Assembly: GCA_964552045.1 (NCBI GenBank) | Contig: CAZKFF010000002.1 | Span: 3,855-67,854, forward strand | DNA: 64,000 nucleotides | Origin: an uncultured Candidatus Saccharibacteria bacterium | Lineage (GTDB): Bacteria; Patescibacteriota; Minisyncoccia; Phycocordibacterales; UBA918 | Direction of reading: 5' to 3' | In this document: piece after piece, positions 1-64,000 of the stretch | Numbering within the stretch: position 1 is the stretch's first letter | Layout: the number at the start of each line of letters is the position of its first letter | Notes under the pieces: model-generated | What the model saw: the letters and a program-made list of their open reading frames with translations, nothing else | What the model was told of the DNA's origin: nothing | Databases searched by the model: none | Program-made: the position numbers and the translations under genes

Positions 1-689
1 TCATCTTTCTGCTTGTGCCGGCCATTCTCGCGGGATATGACCCGGCTGTGATAAGCATTGCGATCGCAGGAGGCATATTGGCGCTGGTGCTGTTCCTCAC
101 TCACGGCATCAATGCGCGTTCGACCATTGCTTTCGGAGGGACATTCGCGGCGGTGATCGTTACCTGCCTGATCGCGTGGTTTTTCGTGGACATCATGAAG
201 CTTACCGGTTTCGGTTCAGACGCGTCGGTCTATCTCAATTTCTCGACCAATGGCGCGCTTGATTTCGCAGGCTTGCTATTGGCGAGCATCATCATCGGTA
301 TCTTGGGCGTGCTTGATGACGTGTCCATCACACAGGCATCGGTCGTGCAGGAGCTTAGGCACGCAAACCCTGCGCTTACGGCTCCCCAGCTGTATGCCCG
401 GGCGATCAAAGTGGGGAAGGATCACATCGGCTCACTGGTAAACACGCTTGCGCTCGCATACATCGGCGTGTCGTTGCCGCTCGTACTCTTATATGCAACG
501 GCCGATGCTTCGGTTGCGCTTACGCTCAATCAGGAAGTGGTCGCCGCAGAACTGGTGCGCATCATTGTCGGCAGTATCGGTCTCGTGCTTGCCATACCGA
601 TTACCACGATCATCGCCGCATGGTGGTTTTCGGAACATACGGTTGACGAAAATGACATTGCGCCCCATGATCATGGTCATGTGCATTGA
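1..689 (+). CDS. YibE/F-family integral membrane protein (5' end truncated by window edge)
   Basis: Long multi-TM ORF running in from the window start, with a His-rich C-terminus; resemblance to YibE/F membrane proteins is from memory. Confidence 0.55.
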   Translation, partial: IFLLVPAILAGYDPAVISIAIAGGILALVLFLTHGINARSTIAFGGTFAAVIVTCLIAWFFVDIMKLTGFGSDASVYLNFSTNGALDFAGLLLASIIIGILGVLDDVSITQASVVQELRHANPALTAPQLYARAIKVGKDHIGSLVNTLALAYIGVSLPLVLLYATADASVALTLNQEVVAAELVRIIVGSIGLVLAIPITTIIAAWWFSEHTVDENDIAPHDHGHVH

Positions 690-720
690 AGCAGTGTTTA
701 CTCACGAATAACAAAAATCT

Positions 721-1125
721 ATGCATCCCGTACACAACTTCATTGAGGAATTCAAAAAGTTCGCCATGCGCGGCAATGTCGTCGATCTTGCCGTGGGTAT
801 CGTCATCGGCGCGGCGTTCCAGAAGATCGTCACGTCGCTCGTTAACAACATCATTACGCCGCTCATCGGCTCGCTCATGGGGGGAGTGGATTTTACCGGC
901 TATGCGATCACCATCCGGGAGTCCGAGATCACGTATGGCGTCTTCATACAGTCGATCATAGATTTCATCATCGTTGCGCTTGCCATTTTTATTGCGATCA
1001 AGGTGATGAACGAGCTGCAGAAAAAGGAGAACGCCAAACCCGAGGAGAAAAAAGTAGTCGAACCAAGTGAAGAGGTAAAACTTTTGCGCGAGATACGCGA
1101 CGCGCTGCAAAAAAAGCAGCAATAG
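721..1125 (+). CDS. mscL: Large-conductance mechanosensitive channel
   Basis: 134 aa; N-terminal [18 protein letters not shown] motif, two TM segments and a charged C-terminal helix typical of MscL. Confidence 0.85.
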
Positions 1126-1129
1126 AAGA

Positions 1130-1160
1130 AAAAGCCACGCAAAATGCGCGGCTTTTTCTT
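1130..1160 (+). terminator. Probable intrinsic terminator after mscL
   Basis: GC hairpin gccacgc/gcgcggc followed by a T-run. Confidence 0.45.
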
Positions 1161-1629
1161 CTATCCGCATCACAACACATGCATGCGCTCTTGCGCAAGC
1201 GGCTGTTACGTTGCTATCCACAGCTTTGTGTGCGGAGCATGCAAAATGCTCAGAAAAAAGAAGCTTATTTTCCAACGCATTCACATTGCGTCTGCCGGAA
1301 GATGTACACAAAAAGCATGTGTGGAGCGTTATTTTGTGATTCCGTTTGGGTGTCTTACTATCTAGTTATCACTCGATGACTCCAAACCGAGTGTGTGTGG
1401 AGGACAGACACGCACGCAGGCTTCTGAAGCCTCATGCGCCATGTATGAAGAGCATGGCAGTGTCTTCGACTCTCTTTTTCAGGGCAGATCTTTCTTAAAA
1501 ATGATTGTGCCTTCGCTTATATACACGCGAAGGAATACATACACACCACCGATTATTTTTGTGAGAGATCTCCCGCCATTGCCTTTCTGATGCAGATCAG
1601 AGGGTGTTTACTAGCCCTAGAAAAGTATC

Positions 1630-4503
1630 ATGTTTACCGAGGTTACAAAGCGAAACGGCACTAAAGTGCCGTTCAATCCCGAGAAGATCATTAGTGCGAT
1701 GCGTAAGGCATTCGTTGCAGAGAACACGCCGGTTGACGACACAGTGCTCCGCCAGATGACCGACCGTGTCGTAGCGAAGCTGCAACTCCTCTTCGAAGGA
1801 AAGACGGAATGTCCGACCGTTGAGATGGTCCAGGATTTCGTGGAAGAGACGCTCATGGAGCGCGGCTATTTCACTGTCGCAAAAGCATACATCCTGTACC
1901 GCTTCAAGCAGACAGAGGTCCGCAAAGACGAGGTCGTGACGCAGATCGAGGAGAATCGGCTCATGATCAAGACAGCACGGGGAGAAGAGCAGTTCTCACG
2001 AGAGGAAATGCGCACGTACATTGAGCAGTTCATCGATGGTGTTGAGAAAGACATCGATGTCGATGGTGTGCTCAACCAGCTTGAACGCGAGGTGTACGAC
2101 GGCATTTCCACAAAAGAGCTTTCAAAGCTCGTCACGCTGGTGCTGCGCGCGAAGATCGAGCTCGATCCAGCGTACTCGCAGGTGGCTGCCCGGCAGCTTT
2201 CAGCGCGCCTCTATGAGGAAGCGATCGCTCCTGATGTGAGGCCCGGCGATGCGGATTTCATACAGAAGTACCGCGATGCATACGCCAAGAACATCACGCT
2301 TGCCGTTGCCGAGAAGAAACTTGCTCCGGGTATGCTCGACTTTGATCTCGCAAAGATCGCTGCAGCTATAGAGCCATCACGCGATGACCTGTTCCGATAC
2401 CTCGGCGTGGAGACGCTCCATGACCGCTATTTCATCCGTGCGGAAGACGGGCGGGTGCTCGAGACGCCGCAGTTCATGTGGATGCGTGTGGCGATGGGCC
2501 TCGCGCTCGAAGAAAAAGAGAAGGAGGCCCGAGCCATCGAGTTTTATGAGGTGATGTCAACGTTACGCTTTGTGCCGTCTACCCCTACACTGTTCCATGC
2601 GGGTACGCCGCATCCGCAGCTTTCGTCGTGTTACCTCAACGTTGTTGAGGACGATCTCAACCATATCTTCAAGGTGTTTGGAGACAACGCGCAGCTTTCG
2701 AAGTGGGCAGGAGGGATCGGTACCGCGTGGAGCAAGCTCCGCGCAACCGGTGCACTGATCAAGACCGCCGGCATCACCTCGCAGGGAACCATTCCGTTTC
2801 TGAAGATCGCAAACGATGTCACGGTCGCCATCAACCGTTCAGGCCGCCGCCGCGGTGCGACCTGTGTGTACATGGAGAATTGGCACTACGATTTTCCGGA
2901 CTTTTTGGAACTCAAAAAGAACACGGGAGATGAACGCCGCCGTGCGCACGATATGAACACCGCTTCCTGGGTCTCTGACCTCTTCATGAAGCGGGTCAAG
3001 GAGGATGGCGACTGGACCTTGTTCTCGCCGGATGAAGCGGTTGACCTTACCGAGACATACGGCAGGGAGTTTGAAGAACTCTACACTAAGTATGAAGCTA
3101 TGGCGGAGCGCGGCGAGATACACCTCTTCAAGAAGATGAAGGCGCGCGAGCTCTGGAAGAAGCACATCAGCATGCTCTTTGAGACAGGCCATCCGTGGAT
3201 CACCTTCAAGGACCCGAGCAACATTCGTTCGCCGCAGGACCATGCGGGCGTGGTGCACAACTCGAACCTCTGCACGGAGATCACGCTCAACACGTCTGCA
3301 ACAGAAACAGCGGTGTGCAACCTCGGTTCGGTGAACTTTGCTGAACACATCACCAACGGTCAGTTTGATACGGAGAAGGTGAAGGCAACCGTAGCGATCG
3401 CTATGCGCATGCTCGACAATGTCATTGATCTCAACTTCTATCCGACCAAGGAAGCGCAGTATTCGAACATGAAGCACCGCCCGGTCGGGCTCGGCGTTAT
3501 GGGATTCCACGATGCGCTCTACGCGCTTGATATCAACTTCGCCTCAGAGGAGTGTGTGACATTCGCCGATACGTCTATGGAAGTGGTGTCATACGCGGCG
3601 ATCCTCTCTTCAACCGAACTCGCACGCGAACGCGGAAGCTATGAGAGCTTCCCGGGAAGCAAGTGGGACCGCGGACTGCTTCCGGTTGACACCATTAAGC
3701 TCCTTGAAGAGAACAGAGGGCTGTCAACCACCATCGACAATACCGAACGGCTCGACTGGGCGCCGGTGCGCGAAGCGATCAAGAAGTACGGCATGCGCAA
3801 CAGCAACTGCATGGCGATCGCTCCAACAGCGACCATCTCGAACATTGCGGGATCAGTGCCGGGCATAGAACCGATCTACAAGAACATCTATGTGAAGTCG
3901 AATATATCCGGAGACTTTATCGTGGTCAATGAGGCCTTGGTGAATGATCTCAAGAAGCGGGGAATGTGGAGCAAGGAGATGCTCGACACCTTGAAGTTCA
4001 ATGACGGGTCCATCCGTCACATTCCGGGCATTCCACAGGAACTTAAGGAGAAGTACCGCGAGACCTTCGAGATCGACATGAAATGGCTTATGAAGGCTTC
4101 GGCGAGCCGCGGCAAGTGGATCGACCAGTCACAATCCGTGAATATCTTCTATGCAGGAACCTCAGGCAAGGAGATCAGCGACCTCTACCTGTACGCATGG
4201 GAACTCGGCGTGAAGACCACCTACTATCTGCGTAGCTTAGGCGCATCGCAGGTGGAGAAGTCCACGATCAACGCCGCAGGTACGCAGCTGCGGAAGAAGC
4301 ATGACGAGGAGGGAACAGGCGAAGCTTCTGAAGCGGCAGCAGGCGCAGAAGCGCCGATCGTCTCGCCGCTTGCGACCCCTTCGCCTATCCAGAAAGAGCA
4401 GATAGATGCAGCGAAGGTTGCGCACGCTGCGCCTACTCCTGCTCAGATGGCGCAGATCAGGCTGCATGTGGCGGAGGACGCGGTGTGCGAGTCCTGCCAG
4501 TAA
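1630..4503 (+). CDS. nrdA: Ribonucleoside-diphosphate reductase alpha subunit (class I) with N-terminal ATP cone
   Basis: 957 aa; ATP-cone N-terminus (VTKRNGTKVPFNPEKI), conserved RNR catalytic core, C-terminal Cys pair (CESCQ). Confidence 0.95.
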   Translation: MFTEVTKRNGTKVPFNPEKIISAMRKAFVAENTPVDDTVLRQMTDRVVAKLQLLFEGKTECPTVEMVQDFVEETLMERGYFTVAKAYILYRFKQTEVRKDEVVTQIEENRLMIKTARGEEQFSREEMRTYIEQFIDGVEKDIDVDGVLNQLEREVYDGISTKELSKLVTLVLRAKIELDPAYSQVAARQLSARLYEEAIAPDVRPGDADFIQKYRDAYAKNITLAVAEKKLAPGMLDFDLAKIAAAIEPSRDDLFRYLGVETLHDRYFIRAEDGRVLETPQFMWMRVAMGLALEEKEKEARAIEFYEVMSTLRFVPSTPTLFHAGTPHPQLSSCYLNVVEDDLNHIFKVFGDNAQLSKWAGGIGTAWSKLRATGALIKTAGITSQGTIPFLKIANDVTVAINRSGRRRGATCVYMENWHYDFPDFLELKKNTGDERRRAHDMNTASWVSDLFMKRVKEDGDWTLFSPDEAVDLTETYGREFEELYTKYEAMAERGEIHLFKKMKARELWKKHISMLFETGHPWITFKDPSNIRSPQDHAGVVHNSNLCTEITLNTSATETAVCNLGSVNFAEHITNGQFDTEKVKATVAIAMRMLDNVIDLNFYPTKEAQYSNMKHRPVGLGVMGFHDALYALDINFASEECVTFADTSMEVVSYAAILSSTELARERGSYESFPGSKWDRGLLPVDTIKLLEENRGLSTTIDNTERLDWAPVREAIKKYGMRNSNCMAIAPTATISNIAGSVPGIEPIYKNIYVKSNISGDFIVVNEALVNDLKKRGMWSKEMLDTLKFNDGSIRHIPGIPQELKEKYRETFEIDMKWLMKASASRGKWIDQSQSVNIFYAGTSGKEISDLYLYAWELGVKTTYYLRSLGASQVEKSTINAAGTQLRKKHDEEGTGEASEAAAGAEAPIVSPLATPSPIQKEQIDAAKVAHAAPTPAQMAQIRLHVAEDAVCESCQ

Positions 4504-4574
4504 AGAGCAGCGCAGTGGTGTGTATTGCTTGGCAAGCGAAGACGGGCGGTAGGGTATACTGATGAGCATAGAAG

Positions 4575-4626
4575 AGGCGCCTGGCAGGGATTGTGTAACG
4601 CGATACGCAGTCCCCGCCAGGCGCCT
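4575..4626 (+). promoter_or_regulatory. Near-perfect 16-bp stem-loop in the nrdA-nrdB intergenic region
   Basis: aggcgcctggcaggga ... tccccgccaggcgcct inverted repeat with one mismatch and no T-run; possible processing or stability element. Confidence 0.4.
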
Positions 4627-4726
4627 CTTACCCCCTCTGATGCATTGAAATGCATTGTCTTGCACGGGTTGTGCAATCCCTTTACAATACCCGCACACGA
4701 GAGCTTATTAACGCTAATTCATTACT

Positions 4727-5728
4727 ATGGAAAAGAAAGGAATCATCAACAACTCATCAACGGACCCCAACAAGATCCTTCCGATGAAATATAAATGGGC
4801 GCGCGAGCACTACAAGGCCGGAGTCGCAAACAACTGGACGCCGGAGGAGATCTCCATGCAGCTCGACATTGAGCTCTGGAAGAAAGAAGGCGGCCTCACC
4901 GAAGATGAGCGACGCATGATCTTGTGGAACCTCGGTTTCTTTTCGACCGCTGAGTCACTGACCGCCAACAACCTCGTGCTTGCGGTATACAACCATGTGA
5001 CCAACCCTGAGTCGCGCCAGTATCTTCTGCGCCAGGCGTACGAGGAAGCAGTCCATACCGACACGTTCATCTACTGCTGCGATTCTTTGGGTCTCGATCC
5101 CGATGAGATCTACAACATGTACGAGACCATTCCGTCGATCAAAGCGAAGGATGAGTTCGTGGTCAACTTCACCAAGTCGGTGTTTGATCCGAATTTCAAG
5201 ACCGACAGTCTTGAGAACATCCAGCGGTTCGTTCACGACCTCATCGGTTTCTACGTCATCATGGAAGGCATTTTCTTTTATGCAGGATTCGCAATGATGC
5301 TCTCACTCAAGCGCCAGAACAAGATGCCGGGGACTTCGGACCAGTTCCAGTACATTCTCCGCGACGAGTCCATTCACCTCGCATTCGGTATCGACCTCAT
5401 CAACACCATCAAGGCTGAGAATCCGGAGGTCTGGACCGAGCCGTTCATTGCTGATATCACTGCGAAGATCAAGCAGGCGGTTGAGCTTGAAAAAGGGTAT
5501 GTTGATGACGCGATGCCGAAAGGCATCCTGGGTCTCAATCCGACAAGCGTGAAAGAGTATGTAGAGTATATTGCGGACCGCCGCTTCGAACGTCTGGGAC
5601 TGCCGGTGCAGTACAACACGCAGACGCCGTTCCCGTGGATGAGCGAAGTGATCGACATGCCGAAGGAGAAGAACTTCTTCGAGACGAAAGTGACCGAATA
5701 CAAAACCGGCGGAAGCCTGGAGTGGTAA
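4727..5728 (+). CDS. nrdB: Ribonucleoside-diphosphate reductase beta subunit
   Basis: 333 aa; ferritin-like di-iron and tyrosyl-radical family features, immediately downstream of nrdA. Confidence 0.95.
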   Translation: MEKKGIINNSSTDPNKILPMKYKWAREHYKAGVANNWTPEEISMQLDIELWKKEGGLTEDERRMILWNLGFFSTAESLTANNLVLAVYNHVTNPESRQYLLRQAYEEAVHTDTFIYCCDSLGLDPDEIYNMYETIPSIKAKDEFVVNFTKSVFDPNFKTDSLENIQRFVHDLIGFYVIMEGIFFYAGFAMMLSLKRQNKMPGTSDQFQYILRDESIHLAFGIDLINTIKAENPEVWTEPFIADITAKIKQAVELEKGYVDDAMPKGILGLNPTSVKEYVEYIADRRFERLGLPVQYNTQTPFPWMSEVIDMPKEKNFFETKVTEYKTGGSLEW

Positions 5729-5768
5729 AACGCCCTGCTCTTCGAAGTCTTACAAATAAAAAGAAAAC

Positions 5769-5812
5769 GGCCTGCTCAAGAAACGGTAGGTCGTTTTCTT
5801 GTGCAGGCCTTT
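5769..5812. terminator. Convergent (bidirectional) terminator hairpin between nrdB and the minus-strand gene
   Basis: Long imperfect hairpin ggcctgc...gcaggcc flanked by A/T runs on both sides. Confidence 0.5.
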
Positions 5813-5820
5813 GGTGTTCC

Positions 5821-6339
5821 TCAGAGCATGAGGCCGCCGTGATAGCGATGCCATCCGGAATTTTTGTCATCAAGCGCTCCGAGCGCCGGTCCGAGGGTCT
5901 CCAGGCCGCAGAAATAGTCGAAACGGGAAGCCTCAGGCTGGTTTCTGTAGATGAGCCCTTCGTTCTTGAAGATGACCTGTCGCGGCCCTCGACCGGCGTT
6001 GAACGTCCGCTTCCGGTACTCTTCGGCAAGCGCACGCTTCAAAAAGGGGATGAGGCAATCAGGGTACTGCCCGAAGTAATGCATCATCCAGACGAGCGTG
6101 CCATCGAAATAGATATGCGTCGCTCCTCCGGAAAAGGTGCTCACTGGCGTTATGTGCCATGTGTCGGACAGCAGCCACGCGTCACGTTCGAAGACGTTCT
6201 GCTTTGAGCCCGGCTGATTCGGCACTGCTTTCGGTTTTGATCTTTCCGAAGCGTACCCGGCGGTCATGGCGCTAAAGTAGAAGTCCTGGATGATCGACGG
6301 GTCATCACGAAGCGCTGTGAGGCTTACTTTTTCAGTCAT
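5821..6339 (-). CDS. Hypothetical protein
   Basis: 172-aa ORF with start chosen at the internal Met (MTEKVSL); no confident family assignment. Confidence 0.45.
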   Translation of the reverse strand: MTEKVSLTALRDDPSIIQDFYFSAMTAGYASERSKPKAVPNQPGSKQNVFERDAWLLSDTWHITPVSTFSGGATHIYFDGTLVWMMHYFGQYPDCLIPFLKRALAEEYRKRTFNAGRGPRQVIFKNEGLIYRNQPEASRFDYFCGLETLGPALGALDDKNSGWHRYHGGLML

Positions 6340-6559
6340 GGATTCCTCCAAAAGGTACAAAGGTCCAATGTCACTATAGGTGGAATCCCGGGAAAAGCAA
6401 CTATACGCTGAGTCTGTACTGGAAAGATAGTACCGGTCACCTGCATGCATGCGCACACATTTTCTTTACATATGATGATTCTGTCCTATAACGCTCATGC
6501 GTCATAAATACGTGGTACAACAGTACTGAGCACTGGTGCTCAACCTCAAGGAGGAGTAC

Positions 6560-6919
6560 ATGAACGAGACGATCAAGAGGTGGCTCAGCCCACAGTCGAT
6601 GATCTCCGGAGCAGTCATCATCTGCGGACTCGGGTTCGGGTTCAATGTCGTGACCTTCACGAGCTCAGCCAAGAGCGCCGCCGATGTGCAGACGCGCACA
6701 GCGGTGGTCGCTGCGCTTACGCCGATCTGCGTGGCGGCCGCGAATGCCGATCCGCTGCGTGACCAGCGTCTGGCCGAGCTGCAGGAAGCCTCGTCGTACC
6801 AACGGACGACCATCGTCACCGACTTCGGATGGGCGACGTTCCCGGGAACCGACAAGGCCAACAGCACCGTGGCCAAGGCGTGCGTCACCGAAGCACTCAA
6901 GCTCCAGACGGACGCCTAG
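6560..6919 (+). CDS. Small membrane-anchored or secreted hypothetical protein
   Basis: GGAGG Shine-Dalgarno (SD) 8 nt upstream of ATG 6560; N-terminal TM/signal segment. Confidence 0.5.
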   Translation: MNETIKRWLSPQSMISGAVIICGLGFGFNVVTFTSSAKSAADVQTRTAVVAALTPICVAAANADPLRDQRLAELQEASSYQRTTIVTDFGWATFPGTDKANSTVAKACVTEALKLQTDA

Positions 6920-6933
6920 ACGCCGTTTCCCTA

Positions 6934-6963
6934 ATCGCCCGGTTCACCCCGGGCGATTTTTTG
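6934..6963 (+). terminator. Intrinsic terminator
   Basis: atcgcccgg/ccgggcgat hairpin followed by TTTTTT. Confidence 0.7.
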
Positions 6964-6989
6964 ACCACCGCATCCGCAAAAAGCAAACG

Positions 6990-7271
6990 GATGATGCTGG
7001 ACGTGATACGAAAAGACGGGGATTGATTAATGTGTACGCGTGTGCTTTTCTAAGAACAGAAGAGCGTGTCCGCGGTGATCGGGTGGAAGAAGGTAGAGAA
7101 GAATCCGATAAACCTCCGATAGTAACCAAGAATAAAAGGAGGACAATACTAGCCCGACACGGGCACATGACCTGTTGTAGTGGGCGGCCCGGTGGGATAG
7201 ACCTCCGCTCTTCGCTCCATAGAAAGGAGGTGAACATTTCAAGGCCGGCGCAGAGCGCCCGGCCTTTTTAT
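6990..7271 (+). ncRNA. Candidate orphan structured RNA ending in a strong intrinsic terminator
   Basis: ~280 nt with no credible ORF, two AAAGGAGG tracts lacking nearby start codons, GC hairpin ggccggcg/cgcccggcc plus T-run at 7243-7271; no plus-strand gene follows. Confidence 0.3.
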
Positions 7272-7345
7272 ATGAAAAGACGACTCAGGGTATGAGTCGT
7301 ACATTTTGCCTGCCGCAAAGTATTTGCGGCAGGCATGGGTAAGGT

Positions 7346-7747
7346 TCAGAAGGACGGAGCCTTGGTGAGGTTGAGCACGCGCTGTGCGGCGATCGCAGGG
7401 CTGATGAATGCCCCGTGGCATCCGCACCCGATCTCGTGCGCATAGTGGTGCGCCGATTGCGACATACGCGGGAACCCGAGGGCGTCCATGACCCCGCCGA
7501 CGGTCTGGTCGGTTGCGATGCCGACGTCCTTCAGGCTGTTTGCGATGGTCTCGAAGACCGTCCCCGCAACCGGAAGATGGTCCACCTCTTCCTGAGGCCG
7601 GTGCTCAATGCGGTCGATACCGCCGAGATTGTTCATCGGCAGCGCTGCGATATCCGACGCGATGAGCTTCAAGAGCTCATCGCGGGGAAGCTCATTCGCC
7701 GGCTTGTTGTCAGCCGCTTTCAGCTCATCACCGGCAATTGTGTCCAT
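7346..7747 (-). CDS. Hypothetical protein with C-terminal HEIGCGCHG motif
   Basis: 133 aa, GGAGGA SD before ATG; Cys/His motif suggests a metal- or redox-associated small domain. Confidence 0.5.
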   Translation of the reverse strand: MDTIAGDELKAADNKPANELPRDELLKLIASDIAALPMNNLGGIDRIEHRPQEEVDHLPVAGTVFETIANSLKDVGIATDQTVGGVMDALGFPRMSQSAHHYAHEIGCGCHGAFISPAIAAQRVLNLTKAPSF

Positions 7748-7968
7748 TGCATTCCTCCGTGTCTAGGATCTCTGGCCTCTGCACCGCAGTTCCAGACGAA
7801 TGATAGTAGTGAAAGTACGGCTGAGTGTCAATGGTATCTGCCAGCCCGTCTTCATGTGAACTTCATATGCGTTTGGGATACTCAGCAGTATACTTGTATG
7901 CATAGCATAGGTTTTATTGCATTGCGCAGGCAACCGGGCAGTCATTAATCACATAACAAGCACATTTT

Positions 7969-8583
7969 ATGAACAAGTCAGCAGCAGCGGTGGTCATCAT
8001 CGGAGTTGTCCTGGCGCTTCTGGCGCTTGTGGTATTTCTCTTCTCACGGGGCAATATAGAGCTTCTGACGCCGGTGTTCCTCAACGTCACACAGCAGCAG
8101 GAAGAAGCCGATGACTTGCAAACGCCGACTTCCACCGCTCCTGAAGTAACGGAAACTCCTGCAGCAAGCGGGGGTAGTACCGCGTCTCCATCAGCTGCTC
8201 TCAACGCGGTCTATCTCGGTGAAGTGGAGTCGGGGAATGCAGTTAGCGTAGCGTCTGCGACGCTCAACCGTCCGGGTTATATCGTTCTGTACAGGATCAA
8301 CAGCCAGGGCGACAGCCGGATGCTGGGGCATTCCGATCTGCTGTCCGGAACGGTCTTCAATACGAAAGTGCGGCTTGACCAGCTTATCGTAGATGATCAG
8401 GCTCTGGTTGCGGTCTTGCACGAAGATGATGGCGACGGCAGCTTCGACAATCCAGGCGACGGCTACCTCACCAATGACGGTCAATTAGTGAGTGACATTG
8501 ATGTCGTCGGCACTCAGCGGAATTATCGGGAAAGCACGACTCTTGAGCGGCAAGTGCAGATGTATCTGGAAAATAATTTCTAG
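7969..8583 (+). CDS. Membrane-anchored extracytoplasmic hypothetical protein
   Basis: N-terminal TM helix, Thr/Pro/Ala-rich linker, then a C-terminal globular region. Confidence 0.55.
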   Translation: MNKSAAAVVIIGVVLALLALVVFLFSRGNIELLTPVFLNVTQQQEEADDLQTPTSTAPEVTETPAASGGSTASPSAALNAVYLGEVESGNAVSVASATLNRPGYIVLYRINSQGDSRMLGHSDLLSGTVFNTKVRLDQLIVDDQALVAVLHEDDGDGSFDNPGDGYLTNDGQLVSDIDVVGTQRNYRESTTLERQVQMYLENNF

Positions 8584-8593
8584 TGCTTTATGA

Positions 8594-8631
8594 AAAAGGG
8601 CCGGAAGCGAAACTTCCGGCCCTTGTGTGTT
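8594..8631. terminator. Bidirectional intrinsic terminator
   Basis: gggccggaag/cttccggccc hairpin with an A-run upstream and T-run downstream, between convergent genes. Confidence 0.7.
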
Positions 8632-8647
8632 GCCGCGGCAATGACGC

Positions 8648-9334
8648 TCAGGCGTTGTCGAAGTGAGGGTTCCCCGTATCCCAGGCTGCGATGTACCGTG
8701 TGCGAGTGACGACGCCATCGGTGAGCGTGAGGACCAAAAACGGGTCGAGGCCGAATGACTCGACATAGACACGCGCCCCGGACAGGGAGGACGCCGCACG
8801 TGCACGCGCGTGCAGGTGTGCCGGTATGCGGTATCGCGTGAGCGAATCCGCGTCGAAGGCCATGACCTGCATGCGCATCCAGACGCTCGCCGCCTTCATG
8901 AAGGGGGTGTCAGAGGGCAGGAACAGAGGATGCCTGGCCTCGACGATCGCGAAAAGGACGATGTAGGACACTAGCAGGATCACTGCTCCGGCGATACTCC
9001 CTGCTGCTGCAACAAACGGCAGCGCCGGCAGTCCGAAGACTGGAGCGACGAACGCCATGATGACGCAGGCGACGAACGTCGACGCGCCTGCGGCAGCATA
9101 CCGCTTCAGCCACTCGTTGTTCAGCATCAAGGAGGGCAGGAAGATGCTTGAGAGCAGGTACATGAGCGGTCCGACGAGCTTATACAGCCCGATCCGGCTT
9201 TCTTGCACCATCGTGCGCTTGTGGGCGCCGACCTCGGCACGTGGAAGCACGGGGATCCCGAGCGCCTCCAGTTGCGCATCAAGCGGAAGCGGTCGTGCTT
9301 CCGTAATGGCTGTGGCAGTCATTGCCATATTCAT
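8648..9334 (-). CDS. Membrane protein, possibly bacterial PH-domain (YdbS/YdbT-like)
   Basis: Start set at the internal MNMAMT preceded by GGAGAG; two TM helices followed by a soluble domain. Confidence 0.45.
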   Translation of the reverse strand: MNMAMTATAITEARPLPLDAQLEALGIPVLPRAEVGAHKRTMVQESRIGLYKLVGPLMYLLSSIFLPSLMLNNEWLKRYAAAGASTFVACVIMAFVAPVFGLPALPFVAAAGSIAGAVILLVSYIVLFAIVEARHPLFLPSDTPFMKAASVWMRMQVMAFDADSLTRYRIPAHLHARARAASSLSGARVYVESFGLDPFLVLTLTDGVVTRTRYIAAWDTGNPHFDNA

Positions 9335-9491
9335 TGGACTCTCCCTAGAACGTGCGACGGACCATCCGCCGCTTCCGCAGATGAGTATGCCACCGCGCCT
9401 CGCTTTTAGCAATTGTACGGAAAAACTATACAAGTGACGGATCAGATTGCATGAAAAAAGAGACCAGTATTTTTTGGTATACTGGGGTCAT

Positions 9492-10427
9492 ATGCTTTTG
9501 AGAAAAGGATTCGCATTGGCACTTCTGATAGTAGCTCTCTTCGGGGGCGGTTATTTCTATTACATCGCCCAGGCAGTGTGTCCGATCCCGCGTTCATATT
9601 CTATCGGAGAGCTTGATGACCGTTTTGATATTTCTCAAGAGGAGGCGCGCTTAGCGGTTGCCGAAGCAGAATCAGTCTGGGAAGATGCTACCGGCAGGAA
9701 CCTCTTTACATATGAGGAGCGCAATGGCGACCTCACTATCAATTTCAAGTTCGACCAACGGCAGGAGTTCGTCAATGCTGAAGGCGAGCTCAAGGAGAAG
9801 CTTGATGCAACGGAGAATATCAGCGATGCGATAGGGGAGACCTATGCGGCGCTTGTTGAGAAGTATAATGATCTCCGCATGACCTATGCGACACGCGTTG
9901 CAGAATATGAACAGCGGCTCAACCGGTACAATGCGGAGGTCGAGGACTACAATGACAAGGGCGGAGCGCCAGCTGATGTCTATGAAGCGCTTGAGCAGGA
10001 GAAGCGTCTGCTCAACCGCGAACAGTCCGACCTCAACGCTATGGCAGGCGACCTCAATGGGCTGGTATCTGAGATAAATGAGATCGGCGAAAAGGGAAAT
10101 AAGATCATCACGACATATAACACCGGCGTGAATGTCTACAACGAAACGTTCGGCGAAGCGCATGAGTTCACGCAGGGCGATTATGCGGATAATGTCATAA
10201 CCATCTATACATTCGAAGACACGGAAGAGCTGGAGCTCGTGCTTGCCCATGAGCTCGGGCATGCGCTTTCGCTCGATCACGTGGACGGAGAGCGCTCTGT
10301 CATGCACTATCTCATCGGAGAACAGCATGCGGCGCTCTCCGATGAGGACCTCGCTGAGTTCAACCGCGTATGCGGAAATCGCAGCTTGTGGGAGAGGCTG
10401 AAGTTAACATTAGCAATAAATACATAA
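9492..10427 (+). CDS. Membrane-anchored zinc metalloprotease (metzincin/matrixin-like)
   Basis: HELGHALSLDH (HExxHxxxxxH) zinc-binding motif; N-terminal TM helix and coiled-coil region; start at internal Met 9492 (9447 also possible). Confidence 0.7.
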   Translation: MLLRKGFALALLIVALFGGGYFYYIAQAVCPIPRSYSIGELDDRFDISQEEARLAVAEAESVWEDATGRNLFTYEERNGDLTINFKFDQRQEFVNAEGELKEKLDATENISDAIGETYAALVEKYNDLRMTYATRVAEYEQRLNRYNAEVEDYNDKGGAPADVYEALEQEKRLLNREQSDLNAMAGDLNGLVSEINEIGEKGNKIITTYNTGVNVYNETFGEAHEFTQGDYADNVITIYTFEDTEELELVLAHELGHALSLDHVDGERSVMHYLIGEQHAALSDEDLAEFNRVCGNRSLWERLKLTLAINT

Positions 10428-10430
10428 ACC

Positions 10431-11174
10431 ATGGCCATTACGATGTATGAAGGAAGCGCCTACGCGCTGCCGGTTCCGGATAAATCTGTTGATCTCATTG
10501 TCACTGACCCGCCGTTCTGGGGCGCAGATGGCAATTATTATGGCGGAGATCAGGCGCAGCAGCTTTCTTCAGGCAGGAATACAAGCAGGGAGGAATACTG
10601 GAAGAATCTGACAAAGGCCACCGTTGAGATGAACCGCGTCTTGAAAGACAACGGAAGCCTCATCATCCATATCGGACAGGGTGAGTATCCGCGGCTCAAT
10701 ACGCTTGAGTATGAACACATATTGTTCTGCACCAAAGAACTTGGCTTGTCGCTCACTTCAGAGATCTATTGGGATATCAGCCAGAACATGTACTCGTTTG
10801 AGCATCTGCATGGCGAGTACCAGGTATTTCGGCACTACACCAAAAATAAGGACTATATCCGCAATCAGTTTGAAATAACCAACCTCAATCCCGCAACGTG
10901 GAGGATTCCGTACCTTGAACGCGATCCGCGCCTGCTCAAGATCGGGGCGCTCGGGCACGGGTTCCCAATAGAGCTCGCCTCGCGCATGATCCGCTGCTTC
11001 ACCAAACAAGACAGCGTAATCCTCGATCCGTTTGCCGGGACCGGCACGGTCAATGTCGCTGCAAGCCTGCACGGCCGTGATTCGATCTATCTCGACTATT
11101 CATCGGTCCAGTACGCGCTTGCAAAAGAACGCTTCGGCCACTTCAAATGCGAGGTCACGGAGGGTAAAAAATAG
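10431..11174 (+). CDS. Beta-class (circularly permuted) DNA N4-C/N6-A methyltransferase, apparently an orphan
   Basis: Motif IV DPPF near the N-terminus and motif I FAGTGT near the C-terminus; 3-bp gap after the protease gene; no restriction endonuclease nearby. Confidence 0.75.
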   Translation: MAITMYEGSAYALPVPDKSVDLIVTDPPFWGADGNYYGGDQAQQLSSGRNTSREEYWKNLTKATVEMNRVLKDNGSLIIHIGQGEYPRLNTLEYEHILFCTKELGLSLTSEIYWDISQNMYSFEHLHGEYQVFRHYTKNKDYIRNQFEITNLNPATWRIPYLERDPRLLKIGALGHGFPIELASRMIRCFTKQDSVILDPFAGTGTVNVAASLHGRDSIYLDYSSVQYALAKERFGHFKCEVTEGKK

Positions 11175-11294
11175 CCGAGCTGTAAGAAACACGACCGTTA
11201 AACGTCTAGACAGAAGCAACTATTTATTTGCTTGGAGCGGAGCAGAGGCGGTAAAATATAACAGAGTCATTATTACCATTTAGTGAAACATTAC

Positions 11295-12086
11295 ATGGAA
11301 GGAAAATCATTTTGGGGGAAGGAATACGTACAGGTGCTCATGACCGTTGCGCTTGTTGGCGTCATTGTCGCGCTTGCAGCCTATGCGTACTACACGCTCA
11401 AACAGAGCGAAGGCGTCTACACCGGAGCTGCAGTGATCACCGTGCAGGGTGAAGGTGAGGTCAATGCACGGCCGGACATCGGAGAATTCTCATTCTCGGT
11501 CCTTGCTGAAGGGGCAACAGCAGCAGAGGCTCAGGAGAAATCCGCAACAGCATTGAATGCGGCGCTTGATTTCCTTAAGGAGTCAGGCGTGGAAGAGAAG
11601 GATTACAAGACTGCAAATTATTACCTCAATCCGAAATACCGGTATGAACCGACTGTCTGTACGGCAATGTACTGTCCTCCAAGCAATCCGGTTATCGACG
11701 GCTATGAGGTGAGCCAGACCGTGACCGTGAAAGTGCGCGATCTCGCCAAATCAGGCGACCTCATTTCAGGAGTGGGAGATACAGGCGCAACCAACATCAG
11801 CGGATTGTCATTCACCATTGATGACGAGAGCAGCCTCAAAGCGGAGGCGCGCGAGAAGGCTATCGCCGATGCAAAGGCAAAGGCAGACAAGCTTACCAAT
11901 GATCTCGGCGTCCGTATTGTCCGCATGACCGGATTCTGGGAGGATCAGGGCGGTTACTACCCGATGTATGACCGCGCATATGGAGGAGCTGATATGGCAA
12001 TGGAGAGTTCAGCGATGTCTCCAGAGATGCCTGTGGGCGAAAACACCATCCGCAGCACAGTGAGCATCACCTACGAGGTTAAATAA
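11295..12086 (+). CDS. SIMPL-domain (DUF541) periplasmic or membrane-anchored protein
   Basis: N-terminal TM helix plus SIMPL-like repeat core; start uncertain (GTG 11283, ATG 11295 or ATG 11340). Confidence 0.65.
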   Translation: MEGKSFWGKEYVQVLMTVALVGVIVALAAYAYYTLKQSEGVYTGAAVITVQGEGEVNARPDIGEFSFSVLAEGATAAEAQEKSATALNAALDFLKESGVEEKDYKTANYYLNPKYRYEPTVCTAMYCPPSNPVIDGYEVSQTVTVKVRDLAKSGDLISGVGDTGATNISGLSFTIDDESSLKAEAREKAIADAKAKADKLTNDLGVRIVRMTGFWEDQGGYYPMYDRAYGGADMAMESSAMSPEMPVGENTIRSTVSITYEVK

Positions 12087-12115
12087 GTCCGGGGGACTTA
12101 TTTAAAACCTTGACT

Positions 12116-12148
12116 GATATCTTTTGAGGCTCTGCCTCAAAAGATATC
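12116..12148. repeat. Perfect 15-bp inverted repeat (gatatcttttgaggc / gcctcaaaagatatc)
   Basis: Seen directly; no T-run, so it may be a protein-binding palindrome or RNA hairpin. Confidence 0.6.
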
Positions 12149-12203
12149 GACAAGGTGAACCACTCCTGTAAGGAGAAATAAGAAATAGGGCAGAAAATCA
12201 AGT

Positions 12204-12240
12204 AAAGCCCGGCGCTATAGCGCCGGGCTTTACTTTTTCC
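12204..12240 (+). terminator. Intrinsic terminator of the GCCCGGCGC-family palindrome
   Basis: aaagcccggcgc tata gcgccgggcttt followed by a T-run. Confidence 0.7.
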
Positions 12241-12311
12241 AGTGCGGTGGTATCCTGTATGAAATCGCCCGCAGAGGCGTTTTTATTTTGCACAATTAAC
12301 CATCGATCAGT

Positions 12312-12494
12312 ATGAGCAAACTCGGCAATTATCTCCGTGATACTGCAGCAGAAATGAAGCATGTGTCATGGCCAACCCAGATGCAAACCCTCACCTATAC
12401 GGCGCTCGTAATCGGCGTATCGGCGTTGGTCGCGCTGTTTTTGGGAGCGTTCGACTACCTGTTCACACAGGCGCTCGATCTTATTATCAGTTAA
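12312..12494 (+). CDS. secE: Preprotein translocase subunit SecE
   Basis: 60 aa, single C-terminal TM helix, immediately upstream of nusG (conserved secE-nusG-rplK order). Confidence 0.8.
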   Translation: MSKLGNYLRDTAAEMKHVSWPTQMQTLTYTALVIGVSALVALFLGAFDYLFTQALDLIIS

Positions 12495-12506
12495 TACAAC
12501 CATACT

Positions 12507-13052
12507 ATGGCAAAACAACAGACAGACGGCGAACGGCACTGGTACGCGATCCACACCTACTCCGGATACGAGAATGCAGTTGCACGAAACCTCAAGCAGC
12601 GTATTGAATCGCTCGGTATGGAGACGCAGATATTCGATGTCGTCGTCCCGACCGAAAAGAAGATCCGTGTGAAGGGAGGAAAGCGCATCACTGAAGAAGA
12701 GCGTATCTATCCGGGTTATGTTCTGGTTGACATGATCGTCAATGATGAATCCTGGTACATTGTGCGCAATACTCCTCGGGTGACCGGTTTTGTCGGAAGC
12801 GGTACCCAGCCGGTTCCGCTCTCTGAGGCGGAATATCAGGCGCTCATGAGCCGCATGAGCGACGGCAGCGTCAAGCATAAAGTTGACCTCGTTCCCGATG
12901 ATATGGTCATCATCACTGACGGCCCGTTCAAAGAACTCGAGGGCAAAGTAGGCGAAGTGGATGAGCACAGCGGACGAGTGAAGGTGCTTGTGTCCATGTT
13001 CGGACGCGAGACCCCGGTTGAACTCGATTTCTTGCAGGTGAAGAAGATATAA
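12507..13052 (+). CDS. nusG: Transcription termination/antitermination factor NusG
   Basis: NGN domain (WYAIHTYSGYE) and C-terminal KOW motif. Confidence 0.95.
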   Translation: MAKQQTDGERHWYAIHTYSGYENAVARNLKQRIESLGMETQIFDVVVPTEKKIRVKGGKRITEEERIYPGYVLVDMIVNDESWYIVRNTPRVTGFVGSGTQPVPLSEAEYQALMSRMSDGSVKHKVDLVPDDMVIITDGPFKELEGKVGEVDEHSGRVKVLVSMFGRETPVELDFLQVKKI

Positions 13053-13150
13053 GTTGCAAAGTAGAGCGTAATTCTGTACGATAGCTCCGCTTCTAAGGCA
13101 CACAAAAACCGGCTATGGAACGGTACGTGCCGAACACATAACATACAAAT

Positions 13151-13576
13151 ATGGCAAAAAAAGTATTAAAGAAGATCAAAGTGCAGGCTGTTGGAGGCCG
13201 CGCAACACCAGCTCCCCCTTTGGGCCCGGTCTTGGGACAGGCTGGGATCAACATTGGTGAGTTCGTGAATCAGTTCAACGAACAGACCCGCGAGACCCGC
13301 ATGGGTGAAGTGGTGCCGGTTGAGCTCACAGTCTATGATGACCGAACGTTCACATTCGTGCTCAAAACCTCGCCGGCGTCCCGACTCATCCTTAAGGCGA
13401 TCGGCAAGGAGAAGGGTTCAGGGAAGAACCTTGTATCAAAAGCGGGTGAAATTACACAAGCTCAGATCAAGGAGATCGCCGAGATCAAAATGGCCGACCT
13501 CAATGCAGCTTCTCTTGAAGCAGCAATGCGTATCATTGAAGGCACATGCCGGAGCATGGGCGTTACAGTGAAATAA
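13151..13576 (+). CDS. rplK: 50S ribosomal protein L11
   Basis: 141 aa; conserved [14 protein letters not shown] motif. Confidence 0.95.
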
Positions 13577-13721
13577 ATTCTCCAAAAGGTATACAGTTCC
13601 TGTAAGGATAACTGTGAAAAAATAAACTGTCACGAACCTTGCTTGGTATTTTCTGGCAACGAAAATATCGAGGTGTACTGAAACGGTAAATGTTTACGGT
13701 TGAAAGATGATCAGTGCATAC

Positions 13722-13756
13722 AAAAAGCCCGGCGCCTTTGGCGCCGGGCTTTTTGT
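13722..13756 (+). terminator. Intrinsic terminator (aaaaagcccggcgcc tttg gcgccgggcttttt)
   Basis: Perfect 13-bp stem followed by a T-run; an inverse copy occurs at 39178. Confidence 0.8.
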
Positions 13757-13776
13757 ATGCTACGCTTTCTCTCGCT

Positions 13777-14487
13777 ATGGAACTCATTCCCGTTAAAACA
13801 CGAGTGCTTGTGCCGCCGCAGGACGACCTTTTTGCTGTTTTGGACGAATCACTCCCGTCTATACTCGAGGGTGACATTATCTGTATCAGTTCAAAGGTAG
13901 TTGCAATCCATCAGGGACGATGCGTGAGCATGGAAGGCGTCGATAAATTTGAGCTTATGCGGAAAGAGGCGGAGCTTGTGATTGAGCGTGACTACCAGAA
14001 AACGCCGCTTATCGTAAAACAGGCGACGTTCATCGGTTCGGCAGGCATTGATGAAAGCAATGCCAATGGATACTACATTCTCATGCCGGGAGACATGTTC
14101 GCTTTTGCAAAGGAAGTCCGCGAGTATCTACGCAAAAAATATAGGATCAAAAATATCGGCGTTGTCATCACTGACAGCCGATCGCTTCCCATGCGGTATG
14201 GTGCGACAGGAGTTGCCCTTGCATTCTGGGGTTTTAAACCGCTCATTGATCATCGCGGAGAAAAAGATCTGTTTGGAAGAGAAATCCAACTTGAACGCTC
14301 GAATCTTGTTGACGGAATTGCTGCGGGAGCAAATGTGGTTATGGGAGAAGTTGCAGAAGGAACACCTATAGTTATCGCACGTAGCGTACCAGAGGTTACT
14401 TTTACCGAAGCAAGTTCGAAAGAAGAACTATTCACTGGTTTTGAGCACGATATTTTCCGCGTGCTCTATGAACGCTTCCTCATATAA
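13777..14487 (+). CDS. F420-0:gamma-glutamyl ligase (CofE)-like family protein
   Basis: Start at internal ATG 13777 (upstream codons overlap the terminator); CofE-like core features; occupies the position where rplA would normally follow rplK. Confidence 0.6.
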   Translation: MELIPVKTRVLVPPQDDLFAVLDESLPSILEGDIICISSKVVAIHQGRCVSMEGVDKFELMRKEAELVIERDYQKTPLIVKQATFIGSAGIDESNANGYYILMPGDMFAFAKEVREYLRKKYRIKNIGVVITDSRSLPMRYGATGVALAFWGFKPLIDHRGEKDLFGREIQLERSNLVDGIAAGANVVMGEVAEGTPIVIARSVPEVTFTEASSKEELFTGFEHDIFRVLYERFLI

Positions 14488-14981
14488 TCAACCCACTGAT
14501 AGGAGAGACCGTTGTGGTCTCTTTTTTCGTGTTCAGCTGTTGGTGCAAAGTCATCCTCAAAATCAGGGAAGAATGTATCGGCATCTGGCTCGTCGTCGAC
14601 GAGCGTGAGATAGAGTCTGTCAACAAGCGGAAGCGCCTGTTTGTATATTTCATAGCCGCCGCCGATATGTATCTCCTCCTGATCAAGTTCCTGTGCTTTT
14701 TGGAGACCTTCTTCAAGTGAGGAAACCACGACCACACCGTCGTACGTGTACACAGGATTGCGGGTTATGACGATATTCGGCCGTCCCGGCAGTGGCGTAC
14801 CCAGGATCGCCACGATCGACTCAAAGGTCTTGCGCCCCATGACCACCGGGTGGTGGGCGGTGAGTTCCTTGAAACGGCGCATATCGTCAGGAATATGCCA
14901 CAAGAGACCGTTTTCACGGCCAATGGCATGTCTTTTTCTGCTGAGTGCAGCGACGATAACGATGCGGGCTTTGTCTGCCAT
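14466..14981 (-). CDS. folA: Dihydrofolate reductase
   Basis: IVAALSRKRHAIGRENGLLWHIPDDMRRFKELT and VVMGRKTFESI motifs; start at MADKARIVIV. Confidence 0.85.
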   Translation of the reverse strand: MADKARIVIVAALSRKRHAIGRENGLLWHIPDDMRRFKELTAHHPVVMGRKTFESIVAILGTPLPGRPNIVITRNPVYTYDGVVVVSSLEEGLQKAQELDQEEIHIGGGYEIYKQALPLVDRLYLTLVDDEPDADTFFPDFEDDFAPTAEHEKRDHNGLSYQWVDYMRKRS

Positions 14982-15007
14982 ACTGCATTGCAGTATACTA
15001 TATTCCA

Positions 15008-15580
15008 ATGAATCCTGACCTCCTTTCAGACGATCGCTACTTTGAGGATTTCGCTGCGCTTCAGGGGCATCTCTCGCGGCTGAAAGAAGCAGGTAAGAAA
15101 GTCGTGCTCACCCAGGGGGTGTATGACATGCTCCATATCGGTCATGCGCAGTATCTGCAAAAAGCGAAAGCGTTCGGCGATGTGCTGGTGGTCGGCGTTG
15201 ACTCTGACGCGCTCACGCGCAAACGCAAAGGCGAGGGGCGGCCTGTAGTCCCGCAGGAAGAACGCATCAAGATGCTCCTTCATCTGCGCCATGTGGATGT
15301 TGTGGTGCTCCGCGATGTCGATAAGGAACTTGAGGCGCTCATTATGACCATAAAGCCCGATGTCTATATCGCATCTGAATCAACCAAGGACTTCACCGTT
15401 GATGACGCGCTTGCATCGCACTGCGGGGAAGTACACGTGCTGCCACCCCAGGCGACCACCTCGACAACTGCGCGGGTGCGACAGGTAAGCATGCTCGGCG
15501 CAGACCAGCTTGCGCAGGAGCTTGCGCAGCAGATACCGGAGATAGTGCGTACGGCGCTTAACAAGATCAAGTCGAGTTAG
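15008..15580 (+). CDS. Cytidylyl/adenylyltransferase-like nucleotidyltransferase (HxGH family)
   Basis: GVYDMLHIGHAQYL HxGH motif of the Rossmann-like nucleotidyltransferase superfamily (RfaE domain II / TagD-like). Confidence 0.65.
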   Translation: MNPDLLSDDRYFEDFAALQGHLSRLKEAGKKVVLTQGVYDMLHIGHAQYLQKAKAFGDVLVVGVDSDALTRKRKGEGRPVVPQEERIKMLLHLRHVDVVVLRDVDKELEALIMTIKPDVYIASESTKDFTVDDALASHCGEVHVLPPQATTSTTARVRQVSMLGADQLAQELAQQIPEIVRTALNKIKSS

Positions 15581-15582
15581 CT

Positions 15583-16413
15583 ATGCAGGCTATTTTTGCA
15601 TACATTCCCGTGGTACATACAGGCACGCTTTCCTTTTTGCATGCGTATGAGAGGCTGCCACTTGTTCTATTAGACAACGAGGAAGGGAAAAAAGAGAACC
15701 CGTACCTTGAGCGGGATGTCCGTGCGCTTGCTGCAAGCGACATACAGAAAGAGCTGCTCGCCCATGGCTTTGCGGAGGTGACCGTGGCCGCGCCGCGGGA
15801 GCTTCCAGAGAAGCTCGGCGCCTATGATTCCCTTATCGTGCCCTACGATGAGATCGTGGATTTTTTCCTTGAAAAGTATGTGCCGCATATACCTGTACAG
15901 AAGGTCAACTTTTTTTTGCGCTGGACCAAGCAGATATCGGCAACCGAACAGATCATACCGGAAGACCGCGTCATGACGCAGGGCGCATTCGAGAATGACG
16001 TCCTTGCGCGCCTTGAGGAGATAGCAGAACGCAGCCCTGACTGGTGGCGGCAGATCGCCGCGGCCATAGTCAAAGACAACAAGATCGTAGCAACTGCGTA
16101 CAATGCGCACTATCCTTCACCGCACGCTCTTACCATCAACGGCGATCCGCGGTCAAACTTTGACGCAGGGCAGGGAGCGGGCATCTACACATCCATCCAT
16201 GCGGAGGCTTCTGCGCTCGCGCAGGCGGCACGGAAGGGAATTGCTGTTGACGGTGCTGATGTCTACGTGACGACGTTCCCGTGTCCGACCTGCGCGCGAT
16301 CGCTCGTTGAGGCGGGGGTCAAACGCGTCTTCTACAAAAAAGGATATTCGCTTCTGGACGCTGAGGAGATTCTCAAAGGATCTGGTATTGAAATTATTCT
16401 GGTGAAAGATTAG
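15583..16413 (+). CDS. dCMP/cytidine deaminase-family protein with ~130-aa N-terminal extension
   Basis: C-terminal HAEASA ... PCPTCA zinc-binding deaminase motifs; N-terminal region has no recognisable family. Confidence 0.7.
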   Translation: MQAIFAYIPVVHTGTLSFLHAYERLPLVLLDNEEGKKENPYLERDVRALAASDIQKELLAHGFAEVTVAAPRELPEKLGAYDSLIVPYDEIVDFFLEKYVPHIPVQKVNFFLRWTKQISATEQIIPEDRVMTQGAFENDVLARLEEIAERSPDWWRQIAAAIVKDNKIVATAYNAHYPSPHALTINGDPRSNFDAGQGAGIYTSIHAEASALAQAARKGIAVDGADVYVTTFPCPTCARSLVEAGVKRVFYKKGYSLLDAEEILKGSGIEIILVKD

Positions 16414-16826
16414 CCCACGCGGACGATAACCGGCTTGTCTTTCACATTCCCCACAATAAACTGGGCATGGAGGTGTAACACGGTACCTCCTGTTTTTTCC
16501 ATATCGCCTGAGCGCATCAGAAAGGTGCCACTTTCAATCGCATACTCTTTGGTAATCCACGCAATGTGCTCTTGCAGTTCCGCCCACGACTCCGGAGCAA
16601 TGTCTTTGGTGTTTGTGATGTGTTTATTTGTCACGAAGAGAAAATGATGCGTCGTGTTGTCATATGGATACATATTTGGCGTAACGTACCAGTGTTCGCC
16701 GGTTTTTAAAATAGGAGGGGTATGATACTTCTTCATGTGCTCGGGGCAGAACGGACAGAAGCCTTCAGCCTCGATCTTTTTCATATTTTCGATCTGAAGT
16801 GCAGTCCGTGCATTGTCTATATTCAT
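16410..16826 (-). CDS. HIT-superfamily protein, GalT branch (HxHxQ), with CxxC zinc motif
   Basis: VLHLHAQFIV histidine-triad variant and CPFCPEH; start at MNIDNAR after an AGGAA SD (16844 or 16895 also possible). Confidence 0.65.
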   Translation of the reverse strand: MNIDNARTALQIENMKKIEAEGFCPFCPEHMKKYHTPPILKTGEHWYVTPNMYPYDNTTHHFLFVTNKHITNTKDIAPESWAELQEHIAWITKEYAIESGTFLMRSGDMEKTGGTVLHLHAQFIVGNVKDKPVIVRVG

Positions 16827-16854
16827 CAAAGGTTCCTGTGACATATGTAAAAGA

Positions 16855-17754
16855 TTAGACGGGTGTTGGAATAAGCATTTTCGGATGCGGTTCATAATCG
16901 TCGCCGAGTATGAAGTGCTCAGGGCGGAAGTCAGTTATATTCTCTATTGCGTCAGCCTCCGGTGAGAGCATCATGGTAGGGAAACGTCGCGGCTCGCGTT
17001 CCAAGAGTTCGCGCACTTTATCGAACTGACTTTCGTAGATATGGGTGTCCGATGTGGTGTGCACGTATTCGACCATCTCGTAGCCGATGAGTTTGCCGAC
17101 CATCATGCCAAATGCGGCATACTGCACCATATTGAATGCGAGTCCGACCGGAGCGTCCGCGCTCCGCTGGAAGTGATGGATGGCGAGCTCCTTCGTTTCG
17201 GGGTAGCACAGCACGTGTATCCAACCGTGGCAGGGAGCGACGACCACTTTCCGTGTACGTCCTTCGTACTGCACCACGTACTGCGGAATCCACGGCGTAA
17301 TAAGATGTGTGCGCAGGTACGGGCGCTCTTTGATCTGCTTCATGAAATGCTCGATCTGGTTGAAGTCACCCTCATCCTTGGTCGGGAAGTGCGTCCATGC
17401 TGCGCCGTAGGAACCGTCGCCTAAGTCGCCTTCAGGGAGATTGAAGATCGCCGTACGTTCTTTACTGACCCAGCGGTCCCAGAACTTGCAGCCGAACGCT
17501 TCGAGCTGTTCCTGGGTGCGCGCACCGTTGAGAAAGGCAATGTGTTCGCCCAATGCTGCGCGCAGGAATGGTCCTGACATATCGCGCTCAGTGATAAGCG
17601 GAAATCCGTTGCGCATATCAAACCGCATCTGGTGCCCAAGGACCATGCGTGTTGTCTCTCCCTGGATGGGATGTACGTCCCGTCCGGTCTCAAGGATGCG
17701 CCGCAAAAGGTCGCGGTACTGGGTGTCTGGCGTGCGTTCTGTGTATGGCTTCAT
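16855..17754 (-). CDS. thyA: Thymidylate synthase (folate-dependent)
   Basis: Catalytic APCH Cys, QRSAD dUMP-binding motif, Asn specificity residue (GLAFNMVQY), DTHIY. Confidence 0.95.
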   Translation of the reverse strand: MKPYTERTPDTQYRDLLRRILETGRDVHPIQGETTRMVLGHQMRFDMRNGFPLITERDMSGPFLRAALGEHIAFLNGARTQEQLEAFGCKFWDRWVSKERTAIFNLPEGDLGDGSYGAAWTHFPTKDEGDFNQIEHFMKQIKERPYLRTHLITPWIPQYVVQYEGRTRKVVVAPCHGWIHVLCYPETKELAIHHFQRSADAPVGLAFNMVQYAAFGMMVGKLIGYEMVEYVHTTSDTHIYESQFDKVRELLEREPRRFPTMMLSPEADAIENITDFRPEHFILGDDYEPHPKMLIPTPV

Positions 17755-17828
17755 AGGATGCGCTTAGACAAATAATACCTATGATATCGCAGCTTGTTTT
17801 GGTCTCCTAGGCTCTGGGATATTAGACA

Positions 17829-17858
17829 ACAAAAACGGGCGGACCGTAGGTCCGCCCC
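17829..17858 (-). terminator. Intrinsic terminator for the minus-strand HIT gene
   Basis: gggcggacc gtag gtccgccc hairpin with the T-run on the minus strand. Confidence 0.7.
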
Positions 17859-17862
17859 GTGC

Positions 17863-18381
17863 TTATGCCCGTTCTCCTGCATTGTAACGCGCCTCGAATT
17901 CCAAAGCGCGTGCCACGTCCTTTTCACGCTCCTCCTTGCTCTTGAAGACGGGGATGGACAGCGGCCCTGTGCCGCTCGGTACCCAGAGGTTCCAGTGAAG
18001 GTGCAGCATCGTACCGGCATTCAGGCGCATGTCGCCGAACCGGGCGAAGAGCATGCCTCCCGGCAGGTTGAAATGCGCTTCTGCGTACGCGATCATCTCA
18101 GCGAAGGAGGCCCAGGCTTGCGGCGTGACGTCGCTCAGCTTCCGCCAATGCTTTCTCGAGATGATGACAAGCATCACCTCGCACGGACGGGTGTTCTTAA
18201 AGGCGTTCTCGAACATGATCCAGTCCGCGTTCTCGTGGAGGACTGTGTTGATGCTGTGGTCCAAGCCACAGAAGCCGCAGTAGCCATCCTCGAATGTCTT
18301 GCGCAGTTGGCAATAGTACGCGAAGTCGTACGGCAGAGTGGTACAGAACCGCTCTTCCTCGGTCAGCACTTTTTGCGGCAT
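17863..18381 (-). CDS. Second HIT-like protein (HxHxN variant) with CGFCGLDH zinc motif
   Basis: TMLHLHWNLWV triad variant; paralogue of the 16410-16826 protein, on the other side of thyA. Confidence 0.6.
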   Translation of the reverse strand: MPQKVLTEEERFCTTLPYDFAYYCQLRKTFEDGYCGFCGLDHSINTVLHENADWIMFENAFKNTRPCEVMLVIISRKHWRKLSDVTPQAWASFAEMIAYAEAHFNLPGGMLFARFGDMRLNAGTMLHLHWNLWVPSGTGPLSIPVFKSKEEREKDVARALEFEARYNAGERA

Positions 18382-18486
18382 GTTCGTCTCCCGGTATCCG
18401 CTGAATTTCCAGGCGCTACTACACCATATTTACAGAGATATTTCAAGCATTTGCCGGACTGCCCTTGGTGCTACACTGAAAAGGTT

Positions 18487-18909
18487 ATGGAACTTCCCGT
18501 GCAAAAACTCCATCCGGACGCGAAATTGCCTACATTTGCACACAACACTGATGCAGGTATGGACCTGTATTGCATTGAGGAGATCACGCTTTTGCCCGGA
18601 GAACGCGGTCAGGTGAAGACCGGTATTGCCATCAGCGTGCCCGAGGGCTATGTGGGACTGATCTGGGACAAGAGCGGTATTTCGCATGTGCGGGGACTGA
18701 AGACGCTCGGCGGGGTCATTGACCACGGCTACACGGGAGAAGTGTTTGTCGGGATATACAATACAGGAAATGCTCTGCAGACATTTGGGGTCGGCGACAA
18801 GGTCGCTCAGATACTCATTCAGAAATATGAGCATCCAGCGATAGTGGAAGTATCGTCGCTTACCGCCTCAGAGCGCGGAGCGAAGGGTATTGGAAGCACA
18901 GGAAAATAA
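18487..18909 (+). CDS. dut: dUTP diphosphatase
   Basis: 140 aa with conserved dUTPase motifs (AGMDL, GLIWDKSG, IDHGYTGE); upstream part of the long ORF is not coding. Confidence 0.9.
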   Translation: MELPVQKLHPDAKLPTFAHNTDAGMDLYCIEEITLLPGERGQVKTGIAISVPEGYVGLIWDKSGISHVRGLKTLGGVIDHGYTGEVFVGIYNTGNALQTFGVGDKVAQILIQKYEHPAIVEVSSLTASERGAKGIGSTGK

Positions 18910-18910
18910 T

Positions 18911-19585
18911 ATGTCACGGGCAACATTCATCGTATTGGACGGGAAAGACGGTGCAGGGAAGGCGACCCAGACGGCTTTGCTTGTTGCGCGATTGCGCAGT
19001 GAGGGAAGACAGATAGGGACGCTCGACTTTCCGCAGTACACGGTCAATACCTATGGCAAACTCATAAAGGAATGTCTGCAGGGGGAACACGGCGACTTTT
19101 TGGCTGTCGATCCAAGGGTAGCTTCGACTCTCTATGCGGTTGACCGTTTCGAATCCAAAGGACTCTTGCTTGAACTGCTCGCACAGAATGATGTGGTTAT
19201 ACTCGACCGGTATGTGAGCGCGAATATGCTGCATCAAGGTGCCCAGATCGCTGATATGCAGGAACGCCAGGATTTCCTTTTGTGGCTCGAGCATGTCGAG
19301 TACGGTATTTTCGGCATGCCCAAGCCCGACCGCACTATCTCGCTTTCCGTCTCTCCTGAGGACAGCGATGCGATCCTTTTGCGGATGATTGAAGAAGGAA
19401 AAAAGGCAGCGGATGTCGCAGAGTCTGACCGGGAACACCAGAGGCGTGTTGCAGAGTGCCTCCAGTGGCTTGCATCTGTCAAGGAGGATTGGAGTACGGT
19501 ACACTGTAGCAGCGGAATAGACGGGCTCCGGTCGCGTGAAGACATCCATGAAGAGATCTACGGGCTCGTCCAGGAATTACTATAG
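18911..19585 (+). CDS. tmk: Thymidylate kinase
   Basis: P-loop FIVLDGKDGAGKATQ and DRY motif. Confidence 0.9.
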   Translation: MSRATFIVLDGKDGAGKATQTALLVARLRSEGRQIGTLDFPQYTVNTYGKLIKECLQGEHGDFLAVDPRVASTLYAVDRFESKGLLLELLAQNDVVILDRYVSANMLHQGAQIADMQERQDFLLWLEHVEYGIFGMPKPDRTISLSVSPEDSDAILLRMIEEGKKAADVAESDREHQRRVAECLQWLASVKEDWSTVHCSSGIDGLRSREDIHEEIYGLVQELL

Positions 19586-19641
19586 GCTTATGTTGTAATG
19601 CGCTTTACAAAACAGACGTTACTTACTAATGGTTTTTACCC

Positions 19642-20910
19642 ATGAATGAATATCACTACATCAAAGCGCAGGACGAGGAGATCTACACCGCGATAACGGG
19701 GGAGGAACAGCGGGAAATACGCGGACTCGAACTCATCCCGAGCGAGAACTATGTCTCCAAAGCCGTCCGTGAAGCGAACGGCTCGGTCTTGACCAATAAA
19801 TACTCCGAAGGTTACCCGGGCAAGCGCTATTACGGAGGCCAGACTTATACCGACATCGTTGAGACCATTGCCATGGAACGGGCGAAGCAGTTGTTCAACT
19901 GTGAGTATGCGAATGTGCAGCCGTTGTCGGGTGCACCGGCAAACGTCGCGATGTACTTCGCGCTTATGGAACCAGGAGACACGGTTTTGGGGATGGACCT
20001 TTCGCACGGCGGACATCTCACGCACGGACATCCGACCACCGCGATCAATAAGGTATTCAACTTCGTCCGCTACAAGATGAAGAACGTGGATACCGGCGAG
20101 ATCGATTACGATGAGCTTCGGGCAGTGGCGCTTGAACACAAGCCGAAGATCATTCTTGCTGGATTCTCCGCCTACTCACGCGAGCTCGATTATAAGAAGT
20201 TTGTAGCCATCGCCCGGGAAGTGGGCGCGTATGCGGTGGCTGATATGGCGCACATTGCGGGCCTCATCGCAGGCGGAGTTGCACGCAATCCGTTTGATGA
20301 CGGATTCGATGTCATCACCACGACCACGCATAAGACGCTGCGCGGACCTCGAGGCGGCATGATCCTCGTACGTGAAAGCGAGGAGATCGCAAAAAAGATC
20401 AACAAGGCCGTATTCCCGGGGCTGCAGGGAGGGCCGCATATGAATGTGATCGCGGCGAAAGCGGTTGCGTTCGGTGAGGCGCTTGCTCCTGCGTTCAAGG
20501 AATATGCACAGCAAATACTGAAGAATGCGAAAGCAATGGAAGCGGTGTTCAAAATGGAGGGCATTCGCATGCTCGGAGGGGGTACCGACAACCACCTCAT
20601 TCTTGCCGATGTGTACGGCAGCCTGGGCGTCACCGGGCAGGAGGCGGAGACAGTGCTCGACGAGGTGGGCATCACGCTCAATAAGAATATGATCGCGGAC
20701 GAAACACGCAGCGCGCTTGATCCCTCGGGCATCCGCTTCGGTACGCCGGCGATGACCACGCGCGGGATGCATGAAAAAGAGGCGACACTTGTTGCCACAC
20801 TCATGATCGATACGCTCCGCAACAGGGGTGATGTGCAGAAGAAAAATAAGAACAAGGGAGCGGTAGAAGAGCTGTGCAGAGCCTTCCCGGTGCCTGAATC
20901 GTTCATATAG
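19642..20910 (+). CDS. glyA: Serine hydroxymethyltransferase
   Basis: 422 aa; PLP-lysine region TTTTHKTLRGPRGG and SENYVS motif. Confidence 0.95.
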   Translation: MNEYHYIKAQDEEIYTAITGEEQREIRGLELIPSENYVSKAVREANGSVLTNKYSEGYPGKRYYGGQTYTDIVETIAMERAKQLFNCEYANVQPLSGAPANVAMYFALMEPGDTVLGMDLSHGGHLTHGHPTTAINKVFNFVRYKMKNVDTGEIDYDELRAVALEHKPKIILAGFSAYSRELDYKKFVAIAREVGAYAVADMAHIAGLIAGGVARNPFDDGFDVITTTTHKTLRGPRGGMILVRESEEIAKKINKAVFPGLQGGPHMNVIAAKAVAFGEALAPAFKEYAQQILKNAKAMEAVFKMEGIRMLGGGTDNHLILADVYGSLGVTGQEAETVLDEVGITLNKNMIADETRSALDPSGIRFGTPAMTTRGMHEKEATLVATLMIDTLRNRGDVQKKNKNKGAVEELCRAFPVPESFI

Positions 20911-20921
20911 AAGTCAGATAC

Positions 20922-20952
20922 AAAAACCACCGTCCCACCAGCGGTGTTTTTG
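20922..20952 (+). terminator. Probable intrinsic terminator after glyA
   Basis: caccg/cggtg hairpin followed by TTTTT. Confidence 0.5.
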
Positions 20953-20989
20953 CTGTGCTTGCTTTTATTCACATATAGTGTAGTATCTT

Positions 20990-21166
20990 CACTCCTGGTG
21001 GTTTCTCCGGACCTGCACCCCGCCCCCTTAGGTCTGTTGCAGAGATCATTAGCCCCCGAGACGGCCGCACCTGTGTGGCGCTCTGGGAGGAGGTGTCACA
21101 AAACATAGGGCGGCCGTCTCGGACTCACAACCGGGACGTTTTTTATTTTCTCTCACCTCGGGTATA
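20990..21166 (+). promoter_or_regulatory. Candidate riboswitch- or attenuator-type leader with mutually exclusive antiterminator and terminator helices
   Basis: Putative promoter (TTGCTT-16-TAGTAT) at ~20959-20987; 11-bp helix 21058-21068/21110-21120 overlaps the 5' arm of terminator hairpin 21116-21137 plus T-run; terminator ends 11 nt before ATG 21177. Confidence 0.35.
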
Positions 21167-21176
21167 CAATGAACCA

Positions 21177-22262
21177 ATGGTACGAAGACTCAAGGAACTG
21201 TTTGAAAAGCACCGGCATCATTTTTTGACCGTCGCCTTCGTCTTTGGGTTCATTGTCGATAATCTCACGCTCACGCGCGTTGACCAGCTGTTTGATAACG
21301 CCATCCTGCTTACATATATAGTGCTCGCAATGGGGAGCTTCCTTATGCTGTATGCGGGCAGCGCCGGGAAGTTTCCCGAAAAGATGAATCATGCAGTCCG
21401 GCGATATGCGCCGCTTTTCACGCAGTACGCGTTCGGCGGACTCTTCTCCGGCATGCTTATATTCTACGGCCGGAGCGGTTCCTGGATGGTAAGCTGGCCG
21501 TTTTTGCTCATCATTCTTGGCGTCATTTGGGGCAATGAGACGATCAAAGACCGGGTACAGCGGCTCTTGTTTAATATCGCCATGCTCTTCGTGGGACTCT
21601 TTTCATATGTGGTTCTGATCGTGCCGGTTGTTGTGGGGGCAATGGGGGCGCTGGTGTTTGTTGGCAGCGGCATCTTGGCATTGTGCATCATGCTGCTGTT
21701 CATCCGCGTGCTTGCGCTTATTGTGCCGAGGTTCATCGCGCTCCATCAGCGCGCGCTTATCTTTATGATCGGCCTCATTTTTGCGCTGTTCAATTTCTTA
21801 TATTTCGCCAATATCATCCCGCCCATCCCGCTGTCGCTGAAGCAGGTGGGCGTCTACCACAGCGTGGTGCGCTTTGAGGACGGTTCATACCAGCTGAAGT
21901 ACGAGGAGGGCGACTGGTGGCAGTTCTACAAAGCATCAGACGACATCTTCCATCCGGTAGCGGGCGGCAATGTATTCTGCTTCGCGAAAGTGTTCGCCCC
22001 AACGACCATCCAGACCGATATCTATCACACGTGGGAATATTATTCAGAGGACGAGGGGAAGTGGATCGAGCATGCGCGGCTCTCGTATCCGATCGTCGGC
22101 GGCGGCGCTGAGGGCTACCGCGGGTATACGCTTATAGAGAATTACCGCGACGGCACTTGGCGGTGTACTGTGGAGACTGCCCGTGGACAGGTGCTCGGAC
22201 GGGAGGTGTTCAAGGTGGATACGCAGCATCCAGTGCGGGAATTCCAGACGCGCCGCGAATAG
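21177..22262 (+). CDS. Polytopic membrane protein with C-terminal soluble domain (possibly DUF2914-like)
   Basis: Start at the internal MVRRLKELF; multiple TM helices followed by a ~130-aa globular C-terminus. Confidence 0.55.
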   Translation: MVRRLKELFEKHRHHFLTVAFVFGFIVDNLTLTRVDQLFDNAILLTYIVLAMGSFLMLYAGSAGKFPEKMNHAVRRYAPLFTQYAFGGLFSGMLIFYGRSGSWMVSWPFLLIILGVIWGNETIKDRVQRLLFNIAMLFVGLFSYVVLIVPVVVGAMGALVFVGSGILALCIMLLFIRVLALIVPRFIALHQRALIFMIGLIFALFNFLYFANIIPPIPLSLKQVGVYHSVVRFEDGSYQLKYEEGDWWQFYKASDDIFHPVAGGNVFCFAKVFAPTTIQTDIYHTWEYYSEDEGKWIEHARLSYPIVGGGAEGYRGYTLIENYRDGTWRCTVETARGQVLGREVFKVDTQHPVREFQTRRE

Positions 22263-22304
22263 TGATGGATAAATATCCGGTTTTGATATAGTGTAGCTAC
22301 CAAT

Positions 22305-23984
22305 ATGGAAGATGTCATCAGAACGGCAGTGGCGGACGCACTTGTGAAGCTCGGATTCACGGGGAAGGATTTCGTGATCGAGCATCCGGAAAATCTCGCG
22401 TTCGGCGACTACGCGTGCAACGCGGCGATGGTTTGTGCCAAACAGGCGGGGAAGAATCCGCGAGCGCTTGCAGAGGAGATCAGAGACGCACTTGCTGGGC
22501 AGATCGAATACGTGGAGCGCATCGAGGTTGCCGGAGCGGGCTTTTTGAATTTTTACCTCGCGCGCGAATTTTTCGCTGAAGAGATCGCCCGGATCGCAGC
22601 ACTCAAAGAGAACTGGGGAAGAAACGCACTCTGCGAAGACACAATGGTGCTTCTTGAATACACGAGCCCGAACCTGTTCAAGCCGTTGCATGTTGGCAAC
22701 CTGGTCGGCAACATCGTGGGCGAGGCTATAAGCAGGCTGTTCGCTTTCTGCGGTGCGGAGGTCAAGCGCATCAACTACCCGTCGGATATCGGTCTTACGG
22801 TAGCAAAGGGTGTCTGGGGTCTGCAGCAGACTGGCGGCGATCCCGAAGACATCCTTGCGCTCGGAGAAGCATATCGCGTCGGCAATGATGCCTACGAGCA
22901 CAATGCGGATGCGAAGCTGCAGATCGAGTCGGTGAACCGCTCTCTGTATGCGGGTGATGATGCGGCGCTCAATGAGCTCCGTGCAAAAGGATTGCGCACT
23001 TCAAAAGCGAAGCTCGATGCGCTGTGCGCGCTGCTCGGCACCTCATTCGATGCGGTCATCTACGAAAGTGAAGCTGGCCCGCAGGGGACACAGATCGTAA
23101 AAGCGCACACCGGAACGGTGTTTGAAGAAAGCGAGGGTGCAATTGTCTATAAGGGAGAAAAAGCAGGACTGCACACTCGCGTGTTCCTCAATTCGCAGGG
23201 CCTGCCGACATATGAAGCGAAGGATTTGGGCAATTTTGCGATCAAGCAGGAGCGGTACCCACAGTGGGATGTTTCCATTATCGTTACCGGCAATGAGCAG
23301 AGTGAGTACTTCAAGGTCGAGTACGCGGCCATCCGGGATGTGTTCGGCGTGCCTGAGCACAAAAAGCTCGTGCATATTCCGACAGGTTTCCTCACGCTCA
23401 CAACCGGCAAGATGTCCTCGCGCAAAGGAAACGTGCTCACGGGCGAATCGCTCCTGGAAGCACTGCAGGAAGAATCGAAGAAACGCGCCGAAGAGAGCCG
23501 TGCAGAAGATGTCCGTGCGCTTGCAGAGATGGTCGCGGTTGCCGCTCTGAAGTATCAGATCCTCAAACACGGTATCGGTTCGAACATTGTCTTCGACAAA
23601 GAGAAAGCACTTTCATTCGAGGGCGATTCCGGTCCGTATCTGCAGTACACGTATGCCCGCATCGGTTCAGTAATCGAAAAGGCGCAGGCGGTTGGCATCG
23701 CGCCATCTGTTGCCGTACCACCGGCAATCGTATACGACATTGAGAAGGTGCTGTACCGTTTTGAAGAAGTGGTGCGCGATGCGATCGAAGCGTATGAACC
23801 GCAGGGCATCATCACGTATCTGACGCAGCTGTGCGGCATGTTCAATTCATTTTATGCTCATGAGAAGATCGCTGATGCAGATGATGTGTATGCGCCGTAT
23901 AAATTGGCCCTGGCACAGAGCGTCCGCTTGACGCTCCACAACGGCCTGTCTGTCCTCGGCATGCAGGCTCCCGAACGTATGTAG
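22305..23984 (+). CDS. argS: Arginine--tRNA ligase
   Basis: 559 aa; class I HIGH-like SPNLFKPLHVGN, Arg-tRNA synthetase N-terminal domain, and C-terminal anticodon-binding domain ending ...RM. Confidence 0.95.
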   Translation: MEDVIRTAVADALVKLGFTGKDFVIEHPENLAFGDYACNAAMVCAKQAGKNPRALAEEIRDALAGQIEYVERIEVAGAGFLNFYLAREFFAEEIARIAALKENWGRNALCEDTMVLLEYTSPNLFKPLHVGNLVGNIVGEAISRLFAFCGAEVKRINYPSDIGLTVAKGVWGLQQTGGDPEDILALGEAYRVGNDAYEHNADAKLQIESVNRSLYAGDDAALNELRAKGLRTSKAKLDALCALLGTSFDAVIYESEAGPQGTQIVKAHTGTVFEESEGAIVYKGEKAGLHTRVFLNSQGLPTYEAKDLGNFAIKQERYPQWDVSIIVTGNEQSEYFKVEYAAIRDVFGVPEHKKLVHIPTGFLTLTTGKMSSRKGNVLTGESLLEALQEESKKRAEESRAEDVRALAEMVAVAALKYQILKHGIGSNIVFDKEKALSFEGDSGPYLQYTYARIGSVIEKAQAVGIAPSVAVPPAIVYDIEKVLYRFEEVVRDAIEAYEPQGIITYLTQLCGMFNSFYAHEKIADADDVYAPYKLALAQSVRLTLHNGLSVLGMQAPERM

Positions 23985-24055
23985 TATTCTTTTCGCTTGC
24001 GTTTGCGGCAGTTTTTGCTTTACTAAGAAGTGCCCAGACAGGAAAGGAATCAACG

Positions 24056-24310
24056 ATGATTGCTGGACAATCCTTTAACCTGCTGGAGGCAATCTATCTG
24101 GTAGTCTGGATCGCTGTTCTCTACCTCGTTTGTATGACGGTGCTGCTCAATATCCGCAGCATTGCACGGGCAGCGTGGCGGTTGCTTTCGTCACTGCTGC
24201 AGCCTGCGCTCGCAGTTTTTGCCGAGGGATCGCGCTTCCGTGCGCGTATCCTTCGGCATGAACGCCGCGTGCAGCGTCACCAGGCGTGGATGAAGACGCT
24301 TCCACACTAA
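24056..24310 (+). CDS. Small arginine-rich membrane protein (hypothetical)
   Basis: AGGAAAGGAA SD 7 nt upstream; one or two TM helices. Confidence 0.4.
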   Translation: MIAGQSFNLLEAIYLVVWIAVLYLVCMTVLLNIRSIARAAWRLLSSLLQPALAVFAEGSRFRARILRHERRVQRHQAWMKTLPH

Positions 24311-24390
24311 AGGGGTCAAACAGGGGGTCGCGGCAACGCGCTGCGCCCCCCATCTTTCCAAGGCGATAAAAGATGCTAGGATACAAAGGC

Positions 24391-24430
24391 ATGTCTGATA
24401 CACATGCTTTTATTATGTCTGATATACATA
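24391..24430 (+). promoter_or_regulatory. Tandem 16-bp direct repeats (atgtctgataYacatR) upstream of ileS
   Basis: Two copies 24 bp apart, 14/16 identical, each with ATGT...ACAT terminal symmetry; 11 bp before the ileS ATG. Confidence 0.3.
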
Positions 24431-24440
24431 ACCATCTCAT

Positions 24441-27400
24441 ATGCAAACTCCAAAGAATACCGGCATTGGTGCTGAAAAAAGCGAAGTAGCGCTCCGCGAA
24501 GAGGAGGTGCTTGCGTTCTGGCGCGAGCACGATATTTTTCATAAAAGTCTCACCAAGGAAGCGCCCAAGGGCGATTTTATATTTTATGACGGGCCGCCGT
24601 TTGCAACGGGGCTTCCGCACTACGGCCACATCCTCGCCGGCACGATCAAAGACGCGATCCCGCGCTTCTGGACGATGAACGGCTATCGTGTGCCGCGCAA
24701 GTGGGGATGGGACTGCCATGGGCTTCCGCTTGAGAACCTCATCGAGAAGAAGCTCGGATTGGCGACCAAGCGCGACATAGAAGAGTACGGCGTGCAGAAT
24801 TTCAATGAAGCTGCGCGCGGTGCGGTTTTGGAGTACGCCGATGACTGGCGGCAGATTATTCCCCGCATGGGTCGATGGGTGGATATGGAGGATGACTACA
24901 AGACCATGGACTCGGCCTACACCGAAAGCGTATGGTGGGTATTCTCAGAGCTCCACAAAAAAGGACTGGTATATGAAGGATTCAAAAGCATGCATCTGTG
25001 TCCTCGCTGCGGCACCACGCTCTCAAACTTCGAGGTCAACCAGGGATACAAAGATATCAAGGATATTGCGGTGACGGTAAAGCTGCCGCTCTCTGACGAG
25101 CCCAATACGTCGCTTCTGGTGTGGACTACAACCCCATGGACACTGCCGGGGAACATGGCCGCGGCGGTACATAAAGATGGATTATATGTAAGTGCGACTG
25201 TTGAAAAAGTGGAGGGCCAATTACAGGGATTAGGACTTGCGAAGGGTGAGACATACATCTATGCGCAAGATTGTGAAGCCAATGTCTTTGGAGGAGACTC
25301 GGGAGTTTTAGAAGGGGCAGAGTTCGGCAAACGTGTTATCAACCTGAAAGGAGCAAATATTTATCTAGAGAACTACAAAGAATTTAAGGGATCGGCGCTT
25401 GTCGGGAAAAGGTATGTCCCGCCGTTTGACTATTTCCGCGAGCGTGACTTCGCGGGAAAAGAGAACGCATGGAAGATCTACCATGCGGATTACGTCGAGC
25501 TCGGTGAAGAGGGAACCGGCGCAGTGCATCTCGCTCCCGCATACGGAGAGGACGACATGAACCTCGCAAAGGAGCACAATATCCCGATTGTGCACCATGT
25601 GGACACTGAAGGACACTTCATGGATTTCGTCACTGATTTCGCGGGGCAGCTGGTAAAGCCGAAGGACGACGACGATGCACGCATCACGCACCTTGATGCG
25701 GACATTGAGGTGCTGAAGAAGCTCCAGGAGGAACGGGATGAGTACGGAAGCCGGCTCTTTCGCAAGGAGAACATCACCCACAGTTATCCGCACTGCTGGC
25801 GGTGCGACACGCCGCTTCTGAACTATGCGACCACGTCTTGGTTCGTTGAGGTCACCAAGATCAGGGATCAGCTGGTGGCAGAGAACAGCACGGTGCAGTG
25901 GGTACCTGAGCACGTGGGAACCAGCCGCTTCGGCAAATGGCTGGAGAACGCCCGCGACTGGGCGATCAGCCGGCAGCGCTACTGGGGCGCGCCGCTGCCC
26001 ATCTGGAGGAATCCGAAGACCAAAGAATATAAAGTGTTCGGGTCGCTGCATGACCTGCAGCAGCATGTACGCAAAAGCGGCAATACGTACCTGATCATGC
26101 GCCACGCAGAAGCGCAGAGCAACATAACGGGGCTCATCGATTCCATTCCTGACGAGAACAATCCGCTGACTGAAAAAGGGATAGAGCAGTGCGCAGCGGC
26201 TGCCGCACAGCTGAAGGATAAAAAGGTCGATCTCATTTTCCATTCGGGCATGCAGCGCACGCGAGACACAGCGCTGCGCGTGGCGCAGGCACTCGGACTT
26301 CCCCAGGAGAGTGTCATCGAAGACCGAAGGCTCCAGGAGCTGCAGACCGGCGTGGGTCTTGAAGGGAAAACCTGGGACGATTATGAGGCGCATTTTGAAA
26401 CTCCCGAGGAAAAGTTCACGAAGGTCATTCCGGGGGTTGAGAACCGCACCGATGTGCTCAAGCGCACCGGTGAGTTCCTCTATGAGGTAGACGGGAAGTA
26501 TAGCGGGAACACGATCCTCATCATCGGACATGCGAGCTCGACGTTCTCGCTGCGGAGCGTCGCTGAAGGGGCGGACATCTCCCGCAGTCTGGAAATTCGT
26601 GCGGAGGGGTATATGGAGAACGCGCAGATACTGGAATTGCCGTTCACGCCGATGCCGCACAACGACAGCTACACCCTCGATTATCACCGCCCGTACATTG
26701 ATGCTATACAGCTGTTCGAGAAGGACGGCACGCCGCTTGTGCGCGTGCCTGATGTCTTCGACTGCTGGTTCGAATCGGGATCAATGCCGTATGCGCAGAA
26801 TCATTATCCATTCGAGAACCTTGATGTGTTCAATGCGGCGAACGGAAAGGGATTTCCTGCGCAGTTCATCTCAGAGAGCATCGACCAGACGCGCGGCTGG
26901 TTCTATTCGATGATGGTGCTCGGCGTCGCGCTCTTCGGCAGATCACCGTATGAGCATGTGGTCACCAACGGCCTCGTGCTTGCCGAAGACGGAAAGAAGA
27001 TGTCGAAAAAGCTGCAGAACTATCCGGATCCGGTTGAGCTCGCGAACCGCGTCGGAGCGGACGCCATACGGTTCTATATGCTCTCCTCTTCCATCATTCG
27101 GGGAGAAGATCTCAACTTTTCTGAAAAAGGGGTACTGGAGCTGCAGCGGAAGAACATCGGACGCCTGCACAATGTACTCGCGATGTATGAGATGTTTGCC
27201 GACGCCACGCAGGCGCGCGCTTCTTCAGAACACGTGCTTGACCGCTGGATCGTGTCGCGCCTCCATGAGCTCGTCGCGGAATCGACCCAGGGCTTCAAAA
27301 ACTACGAGCTCGACAAGGCGACCCGTCCGGTGACGGACTTCATCGACGACGTATCCGTATGGTATCTGCGCCGCTCGCGCGACCGGTTCAAGTCAGACGA

Positions 27401-28067
27401 CGAGGCAGACCGCCAGTGCGCACTTTCGACCCTGCGGTATGTGCTTCAGACGCTTGCGCTTGTTCTGGCGCCGTCCATGCCGTTCTACGCCGAGTATCTG
27501 TGGGGAAGGGTGAGGGAGGATGACGCGCCAGAAAGCGTGCATCTTGCTTCCTGGCCGCAGGGAGGAGCGATCGACGCCGATCTTCAGAACGCGATGAAGG
27601 AAGTACGCGATATCGTTTCCCTTGCCCTTGAGGAGCGCACCAGATCGGGTATCAAAGTGCGCCAGCCGCTTTCGATGTTGTTCCTCCGCGAAGACAGCAT
27701 CGTGCGGCACGAACCGTACCGCAGCCTTGTGCTCGATGAAGTGAATGTCAAAGAGATCGATCATAAGCCGCATATTGAGAACAGAGTGGCACTCGATACG
27801 CAGATCACCCCTGAGCTTCGGGCAGAAGGGGACGTCCGTGAATTTGTCCGTCAGGTGCAGGACATGCGCAAACAGGCAGGATTGCAGCCGAGGGACCGCA
27901 TCGTGCTGTGCATCCAGACCTCGAAGGAAGGAGAAATGATGATAGACCTGTACCGTCGGGAGATAGAGAAGATCGTGGGTGCCGAACTGATCGCATTCAG
28001 CGAGAACAATGGGCAGGAGCTGCGCGCCGGCGAGCATTCGTTCACCGTCACGCTCGAGAAGCGATAG
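24441..28067 (+). CDS. ileS: Isoleucine--tRNA ligase carrying an inserted histidine-phosphatase (PGAM-like) domain
   Basis: 1208 aa; HIGH (PHYGH), CP1 editing motifs (TTPWTLP, GTGAVHLAPAYGEDD), WAISRQRYWG, KMSKK; ~200 extra aa (about aa 546-745, nt ~26076-26675) with LIMRHAEAQ and IIGHASS histidine-phosphatase signatures. Confidence 0.9.
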   Translation: MQTPKNTGIGAEKSEVALREEEVLAFWREHDIFHKSLTKEAPKGDFIFYDGPPFATGLPHYGHILAGTIKDAIPRFWTMNGYRVPRKWGWDCHGLPLENLIEKKLGLATKRDIEEYGVQNFNEAARGAVLEYADDWRQIIPRMGRWVDMEDDYKTMDSAYTESVWWVFSELHKKGLVYEGFKSMHLCPRCGTTLSNFEVNQGYKDIKDIAVTVKLPLSDEPNTSLLVWTTTPWTLPGNMAAAVHKDGLYVSATVEKVEGQLQGLGLAKGETYIYAQDCEANVFGGDSGVLEGAEFGKRVINLKGANIYLENYKEFKGSALVGKRYVPPFDYFRERDFAGKENAWKIYHADYVELGEEGTGAVHLAPAYGEDDMNLAKEHNIPIVHHVDTEGHFMDFVTDFAGQLVKPKDDDDARITHLDADIEVLKKLQEERDEYGSRLFRKENITHSYPHCWRCDTPLLNYATTSWFVEVTKIRDQLVAENSTVQWVPEHVGTSRFGKWLENARDWAISRQRYWGAPLPIWRNPKTKEYKVFGSLHDLQQHVRKSGNTYLIMRHAEAQSNITGLIDSIPDENNPLTEKGIEQCAAAAAQLKDKKVDLIFHSGMQRTRDTALRVAQALGLPQESVIEDRRLQELQTGVGLEGKTWDDYEAHFETPEEKFTKVIPGVENRTDVLKRTGEFLYEVDGKYSGNTILIIGHASSTFSLRSVAEGADISRSLEIRAEGYMENAQILELPFTPMPHNDSYTLDYHRPYIDAIQLFEKDGTPLVRVPDVFDCWFESGSMPYAQNHYPFENLDVFNAANGKGFPAQFISESIDQTRGWFYSMMVLGVALFGRSPYEHVVTNGLVLAEDGKKMSKKLQNYPDPVELANRVGADAIRFYMLSSSIIRGEDLNFSEKGVLELQRKNIGRLHNVLAMYEMFADATQARASSEHVLDRWIVSRLHELVAESTQGFKNYELDKATRPVTDFIDDVSVWYLRRSRDRFKSDDEADRQCALSTLRYVLQTLALVLAPSMPFYAEYLWGRVREDDAPESVHLASWPQGGAIDADLQNAMKEVRDIVSLALEERTRSGIKVRQPLSMLFLREDSIVRHEPYRSLVLDEVNVKEIDHKPHIENRVALDTQITPELRAEGDVREFVRQVQDMRKQAGLQPRDRIVLCIQTSKEGEMMIDLYRREIEKIVGAELIAFSENNGQELRAGEHSFTVTLEKR

Positions 28068-28071
28068 GCAG

Positions 28072-28653
28072 ATGTCATACAAAACATACACAACAGAGGC
28101 TATCGTGTGCGGCAGCACGCACCACAACACCTCGGATAAGCATTATCTGCTGTTCTGTAGGGACGCCGGGATGGTATACGCAAGTGCGCGAAGCGTGCGG
28201 GAAGAACGGTCTAAACAGCGATACGCACTTCAGGATTTTTCACATGTTCGTATCTCACTGCTGAAAGGGAAGAACGGATGGCGCGTGGGGAGCGTCGAAT
28301 CCTTCGGCAATGCGTTTCTGCGCGCGGAGAACCGGGCGCAGCGGGGACACATCAATTTCCTCTTCAACCAGCTGCGCCGCTACGTGCATGGTGAAGTGCC
28401 CGTCCCCCGCGCATATGCGGACATGGAATGGATATTCGCACACCAGGGTGCACTGCAGCAGGAGGGTGTGCTCATACAGCAGCTGTTTGTGCTGCGGCTT
28501 CTTGCCGAACTCGGCTATATCGCATCCGAGGAAAGCTGGAAAAGCCTACTGACTGCACCGACAATACAGGAAGCCTGTTCAGCGTATGTACCGGCTATGG
28601 AGGGAGCCATTGCGCGTGTCATCAGATCCGCAGCGGAGGCAAGTCACTTATAA
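28072..28653 (+). CDS. recO: DNA repair protein RecO (short form)
   Basis: Start at MSYKTYTTEAIV five nt after the ileS stop; OB-fold N-terminus typical of RecO; the upstream ORF extension overlaps ileS. Confidence 0.6.
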   Translation: MSYKTYTTEAIVCGSTHHNTSDKHYLLFCRDAGMVYASARSVREERSKQRYALQDFSHVRISLLKGKNGWRVGSVESFGNAFLRAENRAQRGHINFLFNQLRRYVHGEVPVPRAYADMEWIFAHQGALQQEGVLIQQLFVLRLLAELGYIASEESWKSLLTAPTIQEACSAYVPAMEGAIARVIRSAAEASHL

Positions 28654-28673
28654 GTGCTATACTTAGAAGACGT

Positions 28674-30617
28674 ATGAGTGGGATCAAAGATCAGGAAAGA
28701 CTTGATGAGTTGCGACGACGCCTCTATGAGCGGGGCAATCCGAGTATCACCCGCAGTGAGCATCATCTGAGCGATGCGCAGGAGGATGCGCCGAAGTCAT
28801 GGGAACAGCCTCCGCAGCCGATGCACCACGCAGAGCCGGTTACACAGGAGCCGCACGCGAACACCATACCGCAAGAAGCTATGTCACCCCGAACACCAAA
28901 ACGCAGCTACCGCCTCAAGATCCTTTTCGCAGGCTTCGCTTTTTTCGTGCTTGCCATGGGTATATCGAGCATGTTCCTCGCGTTCGGCCGCAACAGCATT
29001 TCCGGTGAGAACATCACGATCTCAGCTTCCGGGCCGTTCACCATCGGCGGCGGAGAGGAGCTGCAGATGCAGGTCGGAATAACCAACGGCAACACGGTGC
29101 CTATCGAATCGGCAACGCTCATTGTCGAGTATCCGAACGGCACGCAGTCTGCAACCGAAGAGGGGAAGGAACTGTTTACTGAACGCCTGTCGCTCGACAC
29201 TATCAACCAGGGCGAGACGGTCAACATACCGCTGCGGGCGCGCGTCTTCGGAGAGGAGAATCAGGAAAAGATCGTCCGTGTATCGGTTGAATACCGCGTG
29301 CAGGGCTCGAACGCGACCTTCTTCAAGGAGGCCGATCCGCTCCGCTTCAAGATCAGCTCATCGCCAGTTATCGTACGTGCTGATACGCTCAAGAAGATTT
29401 CGTCCGGGCAGGATACCGATGTGGAGCTTACGATCCTCTCAAATTCGCCGAGCCCGCTCTCGCAGGTGCTCGTCAAAGCAGAGTACCCGACAGGATTTGA
29501 TTTCACCAAGGCTGACCCTGCTCCGACGTACGGGCAGAACATGTGGCTCATTGAAGATCTGGAGCCCGAAGGCGAAAAGACCATAACCGTGACCGGTATT
29601 GTCGTCGGCAAGGAGACCGATGAGTATGCGATCAACTTCACGGTCGGCGTTCCCAATGAGCGCGACGAGCAGACGCTCGCCTCCATTTTTGCAACAGCGC
29701 AGACCCAGTTCGAGATAGAGCAGCCGTTTTTGGATATCGACATGTCCATTGAAGGGTCAACCGATGAGGAGTTCGCTGCGCAGCCGGGCACCCGGTCAAA
29801 TGTGCTTGTTGAATTCACCAACACGCTCGAGGATCCGCTCTACGACGTTGAGATCGAGGTGCAGTTAAGCGGCAACGCATTCTCTATCCGCGACGTCGGT
29901 CCGTCATCGGGTTATTTTGACCCGTCGAAGAATACTATCGTGTGGGATGTCTCCAACACCCCGGAACTGCGTGAAGTGAATCCCGGCCAGACAAAGAGTC
30001 TTTCGTTCAGCGTCGATCCGTCTTCGAACGTTAGCCGGACGCCGCAGATAAATATTGATGTGAACGCTGAAGCCCGGCGCGTGTCTGAAAGCCAGGTCGC
30101 GGAACACCTGGTTGGCACCGCGTCGCGCGTGATAAAGATCGTCACTGCACCGTCGCTTGACGCTGAGATAACCCACGGCAATGGCGTATTTGTCGACAGC
30201 GGTCCAATACCGCCTGTGGTGGATACAGAGACCAGCTACACGGTCACACTCATCGTGGAAAATGGCTCCAATGAAATAACCGATGCGATCGTGACCACGA
30301 GCCTGCCACAGTATGTCAGCTGGCTTGATGAGACGGCGGGAACCGGCGAGATAAGCTACAATCCCACCACGCGCGCTGTTGAATGGGCCGCAGGGGATGT
30401 CGACGCAAACGGCGAGGCCGTTGCTTCGTTTCAGGTGTCATTTTTGCCCCGTGCATTGCAGGTGGGGACAACGCCGATACTTATAAGCGAACAGCGTGTT
30501 CGGGCGCTTGACCGGTTTACTGATAGTGTCGTCCGGGCAAGCAATGTGCCGCTTACAGCCACGCTTGAGGACGAAGAGGAGGGCTCCGGAGAGGTACGTG
30601 CAGAACTGGGGGATTAG
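28674..30617 (+). CDS. Large membrane-anchored surface protein with repeated beta-sandwich-like domains
   Basis: Start at MSGIKDQ (in frame, after the recO stop); cytoplasmic N-terminus, one TM helix, ~520-aa Thr/Ser/Glu-rich extracellular region. Confidence 0.65.
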   Translation: MSGIKDQERLDELRRRLYERGNPSITRSEHHLSDAQEDAPKSWEQPPQPMHHAEPVTQEPHANTIPQEAMSPRTPKRSYRLKILFAGFAFFVLAMGISSMFLAFGRNSISGENITISASGPFTIGGGEELQMQVGITNGNTVPIESATLIVEYPNGTQSATEEGKELFTERLSLDTINQGETVNIPLRARVFGEENQEKIVRVSVEYRVQGSNATFFKEADPLRFKISSSPVIVRADTLKKISSGQDTDVELTILSNSPSPLSQVLVKAEYPTGFDFTKADPAPTYGQNMWLIEDLEPEGEKTITVTGIVVGKETDEYAINFTVGVPNERDEQTLASIFATAQTQFEIEQPFLDIDMSIEGSTDEEFAAQPGTRSNVLVEFTNTLEDPLYDVEIEVQLSGNAFSIRDVGPSSGYFDPSKNTIVWDVSNTPELREVNPGQTKSLSFSVDPSSNVSRTPQINIDVNAEARRVSESQVAEHLVGTASRVIKIVTAPSLDAEITHGNGVFVDSGPIPPVVDTETSYTVTLIVENGSNEITDAIVTTSLPQYVSWLDETAGTGEISYNPTTRAVEWAAGDVDANGEAVASFQVSFLPRALQVGTTPILISEQRVRALDRFTDSVVRASNVPLTATLEDEEEGSGEVRAELGD

Positions 30618-30635
30618 TGATACTGTACAGCTACT

Positions 30636-32006
30636 ATGGCTGAAACGGACAACACAATGGAGAAGGTTGTGGCCTTGTGCAAGCGCCGCGGCTTCGTCTA
30701 TCAGGGCTCGGAGATCTACGGCGGCCTCGCCGGAACCTGGGATTACGGGCCGTTGGGAGTGGCTTTGAACAACAATATCAAGCGGGAGTGGTGGAAGATG
30801 TTCGTTGAGGACCGCGAAGACATGTACGGTCTCGACGCTGCCATCATCATGAATGCCAGGGTGTGGCAGGCATCGGGACACACAGGTGCCGGATTTGCCG
30901 ATCCCTTGGTTGAAGACCTGGAGACCAAAGAGCGCTACCGCGCCGACCATTTGTTGAAGGACAACGGTATTGATGCAGACGGACTTTCGCTTGAAGAGAT
31001 CACTGCGCTCATCAAAGAAAAGGGGATCACAAGCCCCAAGGGCAACGCACTCTCCGAAGCGCGCCAGTTCAACCTGATGTTCACCACGCAGATAGGCGCA
31101 ACCTCCGGAGAAGAGGGGAAGGTCTATCTTCGCCCGGAGACTGCCCAGGGTATTTTTGCGAACTTCAAGAACGTGCTCGATTCGATGCACCCGAAGATGC
31201 CGTTCGGCATTGCCCAGATCGGCAAGGCGTTCCGCAATGAGATAGCCCCGCGTGAATTCCTCTTCCGTGTCCGCGAGTTCGAGCAGATGGAGATCGAATA
31301 TTTCATCAGGCAGGAAGAATGGGAATCATTGTTTGAAGTATGGAGAGAGAACATCTGGAAGTGGTTCGACCACCTTGGGCTCTCCCGCAGCAATGTGCAG
31401 GAGTACGAGGTGCCGAAGAACGATCTGGCGCACTACTCGAAGCGCACCATTGATTTTGAATATAATTTCCCTGGCAAGGGTTTCGATGAGCTCGCCGGTT
31501 TTGCCTACCGGACCGATCATGATCTGCGCAGTCACATGGAGGCAAGCGGCATTGATCTGCGCTATACAGAGGCCGATGGACAGAAGTTCATCCCGCACGT
31601 GCTTGAGCCATCATTCGGCGTCGGCAGGGCGATCACTGCGGTTTTGTGCGAAGCGTATACTGAAGATGAGATGGGTGGAGAAGTGCGCAGCTACCTCCGC
31701 CTTCCGAAATATCTCGCCCCGTACCGGGTGATGGTGTCGCCGCTTCTGAAGAACAAACCCGAACTGGTGGAGAAAGCACGGGAAGTGTTCAGACTGTTGA
31801 AGCAAAGCATTCCGAATGTCGCGTGGGATGATAACGGCAACGTCGGCAAGCGCTACCGCCGTCAGGACGAGATCGGCACGCCGCACTGCGTCACTATAGA
31901 CTTTGAAACACTTGAGGGAGACACTACCGATACGGTGACGGTGCGCAACCGCGATACCGGGGAACAGACGCGCGTTGCCATCGCCCAGTTGACCAACGTG
32001 TTGTGA
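30636..32006 (+). CDS. glyQS: Glycine--tRNA ligase (homodimeric alpha2 type)
   Basis: 456 aa; class II motifs and N-terminus MAETDNTMEKVVALCKRRGFVYQGSEIYGG. Confidence 0.95.
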   Translation: MAETDNTMEKVVALCKRRGFVYQGSEIYGGLAGTWDYGPLGVALNNNIKREWWKMFVEDREDMYGLDAAIIMNARVWQASGHTGAGFADPLVEDLETKERYRADHLLKDNGIDADGLSLEEITALIKEKGITSPKGNALSEARQFNLMFTTQIGATSGEEGKVYLRPETAQGIFANFKNVLDSMHPKMPFGIAQIGKAFRNEIAPREFLFRVREFEQMEIEYFIRQEEWESLFEVWRENIWKWFDHLGLSRSNVQEYEVPKNDLAHYSKRTIDFEYNFPGKGFDELAGFAYRTDHDLRSHMEASGIDLRYTEADGQKFIPHVLEPSFGVGRAITAVLCEAYTEDEMGGEVRSYLRLPKYLAPYRVMVSPLLKNKPELVEKAREVFRLLKQSIPNVAWDDNGNVGKRYRRQDEIGTPHCVTIDFETLEGDTTDTVTVRNRDTGEQTRVAIAQLTNVL

Positions 32007-32051
32007 TCTGGCACGCTTCTTGCGGACTGCACGATACATGAGGAGGTGAGT

Positions 32052-32360
32052 ATGGCAGAGCTAGCAGACCGGCGATATTATTTCGCCAATACGGTGGCTG
32101 CCGTTATCCTGCAGCTTGGCGTTCCGGAGAGGGTCAGACCCAGACGGAAAGAATATTTCGCTGATCCGGAACATATCGCCTGGATGGCGATAAAGGTCGC
32201 ACGCATGGATGTCCATACACGGCAGGAATCCGTGGAAGCGTCCGCCTGGGTCCGCAGGATCAGGCAGGCGATGGAACATGCAGGATACTGGAGCGTACAG
32301 CGCAGTGCGATGCTGTATGAGCTCGACAGAGCGCAGCACTTCCACCTTCCGGTGGCGTGA
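32052..32360 (+). CDS. Hypothetical small protein
   Basis: GGAGG SD before ATG 32052; no family assignment. Confidence 0.45.
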   Translation: MAELADRRYYFANTVAAVILQLGVPERVRPRRKEYFADPEHIAWMAIKVARMDVHTRQESVEASAWVRRIRQAMEHAGYWSVQRSAMLYELDRAQHFHLPVA

Positions 32361-32370
32361 CTGCTCAACA

Positions 32371-32397
32371 GGGGCGCGCTTATGCGCCCCTTTTTGT
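32371..32397 (+). terminator. Intrinsic terminator
   Basis: ggggcgcgc ttat gcgcccc followed by TTTTT. Confidence 0.75.
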
Positions 32398-32460
32398 TGA
32401 CAAAGCAGAGCTACAGGCACATCCTTAAAGATAAGGGACCACACACGAGAGGAGGCTCTC

Positions 32461-32889
32461 ATGACGTACACGAAAATAGTGCCCTTGCGGCAGACGCACT
32501 CGCTCAATGCTCTGGTGCTCTATACGCCGCTCGATCGTCTCGCTCCGCTGCTTGATCCGGAGGACATACCGGAAGTGCGGCAGGACATCGAAGAACGGAA
32601 GTGCCGCCCCACTTTCGCCGATCCCCGTCTGACAGTATTGCCGCTGTCGGAGATCTACGAACTGGGCACGCTCCGCAACATGGTGAATGCGCACGTGTTC
32701 GCGCTGCAATCCGGCCTTCTGGACCAGGTATGGTTCTACGGCGGAGGGGTGAGCGAATACATGAAGCTTATCGCCAATAACGCCCTGCATCGGTCAACCA
32801 TCGTCTGCTTCGCTCCGAGGGAGTCCCCGCAGAAGAAGCTGCTCTACGAAATGACATCAACAGGCACGTTAGCAACGGTGCGGGGGTAA
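32461..32889 (+). CDS. Hypothetical protein
   Basis: GAGGAGG SD before ATG; 142 aa; no family assignment. Confidence 0.45.
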   Translation: MTYTKIVPLRQTHSLNALVLYTPLDRLAPLLDPEDIPEVRQDIEERKCRPTFADPRLTVLPLSEIYELGTLRNMVNAHVFALQSGLLDQVWFYGGGVSEYMKLIANNALHRSTIVCFAPRESPQKKLLYEMTSTGTLATVRG

Positions 32890-32912
32890 GCGTCACCCCC
32901 CGCTTTTTTTTA
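32880..32912 (+). terminator. Intrinsic terminator (stop codon lies in the hairpin loop)
   Basis: gcggggg taagcgtcac cccccgc followed by T8. Confidence 0.75.
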
Positions 32913-32940
32913 TGCAAAAAAATGCTACTGTAGGCTCTAT

Positions 32941-34380
32941 ATGCAGAAAAACGAAGGAAATGGGCGCTATATAACCACGACCTTGCCGTATGTGAACGCA
33001 GACCCGCACATCGGTTTCGCCGCTGAGATCCTCGCTGCGGACGCGCTTGCCCGGCACTGGCGCCTGTTTGGTCATGAGGTTTTTTTCAATACGGGGACGG
33101 ACGAACACGGACAGAAGATCGCAGGCAAAGCTGATGAGAAAGGCCAAAGCAGGCAGGAATATGTGGATTATTACGCAGGAGAATTCGCCAAGCTCAAGGA
33201 CGTGCTCGGGTTGTCATACGACAACTTCATTCGCACGACCAATGAGGATCACAAAAAAGCTGCGCAGGAACTGTGGCGACGCTGTGCAGAGCGGGGCGAT
33301 ATATACAAGAAGAAGTACAAAGGCCTCTACTGCGTCGGCGACGAGATGTTCATGAAGGAATCAGAGCTGGTGAATGGCCGCTGTCCCAATCACCCGAATC
33401 TCGAATTACAGGAGATCGAGGAGGAGAACTATTTCTTCAGACTTTCGAACTATCAGGAGTATCTTGAAGCATATCTGTCGCGCGAAGGGGTCATTGTGCC
33501 GGAGTGGCGCAGGCAGGAAGCACTCAACTTCGTGAAAGCGGGCTTGGAGGATTTCAGCATTTCCCGGGAGAAGTCGCGCCTCAATTGGGGGGTTGCGGTC
33601 CCGAATGATGAGAATCAGGTAATGTACGTGTGGTTCGATGCGCTCACCAACTACATCTCTACGCTCGGCTGGCCGGAAGACAGCAGCGGCACGTTCAAGA
33701 AATTCTGGGAGGACGGGAAGACGCTCCAGCTTGCCGGCAAGGATCAGGTACGCTTCCAGTCGATCATGTGGCAGGCGATGCTTAAGTCTGCAGGCGTGCC
33801 GGCAACCGACACGGTCATGTACCACGGCTTTATTACCGTCGGCGGACAGAAGATGAGCAAGTCGCTCGGCAATGTGCTCAATCCGCACGATCTGGTGGCA
33901 AAATACGGCACCGAGGCGACCCGATACCTGCTGCTGCGGCATATCCATCCGTTCGATGATTCCGATGTCACCTGGGAGAAGCTCGATGAGTGGTACACTG
34001 CCAATCTGGTCAATGGGCTCGGCAACCTTGTCGCCCGGGTGATGAAGATGGCAGAAACGCACCTGCCTGCACCAGTTACCTTTGATACACTGAGCTTTGA
34101 TGAGGAGACTGTCGGCGAAATATTCAATATCCATACCCGCATGGAATATATCTGGACACAGATCAGCGTGCTCGATGAGTGGATCACAACCGATGAGCCG
34201 TTCAGACTGGTGAAGACAAACCCGCAAAAGGCGCGTCGCATCATTGAGGGGATGGTGAAAAAACTTGCGGTGGTCGGTCAGCTGCTTGAACCGTTCATGC
34301 CGGAGACCTCTGCGGCGATGTATGCCGCAGTCACGCAGAACAAAAAACCCGAAAACCTCTTTAATCGCCTTGAAAACTGA
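32941..34380 (+). CDS. metG: Methionine--tRNA ligase (short form without C-terminal tRNA-binding domain)
   Basis: 479 aa; HIGH-region PYVNADPHIGFA, KMSKS (KMSKSLGN), anticodon-binding helical domain. Confidence 0.95.
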   Translation: MQKNEGNGRYITTTLPYVNADPHIGFAAEILAADALARHWRLFGHEVFFNTGTDEHGQKIAGKADEKGQSRQEYVDYYAGEFAKLKDVLGLSYDNFIRTTNEDHKKAAQELWRRCAERGDIYKKKYKGLYCVGDEMFMKESELVNGRCPNHPNLELQEIEEENYFFRLSNYQEYLEAYLSREGVIVPEWRRQEALNFVKAGLEDFSISREKSRLNWGVAVPNDENQVMYVWFDALTNYISTLGWPEDSSGTFKKFWEDGKTLQLAGKDQVRFQSIMWQAMLKSAGVPATDTVMYHGFITVGGQKMSKSLGNVLNPHDLVAKYGTEATRYLLLRHIHPFDDSDVTWEKLDEWYTANLVNGLGNLVARVMKMAETHLPAPVTFDTLSFDEETVGEIFNIHTRMEYIWTQISVLDEWITTDEPFRLVKTNPQKARRIIEGMVKKLAVVGQLLEPFMPETSAAMYAAVTQNKKPENLFNRLEN

Positions 34381-34381
34381 T

Positions 34382-34633
34382 ATGCAAAATATTGAAGACA
34401 TCCTCAAGCGAAACGCGCGCGTTGAAGCCGATAAAGCCTGGGAAACAAGCTATACACGCCGGGCGATCATCGCGTGCATCACCTACCTTACGGCAGTTAC
34501 CTTTCTGAAGATTATCGGTAATGATGCCCCGCTCATCAATGCGTTTGTGCCGGTCGGAGGTTACCTGCTCTCCACGCTTTCGCTGCCGTTTGTAAAGAAG
34601 ATCTGGATACAGCGCCGCACGTCAGATGAATAG
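34382..34633 (+). CDS. Small 2-TM membrane protein (hypothetical)
   Basis: 84 aa starting 2 nt after the metG stop; overlaps the tatD start by 8 nt. Confidence 0.45.
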   Translation: MQNIEDILKRNARVEADKAWETSYTRRAIIACITYLTAVTFLKIIGNDAPLINAFVPVGGYLLSTLSLPFVKKIWIQRRTSDE

Positions 34634-35486
34634 CATTACACACATTGACATTCATGCACACCTCAATCTCTCCGCGTTCAATGATGATCGGGAAGAGGTG
34701 TTGACGCGTACGCGCGAAGCGGGCGTTGCGCACATCAACATCGGTACCAAGGAATCCACGAGCAAAAAAGCGGTTGAGATCGCAGACGCGCACGAGGATG
34801 TGTACGCGATCGTCGGACTGCATCCCATCCAGACAACGCCGCAGGAACACGATGAGGAAGAGATAGGCGAGGGGGGCACGGCATTCGCATCGAAGGGCGA
34901 GATTTTCAATGCAGACTTCTACCGCGAACTGTGCACAAGCCCGAAGGTGGTCGGCATCGGCGAATGCGGACTCGATTATTACCGCAACGATCCCGCAACG
35001 CGGGAGGTGCAGGAGGCACAGTTTATTGCGCAGATCGAGTTTGCCAATGAACTCGCATTGCCGCTTATGATCCATACGCGCGATGCGAAAGGGAATCAGG
35101 CGAGCGCAGCTTCAGCAACGAATGTCTACGACGACACCTACGCGTTGCTGAAGCAGTATGCGAAAGTGCCGGGCAATATCCATTTTTACGCAGGTACGTA
35201 CGAGCAGGCGAAGCGATTTTTCGATATTGGCTTCACGATTTCGTTCACGGGGGTCATCACATTTGCAACAGATTACGAGGAGGTGGTGCGCAATGCACCC
35301 TTGGACCTGATCCATGCAGAAACCGACTGCCCGTACGTTGCGCCGGTGCCGCATCGCGGCACGCGCAATGAACCGGCGCATGTGCGGGAGGTATACCAGA
35401 AGATCGCAGCGATCAAAGGAGAGGATGAGGAGAAAGTCCGTTTACAACTGCTCGAGAATGCGCAAAACTTATTTAAAGTTTTTTGA
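34626..35486 (+). CDS. tatD: TatD-family metal-dependent hydrolase/DNase
   Basis: DIHAHLN N-terminal motif and TIM-barrel His/Asp/Glu pattern (IHTRDA, ETDCPY). Confidence 0.9.
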   Translation: MNSITHIDIHAHLNLSAFNDDREEVLTRTREAGVAHINIGTKESTSKKAVEIADAHEDVYAIVGLHPIQTTPQEHDEEEIGEGGTAFASKGEIFNADFYRELCTSPKVVGIGECGLDYYRNDPATREVQEAQFIAQIEFANELALPLMIHTRDAKGNQASAASATNVYDDTYALLKQYAKVPGNIHFYAGTYEQAKRFFDIGFTISFTGVITFATDYEEVVRNAPLDLIHAETDCPYVAPVPHRGTRNEPAHVREVYQKIAAIKGEDEEKVRLQLLENAQNLFKVF

Positions 35487-36538
35487 ACATGAGAAAGCAG
35501 CGCCCCATCGTCATTCTGTGCCTGTGTGCCATTCTGCTTCTGACACTTTCCATCGCGGTGCAGCTATCCTTCATCATCGGCACTCAGGCAGACGCAATGG
35601 CAGTATCCCCGCCCGATATGTCGGGTCCGGAACAGATACAAAGGGAAGTGGAATACGCGCAGACGCTCGGAGTTCCCGAACTCGTTGCCTATTTCAAGCA
35701 TATAAGCGCTGCGCGCGGTGCTGTGTATGCCTATGAGATATTGCGACAGATACCGCCTTCGGACTTGGATCCATATAAACATCTCTTCGGGCACGTTATC
35801 GGAGATGAGCTGTTCAATGAGCAGAACATCCAGGGATTGGAGGTCTGTACATCTGAGTTTTCATTCGCGTGTTATCACAGCCTGATATCACGGGCAATCT
35901 TTGAACAGGGATTGGAAAACATAGCTGAGATAAATAAGCGGTGCCTGCAGCTCGAAGATTCCGGCGGATGCCGACATGGTATTGGCCACGGCATTATGGC
36001 GGCTCTGGGGTACGAAGACCCGGTAGCGGCAGTTGCTGTCTGTGCGACGCTCGCAAAATACGGGACTACGCGCGCCTGCGTCGAGGGGGTCATTATGGAA
36101 TTTAATTTCCATCAGCTCGAGGAAATGGCGCCGTCGTCGTTCCGTCAGGTGGATGAACGGGGCTATTACTACCCCTGTACTGAAATATCCGAAAAATATA
36201 AAAACGAGTGTTTTTTCGAGCAGACACTCTGGTGGCGTGAAGTATTGGGAAAGACCAGTTATCCTGCGATCGGAGCATTGTGCGATGCAATCAAAAACGA
36301 TGAGCATAAGGTGTGGTGTTACCGGGGGATCGGACGTCTCATACCTGAGTTTTCGAGCGATCCCATCGAGACCATGGCAGCACAATGTATCGGGTCGACG
36401 TCTGCTGTAGACGGTCAGGCGTTATGCATGCAGGCATTGCGGGACAGGACTAAAAATGACGGCTCGATATGCAGTCTGTTGCCACGCGGATACCAGAGCA
36501 CCTGCAGTTCGCCGATACCGCTCCTTGTCATCGAATAG
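35483..36538 (+). CDS. Secreted or membrane-anchored cysteine-rich hypothetical protein
   Basis: N-terminal TM/signal segment; ~18 Cys residues; no family assignment. Confidence 0.55.
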   Translation: MNMRKQRPIVILCLCAILLLTLSIAVQLSFIIGTQADAMAVSPPDMSGPEQIQREVEYAQTLGVPELVAYFKHISAARGAVYAYEILRQIPPSDLDPYKHLFGHVIGDELFNEQNIQGLEVCTSEFSFACYHSLISRAIFEQGLENIAEINKRCLQLEDSGGCRHGIGHGIMAALGYEDPVAAVAVCATLAKYGTTRACVEGVIMEFNFHQLEEMAPSSFRQVDERGYYYPCTEISEKYKNECFFEQTLWWREVLGKTSYPAIGALCDAIKNDEHKVWCYRGIGRLIPEFSSDPIETMAAQCIGSTSAVDGQALCMQALRDRTKNDGSICSLLPRGYQSTCSSPIPLLVIE

Positions 36539-36618
36539 CGGGCCGCACAGTGCTTCAGTGCATAACTGCGCCGGTGTCCGCTGCCAAACGGGGTATCCTA
36601 AAGGAAGAGGAGGAAAAG

Positions 36619-36846
36619 ATGAATGCACGAGTACAGCTCCATGATGGAGTGGAAGTGTGCGGACTCTTCGGTTCAGAGCACATCTGTGTCCGTCCGCCCA
36701 ATCACTGGGGTCCGCATGTGATCAGACTCCCGGATGGGAGCTTCCAACTGCACCAGACCGTCTGTTCGCCCATTTCGTTCGAGATCGCTCAAAAAGTCGC
36801 TGAGCATGCGATGAACGATCCCGATTGGACGTGGGGTGCGGATTAA
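36619..36846 (+). CDS. Hypothetical small protein (75 aa)
   Basis: Strong AGGAGGAAAAG SD before ATG 36619. Confidence 0.5.
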   Translation: MNARVQLHDGVEVCGLFGSEHICVRPPNHWGPHVIRLPDGSFQLHQTVCSPISFEIAQKVAEHAMNDPDWTWGAD

Positions 36847-36849
36847 GAC

Positions 36850-36880
36850 AAACCCGCGGCGGATCGCCGCGGGTTTCTTG
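36850..36880. terminator. Bidirectional terminator hairpin between convergent genes
   Basis: aaacccgcggcg gat cgccgcgggttt. Confidence 0.7.
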
Positions 36881-37837
36881 TCAGTCAAATATCTTGATGA
36901 GGTAGGTGTCGATCTTCCGCTGGTCCCAGTCGTAGAAATACGCGCCGTCCTCATGCAGGTCCTCGGCGAGATCCTCACCCACGAACCGCCAGTGCCATGG
37001 CTCATATACGTAATACGCGTTCTCCTTTGGGTAAGAGAGCGTAAAGCCGTACTTGTATGCGTGATCCCGCAGCCACGCGAAGGCGGGGGTATCTTCAAAG
37101 GCGGTGACGAGACCGCCACCAATGCCTTCAGTGGTGAAGTCGAGTGTGGTGCCGAGCTGGTGTTCTGAATATCCCTGGTCTGCGGAGAATGCATTCGCAC
37201 CCGAACCATAGCTCACCGTGTAGCTGCCCTTGAGATACGCCTGTTCATAGAACGAGCGATATGAGGAGACCACCCAGATCTTCACCCCGTCTTCAAGCGC
37301 ATCCTCGAGCATATCGTTCAGATACGGTTCGACTTTTGCGTGCACCGATTTTGAAGCATTTTCATTGTAGAGGTATTTTTTCTCAATATCGGCGAGCTTC
37401 TCAGGAACATAGTGCTCATTGAGGAAATACACCTTCGAATACTTTTGGAGCAGTTCCTCGTCGGTTTTTGAGAGCTTGTCGAGATCGCTCACCGTCCCCG
37501 CTATGTCCTCGATCTGGTCTTCGAACTCCTCATTGCGGTTCTTTTCGCGGCGGTAATCGTCTTCGAGCTCATCAAGCTCCTCAGAGGTCAGTGAAAGCTG
37601 CTCTGCGAGCGCAGCTATGGTCGAACTTGCAATGGAGAGTTCCTGCGTGGTTGAGGCGTGCTGTACCAAGAGGGCATTCTTTTCCTCCGTGAGCGCGGCA
37701 ATGGTCCTCTGATGCTCCGCTATCTGCATGCCCATGGCTGCGGTCTTGAAAGCCAGGAAGCCTCCGCCGAGAAGCGAAAGCGCGAGAGCAGAGAACACCG
37801 TGTATTTGATGATGCGGGAACGAGAAGAAACTGCCAT
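36881..37837 (-). CDS. Membrane-anchored D-alanyl-D-alanine carboxypeptidase (M15B/VanY-like)
   Basis: SYRSFYEQ, SEHQLGTTLD and EPWHWRFVG zinc-peptidase motifs; N-terminal TM helix and coiled coil. Confidence 0.8.
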   Translation of the reverse strand: MAVSSRSRIIKYTVFSALALSLLGGGFLAFKTAAMGMQIAEHQRTIAALTEEKNALLVQHASTTQELSIASSTIAALAEQLSLTSEELDELEDDYRREKNRNEEFEDQIEDIAGTVSDLDKLSKTDEELLQKYSKVYFLNEHYVPEKLADIEKKYLYNENASKSVHAKVEPYLNDMLEDALEDGVKIWVVSSYRSFYEQAYLKGSYTVSYGSGANAFSADQGYSEHQLGTTLDFTTEGIGGGLVTAFEDTPAFAWLRDHAYKYGFTLSYPKENAYYVYEPWHWRFVGEDLAEDLHEDGAYFYDWDQRKIDTYLIKIFD

Positions 37838-37939
37838 GTCCGGGCCATTGTACCATTATTTGCGGAGTCTGCATTTCTATTGTAAGAAGCGGGTTTCTGT
37901 GGTAGTTTAGCGGGGTTATCAGGTTAAAGACACATAGAC

Positions 37940-38479
37940 ATGTCCGAGACACACATGCCGGCAGCCGAAGCAAGCGAAGCGTTGCTCGAGATAGAAAAAC
38001 AGAGCTACGAACTTGCTTTCCACATACTTCCAACGGTTGCTGAAGGGGAAGTGCAGGGTGTATTTGAGGCGATCAAATCACTCATTACTAAAGAGGGCGG
38101 AGACATCACAGACGAGGAAAAGCCGCAGCGGTTCGAACTCGCGTACGAGATCGTCAAGCACCTTGAGGGCAAGAACCGGAAGTTCGCAAGCGCGTACTTC
38201 GGCTGGGTACGCTTCAAGATGCCGTCAACGGCAGTGGTCACGCTGCTTGAAGAGGTTGATGCCCGCCCTGACGTTCTTCGTCATCTGCTCATCAAGCTCA
38301 CGAAGGTTGAGGAGGAGAATCCGTTCCGATTCCACGATGCGCTTGAGAGCTTCAAGATGGTGACCACCATCGACGAGGCGGACCTTGCGCAGGACGCAGC
38401 TGCTCCAACTGAAGGAGAGGCGGCACAGGAGCCTGCCGAAGAAGCTGAAGCAGACAAAGCAGAAAAAAGCGATATCTAA
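37940..38479 (+). CDS. rpsF: 30S ribosomal protein S6 with acidic C-terminal extension
   Basis: S6 core (YELAFHILP...) in the rpsF-ssb-rpsR arrangement; N-terminal start uncertain by ~15 codons. Confidence 0.75.
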   Translation: MSETHMPAAEASEALLEIEKQSYELAFHILPTVAEGEVQGVFEAIKSLITKEGGDITDEEKPQRFELAYEIVKHLEGKNRKFASAYFGWVRFKMPSTAVVTLLEEVDARPDVLRHLLIKLTKVEEENPFRFHDALESFKMVTTIDEADLAQDAAAPTEGEAAQEPAEEAEADKAEKSDI

Positions 38480-38496
38480 TAACTTAAGAAAATCGT

Positions 38497-38934
38497 ATGT
38501 ACCTTAACAAAGCAATGATCTACGGGAATCTCACACGAGACCCGGAAATGAAGTCGCTCCCAAGCGGAATGCAGGTAACGTCATTCTCTATAGCAACCAA
38601 CCGTGTCTATAATGACCGGGACGGGAAGCGTCAGGAGCAGGTTGAATACCACAATATCGTCGTCTTTGGCCGACAGGCAGAGACGAGCGCACAGTACCTC
38701 AAAAAGGGTAGCGCTGCGTACGTTGAAGGACGACTGCAGACGCGGAGCTGGGATAAGGATGGAGTGAAGCAGTACCGGACCGAGATCGTTGCTGACCGGG
38801 TACAATTTGGACCGCGGAACGAGGGAGGAGGAAACTATCAGGCCGCAAACAGCGCTCCTGCACAGCAGGATAACGCTCCGGTAATGCCTGATTATCCAAA
38901 TGAGGAGATCAATCCCGAGGACATACCTTTCTAA
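38497..38934 (+). CDS. ssb: Single-stranded DNA-binding protein
   Basis: OB-fold core, Gly/Gln-rich tail and acidic C-terminus ending DIPF. Confidence 0.9.
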   Translation: MYLNKAMIYGNLTRDPEMKSLPSGMQVTSFSIATNRVYNDRDGKRQEQVEYHNIVVFGRQAETSAQYLKKGSAAYVEGRLQTRSWDKDGVKQYRTEIVADRVQFGPRNEGGGNYQAANSAPAQQDNAPVMPDYPNEEINPEDIPF

Positions 38935-38953
38935 CTAATTTGCTTAAAAGAAT

Positions 38954-39151
38954 ATGGACGAGAAAAACACAAAGATCGAGTCAATGCACATTGACTACAA
39001 GGACATCACCCGCCTGAAGGCGCAGGTGAATCCGCATGCGCGCATGCACAGCCGCCGCCGAACCGGCTTCACGGCAAAAGGCCAGCGCGATTTTGCGCGG
39101 GCGACCAAGCGGGCGCGATTCATGGCGCTTATGCCGTTTGTTTCCCACTAG
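38954..39151 (+). CDS. rpsR: 30S ribosomal protein S18
   Basis: 65 aa; DYKDITRLKAQVNPHARMHSRRRTG motif. Confidence 0.9.
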   Translation: MDEKNTKIESMHIDYKDITRLKAQVNPHARMHSRRRTGFTAKGQRDFARATKRARFMALMPFVSH

Positions 39152-39175
39152 GAAGATAACGAGCTGCAGCAACAT

Positions 39176-39214
39176 ACAAAAAAGCCCGGCGCCAAAGGCG
39201 CCGGGCTTTTTTGT
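39176..39214. terminator. Bidirectional terminator (inverse copy of the 13722 element)
   Basis: aaaaagcccggcgcc aaag gcgccgggctttttt between convergent rpsR and efp. Confidence 0.8.
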
Positions 39215-39222
39215 AAAATATC

Positions 39223-39798
39223 TTATGCCTTTTCGATACGTTCCGTATACAACCTGCTCTCAGTATTGATGCTCACGATGTCTCCCTCGTTGATGAACAT
39301 CGGCACCTGCACAGTCGCTCCCGTTTCGAGCACCACCTCTTTTGTTGCGCCTGAAGAGGTATTGCCCTTTACCGCAGGGGCAGCTTCCTTCACTTTGAGC
39401 TCAACTTTCACCGGTACGGAGATGCTCATGATGGCGTCGTCGAAGACAAGCGCCTCGACAACAGAGTTTTCCTTCATGAACTCAGCGCCGTCCCCGACAA
39501 TGTCCTGCGGGAAGCTGAAGCGTTCGCGCGGGTTATCCGGCGGGCAGAAGAAATATTCTCCGCGGTTCTCATAGAGGAACTTCACATCGCGCTTCTCGAT
39601 GGTCGCTTCCTCGAGCACGTCCGCCTGGTGGAAGGTGCGGTCAACCACGCCGCCGGTGCGCAAATTCTTCATTTTGACGTTGTTGCTGGCCTTCTGGCGG
39701 TCCTTTTTTGCTATGTACGACGACAATACAAGGTACGGGTCGTCATCCATGATCACAGTCCTTTTCGGTAAGATTTCGTTGTATTGCAGTTTTGCCAT
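39223..39798 (-). CDS. efp: Elongation factor P
   Basis: 191 aa; three-domain EF-P with GDxxGxG KOW-like N-terminus; loop tip reads KKDRQ instead of KPGKG. Confidence 0.9.
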   Translation of the reverse strand: MAKLQYNEILPKRTVIMDDDPYLVLSSYIAKKDRQKASNNVKMKNLRTGGVVDRTFHQADVLEEATIEKRDVKFLYENRGEYFFCPPDNPRERFSFPQDIVGDGAEFMKENSVVEALVFDDAIMSISVPVKVELKVKEAAPAVKGNTSSGATKEVVLETGATVQVPMFINEGDIVSINTESRLYTERIEKA

Positions 39799-39852
39799 AA
39801 CTTTTATAGGTTGTTTTTGGTGTTATTATAAAGCACAAGGATACTACCATAT

Positions 39853-40446
39853 ATGCTTGGACTCTCAAGTACTGACAACGCAGGAGAGCTTTCCGATGAG
39901 GAAGTGTTAGAACGGTCCCAAAAAGAGCCGTGGCTGTTTGCGGCGCTCCTTGATCGGTACCAGGATGCATTCATGCGCAAAGCGCGCTCCATCGTCCGAA
40001 ACGAGCAGGATGCCGAAGAGGTGGTGCAGGATGCGTTCACCAAAATATACGTGCATGCGGGAAGGTTCGAGGTACGTGAGGGCGCGAAGTTCAGTTCGTG
40101 GGCGTACCGCATTCTCATGAATACCGCGTTCACCCGGTATCAGAAACGGGTCAAAGAAGGACAGCGGTTCGTCAGCATCGACCCTGAATTCGAGCAGTTC
40201 ATCGGAGAAAAGGCGGCGCACACTGGTTTTGAGGAAAGACGCGACGCTATCGAGCGCATCCTTGCAAAATTGCCCGGCCACTTCGTCTATGTGCTCCGTC
40301 TTCACTATCTTGAGCACTGGTCGCATGCGGATATTGCGGGGGAGACAGGAGAGAGCGTCGGCACTATAAAAGCGCGGATCCACCGTGCAAAGGCAGCCTT
40401 CCGCAAGGAAAGCGAAGGCGAGGTGGAGATCCTGCTCCAGGATTAA
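39853..40446 (+). CDS. ECF-type RNA polymerase sigma factor (sigma-70 family)
   Basis: Region 2 (EEVVQDAFTKIY, SWAYRILMN) and region 4 HTH (HADIAGETGESVGTIKARIHRA). Confidence 0.85.
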   Translation: MLGLSSTDNAGELSDEEVLERSQKEPWLFAALLDRYQDAFMRKARSIVRNEQDAEEVVQDAFTKIYVHAGRFEVREGAKFSSWAYRILMNTAFTRYQKRVKEGQRFVSIDPEFEQFIGEKAAHTGFEERRDAIERILAKLPGHFVYVLRLHYLEHWSHADIAGETGESVGTIKARIHRAKAAFRKESEGEVEILLQD

Positions 40447-40501
40447 GGATGCGATGTAGCGCAACTTTTTGCGCACGGGTGCAGTTACCAAGGATGAATC
40501 T

Positions 40502-40828
40502 ATGACACAACATATATCATCATTACAAAAGAAGATCATGCGCCGGGTGTATTACGCGTTCGCGCTGCGCATCGCATCGCATCCGGTTGTCGTGCACGGA
40601 ACACTGCTGTGTGCGAGCGTTTTTGTGCTCTCGCGGCTGGTCAATGTGGCAAGTATCCTCAACAATATCAGCAATCTGCGGGTAGGGGACCTCGACAATT
40701 ATCTGTTCAACACATTCATGCACACCGAATTCTGGACGCTCGCAACCTTCGGTCTCATCCTGTTCTCGCTCCTCTCATTGCCGCTCAGTCTCAAAGCGCC
40801 GAACGTGCATAAGGTGCAGACAGCATAA
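40502..40828 (+). CDS. Putative anti-sigma factor or small membrane protein cognate to the ECF sigma
   Basis: Inferred from position and topology (cytoplasmic N-terminus, two TM helices); start at ATG 40502. Confidence 0.35.
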   Translation: MTQHISSLQKKIMRRVYYAFALRIASHPVVVHGTLLCASVFVLSRLVNVASILNNISNLRVGDLDNYLFNTFMHTEFWTLATFGLILFSLLSLPLSLKAPNVHKVQTA

Positions 40829-40840
40829 AAAGAGATACAC

Positions 40841-40869
40841 AAAAAGCGGGGCAGCCCCCCGCTTTTTTG
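40841..40869. terminator. Bidirectional intrinsic terminator
   Basis: aaaaagcgggg cagc cccccgctttttt. Confidence 0.8.
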
Positions 40870-40870
40870 A

Positions 40871-41941
40871 TCACCCTTTCGCTTCTTCTTTCATTGCCGC
40901 GCGTATGTGCTTGAGTATTTCATTGAGCAGCTTCTTGTCTTCCTTCAGCGTTGTCCGTGCAGCGTCATAGCCGCGTCCGAGCTTCACGGTTGCAGACTCG
41001 TCCGCTCCCGGGGGAGTGTAGCTGTATGCACTTCCTGATTTCGCAATGAGCTTGTATTTCTCTCCGAGCGCGAGTATCTCTCCTTCAACCGAGATGCCTT
41101 CACCATAGATAAGGTCGAATTCCGTGGTGCGGAACGGTGCAGCCACCTTGTTCTTCACGACTTTGACCCGGTGCCGTCCCCCGACGACCTCGTCTCCTTT
41201 CTTTATCTGGGCGATACGGCGGATATCGAGCCGGACCGATGTGTAGAATTTGAGCGCCTTTCCGCCGGGAGTGGTCTCCGGATTGCCGAACATGACGCCG
41301 ATCTGCATGCGGATCTGATTGATGAAAATGACGATCGTGTGCGACTTGGCGACAATGGCGGTGAGCTTGCGGAGCGCCTGGCTCATGAGTCTGGCCTGCT
41401 TGCCCACATGATGGGCGCCCATTTCGCCCTCTATCTCGTCTTTTGGCGTGAGCGCCGCCACAGAGTCGATAACGACGACGCTGATCTTTCCAGAACGGAC
41501 GAGTGACTCAACGATCTCAAGCGCCTGCTCGCCATTATCCGGCTGGGAGATCAGAAGCTCATCGAGCTTCACGCCGATATTCTTCGCATACTCAGGATCA
41601 AGCGCATGTTCCGCGTCGATAAACGCGCAGATACCGCCTTTCTTCTGTGCTTCGGCGATCACATGAAGCGAGAGAGTGGTCTTGCCTGAGGATTCAGGGC
41701 CGTATATCTCAATAATGCGTCCCTGCGGCATGCCGCCGACGCCTAATGCGTCATCAAGGCCGAGCGATCCGGTTGAGATGGAATCGACATTGACCTTCGT
41801 CGTCTCATCAAGCGTCATGATCGCCTCGTCGCCGAACTTGGTCTTGAGGCTTCGCAGTGTCTCGGCGAGGTCTGACGCTCCCGAATCCTGTTCCTCAGAT
41901 TTCGGCGCTGCTGTCTTCTGTGCGGTTTTTTTCGTTGCCAT
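40871..41941 (-). CDS. recA: Recombinase RecA
   Basis: Walker [11 protein letters not shown]1/L2 loop motifs; 356 aa. Confidence 0.97.
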
Positions 41942-41947
41942 ATCTTG

Positions 41948-42349
41948 CTATTGGTTAATTACTACATTATCGCTCTGTTGATCCTCCGAAAGAACGTATG
42001 TCTGCGTATGGTTGCTCACGCGGCCATAGCGGTCCTCAGCCCGCAGGGTAGCTACAGTATACCCGTTCTCCAGCACCAGCGCTTCCTTGAAATTGCCGTG
42101 CTTGTCTGTGAAGATCGGCCGGCCATTGAGTGTTATGCGAACTATGTTCTTTGCTTGACCCTCCAGCGTCACCAGACGCTCCGAGGAGATGCTTTGCGTC
42201 TGCGTCACGAATATCTGCGGTCCGGCCAGCAGGAACCGTGCCTGAAAGAGCACATACACCAGAAATACAAGCGCACAGACGCACACAGCGCTATAGATAA
42301 GTACTGTCCTAAACGTAAGCGGTGAATAAGTGATGGGGGACATGATCAA
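41948..42349 (-). CDS. Membrane-anchored hypothetical protein
   Basis: N-terminal TM helix; 4-bp overlap with the ftsK stop. Confidence 0.5.
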   Translation of the reverse strand: MIMSPITYSPLTFRTVLIYSAVCVCALVFLVYVLFQARFLLAGPQIFVTQTQSISSERLVTLEGQAKNIVRITLNGRPIFTDKHGNFKEALVLENGYTVATLRAEDRYGRVSNHTQTYVLSEDQQSDNVVINQ

Positions 42350-44517
42350 AATTCTTTAGTGTCTTCGCCGTAGCCGTCATCCTTGCCGATGAGTATCTCG
42401 CGCGGCTTGGAACCTTCTCCCGCGCCGATGACGCCGCGCTCCTCGAGGATGTCGATCAGACGCGCTGCCCGCGAATATCCAACGCGCAGCTTGCGCTGCA
42501 GATAGGATGTGGAGGCTTTATTCGCTTCAATGACGGCCTGTTTCGCTTCTTCATAGAGATCATCCTCCTCGTCATCATCCACCATCGATCCGAAGAACGC
42601 GTCAGCATTGCCGTCCTTAGGATCACCGTCGAGGTTGATGGAATCAAGCTCTTGTGCGCTCGACTGTTGCTTGAGGTAGGTGACCACATTCTTGAGCTCA
42701 TCCTCGGAGATAAACGCGCTCTGCAGACGTATCGGTTTAGAAAGCTCACCCGAGAGGAAGAGCATGTCTCCCTGGCCGAGGAGCTTCTCGGCCCCCACCT
42801 GGTCGAGAATGGTGCGTGAATCGATCTGCGAGGCCACCTGCAGGGCGATTCGGCTCGGCACGTTCGCCTTGATAAGACCGGTGATGACGTTCACGCTTGG
42901 CCTCTGTGTGGCGATGATGAGGTGGATGCCGACCGCACGGCTCATCTGGGCCAGACGGACAATGCATGCCTCAAGCTCCCGCGGGTATGCCTGCATGAGG
43001 TCGGAGAGCTCATCCATGACAATGACGATGTACGGCATTGGTTCCGGCAGGCCGTCCTTCTCTTCCTCAGGCGAACCCTTCCTCAGGAAGGATTCCTTCG
43101 CCGGCTTGTAGACATTGTCGTGGTACGAGCCGATATCGCGCACTTTTTCGGACTGGAGGATATCATACCGCCGTTCCATCTCCTTGATGGCCCATTTCAG
43201 CGACAGGATTGCCTTCTTCGCGTCGGTGATAACTGGCGTCAAGAGATGAGGAATGTCGTTGTACAGGGTAAGCTCCACGCGCTTCGGGTCCACCATGATG
43301 AACCGCAGCTGTTCAGGGGAATTGCGGAAGAGAAGCGAGGTGACGATCGCGTGGATCGTGACGGACTTACCCGAGCCGGTGGTACCGGCAATCAGTCCGT
43401 GCGGCATCTTTGCGACGTTTGCAAACTGCACCCTGCCGGTGATATCGCGTCCGAGTGCGACCAGAAGCGGCTTCGGCGAGTCGGTGTATTCCGGCGAGGT
43501 AAGCAAGGACGCAAGTCCGACCATCGCTTTCTGCTGGTTCGGCACTTCAATACCGACGAGTGACTTGCCCGGGATCGGCGCCTCGATACGGATAGGGGAG
43601 GCAGCGAGAGCGAGCTCAAGGTTGTTCTGGAGGCCGACGATCTTCGAGATGCGTACGCCCTCGGCAGGCTTCAGCGCGTAGCGCGTGACCGACGGCCCGA
43701 TAGAGACCTCATCCATCTCCACATCAATGCCGAAGTTCTTCAGAGTACGCTTGATGATGTTTGCATTTGCTTTGATGTCGCCTACCTTCGCCTTGCCTTT
43801 ATCCTTCTGCAGCAGTGACAGCGGCGGAGGAGCGTAGGTGCCGACGAAGTTCGACACGGCGAAGTCGCCTTCTTTGGAGCGGCCGAGCTTTCCGATGATC
43901 TTCGGACGCTTCTGTTTCGTCTCTTCCTCCGGCTCATCTTCTTCATCTTCTTCTGCTCCTTCATTGGGTTCTGCTAACAGCTCCTGCGGCATTTCAATGT
44001 TTCTGATGTCTTCGTCGTCCTCCTGAGGTTTTTCCTTACGCCGTACGAACAGCAAACCGGTGTTGAATGTGAGGAAGAGTCCTATAAGAAGCAGTGCTCC
44101 AATAATGAAGCCTGCCGCGAGCGAACCGGCAAGGTAGGTAAGCGGCACCTGGAGCGCTGCGCCGGTGATACCCCCGTAGCCCTTTTCGTAGAGCGAGAGG
44201 AATGCAAGCGAAGAGAGGAACAGAAAAGCGATCCCGATGATCTTGGACGTACTCACGTGCTCATTCTCCTTGGGGTTGAGCATGGCATATACGTAGAATG
44301 CGCAGACAAACGGCGAGAGATAGGCTCCGGTTCCGAAGAGGAATGCAAGCGCCGTATTGGTCCATTGCCCGACCATGCCTGCATAGTTGAACAATGAAAG
44401 GGCAAGGAAAATGCCCAGTACGACAAAGCCGACTGCGCCTATTGCCTGTTTGGTCTGGGGTGAAAGATCGTCAAAAAAACTGTGCTTGGGTTTCTGTTTG
44501 CTCGCGCGTTTAGGCAT
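42346..44517 (-). CDS. ftsK: DNA translocase FtsK/SpoIIIE
   Basis: N-terminal TM helices, acidic linker, motor domain with Walker A GTTGSGKS, and C-terminal gamma winged-helix domain. Confidence 0.95.
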   Translation of the reverse strand: MPKRASKQKPKHSFFDDLSPQTKQAIGAVGFVVLGIFLALSLFNYAGMVGQWTNTALAFLFGTGAYLSPFVCAFYVYAMLNPKENEHVSTSKIIGIAFLFLSSLAFLSLYEKGYGGITGAALQVPLTYLAGSLAAGFIIGALLLIGLFLTFNTGLLFVRRKEKPQEDDEDIRNIEMPQELLAEPNEGAEEDEEDEPEEETKQKRPKIIGKLGRSKEGDFAVSNFVGTYAPPPLSLLQKDKGKAKVGDIKANANIIKRTLKNFGIDVEMDEVSIGPSVTRYALKPAEGVRISKIVGLQNNLELALAASPIRIEAPIPGKSLVGIEVPNQQKAMVGLASLLTSPEYTDSPKPLLVALGRDITGRVQFANVAKMPHGLIAGTTGSGKSVTIHAIVTSLLFRNSPEQLRFIMVDPKRVELTLYNDIPHLLTPVITDAKKAILSLKWAIKEMERRYDILQSEKVRDIGSYHDNVYKPAKESFLRKGSPEEEKDGLPEPMPYIVIVMDELSDLMQAYPRELEACIVRLAQMSRAVGIHLIIATQRPSVNVITGLIKANVPSRIALQVASQIDSRTILDQVGAEKLLGQGDMLFLSGELSKPIRLQSAFISEDELKNVVTYLKQQSSAQELDSINLDGDPKDGNADAFFGSMVDDDEEDDLYEEAKQAVIEANKASTSYLQRKLRVGYSRAARLIDILEERGVIGAGEGSKPREILIGKDDGYGEDTKEF

Positions 44518-44684
44518 ATGAATACGTTAAATACTCCAACATCATACCATGCTCCATTTCTGCAAATTACGGCCCAAAATAAAGACACATCCGTTCCTAA
44601 AGGACTTGCGCGCTGCCGCAAAAAGTATATAGTACATATCAGACTGTCCTAGAAAAATATTTATATGGTGTTAAGGACATACTA

Positions 44685-45407
44685 ATGAACAACAAAGACA
44701 ACTCAATAAACGACAGTAATTTCTCAAAGCTGCTCAATAATGACAATTACTACAGGCATATTTTTAAAAAGACAGAAAAAATAGTATCTGTTGTCTTTTA
44801 CATACTCAACAATACCGACATTGAGAAAAAGTCAGAGACACTTATCAGCAATGTTGCAAGCAAGGCGCACTTCGCCCATGAGAACGCATTGCGTACGTTA
44901 GAGGTGAAACTCGTGTCTTCGAAAGAGGTGCTTGAGCAGTTTGCGCAGTCGCTCGTGGGCCTCGACAGCGCGTTGCGTGTTGCCGCCTCAGGCAATGCCA
45001 TCCCGCAGGAAGTGCTGCCGGTTGTGGTCAACGAGATCGACACCGTGCTCCGTGGTCTGCGAACCTACCTCCAGCAGAGTCCGAGAACGGACGATCTTTT
45101 CCTCAATCAGGGATACCCGAGCGCATTCAGTACTGAGTTTGTCCCGGCTGCGCCGAAGAAGGAGCGCACGCGCACAGCGCCACAGCAGACTCCTGCAGCG
45201 AACACAGGTGTATCCACAGCAAGCGACCGACGCGAGCGGATCAAGACGATCCTCGAAGCGAAGGGTGAGGCAACCATAAAAGACATTTCGGAAATAATCA
45301 CGGACTGTAGTGAAAAGACAATACAGCGTGAACTCAACGCCATGATCGATGAAAATCTTGTTAAAAGACAAGGCGAGCGACGATGGTCCAAATACTCAGT
45401 ATTTTAA
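44685..45407 (+). CDS. Hypothetical protein with C-terminal winged-helix/HTH DNA-binding domain
   Basis: C-terminal ATIKDISEIITDCSEKTIQRELNAMIDENLVKRQG; AT-rich codon usage that differs from neighbouring genes. Confidence 0.5.
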   Translation: MNNKDNSINDSNFSKLLNNDNYYRHIFKKTEKIVSVVFYILNNTDIEKKSETLISNVASKAHFAHENALRTLEVKLVSSKEVLEQFAQSLVGLDSALRVAASGNAIPQEVLPVVVNEIDTVLRGLRTYLQQSPRTDDLFLNQGYPSAFSTEFVPAAPKKERTRTAPQQTPAANTGVSTASDRRERIKTILEAKGEATIKDISEIITDCSEKTIQRELNAMIDENLVKRQGERRWSKYSVF

Positions 45408-46116
45408 ATAACTATATTGCAACTCCATCCACGTGCAGTTTGATTCAGACATATGTCTGTGAGAATGTGTCCTTTGTAATCTTTAGAGACGTACCTTCTA
45501 TAAGGGACATACTGGCATACTGTATCAGACAATGACATGGCTTGCCGCGTATTTGCAGCATCGGCATTTTTATTGTCTGGTGTTCTGCTGAGTAAGAAAT
45601 ATGGTGGCCTGTCGTCATAGATACCAGTAAGAGGGAGACGAATAGCATTGACTATTGTCGAGCTAGACCGTATGCTCCTTCGTTATAACGCGGTATATTT
45701 CCGTGCTTGAGCTATCCACAAAGATGTGCGCTCATGCACAACAAAGGACGGTATACTGTTGTTGTGTCACTCTCGGCACGCTTTTTTTTAAGCGAATGCT
45801 TGGGGTGGGATTGTTCATTGAAAATTGAATACGTACAAATTTCTACGACGCACATCGTTTCGATGGTGTGTGCTCATTGTGATGAATTAAATTTTCTGAA
45901 ACGCTTTATTCCTCTATGGTTGCAATACGAAAGACATGCAGACCGGATCCACAGCTAACCTTCATATATATGATGTTAAAGATCATGTGTATGGAGTTAG
46001 TGATATTGCGTACCCCCGGTTCTCGGGCGGTACGAAATATGAATTAATTCATATTATTAGATTAGAAGGTCCCGCTAAGGGGACAAAGAAGTAATTCTTT
46101 ATAAAGAAATTTATTT

Positions 46117-48081
46117 ATGACTATTGCAAATACATTTGCAGCAAAGGCATCAGTTGCTTTCGTTGCAGTGGCAATGGCTCTCATGATGGTTGCTCCTGCA
46201 CAGGCGCAAACAGCTGAAGAGCTTCAGGCACAAATAGATACGCTTATGGCGACTATCGCTTCACTCCAGGCTCAGGCAGGGGGTACAGCAACAGTTTCAG
46301 CTGATGCGTATGTATTTACACGATCACTTACGATCGGCTCACAGGGAGCTGACGTAACTGCTCTGCAGAACTACCTTATCGGCGCAGGCTTCTCTATCCC
46401 AGCTGGAGCAACTGGATACTTCGGTGCTCAGACTCAGGCTGCGGTAGCAGCATGGCAGACAGCTAACGGCGTTATGCCAGCAGCTGGATACTTCGGTCCT
46501 ATTTCACAGGCTAAGTACAATGCTCTCATGGCTGCAATGCCAGACACTGATGATGGTGATGCAGACTCAGATGAGGATGACTCAGACTCAGATGCAGATG
46601 TTGAGCTCTCAGGTGAGGCTTCACTCGACACTGTCGAGATCGACGAAGGTGATGACGATGAGATCGAAGAGGGTCAGGAGGCAGCTCCAGTTGCTGATAT
46701 CACTCTCGAGTTCTCAGATGGAGATGCAGAGGTTTCTCGAATCGACATCGCTCTCGAAAGTAAGGCTGGAAACGATGGAGACAATGATCCATGGGACGTA
46801 TTCGAAGAGGTTTCTCTTTGGGTAGACGGCGATGAGATCGCTTCAATCGAAGCTGATGACGAGGATAATTACCTCGACGAAGATAACGGTTCACTTCGAT
46901 TCTCAGATCTTGACTTCGTAGCTATGGAAGATGAGGAAGTTGTTGTCACTGTTGCGGTAACCCCACAGGGTTCAGTTGATGGTGCTGACGACGGAGAGAC
47001 ATGGCAGGTTGCTGTTGGTTCTATCCGATTTGTTGACGCAGATGATGTGACAACAACAGAGGACAACACAGGTGACCAGGCAGAACTCGATGGCGACTTG
47101 ACTGGTGAGACAGTTGCTGAGTTCGAAGTTGAGGAGGCTGGTGCTGGTGATGATCTTGATCTCAAGTCTTCATCAAATAACCCAGATGCAGACACTCTTC
47201 CTCTTGATGAGGACGACACTACTGAACACGAGGTATTTGCTTTCGAGCTTGATGCTGACGATTCAGACGGTGATGTAAGTCTTGAGGGTCTCACTATCGA
47301 TCTTGCACTCTCTTCAACTTCTCGTGCTCTTAACGAGGTAGTGAAGGATGTACGTGTCGAGATCGACGGTACTTCATTCAGTGCAGATGACTTCGATGGC
47401 GATGATGATACTGAAGCTGTCAACTTCGATATTGACGGTGATGCTGTCATCGCAGCTGGAGAAACTGCTGAAGTCGTGGTAGTTGTAGAGTTCGAAGACA
47501 TGGATGGCGATTCAGACCTCCAGGGCGTAACTCTTACAGCTTCTGTTGACACAGCAGATGTTGACGCTGAAGGTGAAGAATCTGGCGAAGGCGTAACCAT
47601 CGGTGGTTCTGACCAGGATGGTGATGCTCAGACACTTCGATCTGAAGGTCTCGTACTTGAGATCTCTGATGAGCCCGAAGCAACAGAGAAGTCTAAGACT
47701 GTCAGCGACACAAGCCTTGACTACGGTCAATACGTATTCGAGTTTGACGTCACTGCCTTTGGTGAGGACTTCTATGTGGATGAAGCCGCAACGACTATAG
47801 ACTTTGATCTTCTCGTTGATGGTGCAGCATCTACAACTGGTTACACAGCAAATCTCGATATCGCTGATGCTGATGATGCAGGTACTTCAGACTTCGTGAT
47901 CGAAGAGGGTACAACTGCAACATTCACGCTCACAATTGAGACAAACACAGGTCACTCTGGTTCAGCAGAAGTAATCGTCAACTCTCTTGCATACTCTGCA
48001 GCAGACGACGGTACTGAGGAACTTACAGTGGCTGCAACTCCAGATGATGACTGGACTTCAGACGCTCTCATCCTTAACTAA
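46117..48081 (+). CDS. Secreted highly acidic protein with N-terminal peptidoglycan-binding domain
   Basis: Signal peptide; PG_binding_1-like segment (GADVTALQNYLIGAGF...AQTQAAVAAWQ); ~500 aa of Asp/Glu-rich low-complexity repeats; A/T-biased third codon positions. Confidence 0.7.
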   Translation: MTIANTFAAKASVAFVAVAMALMMVAPAQAQTAEELQAQIDTLMATIASLQAQAGGTATVSADAYVFTRSLTIGSQGADVTALQNYLIGAGFSIPAGATGYFGAQTQAAVAAWQTANGVMPAAGYFGPISQAKYNALMAAMPDTDDGDADSDEDDSDSDADVELSGEASLDTVEIDEGDDDEIEEGQEAAPVADITLEFSDGDAEVSRIDIALESKAGNDGDNDPWDVFEEVSLWVDGDEIASIEADDEDNYLDEDNGSLRFSDLDFVAMEDEEVVVTVAVTPQGSVDGADDGETWQVAVGSIRFVDADDVTTTEDNTGDQAELDGDLTGETVAEFEVEEAGAGDDLDLKSSSNNPDADTLPLDEDDTTEHEVFAFELDADDSDGDVSLEGLTIDLALSSTSRALNEVVKDVRVEIDGTSFSADDFDGDDDTEAVNFDIDGDAVIAAGETAEVVVVVEFEDMDGDSDLQGVTLTASVDTADVDAEGEESGEGVTIGGSDQDGDAQTLRSEGLVLEISDEPEATEKSKTVSDTSLDYGQYVFEFDVTAFGEDFYVDEAATTIDFDLLVDGAASTTGYTANLDIADADDAGTSDFVIEEGTTATFTLTIETNTGHSGSAEVIVNSLAYSAADDGTEELTVAATPDDDWTSDALILN

Positions 48082-48130
48082 TCTTAGTTAGAGTGAGTAG
48101 ACTGGATCTAGCCTAAAACTGGATACAACA

Positions 48131-48158
48131 AAAAATCCCCTCACGGGGATTTTTTGTT
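48131..48158 (+). terminator. Intrinsic terminator
   Basis: aaaaatcccc tcac ggggatttttt. Confidence 0.75.
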
Positions 48159-48196
48159 GTACGGGTGTAGGGTACGTATTATCGTTCAACAAACAC

Positions 48197-48232
48197 AAAA
48201 AGCCCGACGGCGTAGCCGTCGGGCTTTGTGTG
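48197..48232 (+). terminator. Second intrinsic terminator
   Basis: aaaaagcccgacggc gtag ccgtcgggcttt followed by a T-rich run. Confidence 0.7.
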
Positions 48233-48415
48233 TTTGTGCCACGTTGTTCAGTACTTTTTCATGTGCAGACGGCGTCATCTGCTATACTGGACGCATACGG
48301 TTATGAAACTGTTCAATAAGAATTTTTATAAGTTTCTTTTCAGTTTTGTTGCGGTCATCGCAACAACGCTCGTGCTTGTTCTTCTGGTGGGCATTAGCAC
48401 GCACTAGTCTCGTCT

Positions 48416-48898
48416 ATGATACGTGTCACCGACCAGTATTTCTGGAACATTGTTTTCCTCCTTTTCTATATCGGCCTGCTTGTCATGGCGGTTATCATTC
48501 TCGATACGGAGGCGCGCATGGGGTACCCCGACCTGACGCTCCTGGATTTGTCGCTTATCACGCTGGCGTCCTTTCGCGTGACGCGCATGTTCGTCTACGA
48601 CAGCATGACCAAGTTCCTGCGCGAGCAGTTCTACGATGTGAAGATGGTCCGCAACAAAGTAATGCTCGTGAAGCCGACTGTGGGCCCGCGCCGCACGCTT
48701 GCCGACCTCATCGGCTGCCCGTGGTGCTTCGGCGTGTGGGCAACCACGTGCGTCGCGTTCTTCTACATGCTCACGCCGTACGCATATTTCCCTATACTCA
48801 TCCTTGCGCTCGCTGGTGTGGCGACATTTATACAATTGTTCGCCAACATGATCGGATGGAAGGCGGAGCAGCTCAAACGCGAAACAGAAGGCGAATAG
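48416..48898 (+). CDS. DUF1360-family membrane protein
   Basis: CPWCFGVW motif and four TM helices typical of DUF1360; its last ~130 nt (48739-48864) are duplicated at 52121-52246. Confidence 0.65.
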   Translation: MIRVTDQYFWNIVFLLFYIGLLVMAVIILDTEARMGYPDLTLLDLSLITLASFRVTRMFVYDSMTKFLREQFYDVKMVRNKVMLVKPTVGPRRTLADLIGCPWCFGVWATTCVAFFYMLTPYAYFPILILALAGVATFIQLFANMIGWKAEQLKRETEGE

Positions 48899-48909
48899 TT
48901 TTTTTACCT

Positions 48910-50349
48910 ATGAATCTTTCTAAACTCTCCGTGGCGCTCGTCATTGCGTTCATCGTGTGTTCTATTGCCGCAGTTGCGCTGATCCTCCTCCTCGGTGGGA
49001 CAGAATTGCTGTGGTTTCTGCGGGTGAACCTGATCCAGGCATTCGGGCTTGGAATTGCCGTCACAGCGTCACTCTTCTTCTTCCTTCGTCTGGTGTGGCG
49101 GCTCCACGCGCTCCCCATGGAGATCTCGATGGTATTTTTCGTTATCGGTGTTGCGATGTTTGTCTCAGTGTCCTTTGGCAGTCTCTACGCATTTCAGTAC
49201 CCCGTGTTTGTGAATTCGTTCGGACCGGGTATGGGACCGGGACTGCCGCTCTCTAATGTCATCACATTCTTCCGTCACGTTCATTCATTTGAACGTGTCG
49301 AGAATATTGCCCGCAATCCCAACGACGTCCCGCCGCCGATCACCCTTCAAAAGGAAGCAGCGGATCCGATCGCTCTTGTAGCCACAAGTTCTGTTGCCAC
49401 AAGTTCTGCAACAACTACGGGTCTCCAGAACGGAACATCCACTCCGTTGACGGAAGCCGCTGTAACAGAGCGCGGGAATGAGGTCGTGAAGGTATACCTT
49501 GAGACCAAAGAGGTCTTAAGTGAGATCGGTCCCGATATTGTTTTCAATTACTGGACGTTCAACGGCACGGTTCCCGGACCGTTCGTGCGCGTGCGCGAAG
49601 GCGACACTGTGGAGGTCACCATTCACAACGATGAGACGAGCCTCCACAGCCACAATATCGACTTCCATGCAGCAACCGGTCCGGGAGGCGGCGGAGCAGT
49701 ATCGGTGGTTGCTCCCGGAGAAACCAAGACGTTCAGTTTCAAAGCGATGGACCCCGGACTCTTTGTGTACCACTGTGCGGTGCCGAATATGGCAGTCCAT
49801 ATGACCCACGGCATGTACGGCCTTATCTTGGTGGAACCCGAAGAAGGTTTAACGCCGGTTGATAAGGAGTTCTACATAATGCAGGGCGAGCTCTATACCA
49901 CAGGGAAGCTTGGTCGCTCAGGACTGCAGGTCTTTGACGCGCAGAAAATGCTCGACGGCAAGCCGGAGTATGTTGTGTTCAATGGCAAAACCGGAGGATT
50001 GGGTGCTGAGATGCAGGCGAAGGTTGGAGATAAGATCCGCATATATGTCGGCAACGGCGGGGTGACTTCCGTATCTTCATTCCATGTGGTCGGCGAGGTG
50101 TTTGATACCGTCTATCCCGAAGCATCGCTTGGAGGCGCAGTATTTAAGGATATCCAAACAACCGTCATCCCTGCAGGTGGCGCGACAATCGTCGAGTTTA
50201 CTGTTGACTATCCGGGCAAGTACACGCTTGTTGATCACGCGCTCATGCGTACTGACAAAGGTGCATGGGGAACGCTCACCGTAAAAGGCGAGGCAGACCC
50301 GTCGATCTTCAATGGTGATTTCAGCACAAGCGGAACCGCAGGTCACTAA
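48910..50349 (+). CDS. nirK: Copper-containing nitrite reductase (NirK-like) with N-terminal polytopic membrane extension
   Basis: Type-2 Cu HNIDFHAATG and type-1 Cu CAVPNMAVHMTHGM motifs, two cupredoxin domains; start at ATG 48910 (upstream Arg-rich ORF extension rejected); ~170-aa 4-TM N-terminus plus Ser/Thr linker. Confidence 0.8.
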   Translation: MNLSKLSVALVIAFIVCSIAAVALILLLGGTELLWFLRVNLIQAFGLGIAVTASLFFFLRLVWRLHALPMEISMVFFVIGVAMFVSVSFGSLYAFQYPVFVNSFGPGMGPGLPLSNVITFFRHVHSFERVENIARNPNDVPPPITLQKEAADPIALVATSSVATSSATTTGLQNGTSTPLTEAAVTERGNEVVKVYLETKEVLSEIGPDIVFNYWTFNGTVPGPFVRVREGDTVEVTIHNDETSLHSHNIDFHAATGPGGGGAVSVVAPGETKTFSFKAMDPGLFVYHCAVPNMAVHMTHGMYGLILVEPEEGLTPVDKEFYIMQGELYTTGKLGRSGLQVFDAQKMLDGKPEYVVFNGKTGGLGAEMQAKVGDKIRIYVGNGGVTSVSSFHVVGEVFDTVYPEASLGGAVFKDIQTTVIPAGGATIVEFTVDYPGKYTLVDHALMRTDKGAWGTLTVKGEADPSIFNGDFSTSGTAGH

Positions 50350-50391
50350 GCACTCTCTTACGCTTCGGACGAATATGCTGTGTGATAGCAT

Positions 50392-52047
50392 ATGCATAGT
50401 ATGAAGCTTGCCGAGGAACTCAAGCAACGGATCACGGGAGAAGTCACTGACGACCCTTCTACACTCGAGAAGTACAGCGAAGACACGAGCATTTTCCATA
50501 TCAAGCCCGCGTGCGTTGTGGTACCAAAAAACAGTGATGATCTTCGTGCGCTTATACAGTTCGCCGGAGAAAATCCGGGCGTATCACTCACTGCACGTAG
50601 TGCCGGAACCGATATGTCGGGCGGTCCGTTAAACGATTCGGTCATCGTCTGTATGACCGAACATTTCAACCGCATCATTGAAGTGGGGGAGGATTATGCA
50701 ATTGCGCAGCCGGGAGTTTTCTACCGCGATTTTGAAAAAGCAACGCTCCAAAAAGGATTGTTGCTGCCGTGCTACACCGCCTCACGTGAACTCAATACCG
50801 TCGGTGGCATGGTCGCCAATAATTCCGCAGGAGAGAAGTCGCTTACGTACGGTAAAACAGACAAGTATGTGCGCGAACTTAAGGTCATGTTGCGCGATGG
50901 CAACGAGTATGTGTTCCGTAAGCTCAACCGCCAGGAGCTCGAGGAAAAGAAAAGTCTCCAGACATTCGAGGGGCAGATCTACCGCGATGTTGATTGGCTC
51001 ATTCATGAGCGCATCGATACCATCCGCGCGGGCAAACCGATCGTCTCAAAGAATTCCGCAGGGTACGCGATCTGGAATGTCTGGAACGAAGCAGAGGATA
51101 CGTTTGATCTCACCCAGCTTTTTGTTGGTTCGCAGGGGACACTCGGGCTGATCACCGAGATCACCTTCAAACTGGTGAAACCAAAAACCCATTCCCGTAT
51201 GCTCATACTGTTTTTGCGACCGCATCACATGAGCATTCTGGGGGAGCTTGTGAATACGGTCCTGCGAGAGAAACCTGAAAGTTTTGAATCGTATGATGAC
51301 AAGACCTTTGGCGTGATGCTCCGTGTATTACCGCAGCTTATGAAGCGTCTGGGAGGTAATGTTTTCACGTTGCCGTTTTCATTTTTGCCTGAAGCGCGGA
51401 TGTTCCTCACCGGCGGTATACCAAAGCTGGTTCTTATGGCTGAGTTTACCGGAGATTCTGAAGCTGAGGTCATCGCAGCAGCAGAACGTGCACAAGATGA
51501 CGTACGGGCACGCTTTACGGTTGCGAGTCACGTCACGCGTTCGCAAAAAGAGGGTGACAAATACTGGATCATACGTCGGGAAAGTTTCAATCTGCTTCGC
51601 AACAATGTGCACGAGAAACATACAGCACCGTTTATCGACGACATTTCCGTACGACCGGAGTATTTGCCGGAATTCCTCCCGAAGCTGTATGCCATCATGG
51701 CGCAGTACAAGATCATCTTCACGATCGCCGGACACATCGGTGACGGAAATTTCCATATCATTCCGCTCATGGATTTCTCCCGTCCCGATTTTGTGACCAT
51801 CATCCGTGAACTTTCCAACAGGGTGTATGCACTCGTGGGGGAATACCACGGTTCGATCACGGGGGAGCACAACGACGGGCTTATCCGTACACCGTTTCTT
51901 GATCGGATGTTCTCTCCGCAGATGCTTAGCCTTTTTGCAGATCTGAAGAAGGTCTTTGATCCGCAGGGCATTTTCAATCCACACAAAAAGGTCGATGGTG
52001 ACATGGACCTTCTCTTCCGTTCGATCAAGCACGAGGTGAGGGATTAG
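50392..52047 (+). CDS. FAD-linked oxidase (PCMH-type FAD-binding domain; GlcD/D-lactate dehydrogenase family)
   Basis: FAD_binding_4-like N-terminal domain (ARSAGTDMSGGPLN) plus C-terminal substrate domain. Confidence 0.85.
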   Translation: MHSMKLAEELKQRITGEVTDDPSTLEKYSEDTSIFHIKPACVVVPKNSDDLRALIQFAGENPGVSLTARSAGTDMSGGPLNDSVIVCMTEHFNRIIEVGEDYAIAQPGVFYRDFEKATLQKGLLLPCYTASRELNTVGGMVANNSAGEKSLTYGKTDKYVRELKVMLRDGNEYVFRKLNRQELEEKKSLQTFEGQIYRDVDWLIHERIDTIRAGKPIVSKNSAGYAIWNVWNEAEDTFDLTQLFVGSQGTLGLITEITFKLVKPKTHSRMLILFLRPHHMSILGELVNTVLREKPESFESYDDKTFGVMLRVLPQLMKRLGGNVFTLPFSFLPEARMFLTGGIPKLVLMAEFTGDSEAEVIAAAERAQDDVRARFTVASHVTRSQKEGDKYWIIRRESFNLLRNNVHEKHTAPFIDDISVRPEYLPEFLPKLYAIMAQYKIIFTIAGHIGDGNFHIIPLMDFSRPDFVTIIRELSNRVYALVGEYHGSITGEHNDGLIRTPFLDRMFSPQMLSLFADLKKVFDPQGIFNPHKKVDGDMDLLFRSIKHEVRD

Positions 52048-52116
52048 GTTTGGAATCTCCGTATACGTGACGTATACCTTCCGTCACGTACGTTCATCGT
52101 TTATCGGGGCATCGCA

Positions 52117-52275
52117 TAATGGCAACCACGTGCGTCGCGTTCTTCTACATGCTCACGCCGTACGCATATTTCCCGATACTCATCCTTGCGCTCGCTGGTG
52201 TGGCGACATTTATACAATTGTTCGCCAACATGATCGGATGGAAGGCTGAACAGCTAAAACAGGATGTGGAAGGGT
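52117..52275 (+). pseudogene. Orphaned 3' fragment of the DUF1360 gene (copy of 48739-48898)
   Basis: 126 nt identical to the 3' end of the intact gene at 48416-48898 except for one mismatch, then a diverged tail; only the C-terminal ~50 codons are present. Confidence 0.7.
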
Positions 52276-52345
52276 AGAGGAGTTTGACATTCGCATCAAA
52301 AGGAGCACTATAGTGCCCGGCATAGTCAAGAAAGGGGTAGAGATA

Positions 52346-52519
52346 ATGCGGTCAAACACTCGGGTGACGCTTGCAGTCGCTGCGGCCATTCTCTTGGCGG
52401 GGGGAATTTTTCATTTGGTCGAGAAATTTCCTCCTCCGAGCGATACGCGGTGTTTCGCTCCGGGCGGATCCTTCTACGTAAAGCTGAATGAGGATGGCAC
52501 CTTCGCGAAGATCGAGTAA
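52346..52519 (+). CDS. Small secreted or membrane protein (57 aa, hypothetical)
   Basis: GGGGTAGAG SD-like sequence before ATG 52346; N-terminal hydrophobic segment. Confidence 0.35.
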   Translation: MRSNTRVTLAVAAAILLAGGIFHLVEKFPPPSDTRCFAPGGSFYVKLNEDGTFAKIE

Positions 52520-52526
52520 GACAAAC

Positions 52527-52552
52527 AGGCCGGCGCACGTCGGCCTTTTTCG
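52527..52552 (+). terminator. Intrinsic terminator
   Basis: aggccggcgcacgtcggcct followed by TTTTT. Confidence 0.65.
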
Positions 52553-52570
52553 TGCCTGTATGCTTATGTG

Positions 52571-52591
52571 GTCGGGATGACGGGAATCGAA
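52571..52591 (-). repeat. tRNA 3'-end-like repeat, copy 1 (T-loop, acceptor 3' strand and CCA) without a tRNA body
   Basis: Minus-strand reading TTCGATTCCCGTCATCCCGACCA; upstream sequence forms no D, anticodon or T-stem pairing. Confidence 0.5.
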
Positions 52592-52683
52592 GCTTACAGC
52601 TTCAGTACAGGTTGTCGGTGTTTCTTATCGCAAGCTCCAGAAATACCGACAACCTCTTCGATCGCTCCGAGCGATAGAAACAC

Positions 52684-52717
52684 AAAAGCTCAGTGCAAGG
52701 CTGAGCTTTTGTGTTTT
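52684..52717. terminator. Bidirectional terminator hairpin
   Basis: aaaagctcag tgcaagg ctgagctttt with T/A runs on both sides. Confidence 0.65.
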
Positions 52718-52738
52718 GTCGGGATGCCGGGAATCGAA
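52718..52738 (-). repeat. tRNA 3'-end-like repeat, copy 2
   Basis: gtcgggatgCcgggaatcgaa, 20/21 identical to copy 1; no complementary 5' acceptor strand within 90 nt. Confidence 0.5.
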
Positions 52739-52796
52739 CCTGGGCCACACGTCCTCTGGGCGCAGATGCCCACCGGACATCTGGTGAAAAACTGAG

Positions 52797-52867
52797 TCGG
52801 GGTAACCGGAATCGAACCGATGTCTTACCCACCCCATGGGTATATACTGCCCCTATACTATACCCCG
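52797..52867 (-). tRNA. tRNA-Pro (anticodon GGG)
   Basis: Manual fold: acceptor CGGGGTA/TACCCCG, anticodon stem TACCC/GGGTA with loop AUGGGGU, T-arm ATCGG-TTCGATT-CCGGT; D-stem needs G-U pairs. Confidence 0.7.
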
Positions 52868-53003
52868 AATCAATTTTTCACCCCCATGCGTGCGCACTGT
52901 CACTATGCTACACCCCGATTGACGCACCAGTATAGCCGATGCTGCGCTTGATTGACAACAAATGGTACATTGTGTCTAATGGTCGCAGGTAAAGGAGGAT
53001 CTC

Positions 53004-53405
53004 ATGCTACTTACTCACCGGTCTGTTGTGACCTTTCTGTTCGTGTTCTTCTCTGCGGGGCTTCTGTTCTACGTACTCGGCGTTGCCGAGAACGGATCTG
53101 ATCTGATGCTCTCCATTGCTGGCAGAGCACCGATCCCGTTCTGGCTGCTGTGCTTCGCTTCCGCATTCATCGGGACGCTCTCGGGCTTCGCATTTGGGGA
53201 GCAGACCAGGCTCTCGGGAGTACTCTATCTCTTTGGGGCGCCGCTGTTCTTCGTCCTCGGGTTCGGAGAGGTACGGCCGTTGTTGCTTGTCCTCTCAGTC
53301 TATGCTTTCCACGCCTTCATGTTTCTCCTCGTCCTCCTCTCTGTGGGACTGATGCAGAAGCGCGAGTATGAAGCTGAGCAGCATGACACTATATCGGGGA
53401 TCTGA
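53004..53405 (+). CDS. Small 4-TM membrane protein (hypothetical)
   Basis: 133-aa hydrophobic ORF; GGAGGA SD before the ATG. Confidence 0.55.
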   Translation: MLLTHRSVVTFLFVFFSAGLLFYVLGVAENGSDLMLSIAGRAPIPFWLLCFASAFIGTLSGFAFGEQTRLSGVLYLFGAPLFFVLGFGEVRPLLLVLSVYAFHAFMFLLVLLSVGLMQKREYEAEQHDTISGI

Positions 53406-53407
53406 CC

Positions 53408-53455
53408 GGAGGGCCGCAACGCTTGCGTTGCGGCCCTTGTTTGTTTGCACAGTTG
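53408..53455 (+). terminator. Intrinsic terminator
   Basis: gggccgcaacgc ttgc gttgcggccc followed by a T-rich run. Confidence 0.75.
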
Positions 53456-53469
53456 TGGTATTGTGTCGT

Positions 53470-53627
53470 GCAACAGGCTCAAGACAGTTGGTCTCTTTCC
53501 GTAAAGGGAAAGAGGTAATGAACCGCTTGGTTCGCCAGCCGAGGTCCACTATTTTTTAGATGGAGGTCGAAGCCTAATGGAACCTACGTTCCACTGGGCC
53601 TGTTTTTATCCAATGATTTCTTAAATC
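53470..53627 (+). promoter_or_regulatory. Possible ribosomal protein L10 leader (autoregulatory structure) upstream of rplJ
   Basis: ~160-nt structured untranslated region with hairpins (ctctttcc/ggaaagag; tggaacc/ggttcca); assignment by position and analogy only. Confidence 0.25.
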
Positions 53628-54119
53628 ATGGCAATTACAAAAGCAAAGAAGGAAGAGATCCTTGCAAAACTCGAAGGCATCAAGAATGAAGCCGACTCCA
53701 TCGTGTTCGTCCATTTCAACGGCTTGCCGGTTAAGGACAGTACCGATATGCGCGCTAAACTGCGCGAAGAGGGAGTTGGATTCCTCGTTGCCAAGAAGAC
53801 GCTGATGGAGCGGGCATTTAATGGTGCATTCGAAGGTGAGATGCCTATGCTTGACGGCGAGATTGCCGTTGCGTATTCAGAAGACGCAATCGCTCCAGCG
53901 CAGAACATCAAAGAGTTCGCAGGGAAATACAAGGACAATCTTGCGATCGTTGGCGGAGTGTTCCAGGGCGTATACAAGAGCAAGGAAGAGATGACAGAGA
54001 TAGCATCTATACCGTCACTTCAGGTGCTGCGCGGTATGTTCGTCAACATCATCAATTCTCCGATCCAGGGACTGGTTATTGGTCTCGATGCAATCGCTCA
54101 GAAAAAGGAAGCAGCATAA
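53628..54119 (+). CDS. rplJ: 50S ribosomal protein L10
   Basis: 163 aa; conserved L10 N-terminus. Confidence 0.95.
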   Translation: MAITKAKKEEILAKLEGIKNEADSIVFVHFNGLPVKDSTDMRAKLREEGVGFLVAKKTLMERAFNGAFEGEMPMLDGEIAVAYSEDAIAPAQNIKEFAGKYKDNLAIVGGVFQGVYKSKEEMTEIASIPSLQVLRGMFVNIINSPIQGLVIGLDAIAQKKEAA

Positions 54120-54140
54120 TTTATTGTTAATACAAATATC

Positions 54141-54569
54141 ATGGCAGAAGAAACAACAGAGGTAGTTGCAGAAACTACAGAAGAAACAATCGAGGTGCCT
54201 GCGAAATTCAAGGCGCTTGTTGATCAGGTAGAAGAGATGTCAGTGCTTGAGCTTCATGAGCTCGTGAAGGTACTCGAAAAGAAATTCGGCGTTTCAGCAC
54301 AGGCAGTTGCTGTCGCAGGTCCGGCAGCAGGCAATGGCGCTGATGCGGGCGAGGAGCAGTCAGAGTTCACTGTTGAACTTACTGACGGCGGCGCTCAGAA
54401 GATCGCGGTCATCAAGGTAGTGAAGGAGGCGCTTGGTCTCGGACTCAAGGAAGCGAAGGATATGGTAGACGCAGCTCCTTCAGTCGTGAAGGAGGGTATG
54501 AAGAAGGAGGATGCGGAAGCCCTTAAAGCAAAGCTTGAGGAAGCTGGTGCTAAAGTGACATTGAAATAA
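54141..54569 (+). CDS. rplL: 50S ribosomal protein L7/L12
   Basis: 142 aa; Ala/Gly hinge and C-terminal domain. Confidence 0.95.
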
Positions 54570-54585
54570 GTTTCCTAATCCAAAA

Positions 54586-54613
54586 CAAAAACGCCCATAT
54601 GGGCGTTTTTTTT
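54586..54613 (+). terminator. Intrinsic terminator after rplL
   Basis: aaaaacgccc atat gggcgttttttttt. Confidence 0.85.
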
Positions 54614-54619
54614 GGCAAG

Positions 54620-54819
54620 AAATTTTCAAAGTTACTTTAGAGGCGCAGCGATACGAAGCGCTCCTCCCTAGAGCGCTGAGGCAGCGAGCCGGCGGCCGAG
54701 AGTTCTTATTATCTTTCAGAGCGTAGCGAATGAAAGTAGTTAGAAACTCGTGGCAAAGTTACACTAAAATAAGTTTTTCAGAGAAAATAAAAGCGAAGGA
54801 CAATCTTCGCTTTTATTTG
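54620..54819 (+). promoter_or_regulatory. Structured leader with intrinsic terminator upstream of the MATE exporter gene (candidate riboswitch or attenuator)
   Basis: GC-rich hairpins (agcgctc.../gagcgct; gcgcagcg-atacgaa-gcgc) followed by terminator aaaagcgaag gacaat cttcgctttt + T-run at 54788-54819, 45 nt before ATG 54864. Confidence 0.25.
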
Positions 54820-54863
54820 CTCAGATCATGTGACAAATTGAAGCGTGTGCGCTAGTCTTTGGT

Positions 54864-56294
54864 ATGCCAGAAAAAACCCGAACCCTTTTAGAAGGACCGA
54901 TCATCACCTCGCTTGTTACGCTGGCGCTTCCGATCGTATGTGCCAATCTCCTGCAATCAGCGTACCAGCTCACTGACGCTTTTTGGGTAGGCCGACTTGG
55001 CGGAACGGCTGTTGCTGCCGTATCGGTAAGTTTTCCGGTTATTTTTCTGCAGATCGCGCTTGGTGCAGGCTTGGCGGTTGCGGGGTCAACGCTCATCGCC
55101 CAGTACTTCGGTGCCCGTAATGAAGCAATGGTCAACCGGGTCGCTGCACAGACGCTGTTAATGGTTGCGTGCGTGTCGCTTCTCCTTGGAACGCTCGGTT
55201 TTTTTCTTGCTCCGCACATACTTACGCTCATGGGAGTATCATCTGAAGTCCATGATGCAGCGCTCGGATTCATGCGCGTATCATTTGCCGGATTGATCTT
55301 TACCTTTGGATTCGCTATGTTCCAGTCGATCATGCGCGGCATCGGACAGGTGACGCTTCCTTTATATATTGTGGGCAGTACCGTATTACTCAATGCCCTG
55401 CTCGATCCGTTCTTCATCTTCGGTTTTGGACCGTTTGCGGGACATGGAGTAATGGGTGCTGCAGTAGCTACTCTGTGCACGCAGGGTATTGCCGCGCTCT
55501 GCGGCCTTCTGGTCCTGTTTTGGGGTAAGTACGGTATTCATTTGCATCTGCACGATTTCGCACCGGATCTTTCATTCATGAAGCGTGCGTTTCTCCTCGG
55601 GTTTCCCGCTTCCGTTGAGCAGTCCGCTCGGGCGCTTGGTCTCACGATCATGACCTTTCTCATCGCAAGCTTCGGCACGCTTGCGGTCGCATCATATGGT
55701 GTCGGGTCGAATATCCTGCAGTTTATTGTCATTATCGCGCTCGGATTTTCTATGGCGGTATCGACGCTCGTCGGGCAGAACATCGGTGCCGGACAAATAG
55801 AGCGCGCGTCTGCCATTGCCCGCTTGGGAGCGGTTCTTTCGTTCAGTATCTTCTCCGTTCTGGGCGTATTTGCGTTCCTGTTCGCACCGCATCTCATAGC
55901 ATTCTTTGTGCCGAATGATCCTGAAGTGATCAAAGCGGGAGCGACTTTTGTGCGCACTGTTTCCCTCACGTATGGATTTATCGGTCTGCAGATGTCCTTG
56001 AACGGCGTTTTCCGCGCATCAGGCAACATGCTGGCGACTATGATCCTCGCGCTCGTTTCCCAATGGGTGCTGCAGTTTCCGATCGCATATCTGCTCTCAA
56101 AGCACACCTCGCTCGGAATCGGAGGGTTGTGGTGGGCGTTCCCGGTCACCAACATTCTTATGGCGGGCATCACATTCGCGTGGTATCTGAAAGGGGACTG
56201 GAAAAAGAAGCGTCTCACGCAGGAAGAGCAGTTCGCCGAGCAGGTCACCGAGGAAATCATCATTGAAGAAGGAGGACACAGGAGAGCCTCCTAG
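54864..56294 (+). CDS. MATE-family multidrug/oligosaccharide efflux transporter
   Basis: 476 aa; 12 TM helices with the duplicated MatE-domain pattern. Confidence 0.85.
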   Translation: MPEKTRTLLEGPIITSLVTLALPIVCANLLQSAYQLTDAFWVGRLGGTAVAAVSVSFPVIFLQIALGAGLAVAGSTLIAQYFGARNEAMVNRVAAQTLLMVACVSLLLGTLGFFLAPHILTLMGVSSEVHDAALGFMRVSFAGLIFTFGFAMFQSIMRGIGQVTLPLYIVGSTVLLNALLDPFFIFGFGPFAGHGVMGAAVATLCTQGIAALCGLLVLFWGKYGIHLHLHDFAPDLSFMKRAFLLGFPASVEQSARALGLTIMTFLIASFGTLAVASYGVGSNILQFIVIIALGFSMAVSTLVGQNIGAGQIERASAIARLGAVLSFSIFSVLGVFAFLFAPHLIAFFVPNDPEVIKAGATFVRTVSLTYGFIGLQMSLNGVFRASGNMLATMILALVSQWVLQFPIAYLLSKHTSLGIGGLWWAFPVTNILMAGITFAWYLKGDWKKKRLTQEEQFAEQVTEEIIIEEGGHRRAS

Positions 56295-56370
56295 GATTGG
56301 GACACCAACCCCCAAAACTGTAAAGACTGTGGATAGTCTACCCGATGCTATAATCGCATCACAATCCGAT

Positions 56371-56994
56371 ATGACCGATCCGCTCACCATTCTGTTTGGA
56401 AGCCAGGCGCGAGTGAAACTCCTCCGCTTCTTCCTTTTCAACCCTTCTAAAGAGTTCACATTCGATGAGATCAGCCGCAGGGCGCGGCTCGTGCGGCGCA
56501 CGGCGCGTACGGAAATGAATGCGCTTGAGCGTGCAGAGGTCATCAAGAAAAAGCAGTTCTATCTGCAGGCAGAAGGAAGCACGGTCAAAAAACGAGTGCA
56601 GGGATATGCGCTCAATAAGGAGTTCCCAAATCTGCAGTCGCTGCAGACCTTCCTCTTCGAGACCGCGCCGATAAACGGCAAGACCGTGCTGAAGCATCTG
56701 CGCAAGGCCGGCACGCTCGACTTTGTGTGCATCGCAGGCATCTTTGTGCGCGATTTCGATCAGCGCATTGACGTGCTTCTGGCAATGAAGAAGTATTCTC
56801 CTGCAAAAGTAGAGACTGCCATCCGCTCGCTTGAAGCAGAGCTTGGAGTGGAGATACGCTTTGCCGCCTTCGAATCGACCGATCTCCTGTATCGTGTTGG
56901 GATGTATGACAAGCTCACCCGTGATGTCTTCGACTACCCGCACCAGATAATCATTGACCGGATAGGCGTTAAGGACGAACTGCCGCGGCGATAG
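56371..56994 (+). CDS. Hypothetical protein with N-terminal winged-helix-like segment
   Basis: Start at MTDPLTILFG with a TATAAT box ~20 nt upstream; the 56263 start would overlap the MATE gene. Confidence 0.45.
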   Translation: MTDPLTILFGSQARVKLLRFFLFNPSKEFTFDEISRRARLVRRTARTEMNALERAEVIKKKQFYLQAEGSTVKKRVQGYALNKEFPNLQSLQTFLFETAPINGKTVLKHLRKAGTLDFVCIAGIFVRDFDQRIDVLLAMKKYSPAKVETAIRSLEAELGVEIRFAAFESTDLLYRVGMYDKLTRDVFDYPHQIIIDRIGVKDELPRR

Positions 56995-57083
56995 AGGCAA
57001 AAAGCAGGGAAATATCGGGGAAAGCGGAGCTTTCCCGGATATTTCCTGTGCACAAACCTGTGCACAATGGGAGGTATAAAACT

Positions 57084-57136
57084 CTTGATAAGTATCAAGA
57101 GAAAAGGCTTGACTTTGTTTTCGATTCATATAGAAT
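57084..57136 (+). promoter_or_regulatory. rRNA promoter: TTGACT-16-TAGAAT with upstream perfect palindrome CTTGATAAGTATCAAG
   Basis: Near-consensus sigma-70 -35/-10 elements ~740 nt upstream of 23S; palindrome at 57084-57099. Confidence 0.55.
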
Positions 57137-57142
57137 AGCGAG

Positions 57143-57875
57143 CACATTGTTATGAAATTTGAGTTAAGAAAACTGTAGCGGGACACGAGTTCTTAAAGGA
57201 TTCTTGTGCCGCGAAAAGCGGTTTTTTTAAAAACAAAGTTCAAGGTACGATGCGATTTTTGAAAATTGCATATTCTACTCGGATCGGGTGTAGGATACCC
57301 GGTCCGGTATAAGTCCTGTGTGCTCGACACACACAGGCATGTTCGCGTTCTCGTCGTTACTACGTCACAGCGAGGACAAGAGCAAGCTTGCTTGTTTTTA
57401 GTCCGAGCGAAGACGAAGTAAACACCGCAAGGTGTTTGCTGTTTCGAGAACGCGAACAAAGGTAGTGCGCAGAGTTAAGATTATGTACAAACGGTACAGG
57501 GTCTTTTCGTCCTCTGCGCACATCAAAACACATCGAGTCTTCAAGAGTCGTATTTTCTCTTGAAGACACAACACACTCAAAAAAATTGTACAGCGGTGTG
57601 AGAAAGTCCGGTGGACTTTCGCAAGAGGTTGCCTGTCTGCTGTCACAGCAGCGACAACCTGAACAGCTCCTGTAAGGAGCAGCATTCCTTGCGAATTTCT
57701 CAGAGTCGACTTTCTTAATATCGTTGTGCATGAAAAATTGTACAGCGGTGTACAGCATTCCTTACTGCGGAGTGAGCGAGTGTCGCGCAAAAGTTTACTT
57801 TTGCATGACCGAGCGAACGAACGCAGAAAGGTAACGAGTACGAAATATCGCAATGCGATGTCCAGTATTCCTTAC
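57143..57875 (+). other. Long structured 23S rRNA leader with internal ~150-bp imperfect tandem duplication and 5' arm of the processing stem
   Basis: Nested long-range helices (gttcgcgttctcg/cgagaacgcgaac; 11-bp gtcttcaagag hairpin); direct repeat aaaaattgtacagcggtgt at 57581 and 57733; agtattccttacagg pairs with cctgtaaggaatact at 60865-60879. Confidence 0.5.
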
Positions 57876-60885
<3,010 letters not shown>

Positions 60886-60986
60886 TCGATACAATTTTTC
60901 TTTGCAGTGTGGTGTAGCGATGTGTTTTGATCAAAAGTAGAATATGCACGTTTGGATATTTTGAAGTGGTAGAAGTATTACTTCGT

Positions 60987-61181
60987 CGGAGTATAGCGCA
61001 GCCTGGTAGCGCATCTGTTATGAGTGAAGTCCTCGTTACTCGTCGCCTTCTCCTCTCCGGAGGAAGGAACGAAAATCGAACTCTGATTCGCAGCGATGCC
61101 GCAGGGAGTCTGCACAACAGCTCCTAGGCTTCGGACTTCTGGAGCAGGGGGTCGAAGGTTCAAATCCTTCTACTCCGACCA
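60987..61181 (+). tRNA. tRNA-like gene with encoded CCA interrupted by a ~118-nt intervening sequence (tentatively tRNA-Gln CUG)
   Basis: Perfect 7-bp acceptor CGGAGTA/TACTCCG, canonical D-arm GCGC-AGCCTGGTA-GCGC, T-arm GAAGG-TTCAAAT-CCTTC, CCA; anticodon stem TCTGT(61014-18)/GCAGG(61144-48) forms only if 61019/20-61136/37 is removed, leaving loop UUCUGGA. Confidence 0.45.
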
Positions 61182-61310
61182 CTTCAATAGCTCGTCGTCT
61201 GAGAGAATGCGACGGGCTCGGCATCCCTCTTTTGAACCGCATTGAGAGAGGGATGCCACTACTTCAGAATATCCAAACACGTCGCACACGCATGCGTATT
61301 GAAGGTTTAA

Positions 61311-61420
61311 AGTTGGTGCTTTGGCCAAGAGGGTACACCTGTTCTCATTCCGAACACAGAAGTTAAGCTCTTCCGCACCGATGGTACTCCGCAAGGGGGA
61401 GAGTAGGTTGGCGCCAACTT
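61311..61420 (+). rRNA. rrf: 5S ribosomal RNA
   Basis: CCGAACACAGAAGTTAAGC and GGTACTCCGCAAGGGGGAGAGTAGG conserved blocks; terminal helix gttggtgc/gcgccaac. Confidence 0.85.
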
Positions 61421-61432
61421 TAAGCTTTCAAA

Positions 61433-61463
61433 AGAAAAAGACCGAGGTTAACCTCGGTCTTTT
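61433..61463 (+). terminator. Intrinsic terminator of the rRNA transcription unit
   Basis: aaaaagaccgagg ttaa cctcggtctttttc. Confidence 0.85.
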
Positions 61464-61511
61464 TCTTTTGATGCCAACGAAATTTGCAGCTTAAAGGTGG
61501 CGCCCGTCCAG

Positions 61512-61538
61512 CGATTTGTCCTAGGAAGGGACAAATCG
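61512..61538. promoter_or_regulatory. Perfect 10-bp inverted repeat (cgatttgtcc taggaa gggacaaatcg) upstream of the aminotransferase gene
   Basis: Seen directly; operator-like palindrome ~115 nt before ATG 61654. Confidence 0.4.
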
Positions 61539-61653
61539 GGACATAAGTTCGCGATAGTTGCTGCGCTCGTTTGCCCACTTAACTTTAAGTCTGAGAGATT
61601 GCTTATGGGCGCTGTTACGTTCTTTGTACATCCTTTGTTATACTGCGTAATAC

Positions 61654-62967
61654 ATGAGAAATACCATTACCCATCCAGGCGCATCCAGCCTGGTCTATGA
61701 AATACGCGAGATCGTCGAGGTAGCAAAGAAGCTCGAGGCGCTTGGGCTTCCCATCATTTGGGAGAACATCGGCGACCCTGTAGCCAAAGGCGAGGGTGTT
61801 GCGCCGTGGATAAAGGAATACGCTTCACAGGCACTCCTTTTGGATATGACCTATGCGTATTCACCGACAAAAGGATTGCTGCAGACACGTGAGTACATTG
61901 CCACGGAACGCAACCTTGAGGGGGGGATACAGATCACCGCCGATGACATTCTCTTCTTCAATGGCCTCGGAGACGCAATATCGAAACTGTACAAATGTCT
62001 GCACCCGAATGTCCGCGTGATCGGTCCAAACCCTGCCTACCCGACGCATTCCTCTGCCGAGGCCGCTCATGCCGACCGACCACATATCACGTACTCGCTT
62101 GATCCGCACAACGGATGGGCGCCTGATCTCGAAGAAATGGAGCGGAAGATCCACGACCATCCAGAGATCGGCGGCATTCTTATCGTCAATCCGGACAATC
62201 CAACGGGGTATGTGTATCAGGAAGGGACATTGCGGAAGATTGTCGATATCGCCCGGAGGCATGATCTGTTCATCATTACCGACGAGATATATTCAAACCT
62301 TTCCTACGGCGTGCCGTACAAGAAGCTCGCTGCGGTCATCGGCGACGTCCCTGCGATCGCCATGCGGGGCATTTCCAAGGAGTTCCCCTGGCCGGGCGGG
62401 CGCTGCGGATGGATAGAGTTCTACAACCGCGACAAGGATGAGGATTTCAATATCTATGCAAAATCGCTTATCGATATGAAGATGCTTGAAGTCTGCTCGA
62501 CGACGCTGCCGCAGCTTGTGCTGCCGCAGGTAATGAGCGATGAGCGGTACTATCCGATGCTTCAGAAGCGGAGCGAGACCTATCAGGCCCGCGCGCAGCA
62601 TGCATATGATGAGCTCTCAGCCATACCGGGAGTGATCCTCCATAAGCCCAATGGCGCGTTCTACATGACACTCGTCTTCGAGGAGGGCGTGCTCACTGTG
62701 ACACAGTCGCTTCCGTTTGCCAGCACCGCGGTCGGGGAGGTTATGACTCCGCTCATTACCGATGACACCACGCTTGATAAACGGTTCGTGTATTATCTCC
62801 TCGCGGCAAAGGGCGTGTGCGTGGTGCCGCTTACCTCCGGTTTCAATTCAACGTATAACGGGTTCCGTTTCACCGTTCTCGAAGAGGATGAGAATGTATT
62901 CAAACAGACGATTGCGACGATCAAAGAAGCGATCACTGCATATACTGCCTCAGGGTCAAAGACCTGA
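61654..62967 (+). CDS. PLP-dependent aminotransferase, class I/II (aspartate/alanine aminotransferase-like)
   Basis: 437 aa; fold-type I aminotransferase pattern (IVNPDNPTG; SKEF PLP-lysine region). Confidence 0.85.
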   Translation: MRNTITHPGASSLVYEIREIVEVAKKLEALGLPIIWENIGDPVAKGEGVAPWIKEYASQALLLDMTYAYSPTKGLLQTREYIATERNLEGGIQITADDILFFNGLGDAISKLYKCLHPNVRVIGPNPAYPTHSSAEAAHADRPHITYSLDPHNGWAPDLEEMERKIHDHPEIGGILIVNPDNPTGYVYQEGTLRKIVDIARRHDLFIITDEIYSNLSYGVPYKKLAAVIGDVPAIAMRGISKEFPWPGGRCGWIEFYNRDKDEDFNIYAKSLIDMKMLEVCSTTLPQLVLPQVMSDERYYPMLQKRSETYQARAQHAYDELSAIPGVILHKPNGAFYMTLVFEEGVLTVTQSLPFASTAVGEVMTPLITDDTTLDKRFVYYLLAAKGVCVVPLTSGFNSTYNGFRFTVLEEDENVFKQTIATIKEAITAYTASGSKT

Positions 62968-62982
62968 ATGCTACAATAAACC

Positions 62983-64000
62983 CATGTTTCGAAAGTGGGC
63001 ATTCTGGCGCCAGGTACAGTATGGAACGGGTTTTCTTTTTTTCTGCCTCTGTGTGGGTACCGTACTGTACATGCATTTCTTCTATCAGGCACCAAGCTGT
63101 CTTGACGGATTCCAGAACGGTGAGGAGAAGGGAATAGACTGCGGCGGAGCCTGTACGCGGATCTGTGCATTTGAAGCCCTTGTTCCCGAGGCGAAATGGG
63201 CCCGCAGTTTCAGAGTGACAAACGGGCAATACAATGCAGTTGCATACATTGAGAACAAGAACCGTATTGCAGCTTCGCCTGAGGTTACCTATACATTTGC
63301 CCTCTATGACGAACAAGGGCTCATCACAGAACGGAAAGGTACGACCATATTGCCACCCGACAGCGTGTATCCGGTCTTTGAGGCGCGGATCGACACGAAC
63401 GGGCGGACTCCGACCCAGACGTTCATCACCATTGACCCGGTCGAGCTGTGGCTTCCGGCCCAGATCGGACGCGATCAGTTCACCATCACCGACCGCAGGC
63501 TCTCCGGAGCCGACGATACACCGAAGCTCGAGGCGAAGATCCGCAATAATGCGCTCACGGGAGCGGACGAGGTCGAGGTGGTCGCGACTATCTTCGACGC
63601 AAGCGGCAATGCACTCACGTCTTCTCGAACCTTTATTGATGATTTTGCTCCCCGCAGCGAAGTGACAGCCGTCTTTACCTGGCCTGAACCGATAGCGAAG
63701 ACCGTTCGCAGCTGCGAAGTGCCGACAGACGTCATCCTTGCCATCGATCTCTCCGGAAGTATGAACAATGACCAGGGCAATCCGCCAGAGCCGATCACGT
63801 CGGTACTTACAGCGGCAGAGGCTTTCGTGCACCGGCTGAAATCGGCGGATCAGGCAGGCTTGGTCACGTTCGCCACAAACGCGGTACTACAGAAGCGGCT
63901 TACGTCCGATGTTGCTATAATCGCGCAGACTATCGCAGACCTTGCCATTGATCCGGAAGAAGAGGTCGGAAGCACCAACCAGGGAGAAGCGTTCCGCAGG
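62983..64000 (+). CDS. Membrane-anchored von Willebrand factor A (vWA) domain protein (3' end beyond the window)
   Basis: Manual translation shows an open frame from ATG 62983 to the window end; N-terminal TM helix; MIDAS motif DLSGSM; the listed minus-strand ORF 62933-63832 is judged antisense noise. Confidence 0.6.

Follow-up and report, generated by a model that had tools for sequence, protein, structure and literature searches.

A HIT protein family linked to thymidylate synthase in Patescibacteria, with a probable role in making the DNA base T

Genes of the thymidylate neighborhood

The 64,000-nucleotide stretch of DNA analyzed here (the window) carries a set of thymidylate-cycle genes among which lie two genes for HIT proteins, HIT-1 and HIT-2 (Table 1). 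Pfam and NCBIfam searches bear out every gene named in a preliminary description of the locus (folA, an HxGH nucleotidyltransferase, a dCMP deaminase, two HIT genes, thyA, dut, tmk, glyA and nrdAB), and the four motifs it reported, CPFCPEH, CGFCGLDH, HLHAQ and HLHWN, are all present in the translations. A CofE-like gene had been overlooked. The two HIT genes had also been described as divergently placed around thyA, but HIT-2, thyA and HIT-1 are in fact co-directional on the minus strand. The genes thyA and HIT-1 have the structure of an operon, with ten nucleotides (10 nt) between the thyA stop codon and the start of HIT-1. Judged by its homologues, HIT-1 begins at Met18 of the long open reading frame, which gives the same 144-aa length as the P0001 gene call. 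HIT-1 and the dCMP-deaminase-family gene are convergent, and their stop regions overlap by 4 nt.

Table 1. Features of the thymidylate neighborhood and its upstream context, in window coordinates
Feature	Position	Strand	Evidence and remarks
nrdA, nrdB	1630-4503, 4727-5728	+	Class I ribonucleotide reductase with ATP-cone; upstream context
CofE-like, putative folate gamma-glutamate ligase	13714..14487	+	PF01996 5.5e-37; TIGR04132 199.5 bits, below 350 cutoff
folA, dihydrofolate reductase	14466..14981	-	Pfam/NCBIfam; N-terminally fused to HIT-1 in other lineages
Cytidylyltransferase-like HxGH nucleotidyltransferase, putative	15008..15580	+	Pfam/NCBIfam; operon with deaminase
dCMP-deaminase-family gene	15583..16413	+	Pfam/NCBIfam; conserved unannotated ~140-aa N-terminal domain
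HIT-1	16410..16844	-	144-aa single-domain HIT protein; CPFC, H41, HLHAQ; core member of the thymidylate-linked HIT family
thyA, thymidylate synthase	16855..17754	-	PF00303 7.8e-62; TIGR03284 163.8 bits, above 108.35 cutoff
Terminator-like GC-rich hairpin and T-run	17837..17857	-	Between HIT-2 stop and thyA start; 9-bp stem, 8 GC pairs, tail GTTTTTGTTG
HIT-2	17863..18381	-	172-aa divergent HIT-1 paralogue; HLHWN, RFGDMRLNAGT motif, extra C-terminal helix
dut, dUTPase	18487..18909	+	Pfam/NCBIfam; divergent from HIT-2 across 105-nt spacer
tmk, dTMP kinase	18911..19585	+	Pfam/NCBIfam
glyA, serine hydroxymethyltransferase	19642..20910	+	Pfam/NCBIfam

Conserved linkage and gene fusions

In a linkage set of 80 species-representative loci from Patescibacteria/Parcubacteria MAGs, thyA lies near HIT-1 in all 80, and no locus lacks it. 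It is immediately upstream of HIT-1 on the same strand in 68/80 loci and the order thyA-folA-HIT is found in 8/80, so that HIT-1 directly follows thyA or thyA-folA in 76/80. The nucleotidyltransferase/dCMP-deaminase pair is convergent downstream of HIT-1 in 77/80. Two loci differ from this layout. At L093 the genes are rearranged, with HIT following the nucleotidyltransferase and deaminase genes co-directionally and converging with thyA-folA; on a high-GC Solirubrobacteraceae contig (L073), thyA-folA-HIT stands alone, without a nearby deaminase or nucleotidyltransferase. HIT-1 is a fixed part of a thymidylate-cycle module composed of thyA, folA, HIT and the nucleotidyltransferase/dCMP-deaminase pair, often joined by glyA and dut. 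HIT-2-type genes (HxHxN) are an additional, lineage-restricted paralogue found in about 20/80 clusters, and wherever their position could be seen they lie inside the cluster, in some cases ahead of thyA and in others in the interval from HIT-1 to the deaminase.

Part of this conservation is general synteny within the clade: flanking genes, among them those for L11, NusG, ArgRS and SIMPL, are partly syntenic across it. As the best sequence and fold matches of the HIT proteins are Hint proteins, HIT-1 could be a generic housekeeping phosphoramidase or acyl-adenylate hydrolase of Hint type, its adjacency to thyA an inherited order without functional meaning. We find this highly improbable. The core adjacency (76-80/80) exceeds the conservation of the flanking housekeeping genes (L11 48/80, NusG 42/80, ArgRS 37/80), the linkage is kept both at the rearranged locus and on the high-GC contig, which is not Patescibacteria-like, and additional HIT paralogues are always kept inside the cluster. 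Furthermore, fusions of HIT to DHFR are recurrent and hard to attribute to inertia.

These fusions occur as single DHFR-HIT open reading frames at loci L032, L056 and L070/L077. Among the best 150 HIT-1 representatives, 34 have the length (276-340 aa) and layout, with HIT C-terminal, of a DHFR-HIT fusion, and the seven of these 34 that were tested with Pfam all contain DHFR_1 and HIT (7/7). A HIT fusion to thymidylate synthase (Thymidylat_synt) was seen in a sole case, P0153, from one 1.9-kb contig; the partner is far more often DHFR than TS. The earlier proposal of a tie to the thymidylate pathway is strongly supported by these data: the linkage to thyA holds in 80/80 loci, survives the L093 rearrangement and is accompanied by both kinds of fusion.

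The near-constant presence of the nucleotidyltransferase/deaminase pair raises an alternative that we consider unlikely, namely that the nucleotidyltransferase joins an NTP to a phosphorylated small molecule to give an NDP-X or dNDP-X, that the extended deaminase may act on this conjugate, and that HIT then frees the NMP, in an undescribed carrier-type route to dUMP. The pair co-occurs with HIT-1 in the 77 loci mentioned above, all three genes form one co-directional unit at L093, the nucleotidyltransferase is nearest to enzymes making CDP-alcohols or ADP-heptose, and the extra N-terminal domain of the deaminase is conserved and has no known homologue. However, neither a nucleotidyltransferase-HIT nor a deaminase-HIT fusion was found among the best 150 HIT representatives, nor any HIT fusion among the best 120 nucleotidyltransferase relatives; every recorded fusion partner is DHFR or TS, and L073 has thyA-folA-HIT without the pair. 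The route would also be a biochemical detour, through a kind of intermediate that is not known so far.

Relationship to the HIT superfamily

HIT-1 and HIT-2 are true paralogues (BLASTP 27% identity, E = 9e-15; hhalign probability 99.6%), and their models (pLDDT 88 and 83, respectively) both adopt the HIT fold, with Foldseek probability 1.0 to solved Hint/Fhit-type HIT proteins. The proteins of the window score below the Pfam HIT threshold; in profile searches of the PDB, Hint-type proteins come first (E about 1e-4), and the best fold matches are Hint/Fhit-type HITs (E = 2e-6 and 5e-5). HIT-1 has a conserved helix ahead of the CxxC motif and a conserved TxNxxPY, which may resemble an NxxPY-type strand motif of Fhit/Rv2613c-type HITs. 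Among 150 representatives of the HIT-1 family, the nucleophile His (second of the triad) is present in 150/150, the first triad His in 149/150, R111 in 149/150 and each CxxC cysteine in 142/150. At the third triad position, 99 carry His, 50 Gln and 1 Ser. In the HIT-2 family, 3/21 relatives lack the CxxC, and the His that follows it in CGFCGLDH varies. We conclude that HIT-2 is a lineage-restricted, faster-evolving duplicate kept within the thymidylate module, and that the HIT-1 family, essentially confined to Patescibacteria (Parcubacteria/Paceibacteria-type MAGs), is a previously undescribed group of single-domain HIT enzymes of Hint/Fhit structural type. The earlier description of its role as uncharacterized agrees with our finding no literature on a thymidylate-linked HIT family.

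The preliminary description had instead assigned both proteins to the GalT/Ap4A-phosphorylase branch. They would then be nucleotidyl transferases or phosphorylases that use phosphate or a sugar phosphate in place of water as acceptor on dNDPs or dinucleoside polyphosphates, an assignment we now regard as quite unlikely. In its favor are the HLHAQ of HIT-1 and the Gln found in a third of the family representatives (50/150), a weak NCBIfam match to actinobacterial ATP adenylyltransferase (E = 0.0067; 16 bits, where the cutoff is 290), a weak DUF4931_N match in 6/21 members, the name "ATP adenylyltransferase" among JGI automatic names, and the Ap4A phosphorylase Rv2613c among the lower fold matches. 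However, GalT-family cores are much larger and carry two HIT subdomains in one chain (bioRxiv 10.64898/2026.09.13.751320), whereas the window proteins are single HIT domains. In the PDB profile search the GalT match covered part of the sequence and reached no better than E = 0.26-0.29, that of Rv2613c no better than E = 0.12, and GalT was absent from the Foldseek top 50 for either model. The CxxC...H motif was considered as a marker of the GalT branch and rejected; it does not discriminate that branch because it is common to Hint/Fhit-type zinc HITs (fold matches 3r6f, 3o0m and 1kpa). Nor is HxHxQ a character of the HIT-1 family, since His and Gln are mixed at the third position with at least 28 switches inferred on a neighbor-joining tree, canonical HxHxH being both the majority and the inferred root state. 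HIT-2 has Asn there rather than Gln. Phosphorolysis itself may still occur: Rv2613c is a phosphorylase with HxHxH, so HxHxQ is not required for it. We infer that the Gln of HIT-1 and the Asn of HIT-2 are tolerated variants of a phosphate-contacting residue rather than markers of GalT chemistry. The preliminary description had said that Hint-type profile matches combined with loss of linkage to thyA would count against it; the matches are Hint-like, but the linkage is conserved.

A proposed role and its relation to known systems

Because HIT-1 follows thyA in nearly all loci and is often fused to DHFR, its family probably carries out an unrecognized step in the synthesis of the DNA base T. The best explanation as a whole, which we hold tentatively and at slightly less than an even chance, is a Hint/Fhit-type HIT enzyme that serves the TS/DHFR module by freeing a pyrimidine dNMP beside thymidylate synthase. 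In the scenario we envision, the second triad His acts as nucleophile on the alpha-phosphate of a nucleotide conjugate to give a covalent enzyme-NMP intermediate, from which the NMP passes to water or phosphate. The product would most likely be dUMP, or dCMP for the neighboring deaminase. Several pyrophosphate-linked precursors are conceivable: a diphosphate, dUDP or dCDP, supplied by the class I ribonucleotide reductase (these enzymes yield dNDPs), a triphosphate, dUTP or dCTP, or whatever the co-conserved nucleotidyltransferase makes. Such a scheme would be akin to the dCTPase/dUTPase of the phage T4 dNTP-synthesizing complex. Both substrate and acceptor are conjectural, and several points weigh against the proposal. 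Since dut is present both in the window and in roughly half of the clusters, a route from dUTP to dUMP already exists; reversible CMP kinase could take dCDP to dCMP; and the L073 contig, which lacks the deaminase and nucleotidyltransferase, weakens the dCMP-supply version. The DHFR-biased fusion fits a physical complex without pointing specifically to dUMP.

The same bias leaves room for a cofactor-related (NADP) or regulatory role. Instead of being a metabolic enzyme, HIT-1 might regulate or protect TS or DHFR as a partner that removes an AMP/NMP modification from one of the proteins of the module, detoxifies a nucleotide-type inhibitor or scaffolds DHFR dimerization, a reading that we judge very unlikely. 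The preference for DHFR in fusions and a Hint protein bound to AMPylated GlnA among the fold matches (8v1y) are consistent with it, as are the MccH-type Hint relatives, specialized microcin C resistance hydrolases with another residue in place of the third triad His (bioRxiv 10.1101/2020.03.04.977132). Against it, the module holds no protein-AMPylating writer enzyme, the substrates of PF01467 enzymes being small phosphates; near-universal presence in the clade suits core metabolism better than resistance; and a pure scaffold would hardly keep its nucleophile His without exception.

The two HIT proteins of the window can be set beside several known systems. Like the Hint branch (E. coli HinT, human HINT1, HP_0404 and C. 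thermocellum Cth-393), the window proteins have a single alpha+beta HIT domain (about 110-150 aa in Hint), an N-terminal CxFC that aligns with that of Hint, and the second triad His as nucleophile. They differ from it in the third triad residue, in the helix N-terminal to CxxC, in TM-scores of only about 0.5-0.6, in belonging to a family that is fixed in a thymidylate module and fused to DHFR, and in having Arg where Asn heads the characteristic NxG motif of Hint. With Fhit and the Rv2613c-type Ap4A phosphorylase, which are present among the fold matches (3wo5, 3ano and 2fit), they share the single domain and, putatively, pyrophosphate-linked nucleotides as substrates, but profile scores are weak (E = 0.04-0.12), the Fhit-type C-terminal extension is missing and the genomic context is different. 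The GalT branch (GalT, Apa1/Apa2, GDP-L-galactose phosphorylase and ADP-glucose phosphorylase) shares the HxHxQ of HIT-1 and the CxxC...His zinc-type motif, but gives no significant profile or fold match. MccH is an earlier example of a Hint-like clade that has a specialized substrate and has exchanged the third His, although in MccH Lys takes its place, the N-terminal His is gone and the genes belong to antibiotic rather than thymidylate clusters.

Coupling of thymidylate-cycle enzymes is itself known from other systems. Protozoa and plants fuse two of them as bifunctional DHFR-TS, and the T4 complex brings together the dCTPase/dUTPase gp56, dCMP deaminase, TS and DHFR, and thus includes an enzyme making dCMP and dUMP from di- and triphosphates. 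We know of no HIT partner described in either system, and this extra HIT-fold partner sets the window family apart; what it has in common with both is that thymidylate-cycle enzymes are physically coupled, whether as fusions or in a complex.

Gene layout of the thymidylate cluster

An open reading frame listing combined with Pfam and NCBIfam scans located all of the genes that the preliminary description had named in this neighborhood. It also uncovered one absent from that gene list, encoding a CofE-like, putative folate gamma-glutamate ligase that may be a non-FolC folate polyglutamylase. This gene is convergent with folA, the two overlapping by 22 nt at their 3' ends, and tblastn detected it in no more than 9 of the 80 related clusters (the best 80 of 188). 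In two relatives (L004 10549-11019 and L087 4292-4876) the slot beside folA and next to L11 is taken by a T4 gene 30.3-like (PF08010) or NUDIX-like gene, which replaces the CofE-like one; diverse accessory genes of nucleotide metabolism thus seem to be recruited to the cluster.

The Asn of the thymidylate synthase FN motif is a mark of dUMP specificity. It is retained in the window's thyA, which scores above the NCBIfam TIGR03284 cutoff and has folA and glyA adjacent, and we therefore conclude that these genes support a genuine thymidylate cycle. HIT-2, thyA and HIT-1 are co-directional. Only 10 nt separate thyA from HIT-1 and a strong terminator-like hairpin follows HIT-2; thyA and HIT-1 are therefore likely to form an operon, with HIT-2 probably on a separate transcript of its own. 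Rfam gave neither a riboswitch nor any other RNA element for this region, its matches in the window being 23S, 5S and one tRNA only, and a promoter scan gave a signal no higher than shuffled background. The 23S and 5S rRNA genes have no 16S gene adjoining them within the window, and the tRNA-Pro (GGG) gene is the sole tRNA gene in the 64 kb. A gene for an N6/N4 DNA methyltransferase is flanked by one for a matrixin-like peptidase and one of the SIMPL family.

Positions of the thymidylate cluster and other features in the window
Feature	Position	Strand	Remarks
nrdA, nrdB	1630-5728	+	class I, ATP-cone; upstream context
N6/N4 DNA methyltransferase	10431-11174	+	PF01555
CofE-like, putative folate gamma-glutamate ligase	13714-14487	+	TIGR04132 199.5 bits, cutoff 350
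folA	14466-14981	-	
NTase, cytidylyltransferase-like	15008-15580	+	
dCMP-deaminase homologue	15583-16413	+	~140-aa N-terminal extension
Extra N-terminal domain of deaminase	15583-16005	+	
HIT-1	16410-16844	-	
thyA	16855-17754	-	
Terminator-like hairpin	17857-17837		strong; after HIT-2
HIT-2	17863-18381	-	
dut	18487-18909	+	
tmk	18911-19585	+	
glyA	19642-20910	+	
tRNA-Pro (GGG)	52796-52867		
23S and 5S rRNA	57872-61419	+	

HIT-1 and HIT-2 within the HIT superfamily

HIT-1 (144 aa) and HIT-2 (172 aa) are paralogues (27% identity, E = 9e-15; profile-profile probability 99.6%). Their AlphaFold models (pLDDT 88 and 83, respectively) each contain one HIT domain, and both have the HIT alpha+beta fold, which Foldseek matched with probability 1.0 to many solved HIT proteins; extra helices are N-terminal in HIT-1 and added at the C-terminus in HIT-2. 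Curated families in Pfam and NCBIfam gave no match for HIT-2 and none that was significant for HIT-1, whose sub-threshold matches were CwfJ_C_1, DcpS_C and HIT. The Pfam HIT model (PF01230) scores the window's HIT-1 at 15.5 bits against a gathering cutoff of 21.5, matches 17 of 21 HIT-1 relatives at E <= 0.1 (best 2.4e-6), and reaches 25-28 bits in several fusion proteins. A set of 5.8 billion proteins holds 89 close homologues of HIT-1 and 23 of HIT-2, and public annotation of homologues goes no further than automatic names such as 'Ap4A HIT family hydrolase' and 'ATP adenylyltransferase'. Single-sequence PDB searches returned nothing for HIT-1, while the UbiD-like match of HIT-2 was spurious; PHROGs gave a weak match of unknown function for HIT-1 and none for HIT-2, and the viral structure library yielded generic HIT proteins only.

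The catalytic residues are strongly conserved in both proteins. No member of the HIT-1 alignment (A1) departs from CPFC, H41, H75, R111, G113 and HLH. A larger sample came from a set of 1.84 billion representatives, in which a profile search found 1190 HIT-1 relatives, 179 of them at E <= 1e-30; among the best 150 of the 1190, the second, nucleophilic His is present in all 150 and the first in 149, and the residues of a putative zinc site are retained in 142 (C30 and C33), 142 (H75) and 149 (H124). The HIT-2 alignment (A2) has an invariant RFGDM..N.G...H.H.N..VP signature, with H127, H129 and N131 unchanged in 21/21 relatives. CxxC is missing in 3 of these 21, and the His of CGFCGLDH, previously read as part of a zinc-like motif, is not conserved among them.

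Both proteins had been assigned to the GalT/Ap4A-phosphorylase branch. This placement is countered by their architecture, by profile and fold matches, and by the interchange of His and Gln at the third position of the triad. The GalT family is defined by HXHXQ together with a core of two HIT subdomains in one chain, as in Apa2 and GalT2 (bioRxiv 10.64898/2026.09.13.751320). In contrast to the two subdomains per larger chain of GalT and Apa2, HIT-1 and HIT-2 have a single HIT domain; HxHxQ is common to GalT and the window's HIT-1 (HLHAQ), whereas HIT-2 has Asn (HLHWN). The top PDB profile matches were Hint-type proteins, namely 4zgl and 5uvm (E about 1e-4), 3oj7 and 6d6j, followed by Fhit at 0.04-0.11, Rv2613c at 0.12 and GalT at 0.26-0.29 over a partial stretch. 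Similarly, Foldseek searches of the PDB placed ecHinT, Cth-393, HINT1, an E. histolytica HIT protein and the zinc-containing HITs 3r6f and 3o0m at the top, with Rv2613c lower and no GalT among the top 50 for either model. No GalT or ATP-adenylyltransferase family was among the listed Pfam matches, which included DUF4931_N weakly in 6/21 members. Profile placement, put forward as a check in the preliminary description, thus ranked Hint-type proteins first and left the GalT families without a significant match.

The two motifs that had suggested the GalT branch do not decide the placement. Among the best 150 of 1190 relatives, 99 have His at the third triad position, 50 have Gln and 1 has Ser, and parsimony on a neighbor-joining tree places His at the root with at least 28 switches, a rough count because the tree was built from a short alignment. 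HIT-1 orthologues in one genomic slot carry HLHAQ, HLHAH, HIHAH or HLHFH. Since His and Gln interchange freely within one orthologous family, HxHxQ, which is not fixed in HIT-1 and gives way to Asn in HIT-2, does not indicate the GalT branch, and we caution that this motif by itself is insufficient to place a HIT protein there. The CxxC...His motif is non-discriminating because it is also present in the Hint/Fhit-type zinc HITs 3r6f, 3o0m and 1kpa. Like members of the Hint branch, HIT-1 and HIT-2 are small single-domain HITs, and their best profile and fold similarity is to Hint; the third His of that branch is present in the majority class of HIT-1 representatives but in neither window protein. 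MccH-type Hint relatives, with Lys at this position, provide a precedent for its substitution within the Hint clade (bioRxiv 10.1101/2020.03.04.977132). On the basis of the single-domain build, the Hint-first matches and the His/Gln switching, we reject GalT-branch membership and conclude that HIT-1 and HIT-2 are a distinct subfamily of Hint/Fhit-like single-domain HITs. Phosphorolytic chemistry would still be compatible with the sequences, and we consider it unlikely that either protein is a true phosphorylase.

Genomic linkage to thymidylate genes and gene fusions

GTDB representatives, one genome for each species, were scanned and yielded 188 relatives, and gene content in the best 80 loci was counted by tblastn with the window proteins. 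Nearly all of these loci are from Patescibacteria MAGs and include Paceibacterota, Kaiser-, Nomura-, Nealson-, Adler- and Taylorbacteria as well as generic 'Saccharibacteria' labels. thyA lies directly upstream of HIT-1 on the same strand in 68 loci, the order is thyA-folA-HIT-1 in 8, thyA is upstream with other spacing in 2 and elsewhere within the locus in 2, and it is absent from none. HIT-1 directly follows thyA or thyA-folA in 76 of the best 80 loci, a conservation of neighborhood that bears out the linkage first proposed. The genes for the deaminase and the nucleotidyltransferase (NTase) are convergent and directly downstream of HIT-1 in 77/80; folA is present in 68/80, glyA in 54/80, dut in 37/80 and tmk in 9/80. 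The notion that HIT-1 is a generic Hint protein placed here by synteny alone accords with its Hint-type matches. However, the housekeeping flanks are less conserved (L11 48/80, NusG 42/80, ArgRS 37/80), so the core of the module is tighter than general synteny explains, and we consider this notion very unlikely.

Exceptions to the common arrangement are few. In one rearranged locus (L093) the NTase, deaminase and HIT genes share a strand and are convergent with thyA-folA. The deaminase/NTase pair is missing from three loci, of which two are short contigs and the third is L073 (1-1700), a high-GC contig binned to the Solirubrobacteraceae (Actinomycetota) that carries thyA-folA-HIT (HLHTH); it could be a member outside Patescibacteria, a horizontal transfer or a mis-binning.

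Natural DHFR-HIT fusions are widespread in the HIT-1 family. DHFR followed by HIT-1 forms a single reading frame, with both domains recognized by Pfam, in L032 (9485-10459), L056 (9497-10447) and L070/L077 (9419-10444 in L070). Among the best 150 of 1190 representatives, 34 are proteins of 276-340 aa with a C-terminal HIT domain, and all 7 of the long representatives checked by Pfam (P0127, P0131, P0136, P0139, P0150, P0159 and P0224) are DHFR_1 plus HIT. A 464-aa protein with HIT followed by thymidylate synthase (P0153, L090 87-1481) is provisional because it comes from a single 1.9-kb contig and could be an assembly or frameshift artefact. P0251 (L091 4284-5102), encoded after thyA-folA, is a tandem HIT protein with no HxH motif in its second half; the same contig encodes a 568-aa protein (804-2510) in which a dCTP-deaminase-like domain is accompanied by a faint match to ThyX (Thy1). 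With thyA in every locus, the deaminase/NTase pair in nearly all and these fusions to DHFR, the proposed tie to the thymidylate pathway stands.

A second HIT gene occurs in about 20 of the best 80 clusters. In the window and its close relatives it is upstream of thyA; the other position is between the genes for HIT-1 and the deaminase. The motif is HxHxN in 13 of these, with a few intermediate paralogues having His or Gln, and HIT-1 has Gln in every cluster with an HxHxN-type paralogue where HIT-1 was called. Every HIT-2-type gene whose position was seen lies within the cluster. HIT-2 is thus a strongly constrained duplicate, restricted to certain lineages. Since HIT proteins function as dimers, a hypothetical HIT-1/HIT-2 heterodimer is possible.

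The neighbors of HIT-1 are themselves well conserved. Identity is higher for the NTase (52-89%, best 120 relatives) than for HIT-1 (36-80%, 80 loci). Automatic annotation names the NTase a heptose-1-phosphate adenylyltransferase, and its closest solved relatives are an ethanolamine-phosphate cytidylyltransferase and an HldC-like enzyme. The extra N-terminal domain of the deaminase is also conserved (AYxPVLHxGY ... RDIRA ... MPDEDIS ... FLRWDK), and H12, G14, P87 and W114 do not vary among 18 sequences; Pfam gave no match and, with the 18-sequence profile, neither did the PDB. Judging by its HxG motif, it may be a nucleotide-binding domain of nucleotidyltransferase-like type that has degenerated. 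Descent from the neighboring NTase as a degenerate copy was rejected, similarity between the two not being detectable. A coupled pathway in which the NTase makes a conjugate that HIT resolves would fit the near-constant company of the two genes; no fusion of HIT to NTase or deaminase was found among the best 150 HIT representatives, nor of NTase to HIT or deaminase among its best 120 relatives, and we regard such coupling as improbable.

A proposed role for HIT-1

Few pathways in biology are as well mapped as thymidylate synthesis, which is also a classic target for drugs. The linkage of HIT-1 in 76 of 80 sampled Parcubacteria-type species, together with recurrent fusion to DHFR, points to a step, catalytic or regulatory, or to a complex of enzymes that has gone unrecognized in a large, poorly understood clade that makes up a major uncultivated part of bacterial diversity. 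A full-text literature search found no published link of a HIT protein to thyA, DHFR or dCMP deaminase, and no description of the HIT-1 family or of DHFR-HIT fusions. New here are the subfamily, the fusions and the obligatory thymidylate context, the HIT fold and its general chemistry having been known before.

We envision a scenario in which the second His of the triad attacks the alpha-phosphate of a nucleotide conjugate, forming a covalent NMP-enzyme intermediate from which the NMP would be passed on to water or phosphate. HIT-1, physically associated with thymidylate synthase (TS) and DHFR, would thereby free dUMP or dCMP, the source being dUDP/dCDP, dUTP/dCTP or the product of the NTase. 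Class I ribonucleotide reductase delivers dNDPs and the module converts dUMP to dTMP, which makes this the most economical proposal. The frequent presence of dut, a fusion partner that is mostly DHFR rather than TS, and the lack of a deaminase in L073 count against it, and we hold the overall picture of HIT-1 as the dUMP/dCMP-releasing enzyme of a TS/DHFR module only tentatively, at somewhat less than an even chance. Its firm parts are the HIT fold with its catalytic histidines and zinc-type motif, the structure of the operon, the module itself and the gene fusions, and membership of HIT-1 in the module is far more secure than its substrate. Fusion to DHFR would also suit a regulatory, protective or scaffold partner; the nucleophilic His is nevertheless retained throughout the family sample, and we give this role little credence.

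We also speculate, at long range, that thyA, folA, HIT, the NTase and the N-extended deaminase together encode a way of making dUMP and dTMP that has not been described. A nucleotidyl-carried pyrimidine nucleotide would be deaminated and then released by HIT into a TS-DHFR-HIT complex, and a duplication like the one behind GalT-type enzymes would be seen at an early stage in HIT-1/HIT-2 pairs and in the tandem P0251. If true, HIT-1 would be a clade-specific enzyme hitherto missing from the thymidylate synthesis of Patescibacteria.

The release of dUMP or dCMP by HIT-1 is a question open to simple biochemistry, since the proteins are small and soluble-looking, DHFR-HIT fusions occur naturally and candidate substrates are on sale. 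The proposed step would have a functional analogue in the dNTP-synthesizing complex of phage T4, where it is provided by the dCTPase/dUTPase.

Follow-up and report, generated by a model that had tools for sequence, protein, structure and literature searches.

A candidate small RNA gene with three competing helices between glyA and a DUF2914 gene in Patescibacteria

Between glyA and the gene of a DUF2914 membrane protein, in a 64,000-nt stretch of DNA that we refer to as the window, we recognized by sequence and conservation a putative σ70-type promoter, a structured RNA and a terminator, which together would give a transcript of ~150–160 nt. Four related segments (A, B, A′ and A″) build up the 3′ domain of this RNA, and the helices A:B (H-alt), A:A′ (P2) and A′:A″ (the terminator) exclude one another. 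From the sequence comparisons described here we lean towards an independent small RNA gene of ~155 nt with a three-state folding switch, and not a leader of the gene that follows. The folding switch would secure the small RNA's own termination and may also gate its activity, and the DUF2914 gene would have a separate TACAAT promoter that gives a leaderless mRNA. The small RNAs present at the same site in relatives are C-rich (anti-SD-like); judging from these, it is most likely that the small RNA acts in trans via its C-rich single-stranded parts.

The element and its locus

The closest database relatives of the window proteins are named Kaiserbacteria or Paceibacteria (Patescibacteria). The gene order around the element is thyA (on the minus strand), dut, tmk, glyA, the element, the DUF2914 gene, argS and ileS, the last of which has a histidine-phosphatase domain inserted. 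The upstream neighbour, glyA (19642–20910), is followed by an intrinsic terminator of its own (20928–20950, + strand), so the element is not simply the 3′ end of glyA; an equivalent terminator lies ahead of the element promoter in every homologue. The DUF2914 gene extends from the ATG at 21177 to 22262. Its 361-aa product is 100% identical to a database protein (P0001, 361 aa), and because of this identity, together with the alignment of homologues, we took the ATG at 21177 as the true start. Structure prediction gave a protein with eight transmembrane helices and a generic C-terminal β-sandwich (pLDDT 80); a fold search with this model returned no informative solved relative, and hence no hint of a ligand. 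A literature match for DUF2914 proved to be a misprint, as the sole relevant-looking one concerned QNG1, which is DUF2419.

The element promoter is on the + strand at 20959–20986, with the −35 hexamer TTGCTT at 20959–20964, a 16-nt spacer and the −10 hexamer TAGTAT at 20981–20986, from which transcription would start at about 20993. Folding prediction places a 5′ hairpin, P1, at 20995–21052 (+), with the C-rich apical loop CACCCCGCCCCCUU. Next comes segment A (21053–21068, +; CCCCCGAGACGGCCGC), consisting of a C-rich linker and a 5′ arm, which has two alternative partners. With segment B (21074–21087, +; UGUGGCGCUCUGGG), the 5′ half of an apical hairpin and its G-rich loop, it makes H-alt through the pairs 21055–57/21085–87, 21059–61/21082–84 and 21064–69/21074–79 (+). 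With A′ it makes P2, a long hairpin (21056–21122, +) that corresponds to an antiterminator-like state and whose apical stem-loop shows CUGGGAGGA. The lower stem of P2 (21056–21068/21110–21122, +) has 13 bp, among which 21058–21068/21110–21120 is a perfect core.

The terminator occupies 21115–21149 (+), with the stem 21115–21122/21131–21138 and the T-run at 21139–21149. Its hairpin (21115–21138) reads CGTCTCGG, 8 nt, CCGGGACG, and is followed by TTTTTTATTTT. A stem of 8 bp including 6 G-C pairs, and then TTTTTTATTT, is what is expected of an intrinsic (Rho-independent) terminator. The 5′ arm of the terminator is at the same time the 3′ arm of P2, the nucleotides 21115–21122 being common to both stems. 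The RNA as a whole (20990–21155, 166 nt) folds at −71.6 kcal/mol compared with −55.8 ± 4.3 kcal/mol for shuffled sequences (z = −3.7), and none of the 200 shuffles was as good.

Many of these parts had been recognized in an earlier note on this DNA. The promoter TTGCTT-16-TAGTAT is present as it described, the 11-bp helix that it saw is the perfect core of the P2 lower stem, and the overlap of the 3′ arm of this helix with the 5′ arm of the terminator is confirmed. The ~40-nt stretch enclosed by the helix, which the note took for a loop, does exist as a segment but is itself structured. Two details needed correction: the T-run is T6-A-T4 and not T8, and the distance from its end to the true ATG is 27 nt instead of 11 nt, with a TACAAT hexamer in the gap.

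Homologues and three mutually exclusive helices

The search for homologues started from 80 genome loci encoding relatives of the DUF2914 protein. As nhmmer with the window sequence matched L001 alone among these 80 loci, the close relatives were gathered one protein at a time. A metagenome pattern scan added two true matches, along with five chance matches in G+C-rich coding DNA; since two homologues came from this pattern, which fixed part of the P2 stem, covariation there is under-sampled. Counting identical contigs once (L081 = L082, L084 = L085, L098 = L099 and L102 = L103), we obtained 11 distinct copies: those of the window, L001, L081, L083, L084, L088, L095, L098 and L102, and two in L091 (L091A and L091B). 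All of them come from a narrow clade of Kaiserbacteria-like contigs.

Each of the 11 copies is located between glyA and the DUF2914 gene, on the same strand as both, and each has the upstream-gene terminator, the promoter block, a variable P1, the C-rich linker, P2 and the overlapping terminator. The promoter block, GTGCTTGCWttt-16/17-TAnnAT, is kept at the same distance in 11/11 homologues, and that of L091B scored 9/12 in a promoter scan. A P1 hairpin is predicted for the window and for each homologue, its sequence and length differing among them, and every homologue has the terminator, whose stem shows compensatory changes. We also made a covariance model of the 3′ domains; it found exactly one copy per locus (two in L091), and its matches were on the + strand only.

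We next compared the paired segments. The RNAalifold consensus of the aligned 3′ domains consists of H-alt and the terminator, not P2. In H-alt, CCCCGAGACGGCCGC of segment A pairs with GUGGCGCUCUGGG of segment B, and compensation is seen in L091A (CCCCCGAG with CUUAGGG), L091B (CUCUCGAG with CUUGAGAG), L083 (CCCAAGG with CUUUGGG), L081 (CCUG with CAGG) and L084 (CUUCCGAG with CUUGGGAG). In the same manner, the variants of A′ (CUCGG, CUCAGG and CUUGGG) are accompanied by matching changes in both A and A″, the latter occurring as CCGAG or CCGGG, CCUGAG or CCUGGG, and CCCAAG, respectively. When cognate duplex energies were compared with non-cognate ones by permutation, the cognate segments paired better, the permutations doing as well in 2/20000 cases for A:A′, 0/20000 for A′:A″ and 24/20000 for A:B.

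Because the alignments hold few sequences and were in part fitted to the structure, these counts and the following figures are to be read as support and not as proof: in the model-derived alignment, H-alt and the terminator together have 92.6% of cells paired and 10 double-change pairs (2/500 shuffles), with a covariation score of 0.36 versus 0.21 (0/500 shuffles), and the P2 lower stem has 91.6% of cells paired and 4 double-change pairs, a conservative count because MAFFT misplaces bulges in this stem. In that sense, the data support the view that all three helices have been kept by compensatory evolution.

We also considered whether the GGGAGGAG loop is a Shine-Dalgarno mimic. It is better read as one strand of H-alt, because in L091B the loop, GAGAG, changes together with the linker, CUCUC, and also because the host barely uses Shine-Dalgarno sites. 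As to a kissing or pseudoknot interaction, complementarity of the loop to the 5′ tail or to the C-rich loop of P1 is strong in L098 and L083 and inconsistent elsewhere.

The folding energetics suggest an order in which the helices may form. For transcripts cut just after B, the minimum-energy fold was P1 plus H-alt in 11/11 homologues. The terminator state (calculated with A blocked) and the P2 state (A″ blocked) are separated by 0.2–7.3 kcal/mol across all 11, with P2 slightly favoured, and the unconstrained minimum-energy fold is the terminator or the P2 state depending on the homologue. With A′ complete, the saddle between H-alt and P2 was 4.5–33 kcal/mol, mostly >12, by a direct-path (findpath) calculation that is rough. 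Based on these models, we propose that H-alt forms first in the nascent RNA and occupies segment A. A′ would then emerge free and pair with A″, and transcription would terminate by default, with H-alt being kinetically persistent during synthesis. The released RNA could later relax to the slightly more stable P2, in which the terminator stem is opened and the 3′ tail is exposed. Alternatively, a trans factor on the G-rich B segment or on the C-rich linker might tip the balance, and P2 would then be a factor-induced state.

Small RNA gene, attenuator and other readings

We observed that, at the sequence level, the element has its own promoter and terminator and is separable from its flanks, as an independent small RNA gene should be. 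The spacer between the element and the −10 box of the DUF2914 gene varies from about 15 nt in the four cases where the element is immediately ahead of the gene (the window, L081, L091B and L098) to about 250 nt in L001, and in L001 it includes a second strong terminator (2652–2667) between element and gene. In L091 the element occurs as two diverged tandem copies with a promoter and a terminator on each. It is absent from L086, L100 and L089, which have 72–75% protein identity and an unchanged gene order; in L086, at 75% identity, the spacer is 98 nt. In its variable spacing, the extra terminator of L001, the duplication in L091 and its patchy presence, the element thus behaves as an autonomous unit.

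The site itself appears to favour such units. The glyA–DUF2914 order is kept in 78 loci with spacers of 31–1451 nt, and in more distant relatives many of these spacers hold other short promoter–hairpin–terminator units. In a Paceibacteria relative (L045, 2855–2927) we found a match to RF00519 (mmgR/suhB) of 58.8 bits against a cut-off of 41 bits, carrying the UUUCCUCCCU motif; scores below the threshold were obtained in L052 (35.9 bits) and L026 (29.8 bits). In about eight loci the unit carries UGUCCCUCGUUCC, flanked by a 5′ hairpin and a terminator, and L016 has a simple unit with UGCCCCAAUAACUU. In L006 and L007 a P2-like hairpin comes after the UGCCCCAAUAACUU motif, and its 3′ arm doubles as the 5′ arm of the terminator; these two loci also have an H-alt-like early helix, and so show the three-helix architecture of the window element with unrelated helix sequences. 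Given this variety, the glyA–DUF2914 interval is a hot spot of small-RNA-like genes that carry C-rich motifs in single strands; of the local versions, that of the window looks the most elaborate.

The DUF2914 gene, in turn, has a −10 box, TACAAT, at 21165–21170 (+), downstream of the terminator and separated by 6 nt from the ATG. The sequence gGTACAATa is found a few bases ahead of the ATG in nearly all 80 loci. A TAnAnT hexamer occurs ≤25 nt from the ATG in 82/89 loci (exactly TACAAT in 67 of these), against a background of 5.7% of 25-nt windows, and the distance from the end of the hexamer to the A of the ATG is 6–7 nt in 52 of the 89. The box is also present ahead of the gene in genomes without the element. 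We take a TACAAT box placed 6–7 nt before the ATG as the mark of a leaderless mRNA.

The genes of the window mostly have no Shine-Dalgarno sequence, and −10-like boxes are close to their start codons. This scarcity fits with the finding that the anti-SD motif is missing in about half of Parcubacteria (PMC9297842). With Shine-Dalgarno sequences mostly missing and with promoters abutting the start codons, long regulated leaders are atypical here. The proximity of a terminator to the gene is not a mark of attenuation either: the T-run ends ≤45 nt before the ATG in 45 of the 59 syntenic loci that bear one, whatever lies upstream, which makes it a general trait of the compact arrangement.

These observations bear directly on the best surviving alternative, a cis-acting attenuator, which we regard as possible though doubtful. 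Here, transcription would stop by default through H-alt, and a factor on B, or one stabilising P2, would free A for A′ and allow read-through into the DUF2914 gene and perhaps as far as argS and ileS; this would either add a leadered mRNA to the leaderless one or occlude the leaderless promoter. A protein, an RNA (e.g. an anti-SD-like sequence) and a metabolite are candidates for the factor. The earlier note had proposed attenuation in a leader of the membrane-protein gene, and a good part of that proposal stands. The competition between an antiterminator-like helix and the terminator is real, and both helices are conserved, with compensatory changes and with the whole arrangement recurring in 10 further homologues; the covariation analysis that it suggested found the alternative pairings conserved and compensated, and H-alt, as a third helix, completes the three-hairpin layout.

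An antiterminator that excludes the terminator and is evolutionarily kept is indeed what one expects of an attenuator, and three exclusive helices with compensatory changes are its classical layout. The layout also speaks against the small RNA reading, as it is textbook for a cis attenuator and unusual for a plain trans-acting sRNA, and so does the fact that the element always precedes the DUF2914 gene in the same orientation (11/11). The near-isoenergetic end states and, in the window, the mere 27 nt between T-run and ATG are likewise in favour of attenuation.

However, the remaining part of the earlier proposal, that the element is in a 5′ leader of the gene it regulates, is not supported once the predicted promoters are taken into account. 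Behind its attenuator, the DUF2914 gene would still have a conserved promoter, the extra strong terminator of L001 would stand between the two, each tandem copy in L091 has kept a promoter, and close relatives manage without the element. In addition, the AUG inside a read-through transcript is not preceded by a Shine-Dalgarno sequence. Conservation is centred on the switching parts: among the 11 sequences, all from one clade, the invariant positions are the switching helices and the G-rich loop, P1 is variable, and no conserved pocket-like core, aptamer-like junction or known protein-binding motif is evident. We therefore keep to the small RNA gene as the preferred reading, although the fact that its single-stranded 'seed' is only loosely conserved counts against it.

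A further possibility, which we consider unlikely, is that the element represents a new Patescibacteria class of factor-responsive switch, in which binding to B or to the linker frees A, P2 forms and the terminator fails. If this were true, a terminated small RNA would be exchanged for a long transcript across the leaderless DUF2914 promoter, and expression of DUF2914, possibly with argS and ileS, would alternate between a leaderless and a leadered form. With the same three-helix logic present in L006 and L007 in unrelated sequences, this would then amount to a lineage-wide regulatory principle.

It is improbable that the element is a divergent form of a known RNA (SRP, 6S, T-box or a riboswitch) missed by Rfam, or an inverted repeat functioning at the DNA level as a protein operator or a recombination site. 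The long conserved inverted repeat would suit either idea, and the folate and aminoacyl-tRNA synthetase neighbours are typical of ZTP, THF and T-box RNAs in other phyla. However, a scan of 20850–21300 with Rfam 15 (4227 models) gave nothing at the gathering score, and relaxing the limit to E ≤ 10 yielded just three matches, all at chance level (mir-515, OrzO-P and ftsZ-DE, E = 2–7.8); the homologous elements in L001, L081, L083, L084, L088, L091, L095, L098 and L102 also had no Rfam match at the gathering score. With the scans covering the window, its region and 20 relatives, the element belongs to no Rfam family, in agreement with the earlier note, which by eye had matched it to no known riboswitch class. 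On inspection, the domain IV motif of SRP RNA, the rod with a central bubble of 6S RNA and the T-box sequence are absent, and ZTP and THF riboswitches, considered because of the folate and tRNA-synthetase neighbours, are represented by neither features nor a model match. A housekeeping RNA would not be dispensable in close relatives, as this element is, and the G-U pairs, the T-run and the strong, strand-specific (+ only) model matches argue for RNA and against a DNA-level palindrome.

Ribosome-mediated (leader-peptide) attenuation, in which translation of an ORF in the P1 region decides between the helices, or a small protein gene in that region, is largely rejected and very improbable: an AUG or GUG, followed by M-V/T-x-P/A-D, does occur in several homologues ~10–12 nt from the predicted 5′ end, but the ORF differs among homologues in frame, length (15 to >48 codons) and sequence, the P1 indels are not multiples of three, L081, L083, L088, L095 and L091A have no ORF at that position, and there is no run of a particular codon.

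Significance and comparison with known RNAs

To our knowledge, hardly anything has been described of regulation by RNA in Patescibacteria (CPR), ultra-small bacteria with tiny genomes, many of which have lost the Shine-Dalgarno system. The element described here, although narrow in distribution, is a structured RNA family not in Rfam, and the clear comparative evidence for three competing helices makes its folding pathway directly testable. From one relative to the next, the small hot spot at the glyA–DUF2914 interval is occupied by different small-RNA units, including one that is mmgR/SuhB-like and far outside Alphaproteobacteria. The strongly conserved leaderless-promoter signature is something that annotators should weigh before calling an upstream hairpin an attenuator.

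The element resembles the three-hairpin attenuators (trp-type leaders, PyrR-controlled pyr leaders and riboswitch platforms) in that the 5′ arm of its terminator can pair with an upstream segment instead, that this antiterminator segment is sequestered by an earlier helix, and that all three helices are compensated. It differs from them in that a leader peptide and a recognisable aptamer are missing, as are motifs of the PyrR, T-box or ANTAR type, and in its order of pairing, which is 1:2/1:3/3:4 where theirs is 1:2/2:3/3:4. Moreover, the gene 3′ of the element has its own promoter between terminator and ATG, and the element can be duplicated together with its promoter or cut off from the gene by an extra terminator.

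Among trans-acting RNAs, the C-rich seed sRNAs of Gram-positives (RsaE/RoxS type) act without Hfq. The element likewise has C-rich unpaired motifs beside hairpins, whereas no sequence or model similarity to these sRNAs was found and the SD sequences that they usually target are apparently little used in the host.

A second likeness is to mmgR/SuhB (RF00519, αr8), a trans-acting, Hfq-dependent sRNA with an anti-SD motif in Sinorhizobium meliloti (PMC7143759). A member of this family is matched at the syntenic site in L045, and the window element, too, is small, has its own promoter and terminator and contains C/U-rich single strands; the 5′ tail of L098, UUCCUCCC, and CCUCCC in L083 resemble the UUUCCUCCCU of the family. 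In contrast, the window element has no RF00519 match even at E ≤ 10, is twice as long and has the P2/H-alt switch that mmgR lacks; the likeness is one of site and motif rather than of proven homology.

Finally, SreA/SreB and EutX/Rli55 are riboswitch- or attenuator-terminated RNAs that act also in trans. Those RNAs have aptamers or ANTAR sites in true leaders, neither of which was found for the element. What they have in common with it is the principle that a short terminated transcript could, besides carrying a termination switch, be functional in itself.

The DUF2914 gene and its protein

The DUF2914 gene occupies window 21177–22262, and we observed that a TACAAT box lying 6–7 nt upstream of its ATG (box and start codon, window 21165–21179) is very strongly conserved in front of the start codon in relatives, being present in 82 of 89 loci from the set that encodes related proteins (L001–L103). 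This conservation so close to the start codon implies that the DUF2914 mRNA would be leaderless. Many further genes of the window are likewise not preceded by a Shine-Dalgarno sequence, and −10-like boxes lie near their start codons.

In the predicted structure of the DUF2914 protein (pLDDT 80), eight transmembrane helices precede a beta-sandwich at the C terminus, and this sandwich weakly resembles carbohydrate-binding and Ig-like domains. A fold search with this predicted structure found no solved homologue of the protein.

Other genes of the window

The isoleucyl-tRNA synthetase encoded by ileS (window 24441–28067; 1208 aa) is interrupted at residues ~551–721 by an inserted histidine-phosphatase (His_Phos_1) domain, and this insertion is kept in four relatives (L081, L083, L084 and L089). 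The dut ORF, as listed, encodes 371 aa (window 17794–18909). Since the dUTPase domain is limited to residues 243–370 and the dut proteins of relatives have ~140 aa, the listed start is probably overcalled, making the ORF too long. The 23S and 5S rRNA genes were located at window 57872–61419, and no 16S rRNA gene was detected across the whole 64-kb window. Upstream of the 23S gene the sequence is occupied by ORFs, so an unlinked arrangement of the rRNA genes is possible in this organism.

Small-RNA-like units in the glyA–DUF2914 spacer

In three of the 11 loci having a homologue of the window element, the candidate small-RNA gene of this spacer, a small Cys-rich ORF of ~60–75 aa with CxxC-like motifs at its end lies between glyA and the element (L001 1995–2222, L081 ~1990–2180 and L091 ~2560–2790); it is not present in the window. 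L091 has two tandem copies of the element (2851–2969 and 2998–3131), which are clearly diverged and both possess a promoter and a terminator of their own. In the second, copy B, both the C-rich linker (CUCUC) and the G-rich apical loop (GAGAG), which pair in the early alternative helix, are altered in a compensatory manner.

More distant relatives have element-like units at L006 2790–2925, L007 ~1620–1745 and L010 2650–2915, the last comprising two differing units in tandem. These share the architecture of the window element, namely a variable 5′ hairpin (P1), a C-rich motif, a hairpin whose 3′ arm is the terminator 5′ arm and an early alternative helix, with unrelated helix sequences. Another small-RNA-like unit, built from a 5′ hairpin and a terminator with a single-stranded UGUCCCUCGUUCC-like motif between them, recurs in the spacers of L016, L019, L053, L064, L065, L066 and L077. 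A similar motif, UUGUCCCUUCC, was observed in L001 (~2495–2515), downstream of the window-type element.

Matches to the mmgR/SuhB family in relatives

The mmgR/SuhB family (Rfam RF00519) was described from Alphaproteobacteria. A Paceibacteria MAG (L045 2855–2927) has a full-score match to this family (58.8 bits), containing the UUUCCUCCCU motif, and sub-threshold matches were obtained in two more relatives (L052 2837–2935 and L026 2829–2900). The L045 match occupies the same glyA–DUF2914 site as the window element.

What the first reader, a model, noticed from the sequence alone, without database searches (positions are those of the whole stretch)
26076..26675. ileS carries an in-frame histidine-phosphatase (PGAM-like) domain inserted in its catalytic core
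The IleRS ORF is 1208 aa and otherwise collinear with bacterial IleRS (HIGH, CP1 editing TTPWTLP / GTGAVHLAPAYGEDD, WAISRQRYWG, KMSKK). Between the ISRQRYWG segment and the HRPYID/DVFDCWFESGS segment, E. coli has about 55 residues. Here about 200 extra residues start with LIMRHAEAQSN and contain IIGHASS. These are the two catalytic-His signatures of histidine-phosphatase superfamily branch 1 (PGAM, SixA, fructose-2,6-bisphosphatase type), although the first motif is RHAE rather than the canonical RHGE. An aaRS with an embedded phosphatase fold is not a described architecture to my knowledge. It could act on an aminoacyl-adenylate, an Ap4A-type by-product or a phosphorylated tRNA/nucleotide, or it could be a regulatory module.
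Basis: partly seen in the sequence, partly recalled or inferred. Interest (0 to 1): 0.8.

Follow-up and report, generated by a model that had tools for sequence, protein, structure and literature searches.

The report
Phosphatase domain embedded in isoleucyl-tRNA synthetase
The isoleucyl-tRNA synthetase gene of this candidate-phyla-radiation bacterium really does carry a complete, apparently active phosphatase domain in a surface hairpin next to its active site; this build is shared by hundreds of related genomes, mentioned only once in passing in the literature, and its purpose is unknown.

Summary

It is not a mis-assembly. All 120 closest homologues carry it, as do all 80 best genome loci (Kaiser-, Nomura-, Adler-, Lloyd- and Taylorbacteria). 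The catalytic Arg-His/Arg/Glu/His set is essentially invariant.

- In related lineages the same phosphatase is a separate roughly 190-aa gene immediately upstream of an insert-free ileS (argS-phosphatase-ileS-recO). In 72 of 74 informative metagenomic loci the phosphatase is adjacent to or inside ileS.
- ValRS of Gracilibacteria/Peregrinibacteria carries 1-3 copies at the homologous site.
- Kantor et al. 2013 noted an SR1 IleRS split by a Nudix and two PGM domains, in one sentence with no follow-up.

The best reading is a catalytically active phosphatase dedicated to IleRS. The substrate is unknown. I favour a small nucleotide-type phosphate ester over a tRNA end, a protein or a glycolytic intermediate. 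It is a new member of a barely described, uncharacterised kind.

The parts
24441..28067 (+). ileS: type-2 isoleucyl-tRNA synthetase, 1208 aa, hosting the insert
   Evidence: ORF. TIGR00392 scores 836.8 bits against a cut-off of 621.4. Pfam finds tRNA-synt_1, Anticodon_1 and DUF5915. The closest solved structures are IleRS2 8c8u/8c8v.
26070..26669 (+). Inserted histidine phosphatase (His_Phos_1, PhoE/PspA-like) domain, aa 544-743
26100..26105 (+). Codons for R554-H555 (RHA motif; H555 is the predicted phospho-accepting nucleophile)
   Evidence: Invariant in 120/120 close homologues, in 93/93 IleRS inserts and in 130/130 domains of the representative set.
26256..26258 (+). Codon for R606 (second phosphate-binding Arg, in the RTxxTA motif)
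   Evidence: Invariant.
26337..26339 (+). Codon for E633 (predicted general acid/base)
   Evidence: Invariant in 120 homologues. Glu in 92/93 IleRS inserts and Asp in the remaining one.
26529..26531 (+). Codon for H697 (second catalytic His, GHAS motif)
   Evidence: Invariant.
25959..26069 (+). N-terminal arm of the host hairpin (WAISRQRYWGAPLPIWRNPKTKEYKVFGSLHDLQQHV). The CxxC zinc ligands of relatives are lost here.
   Evidence: Motif positions. The unfused relative L081 has PIWVCDKCKK here. 54 fused IleRS of the window's clade lack all four Cys, while 4 fused ones keep them.
26670..26783 (+). C-terminal arm of the hairpin and return into the Rossmann fold (…YTLDYHRPYIDAIQLFEKDGTPLVRVPDVFDCWFESGS)
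   Evidence: The junction residues P739, N741, D742, D747 and H749-D754 are invariant, and H740 is 99% conserved.
24618..24629 (+). HIGH-type signature (HYGH) of the synthetic site
   Evidence: H60, G62 and H63 are invariant and Y61 is at least 90% conserved in 76 sequences.
26997..27011 (+). KMSKK (KMSKS loop), 110 residues after the insert
22305..23984 (+). argS (ArgRS), the upstream synteny partner
   Evidence: Pfam Arg_tRNA_synt_N, tRNA-synt_1d and DALR_1. ArgRS also precedes the stand-alone phosphatase in 45 of 80 metagenomic loci.
28009..28653 (+). recO-like gene, the downstream synteny partner
   Evidence: Pfam RecO_N. The same order argS-(phosphatase)-ileS-…-recO occurs in L081, L084 and L085.

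Best explanation
Window 26070-26669 encodes a complete, catalytically competent histidine phosphatase of the short, capped PhoE/PspA/CobC type. It is spliced in frame into the tip of the zinc-knuckle hairpin of a type-2 IleRS. It is a lineage-wide module of Paceibacteria-type CPR bacteria and a dedicated partner of IleRS. In sister lineages the same protein is a separate roughly 190-aa gene translated directly ahead of an insert-free ileS; here it has become part of the enzyme. What is shown: domain identity, fold, an intact and conserved active site, the insertion site, wide distribution, and genetic linkage to ileS. What is inferred for chemistry is the standard two-step mechanism. R554, R606 and H697 hold a terminal phosphoryl group. 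H555 attacks it to form phospho-His. E633 protonates the leaving group and then activates water. The substrate is my commitment, not a result: a small phosphorylated compound of the nucleotide type that is made at, or competes for, the adenylate-forming site. Examples are products or by-products of the ATP / aminoacyl-AMP side reactions, such as ADP or p4A, or fragments derived from Ap4A. Its removal would keep the synthetase running. I put about 0.75 on 'active phosphatase functionally dedicated to IleRS' and about 0.35 on the nucleotide-type substrate class within that.
For: Identity and fold:
- PF00300 scores 86.9 bits against a gathering score of 21.7.
- The insert-only model has pLDDT 95.1, and residues 540-745 have pLDDT 90-97 in the full-length model.
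- Foldseek gives TM 0.72-0.77.

Active site under selection:
- R554, H555, N561, R606, E633 and H697 are invariant in 120 homologues, although the insert evolves faster than the body (58% against 74% identity).
- The Arg/His/Arg/His set is kept in 93/93 IleRS inserts and in 130/130 domains of the representative set.

Not an artefact, and widespread:
- All 120 best homologues carry PF00300.

Dedicated to IleRS:
- Stand-alone homologues lie 1-7 nt upstream of an insert-free ileS in the same argS-…-recO synteny or convergent with it.
- Of 80 metagenomic loci, 44 have IleRS immediately downstream, 1 has it about 700 nt downstream, 27 have the phosphatase inside IleRS, 6 are cut by the contig end and 2 show no IleRS.
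- Fused and unfused states interleave in rough trees.

Pointing to adenylate/nucleotide chemistry rather than to Ile itself:
- ValRS relatives carry 1-3 copies at the homologous ISRQ…WFSS site in 70 of 119 cases.
- One TsaC (threonylcarbamoyl-AMP synthase) is fused to the same domain type.
- The SR1 IleRS has a Nudix domain beside two PGM domains (PMC3812714).
- A Nudix plus RHG-phosphatase pairing also exists in mycobacterial MutT1 (PMC11784022).
Against: - No enzymatic data exist, and no coordinates were obtainable, so the distance and orientation of H555 relative to the ATP/A76 site are unknown.
- All specific families score far below their cut-offs: CobC 62.5/162.9, archaeal dPGM 60.9/225, PspA 52.5/350, SixA 36/74.5. 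Sequence therefore gives no substrate.
- The MutT1 phosphatase domain turned out to act on phospho-His proteins (PMC12407098), so the Nudix analogy cuts both ways.
- The TsaC fusion is a single case.
- CPR class Ia synthetases also host evidently unrelated cargo: DUF559, a Y1-transposase-like domain, GNAT and HU. The site may simply tolerate insertions.
- A small-molecule enzyme gains little kinetically from being tethered.
Confidence: 0.6

Rival explanations
1. tRNA-end phosphatase. The domain removes a phosphate from the acceptor end of tRNA(Ile), for example a 3'-phosphate, a 2',3'-cyclic phosphate after opening, a toxin-added 3'-pyrophosphate, or a 5'-phosphate. Damaged or unprocessed tRNA held by the synthetase could then be charged.
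For: The insertion lies in the hairpin between the CP region and the second half of the Rossmann fold, next to the synthetic site. From memory, this is the slot where LeuRS carries its leucine-specific domain, which touches the acceptor arm. The domain entered as an insertion at one precise loop even though the ancestral gene lay directly upstream, where simple stop-codon loss would have produced an N-terminal fusion. That suggests position matters. ValRS uses the homologous site. From my own knowledge, the HD domain of the E. coli CCA-adding enzyme has phosphatase/2',3'-cyclic phosphodiesterase activity, and toxSAS toxins pyrophosphorylate the tRNA CCA end.
Against: The fold is the capped small-molecule type rather than the open SixA type. 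The net charge of IleRS inserts is on average acidic (-5.6; the window's insert is -10) and varies widely, so there is no conserved basic RNA-binding surface. The TsaC fusion partner does not bind tRNA. No branch-1 histidine phosphatase acting on RNA ends is known to me.
Confidence: 0.18
2. Protein phosphatase or regulatory module. The domain dephosphorylates IleRS itself (for example a Ser in or near the KMSKS loop phosphorylated by a HipA-like kinase, or an aberrant phospho-His). Alternatively it acts as a signalling output whose activity reports charging status.
For: Branch-1 members SixA, PGAM5, Sts and the MutT1 C-terminal domain are protein phosphatases (PMC12407098). The KMSKK loop lies 110 residues downstream of the insert. 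From my own knowledge, HipA and HipT inactivate GluRS and TrpRS by phosphorylation. Junction residues are invariant, which suggests a fixed docking geometry.
Confidence: 0.1
3. Hitch-hiking housekeeping enzyme. The domain is the cell's general phosphatase, mutase or phosphoserine phosphatase with no mechanistic link to aminoacylation. It was first an operon neighbour and later inserted in a permissive loop of an essential, constitutively expressed gene in a streamlined genome.
For: The best structural neighbours are metabolic phosphatases: PspA, PhoE, HFP, GpgP and CobC. CPR class Ia synthetases tolerate other unrelated insertions. CPR gene order is strongly conserved, so adjacency alone is weak evidence.
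Against: Linkage to ileS holds in 72 of 74 informative loci across phosphatase identities of only 39-55%. There are repeated independent captures: the IleRS knuckle, two ValRS sites with tandem copies, and TsaC. All known partners are adenylate-forming translation enzymes. Insertion in a loop is a far less likely neutral outcome than an end-to-end fusion of adjacent genes. dPGM models are not met.
Confidence: 0.12
4. Non-catalytic structural replacement. The domain merely replaces the zinc knuckle as a scaffold, and its phosphatase chemistry is irrelevant.
For: All four zinc-ligand Cys are lost in the window's clade (54 sequences), as if the insert took over the stabilising role.
Against: The full catalytic set is invariant across hundreds of diverged copies, while the rest of the insert drifts faster than the host. 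Some fused enzymes keep the Cys ligands. Free-standing orthologues exist.
Confidence: 0.03
5. Chimeric assembly or mis-join of an ileS contig with a phosphatase gene.
For: None found. The window is from an uncultured genome, so the possibility had to be excluded.
Against: The same in-frame architecture, with insert length 198-203 aa, occurs in 120/120 nearest homologues from NCBI, JGI, ENA and Logan assemblies. It also occurs in 80/80 genome loci, including a closed chromosome, CP060229.1. There is no composition break.
Confidence: 0.005

Closest known systems
[quoted passage not shown] 2013, mBio, PMC3812714)
   Same: It is a CPR IleRS interrupted in frame by PGAM-superfamily domains. It is the only prior mention I found.
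   Different: The window's enzyme has one phosphatase domain and no Nudix domain, and it belongs to a different CPR class (Paceibacteria-like names). The paper gives one descriptive sentence, with no site, no conservation analysis and no function.
Short capped branch-1 histidine phosphatases: B. stearothermophilus PhoE (1h2e/1ebb), H. thermophilus phosphoserine phosphatase PspA (4ij5), Rv2419c GpgP (4pz9), HFP (9mmh), CobC (6e4b)
   Different: Identity is only 21-26%. All curated family cut-offs are missed. Those enzymes are free-standing metabolic proteins, whereas this one is embedded in, or encoded next to, IleRS.
Mycobacterial MutT1 (Nudix domain + RHG histidine-phosphatase domain)
   Same: It is a branch-1 histidine phosphatase fused to an enzyme of nucleotide chemistry. 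It parallels the Nudix + PGM combination reported in SR1 IleRS.
NCBIfam NF040702 'isoleucine--tRNA ligase, N-acetyltransferase domain-containing'
   Same: It is a curated precedent for an IleRS carrying an extra catalytic domain. One relative (P0264) has both His_Phos and GNAT inserts.
   Different: The window protein scores 291 bits against a cut-off of 1999 and has no GNAT domain. In P0264 the GNAT sits at a different site, after HFPFEN.
Idiosyncratic insertions at the same slot of class Ia synthetases (LeuRS leucine-specific domain; cyanobacterial CAAD membrane anchors in ValRS/IleRS/LeuRS)
   Same: An extra module is inserted in the catalytic domain of a class Ia enzyme without destroying it. 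(The LeuRS domain is from memory. For membrane-anchored cyanobacterial ValRS I saw only the title and abstract of PMC4893482; the CAAD name is from memory.)
   Different: Those modules are non-enzymatic, serving tRNA/KMSKS-loop handling or membrane anchoring. This one has a complete second (third, counting editing) active site.

Membership tests
Histidine phosphatase superfamily, branch 1 (Pfam PF00300 His_Phos_1) | Profile match above the curated gathering score | tested here: met
   86.9 bits (whole protein) and 91.2 bits (insert alone) against 21.7; E 1.8e-24 and 8.7e-26.
Histidine phosphatase superfamily, branch 1 (Pfam PF00300 His_Phos_1) | N-terminal RH(G) motif with the nucleophilic His | tested here: met
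   R554-H555-A556. R and H are invariant in 120 homologues, and position 556 is Ala in 58% of them.
Histidine phosphatase superfamily, branch 1 (Pfam PF00300 His_Phos_1) | Second Arg, second His and acidic proton donor | tested here: met
   R606, H697 and E633 are invariant. Counts across IleRS inserts are 93/93, 93/93 and 92/93.
Histidine phosphatase superfamily, branch 1 (Pfam PF00300 His_Phos_1) | Alpha/beta PGM-like fold | tested here: met
Histidine phosphatase superfamily, branch 1 (Pfam PF00300 His_Phos_1) | Phosphatase or mutase activity through a phospho-His intermediate | not testable with these tools
   Needs enzyme assays with H555A and E633A controls.
Cofactor-dependent phosphoglycerate mutase (dPGM) | Curated equivalog/subfamily score | tested here: not met
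   For the insert alone: TIGR01258 20.7 against 81.7, NF038349 (archaeal dPGM) 60.9 against 225, and PRK14115-type models 16 bits or less against cut-offs above 300. The sequence after E633 reads ELQTG. From memory, dPGM has Arg and Tyr here.
Alpha-ribazole phosphatase CobC / phosphoserine phosphatase PspA / phosphohistidine phosphatase SixA | Curated equivalog score | tested here: not met
   TIGR03162 62.5 against 162.9, NF045917 52.5 against 350, TIGR00249 36 against 74.5.
Isoleucyl-tRNA synthetase (TIGR00392), type 2 | Equivalog score; HIGH and KMSKS signatures; CP1 editing motifs; type-2 C-terminus | tested here: met
   836.8 bits against 621.4. HYGH, KMSKK, TTPWTLP and GTGAVHLAPAYGEDD are present. 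Anticodon_1 and DUF5915 are found. The best solved relatives are IleRS2 and eukaryotic IleRS. Aminoacylation activity was not tested.
CPR IleRS interrupted by PGM-family domains (as described for SR1 by Kantor et al. 2013) | IleRS reading frame interrupted by a phosphoglycerate-mutase-family domain | tested here: met
CPR IleRS interrupted by PGM-family domains (as described for SR1 by Kantor et al. 2013) | Additional Nudix domain and a second PGM domain | tested here: not met
   Pfam finds a single His_Phos_1 stretch and no Nudix domain in the window protein. No Nudix box was found in any fetched relative.
IleRS with GNAT domain (NF040702); MupA/MupB | Curated exception-model score | tested here: not met
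   291.2 against 1999, 647.6 against 1900 and 673.3 against 1900.

The most novel reading that the evidence does not exclude
The phosphatase is a previously unrecognised third catalytic centre of class Ia synthetases in CPR bacteria. It would be a 'phospho-proofreading' or repair activity physically coupled to aminoacylation. One version is that it clears a phosphorylated tRNA acceptor end, such as damage from a toxin or nuclease. Another is that it destroys a nucleotide side-product or inhibitor of the adenylate site. Either way, IleRS (or ValRS in Gracilibacteria) activity would depend on it in vivo. The stand-alone operon-encoded form would act as a trans-acting subunit of the same system.
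Probability: 0.3. Interest if true: 0.85.

Novelty: new member of a known kind. Interest (0 to 1): 0.6.

Why it matters
Aminoacyl-tRNA synthetases are among the best-studied enzymes, and their added catalytic modules are almost all editing hydrolases. Here, several hundred genomes of a major uncultured bacterial radiation keep an apparently active phosphatase either inside IleRS (or ValRS) or translated immediately ahead of it. That pattern points to a conserved but unknown step linked to aminoacylation in organisms with minimal genomes. Because the linkage is so tight, the question is directly testable with a recombinant protein and two point mutants. The answer could reveal a new kind of quality control or repair in translation, or a missing metabolic function of CPR bacteria. 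It also flags an annotation gap: these proteins are labelled only 'class I tRNA ligase family protein', 'isoleucyl-tRNA synthetase' or 'hypothetical protein'.

Tried and rejected
- A word-index search with the insert alone returned a single fragment and was uninformative. The exhaustive representative search replaced it.
- No model coordinates are exposed, so I could not measure the distance between the phosphatase and the synthetic or editing sites.
- The afdb50 fold library was unavailable.
- The 16-sequence stand-alone alignment was too divergent for a pattern scan. A 5-sequence alignment worked.
- I looked for a decayed stand-alone phosphatase gene in the 457-bp argS-ileS spacer (23985-24440). 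tblastn gave nothing better than E = 1.
- I looked for a T-box or other leader RNA in that spacer. Nothing reached a threshold; the best hit was E 0.66.
- The family I pyrophosphatase signature was absent from 1.5 Mb of fetched loci. These loci are all ileS neighbourhoods, so the result says nothing about the genomes.
- A Nudix-box search in all fetched proteins found none.
- Net-charge analysis for an RNA-binding surface was variable and on average acidic, so it gives only weak evidence.
- The neighbour-joining trees are star-like with long branches. I use them only to say that fused and unfused states interleave, not to count events.
- Rejected readings: dPGM/glycolytic mutase (models not met) and mis-assembly.
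Full report
**1. The observation**

The + strand ORF 24441-28067 encodes 1208 aa. It is an isoleucyl-tRNA synthetase: TIGR00392 scores 836.8 bits against a cut-off of 621.4. Pfam finds tRNA-synt_1, Anticodon_1 and DUF5915.

Pfam His_Phos_1 (PF00300) matches aa 551-721 with E 1.8e-24, 86.9 bits against a gathering score of 21.7. The synthetase profile is split into two stretches around it.

In the alignment to the closest solved enzyme, P. megaterium IleRS2 (8c8u), query residues 543 and 744 correspond to chain residues 478 and 484. About 200 residues are therefore inserted where that enzyme has about five. I place the insert at aa 544-743, window 26070-26669. Base composition does not change across the insert.

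**2. Not an artefact, and how widespread it is**

- All 120 best database homologues (63-100% identity, 1153-1233 aa; NCBI, JGI, ENA and Logan assemblies) carry PF00300 as well.
- Insert length in those homologues is 198-203 aa.
- The best 80 loci all lie inside IleRS reading frames, about 1140-1270 aa where the contig is complete.
- Record titles of those loci name Kaiser-, Nomura-, Adler-, Lloyd- and Taylorbacteria, Paceibacterota/Paceibacteria and Parcubacteria. One is a closed 0.99-Mb chromosome, CP060229.1.
- The window's neighbourhood is ordinary CPR housekeeping: dUTPase, thymidylate kinase, SHMT, ArgRS, IleRS, RecO, a DUF11 surface protein, a class II synthetase, MetRS and TatD.

**3. 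Anatomy of the insert**

The insert alone is predicted as a compact alpha/beta domain with pLDDT 95.1 and pTM 0.92. In the full-length model, residues 540-745 have pLDDT 90-97.

Structural neighbours are the short, capped, small-molecule phosphatases of branch 1:
- The protein phosphatases of the superfamily score lower: SixA 15.0, PGAM5 14.8, Sts-2 13.8, MutT1-type 13.0-13.3.
- Foldseek agrees, with TM 0.72-0.77.

Sequence identity to any solved enzyme is 26% or less, and every curated specific family is missed. For the insert alone: CobC 62.5/162.9, archaeal dPGM 60.9/225, PspA 52.5/350, SixA 36/74.5, dPGM TIGR01258 20.7/81.7.

The catalytic set R554-H555, N561, R606, E633 and H697 is invariant in 120 homologues. 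This holds although the insert evolves faster than the synthetase body (58% against 74% mean identity). Over a wider sample the four Arg/His residues are kept in 93/93 IleRS inserts and in 130/130 domains from the representative set. Glu is kept in 92/93 IleRS inserts. RHA in place of RHG is a clade habit; that position is Ala in 58% of homologues.

**4. The insertion site**

An insert-free relative 46% identical to the window's enzyme reads PIWVCDKCKKKVVVGSIKELEKLSSVKVTDLHKHFIDKIEFSCSCDGSMKRVPDVLDCWFESGS. This is a CxxC…CxC zinc knuckle with a short loop. The phosphatase is inserted in that loop.

The window's clade (54 sequences) has lost all four Cys. Four other fused enzymes keep them. The insertion therefore came first and the loss of zinc ligands followed.

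The junction residues P739, N741, D742, D747 and H749-D754 are invariant, and H740 is 99% conserved. This suggests a fixed docking rather than a floppy tether.

The site is a surface hairpin of the catalytic domain, between the CP region and the second half of the Rossmann fold, 110 residues before KMSKK. From memory, it is the slot where LeuRS carries its leucine-specific domain.

**5. The phosphatase also exists as a separate gene next to ileS**

An exhaustive HMMER search of 1.84 billion cluster representatives with the insert gave 4021 hits at E ≤ 1e-3 and 346 at E ≤ 1e-10. Of the best 150, a motif screen called 94 IleRS-like. The rest include free-standing proteins of about 185-195 aa.

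I looked up four of these free-standing proteins:
- In three, the gene lies 1-7 nt upstream of a 931-991-aa insert-free ileS. The order is argS - phosphatase - ileS - … - recO, the synteny of the window (window).
- In the fourth, the gene follows argS and is convergent with ileS.

A metagenome scan seeded with the free-standing form returned 80 loci:

| State of the locus | Loci |
|---|---|
| Separate ORF with IleRS immediately downstream on the same strand | 44 |
| IleRS about 700 nt downstream | 1 |
| Phosphatase inside an IleRS frame | 27 |
| Contig ends within 900 nt downstream (uninformative) | 6 |
| Short contig (about 2 kb) showing no IleRS | 2 |

So 72 of 74 informative loci link this phosphatase subfamily physically to ileS. 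The best-segment identities to the query in those loci are only 39-55%. In rough neighbour-joining trees, fused and unfused states interleave, both for the host and for the domain. The two formats have therefore been exchanged more than once. There is no relic of a separate gene in the window's 457-bp argS-ileS spacer.

**6. The same thing in ValRS, and other partners**

One hit, P0161, is a ValRS (PPPNVTG, DWCISRQIWWGHRIPVWY) with four His_Phos_1 copies.
- Among its 119 best relatives, 70 carry the domain; source names include Gracilibacteria and Peregrinibacteria.
- Nearly all copies sit at the homologous ISRQ…WFSS site, in one to three tandem copies. A few relatives have an extra or sole copy before ISRQ.
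- In 73 ValRS copies, Arg/His/Arg are kept in 73/73, the second His in 69/73 and Glu in 53/73.
- A Nomurabacteria ValRS in the same list has no insert.

One TsaC/YrdC protein is fused to the same domain type. One IleRS combines a Y1-transposase-like insert, the phosphatase and a GNAT domain. ValRS relatives also host DUF559 or HU. CPR class Ia synthetases are therefore generally permissive hosts.

**7. Literature**

Full-text searches for IleRS or aminoacyl-tRNA synthetase together with histidine phosphatase, His_Phos_1 or CPR found nothing relevant.

One paper does mention the phenomenon. Kantor et al. [quoted passage not shown] They give no analysis or function.

A 2026 preprint that annotated 96,219 IleRS sequences by canonical domains does not mention it. 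NCBI curates an IleRS-with-GNAT model, NF040702, which the window protein does not meet.

**8. How it most likely works**

Shown:
- A complete, conserved branch-1 active site sits in a well-folded capped domain.
- That domain is fixed on a hairpin beside the synthetic site.
- It is genetically tied to ileS, whether fused or separate.

Inferred chemistry is the standard mechanism. Phosphoryl transfer goes to H555 with R554, R606 and H697 binding the phosphate and E633 acting as acid/base. Hydrolysis follows.

Inferred role is an accessory activity serving IleRS. I give about 0.75 to 'active and functionally dedicated', and within that I split the substrate as follows.

- I favour a small nucleotide-type phosphate ester or anhydride generated at, or competing for, the adenylate site (about 0.35). 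The fold is the small-molecule type. The known partners (IleRS, ValRS, TsaC) share ATP-to-acyl-AMP + PPi chemistry rather than an amino acid or, for TsaC, tRNA binding. The SR1 enzyme adds a Nudix domain, whose substrates are nucleoside diphosphate derivatives.
- A tRNA acceptor-end phosphatase is the main rival (about 0.18). The precise, repeatedly used insertion point argues that position matters. The variable, mostly acidic surface argues against RNA binding.
- A protein phosphatase or regulatory role is possible (about 0.10). The MutT1 phosphatase domain, long assumed to act on nucleotides, dephosphorylates sensor kinases (PMC12407098).
- A metabolic hitch-hiker is possible (about 0.12). 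It fits poorly with the 72/74 linkage and with loop insertion where a simple end-to-end fusion was available.
- A purely structural role (about 0.03) is contradicted by the invariant catalytic residues.

**9. Comparison and novelty**

- It works like a PhoE/PspA-type phosphatase and is a member of PF00300. It is not a member of dPGM, CobC, PspA or SixA as curated.
- The host is a bona fide type-2 IleRS.
- The architecture belongs to a kind seen once before (SR1), but it differs in copy number, in lacking a Nudix domain and in lineage.
- As far as I could find, four things are new: the scale (hundreds of species), the exact site, the operon-encoded free-standing form, and the ValRS parallel.
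- Function is entirely open. I rate the feature a new member of a known but uncharacterised kind, with interest 0.6.

**10. Limits**

- There are no enzymatic data and no model coordinates.
- The trees are only neighbour-joining.
- I could not check whether ileS is single-copy in a closed genome.
- I could not test correlations with other phosphatases or pyrophosphatases genome-wide.

Noticed in passing
related proteins P0161, P0271-P0389 (no window coordinates): ValRS of other CPR lineages (source names Gracilibacteria, Peregrinibacteria) carries 1-3 tandem His_Phos_1 domains at the site homologous to the IleRS insertion, sometimes with another copy before the ISRQ motif. This holds for 70 of the 119 best relatives. 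I found no description of it in the literature.
   Followed up: partly
L081 6001-6570, L084 4184-4771, L085 5675-6238, L083 581-1147; L089-L168: Free-standing roughly 190-aa orthologues of the insert are encoded 1-7 nt upstream of insert-free ileS (argS-phosphatase-ileS-recO). In 72 of 74 informative metagenomic loci the phosphatase is linked to ileS.
   Followed up: yes
P0264 (IleRS fragment, 1066 aa): One IleRS combines three foreign inserts: an IS200-like Y1 transposase-like domain inside CP1 (aa 340-461), the histidine phosphatase in an intact zinc knuckle (680-854), and a GNAT acetyltransferase after HFPFEN (935-1063).
   Followed up: no
P0254 / L088 977-2140: A TsaC/YrdC (threonylcarbamoyl-AMP synthase family) protein is fused at its C-terminus to the same type of histidine phosphatase. 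Only a single case was seen.
   Followed up: partly
P0294, P0303: ValRS relatives also host a DUF559/Vsr-like endonuclease domain (before the ISRQ motif) or a C-terminal HU-like DNA-binding domain. CPR class Ia synthetases seem unusually tolerant of inserted cargo.
   Followed up: no
window 23985-24440: There is a 457-bp non-coding spacer between argS and ileS. It has no Rfam match (best hit E 0.66) and no relic of a phosphatase gene. In relatives with a separate phosphatase gene, this position is occupied by that gene.
   Followed up: partly
window 28009-28067: The recO-like ORF as listed starts 59 nt before the ileS stop codon. The overlap is possible, but the RecO_N match begins only at residue 26, so the true start may lie further downstream.
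   Followed up: no
window 57872-60874 and 61312-61419: 23S rRNA (3003 nt against a 2925-position model) and 5S rRNA are present. There is no 16S rRNA anywhere in the upstream 57 kb, so the 16S gene is not adjacent upstream of the 23S/5S pair.
   Followed up: no
window 17794-18909: The dUTPase domain occupies only residues 243-370 of a 371-aa ORF with a TTG start. The 240-residue N-terminal part has no Pfam match. It may be an over-extended ORF or a fused domain.
   Followed up: no
full-length model m0218e9d63c29 of window 24441-28040: AlphaFold gives pLDDT below 50 for several of the most conserved synthetase segments (for example 52-56 just before the HIGH motif, 181-209, 445-467, 503-515, 772-786, 844-859 around KMSKK). 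The foreign insert, in contrast, is modelled at 90-97. This is probably a consequence of the shallow, closely related alignment.
   Followed up: no

Follow-up and report, generated by a model that had tools for sequence, protein, structure and literature searches.

A scar of gene exchange at the 3′ end of a DUF1360 gene flanks nirK and an FAD-linked oxidase gene in a CPR genome

In the 64,000-nt stretch of DNA analysed here (the window), which comes from an uncultured, ultra-small bacterium of the CPR, nirK and a gene for an FAD-linked oxidase (FADox) lie between two copies of the 3′ end of a DUF1360 gene. This arrangement is a real scar of gene exchange, but one of an ordinary and already described kind. 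Homology-driven displacement of the gene's 3′ end is the best explanation for the locus, in which we place about even confidence, and the scar, which bears no mark of a mobile element, points to homologous together with illegitimate recombination. Since the mechanism is already known from other bacteria, the value of the locus lies in illustration.

Table 1. Features of the DUF1360–rplJ region and matching Logan contigs (window coordinates)
Feature	Position	Strand	Basis or remark
DUF1360 gene, intact, 160 aa	48416..48898	+	Pfam PF07098, E=1e-20
H, proximal copy	48739..48864	+	1 mismatch at 48793
Tail A, diverged DUF1360 end, nirK directly after	48865..48898	+	14 mismatches to tail B
nirK, membrane-anchored copper-containing nitrite reductase (predicted), 479 aa	48910..50349	+	TIGR02376, AniA 1kbv
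FADox, FAD-linked oxidase, 551 aa, GlcD/YdiJ-like	50392..52047	+	PF01565 + PF02913
9-bp inverted repeat TACGTGACG-n9-CGTCACGTA, FADox 3′ flank	52064..52090	+	folds at −12.3 kcal/mol, no T-run
J, junction filler, 33 nt, between FADox flank and distal H	52088..52120	+	spanned by Logan contig L002
Possible 52-aa ORF: in-frame ATG (52119), H, tail B; displaced DUF1360 3′ end	52119..52277	+	translation
H, distal copy	52121..52246	+	repeat comparison
orf68, small membrane-type ORF, alternative ATG 52346, orphan	52313..52519	+	position of L065 118-aa ORF
Intrinsic terminator after orf68	52527..52546	+	52524-52591 84% identical to L065 1119-1188
tRNA-Pro 3′-end fragment, T-loop to CCA; right end of relic	52571..52594	-	repeat family D4
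X, spacer, 122 nt, three hairpins, tRNA fragment to tRNA locus	52595..52716	.	inverted repeats I9 + I11
Split ancestral tRNA-Pro(GGG) holding intact second tRNA-Pro(GGG)	52717..52920	-	alignment
orf133, conserved-backbone membrane protein, upstream of rplJ	53004..53405	+	homologues L011, L022, L013, L066, L065
rplJ (ribosomal protein L10), right border of variable gap	53628..54119	+	synteny, 38 loci
Logan contig L001	48739-50351		exact match
Logan contig L002	48835-52150		exact match
Logan contig L072	52474-54511		exact match

The repeated gene end

The insert is flanked by 126-nt direct repeats, here called H, of which the proximal copy belongs to an intact DUF1360 gene ending in tail A, and the distal copy is truncated, lacks the 5′ two-thirds of the gene and ends in tail B. 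The two copies of H differ at a single position, with T at 48793 in the proximal copy and G at 52175 in the distal copy; four relatives carry the G of the distal copy. The left edge of H is sharp, and beyond its right edge the homology goes on in diverged form to two separate stop codons. In ungapped register, positions 48865-48897 show 14 mismatches to tail B over 33 positions; divergence is thus 0.8% in H vs. about 40% in the tail, with the switch falling exactly at 48864/48865, and a repeat search that includes the diverged part returns 153 nt at 93% identity. The first-pass annotation, which had described a 126-nt repeat with one mismatch followed by divergence, and a distal copy that is a 3′ fragment without its 5′ part, was therefore right on both counts.

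The intact gene and the orphan share a conserved 5′ region, which is followed by an abrupt change to diverged 3′ sequence. One mismatch in 126 positions followed by 14 in 33 is the mark of recombination between diverged alleles, with its breakpoint at this switch, and excludes plain duplication. A simple tandem or segmental duplication, considered and rejected here, would be expected to diverge evenly along its length, not in the strongly uneven manner seen. One of the cases that the first-pass annotation had named against itself, a local tandem duplication, is disfavoured both by this uneven divergence and by the lack of a second copy in the relatives examined.

The intact DUF1360 protein was aligned full-length to 120 homologues. 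Tail A, its last 11 codons, is unlike the distal copy and ends in KRETEGE* at 48898, an ending common to P0002, P0004, P0005, P0006 and P0009. Tail B ends in KQDVEG* at 52277 and resembles the KQDMEG ending of the cassette-free L065/P0012. The two copies of H have lineage-specific bases in common and are equally far from each relative, with identities of 82% to L011 and L004, 77% to L013 and 76% to L065.

The genes between the repeats

As had been claimed from the sequence, a membrane-anchored copper nitrite reductase and an FAD-linked oxidase are encoded between the two copies of H. The nirK product is predicted to be a copper-containing nitrite reductase: it scores 322.4 bits against TIGR02376, above the curated equivalog threshold of 296.3, its best solved structure is AniA (1kbv, E=2e-99), and when aligned the two proteins agree fully in the copper-ligand motifs HNxDFHAATG, YHCA...H...GMYG, SSFHV and LVDH. 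A membrane segment is found at its N-terminus. Hundreds of NirK homologues of 460-500 aa bear the names Kaiserbacteria, Parcubacteria or Patescibacteria. The NCBIfam matches of FADox all fall below cutoff, so that no equivalog was assigned.

The cassette-free relic downstream

The distal copy of H forms the left end of a relic of about 475 nt (52121-52594), which is collinear with positions 472-1188 of the cassette-free locus L065 through the DUF1360 3′ end, a small ORF, a terminator and the 3′ end of tRNA-Pro. Downstream of the orphan, the order of a cassette-free locus is thus preserved, as expected if these sequences belonged to the allele that was replaced. This collinearity supports the reading of the distal copy as a displaced older DUF1360 3′ end that would derive from a cassette-free allele, and with it the earlier claim that the original end had been displaced. 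Neither a homologue nor a family was found for orf68. The alignment of the tRNA-Pro fragment to its L065 counterpart stops in the T-loop, and spacer X, which follows, has no match elsewhere.

On the left of the relic, filler J likewise matches nothing, whether in the fetched loci or in the rest of the window. The 9-bp inverted repeat at this junction exists as reported, but it is not a junction-specific att feature, since its sequence is shared up to position 52087 with L010/L011, where it is part of the FADox flank and where the DUF1360 repeat is absent. Such hairpins are common here, with perfect 9-bp inverted repeats at about 80 positions in the window vs. about 2 in shuffled sequence.

The DUF1360–rplJ gap among relatives

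The gap was surveyed in 38 related loci, each of which has DUF1360 and rplJ on a single contig. It contains nirK/FADox in only three lineages, i.e., the L004 group, L066 and L067. Elsewhere the gap measures 288-1600 nt, except for 4.8 kb in L016, which holds a ribonucleotide reductase (RNR)-PNPOx-ArsR module. L067 has this module too, placed between nirK and FADox, and FADox occurs alone in L018 and L052, which shows that nirK and FADox are no obligate pair. DUF1360 is followed by nirK, with no distal repeat, in L004, L011 and L066 (directly) and in L067 (with one extra ORF between). No second DUF1360 end is present in L004-L009, L010/L011 or L066 (by gene list for L066), all of which have the order DUF1360-nirK-FADox.

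The closest relatives differ from gene to gene. FtsK, DUF1360 and p243 are closest to L004 (94, 94 and 96%, respectively), NirK and FADox to L011 (88 and 98%), and L10 to L022 and L065 (91 and 87%). Relative to L011, synonymous codon differences amount to about 0.42 for DUF1360, 0.23 for FADox and 0.25 for orf133. The identities along the locus are thus mosaic, with those of NirK and FADox in conflict with those of the flanking genes. Judged from these gene orders and identities, the gap is a modular recombination hotspot in a Paceibacteria/Kaiserbacteria-like CPR clade, in which accessory modules occur in varying combinations. The synteny comparison suggested in the first-pass annotation recovered the cassette-free order, in L065, and found nirK and FADox missing from most of the 38 loci. 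The horizontally acquired islet proposed there stands insofar as the genes are accessory, absent from most related loci and mosaic in identity; site-specific integration is not supported.

Proposed mechanism

In the displacement model, the starting chromosome would have carried a cassette-free allele with the order DUF1360 (KQDVEG)-orf68-terminator-tRNA-Pro. Incoming DNA from a close relative would have brought nirK and FADox, preceded by a DUF1360 3′ end with tail A and followed by about 73 nt of the FADox 3′ flank. Its left side would have recombined through DUF1360 homology, and its right end, without homology, would have been joined illegitimately at the position equivalent to 48739. The event would be of RecA type (recombinase A): either the fragment circularised and entered by a single crossover, or homology-facilitated illegitimate recombination (HFIR) took place. 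It would leave an intact DUF1360 gene with tail A and the old 3′ end moved downstream as an orphan. Both the direction of the event and the role of RecA are what we infer from this arrangement. The lineages with DUF1360-nirK and no repeat are as predicted by ordinary two-sided homologous replacement.

Several points weigh against this model. The near-identity of the two copies of H calls for a second assumption: either donor and recipient had near-identical H, as two alleles of one species, or gene conversion later evened out the 126 nt. The relic is also cut on its right, in the tRNA T-loop, with the 122-nt spacer before the tRNA, so that a separate event or a more complex single event is needed. 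The searches found no conspecific strain that lacks the cassette, the best metagenome match being 75%, and the species of the window is not among the species-representative genomes of GTDB (Genome Taxonomy Database); the recipient allele is thus modelled on an 82%-identical relative.

The 126-bp direct repeats may also act as a recombinase-free switch. A RecA pop-out would delete nirK-FADox precisely and restore an intact DUF1360 with the KQDVEG ending, a population could toggle between nitrite-reducing and cassette-free states, and related cells could take up the excised 3.4-kb DNA, which brings a homology arm with it, and integrate it by a single crossover. We regard this as a long shot; if true, the switch would be a minimal integrase-free way to move metabolic modules among CPR bacteria.

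Alternative explanations

The first-pass annotation had read the locus as the signature of site-specific integration. Spelled out, a small integrative element would have brought the new DUF1360 3′ end in its attP, its integrase would since have been lost or would act in trans, and the 126-nt repeat would be the att identity segment. The architecture fits, in that the gene is rebuilt by an insert-borne 3′ end and the original fragment lies downstream, and the nearby tRNA-Pro locus bears marks often left by integrases (a 3′ fragment from the T-loop and an anticodon-loop insertion), suggesting that integrase-type enzymes may have acted nearby. However, Pfam and NCBIfam return only NirK and FAD-oxidase domains in the 3.4-kb insert, and no integrase or recombinase was found among the scanned neighbours (recA at 40871-41941, 7 kb from the locus, a sigma factor, VanY, MatE and an aminotransferase, with FtsK judged by synteny with L004), so that the absence of an integrase noted earlier holds for insert and scanned neighbours. 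Four other lineages have the same DUF1360-nirK junction with zero repeats, the inverted repeat belongs to a flank shared with a repeat-free locus, no related sequence was found in viral contigs, and 126 nt is longer than an att identity block needs. A long near-identical block with an abrupt diverged tail is better fitted by homologous recombination between alleles than by a short att core, and we consider site-specific integration improbable. The reverse history is unlikely but somewhat easier to entertain. In it, nirK-FADox would be resident, inherited along with orf133 and the split tRNA as L011 has them, and a conspecific strain would later have supplied the cassette-free piece of about 475 nt, which entered between FADox flank and tRNA. 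It accounts for the sharing of nirK, FADox, orf133 and the split tRNA with L011 at similar synonymous divergence, for the two ends of the relic lying in sequences that a cassette-bearing chromosome has too (DUF1360 and tRNA-Pro), and for the order J, relic, X from one insertion; it would explain this order equally well if X had originally adjoined the FADox flank. Against it, both joints would be illegitimate with anchoring homology left unused, no relative shows J and X contiguous, and tail A would be native, yet the abrupt boundary between H and the tail needs an earlier allele-level recombination.

Two further readings are, in our judgement, very unlikely. In one of them the DUF1360 3′ end was duplicated locally in one genome, the tails diverged with age and gene conversion kept the 126-nt core. 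Direct repeats 3.4 kb apart do readily gene-convert, a conversion tract would run out where the distal copy is cut on its left, and no part of the family varies more than the tail; this history, however, leaves unexplained why the small ORF, terminator and tRNA 3′ end follow in the order of a cassette-free locus, and a second copy of the segment is absent from the loci L004, L011, L013, L065 and L066 (L066 by gene list). In the other, to which we give an equally small chance, an assembly path would have threaded together a mixed population, i.e., a cassette-free chromosome (5′DUF1360-H-tail B-orf68) and a circular or tandemly arrayed cassette of 3,382 bp (H-tail A-nirK-FADox-J). Three independent Logan assemblies match the window exactly (Table 1), and their 31-mer contigs confirm both junctions, although these contigs do not phase the ends of H and are equally compatible with an empty site plus a circular or tandem form. 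They break at the repeat edges, with L001 starting at 48739 and L002 reaching 30 nt into each copy, which indicates a two-in, two-out node beyond the resolution of k=31, and the full-length 160-aa DUF1360 product is absent from the collection searched. On the other side, the J-H junction was recovered in two samples, so that a second copy of H follows FADox in real DNA under any resolution. An identical NirK lies on a 111-kb NCBI contig, an artefact would presuppose that an empty strain occurs alongside a cassette in circular or tandem form, and a 3.4-kb circle without a replication gene would not persist.

Relation to known systems

In CPR bacteria, genomes are tiny and metabolic traits patchy, and the movement of genes such as nirK among these bacteria is poorly documented. 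The locus is a concrete example, in which nirK, an FAD oxidase and an RNR module occupy one conserved gap in lineage-dependent combinations and in which the exchange scar of this genome marks the crossover position. In the portion of Danczak et al. 2017 (PMC5581439) considered here, nirK of Parcubacteria/Kaiserbacteria forms a CPR-specific clade with conserved copper ligands, and the authors argue against its recent acquisition from outside CPR. The predicted copper nitrite reductase of the window agrees with that account in its patchy occurrence in CPR genomes; the apparent exchange within a clade at one hotspot goes beyond the scope of that portion.

At the Rhs, CdiA and type VI secretion system (T6SS) effector loci, displacement of 3′ (C-terminal) ends with orphan fragments has been ascribed to HFIR (Kirchberger et al. 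2017, PMC5361080, citing Jackson et al. 2009), and the same displacement model was proposed for orphaned 3′ ends in T6SS and Rhs loci (PMC5361080). As at those loci, the 5′ part of the gene would serve here as homology anchor, the new 3′ end would arrive with downstream cargo, and the old 3′ end, which keeps a conserved stretch, would be pushed downstream as an orphan; there is likewise no recombinase, and most relatives show clean replacement without orphans. The present locus also differs from them. The anchor is a small membrane protein of an uncharacterised family rather than a polymorphic toxin, the cargo is metabolic (nirK and FADox) rather than toxin and immunity genes, and there is one orphan, not an array, in a CPR host.

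A duplicated gene end alone is no proof of an integrase-driven island. Integrative elements in the 3′ ends of protein genes, such as e14 and phage 21 in icd of E. coli, carry a replacement end, and elements of this type encode an integrase and excise. The present locus resembles them in a gene rebuilt by the insert's diverged 3′ end and in a displaced 3′ pseudogene fragment at the far side, whereas it has no integrase, holds two metabolic genes only, and has relatives with the same genes and no repeat. Genomic islands that target tRNA genes leave duplicated tRNA 3′ ends. The neighbouring tRNA-Pro is like them in its duplicated 3′ end from the T-loop and in its anticodon-loop insertion, but only 122 nt lie between the tRNA repeats, and it is the DUF1360 repeat, not these, that borders the nirK cassette. 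In this tRNA locus, the 3′ half of the split gene occupies 52717-52750 and the 5′ half 52882-52920, with the inner tRNA at 52796-52867. A split tRNA-Pro with a second tRNA-Pro inside is an odder feature than the scar of the nirK cassette.

The repeated DUF1360 end

The DUF1360 gene, whose identity is confirmed by a match to PF07098, carries near its 3' end a 126-nt stretch that recurs downstream with a single mismatch (T at 48793, G at 52175), a repeat reported in the first-pass annotation and found concordantly by sequence reading, a repeat finder and a base-by-base comparison. The left edge of the repeat is sharp, the preceding 60 nt of the two copies being unrelated, and the distal copy is indeed a 3' fragment, missing codons 1–108 of the gene, with an in-frame ATG right at its left edge (52119) that gives a possible 52-aa ORF. 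The claimed divergence after 126 nt holds only in part: the tails do differ, but homology reaches on to each copy's own, different stop codon, at 14 mismatches in ungapped register. The switch from repeat to tail is abrupt. Both repeat copies carry the same lineage-specific bases, and the two are equally far from any given relative (76–83%). Such a pattern is the mark left where two alleles recombined that have a common gene core and differ from 48865 on. An exact-protein look-up returned no record of the full-length DUF1360 protein. Within the clade, DUF1360 proteins keep up to 94% identity although their synonymous sites are saturated, a very high degree of conservation, and an invariant CPWC motif adjoins predicted membrane helices.

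Features of the region and independent copies of its parts (window numbering)
Feature	Position	Strand	Remark
Repeat, proximal copy	48739-48864		in 3' part of DUF1360 gene
Tail A	48865-48898		encodes ...KRETEGE
Inverted repeat	52064-52090		9 bp
Repeat, distal copy	52121-52246
Tail B	52247-52277		encodes ...KQDVEG
Terminator, spacer and tRNA-Pro 3' end	52524-52591
tRNA-Pro 3'-end copies	52571-52594; 52718-52741		24 nt, T-loop to CCA
Nested tRNA unit	52717-52920	minus
Split tRNA-Pro(GGG)	5' half 52882-52920; 3' half 52717-52750	minus
Inner tRNA-Pro(GGG)	52796-52867
Promoter-like site	52958-52929		upstream of nested tRNA
MatE-family transporter gene	54864-56294		between rplL and p243
Logan contig L001	48739-50351		exact copy
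Logan contig L002	48835-52150		exact copy
Logan contig L003	45596-48203		exact copy
Logan contig L072	52474-54511		exact copy

The cassette genes and the variable gap

Between the repeat copies, the predicted nitrite reductase is a true NirK (TIGR02376, 322 bits vs. a cutoff of 296) with an N-terminal membrane segment; among solved structures AniA is the closest, and the copper-ligand motifs of the two align identically. The identity of the FAD-linked oxidase (FADox) is likewise borne out by its domains, FAD_binding_4 and FAD-oxidase_C. Only 11 nt separate the DUF1360 stop from the nirK start (10–15 nt in the lineages of the related loci L004, L011 and L066), a short spacing that may hint at co-expression.

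The homologues carry the names Kaiserbacteria, Paceibacterota or Parcubacteria, and the window also holds recA, ftsK, rplJ, rplL and the 23S and 5S rRNA genes. Across 38 related loci, defined as those with the DUF1360 and L10 genes on a single contig, a backbone is conserved that runs from FtsK, p240, a peptidoglycan-binding protein and DUF1360, through a gap, to L10, L12 and p243. This gap spans 4730 nt in the window, whereas it spans 288–1600 nt in almost all 38 loci. DUF1360 is directly followed by nirK and FADox in the L004 group, L010/L011 and L066, while FADox occurs in the gap without nirK in L018 and L052. In L067 the two genes are parted by a four-gene reductase module (2840-6587), giving the order nirK, ribonucleotide reductase small and large subunits, PNPOx, ArsR-type regulator and FADox; L016 has this module alone (8768-12760). 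The reductase of the module is of class I, and its third gene codes for a PNPOx-like protein. The gap lacks all of these in L013, L022, L065 and many others. Since its contents vary by lineage, nirK and FADox are accessory here and not an obligate pair; the lone FADox of L018/L052 and the parted genes of L067 rule out an obligate cassette, while the earlier idea of an islet proves right. Judged from these loci, the DUF1360–rplJ gap is a modular hotspot with lineage-specific contents, and it apparently gathers accessory genes linked to oxygen and redox processes.

The neighborhood varies elsewhere too. The stretch from the peptidoglycan-binding gene terminators to DUF1360 (48159-48300) is variable in comparison with L010 81-3819, which holds a 120-aa gene, an LCAT-like 799-aa gene and a 127-aa gene; the first two lie upstream of DUF1360 in many relatives and are missing from the window and L004. 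No homologues of these three L010 genes, sought as a measure of background divergence, were found in the window. The MatE-family transporter gene, missing from L004, L013 and L065, is probably another lineage-specific insertion.

Identities across the region are mosaic. The window is closest to L004 in FtsK (94%), DUF1360 (94%) and p243 (96%), and closest to L011 in NirK (88%) and FADox (98%), for which L004 reaches merely 74% and 70%; L10 is closest to L022 (91%) and L065 (87%). The fraction of same-amino-acid codons that differ from L011 is ~0.42 in DUF1360, ~0.33 in nirK, ~0.23 in FADox and ~0.25 in orf133, a backbone membrane-protein gene upstream of rplJ. Synonymous divergence from L011 showed no sharp breakpoint along the window, only a gradient without a step, and therefore no precise donor is claimed.

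A relic of the cassette-free allele

In none of the cassette-bearing relatives is the DUF1360 end duplicated. From the FADox flank to the tRNA the window is longer than L011 by ~650 nt (52088-52744), of which the left 475 nt are collinear with the cassette-free locus L065: a DUF1360 3' end (76% identical to L065, whose protein ends KQDMEG) is followed in both by a small membrane ORF and then by an intrinsic terminator, a spacer and a tRNA-Pro 3' end (84% identical), the last on the minus strand, with the likeness ending in the T-loop. This collinearity identifies the distal copy as the left-hand end of what remains of a cassette-free allele, and it supports the first-pass view of that copy as the displaced original DUF1360 end. 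The 33-nt filler before the distal copy, the 122-nt spacer after the relic and the region of orf68, the small membrane ORF of the relic, were compared with every locus and with the window itself and gave no matches. For orf68, a search of 5.8 billion proteins yielded no homologue, Pfam and NCBIfam no family, and an exact-protein look-up no record.

Origin of the arrangement

The repeats had been taken as the signature of site-specific integration into a gene 3' end. An integrase mechanism is, however, unsupported: there is no recombinase gene in the insert or among the neighbors scanned, and in the L004, L011 and L066 lineages the identical type of DUF1360–nirK junction has no repeats. The inverted repeat at the right junction, though present, begins 17 nt past the FADox stop, in flank sequence that up to 52087 is common to L010/L011, both of which lack the junction. 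Its hairpin is one among many such hairpins in the genome, and the inverted repeat is ruled out as an att feature. Viral contigs scanned with NirK and DUF1360 yielded no close relative, only DUF1360 matches at 31–35% identity.

Instead, we give about an even chance to a history in which DNA that carried a DUF1360 end with tail A, nirK, FADox and 73 nt of flank entered a cassette-free chromosome by recombination. Recombination on the left would have used DUF1360 homology, and the right end, having none, would have been joined illegitimately at the position equivalent to 48739. Either a single crossover with a circularized fragment or homology-facilitated illegitimate recombination of linear DNA would yield exactly the observed order, whereas circular intermediates of the relic integrating via the repeat or the tRNA 3' end predict gene orders that do not match the window. 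In repeat-free relatives, ordinary two-sided homologous replacement would suffice, with DUF1360 and the tRNA/orf133/rplJ side as arms. The near-identity of the two repeat copies requires a second assumption, i.e., a same-species donor or later gene conversion. Neither the genome-contig nor the metagenome-contig scan contained a conspecific cassette-free strain: the window's species was not found in the former, where the L004 lineage was closest, and the latter gave no match above 75% identity, and thus neither a variant at strain level nor an empty site from the same species. For the orphaned 3' ends of type VI secretion and Rhs loci, which resemble the displaced DUF1360 end here, the same model has been put forward (PMC5361080). 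Other bacteria thus already provide examples of such an event. The nirK genes of Kaiserbacteria and other Parcubacteria are known and make up a clade of their own (PMC5581439), with which exchange within the group is consistent.

The history could also have run in reverse, with the relic inserted into a locus where the cassette was resident, since nirK, FADox, orf133 and the unusual split tRNA all occur in L011 as well; this route requires two illegitimate joints, and we regard it as unlikely. An old duplication of the DUF1360 end followed by gene conversion leaves the collinearity with L065 unexplained and is rated lower still, as hardly probable. Equally improbable in our judgment, though still a concern, is an assembly error in which an empty site plus a cassette circle or tandem array was rendered as the integrated form. 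Independent Logan assemblies from several runs contain segments of the region in identical form, and one of their contigs, L002, runs across the junction of FADox and repeat, which shows this junction to be real DNA. The 31-mer contigs stop exactly 30 nt inside each repeat copy and therefore do not distinguish the integrated form from these alternatives.

The neighboring tRNA-Pro

The more unusual feature of the stretch is a tRNA within a tRNA. The tRNA-Pro(GGG), intact in L004, L022 and L065, is here split in its anticodon loop, near position 37/38, by a 131-nt insert that carries a second, different and intact tRNA-Pro(GGG), flanked by 9-nt inverted repeats (GGTGAAAAA/TTTTTCACC) and then a hairpin. 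The same nested unit occurs in L011 (4360-4560), with one compensatory change in the hairpin. The orientation of the tRNA-Pro(GGG) in the gap varies, being minus in the window, L004, L032 and L065 but plus in L011, L022 and L033, so that the entire tRNA unit is inverted from one lineage to another. The two copies of the tRNA-Pro 3' end are 92% identical, the outlying one 147 nt from the tRNA, and the 122 nt between them contain three hairpins; together, copy and spacer resemble a decayed insertion at the tRNA T-loop.
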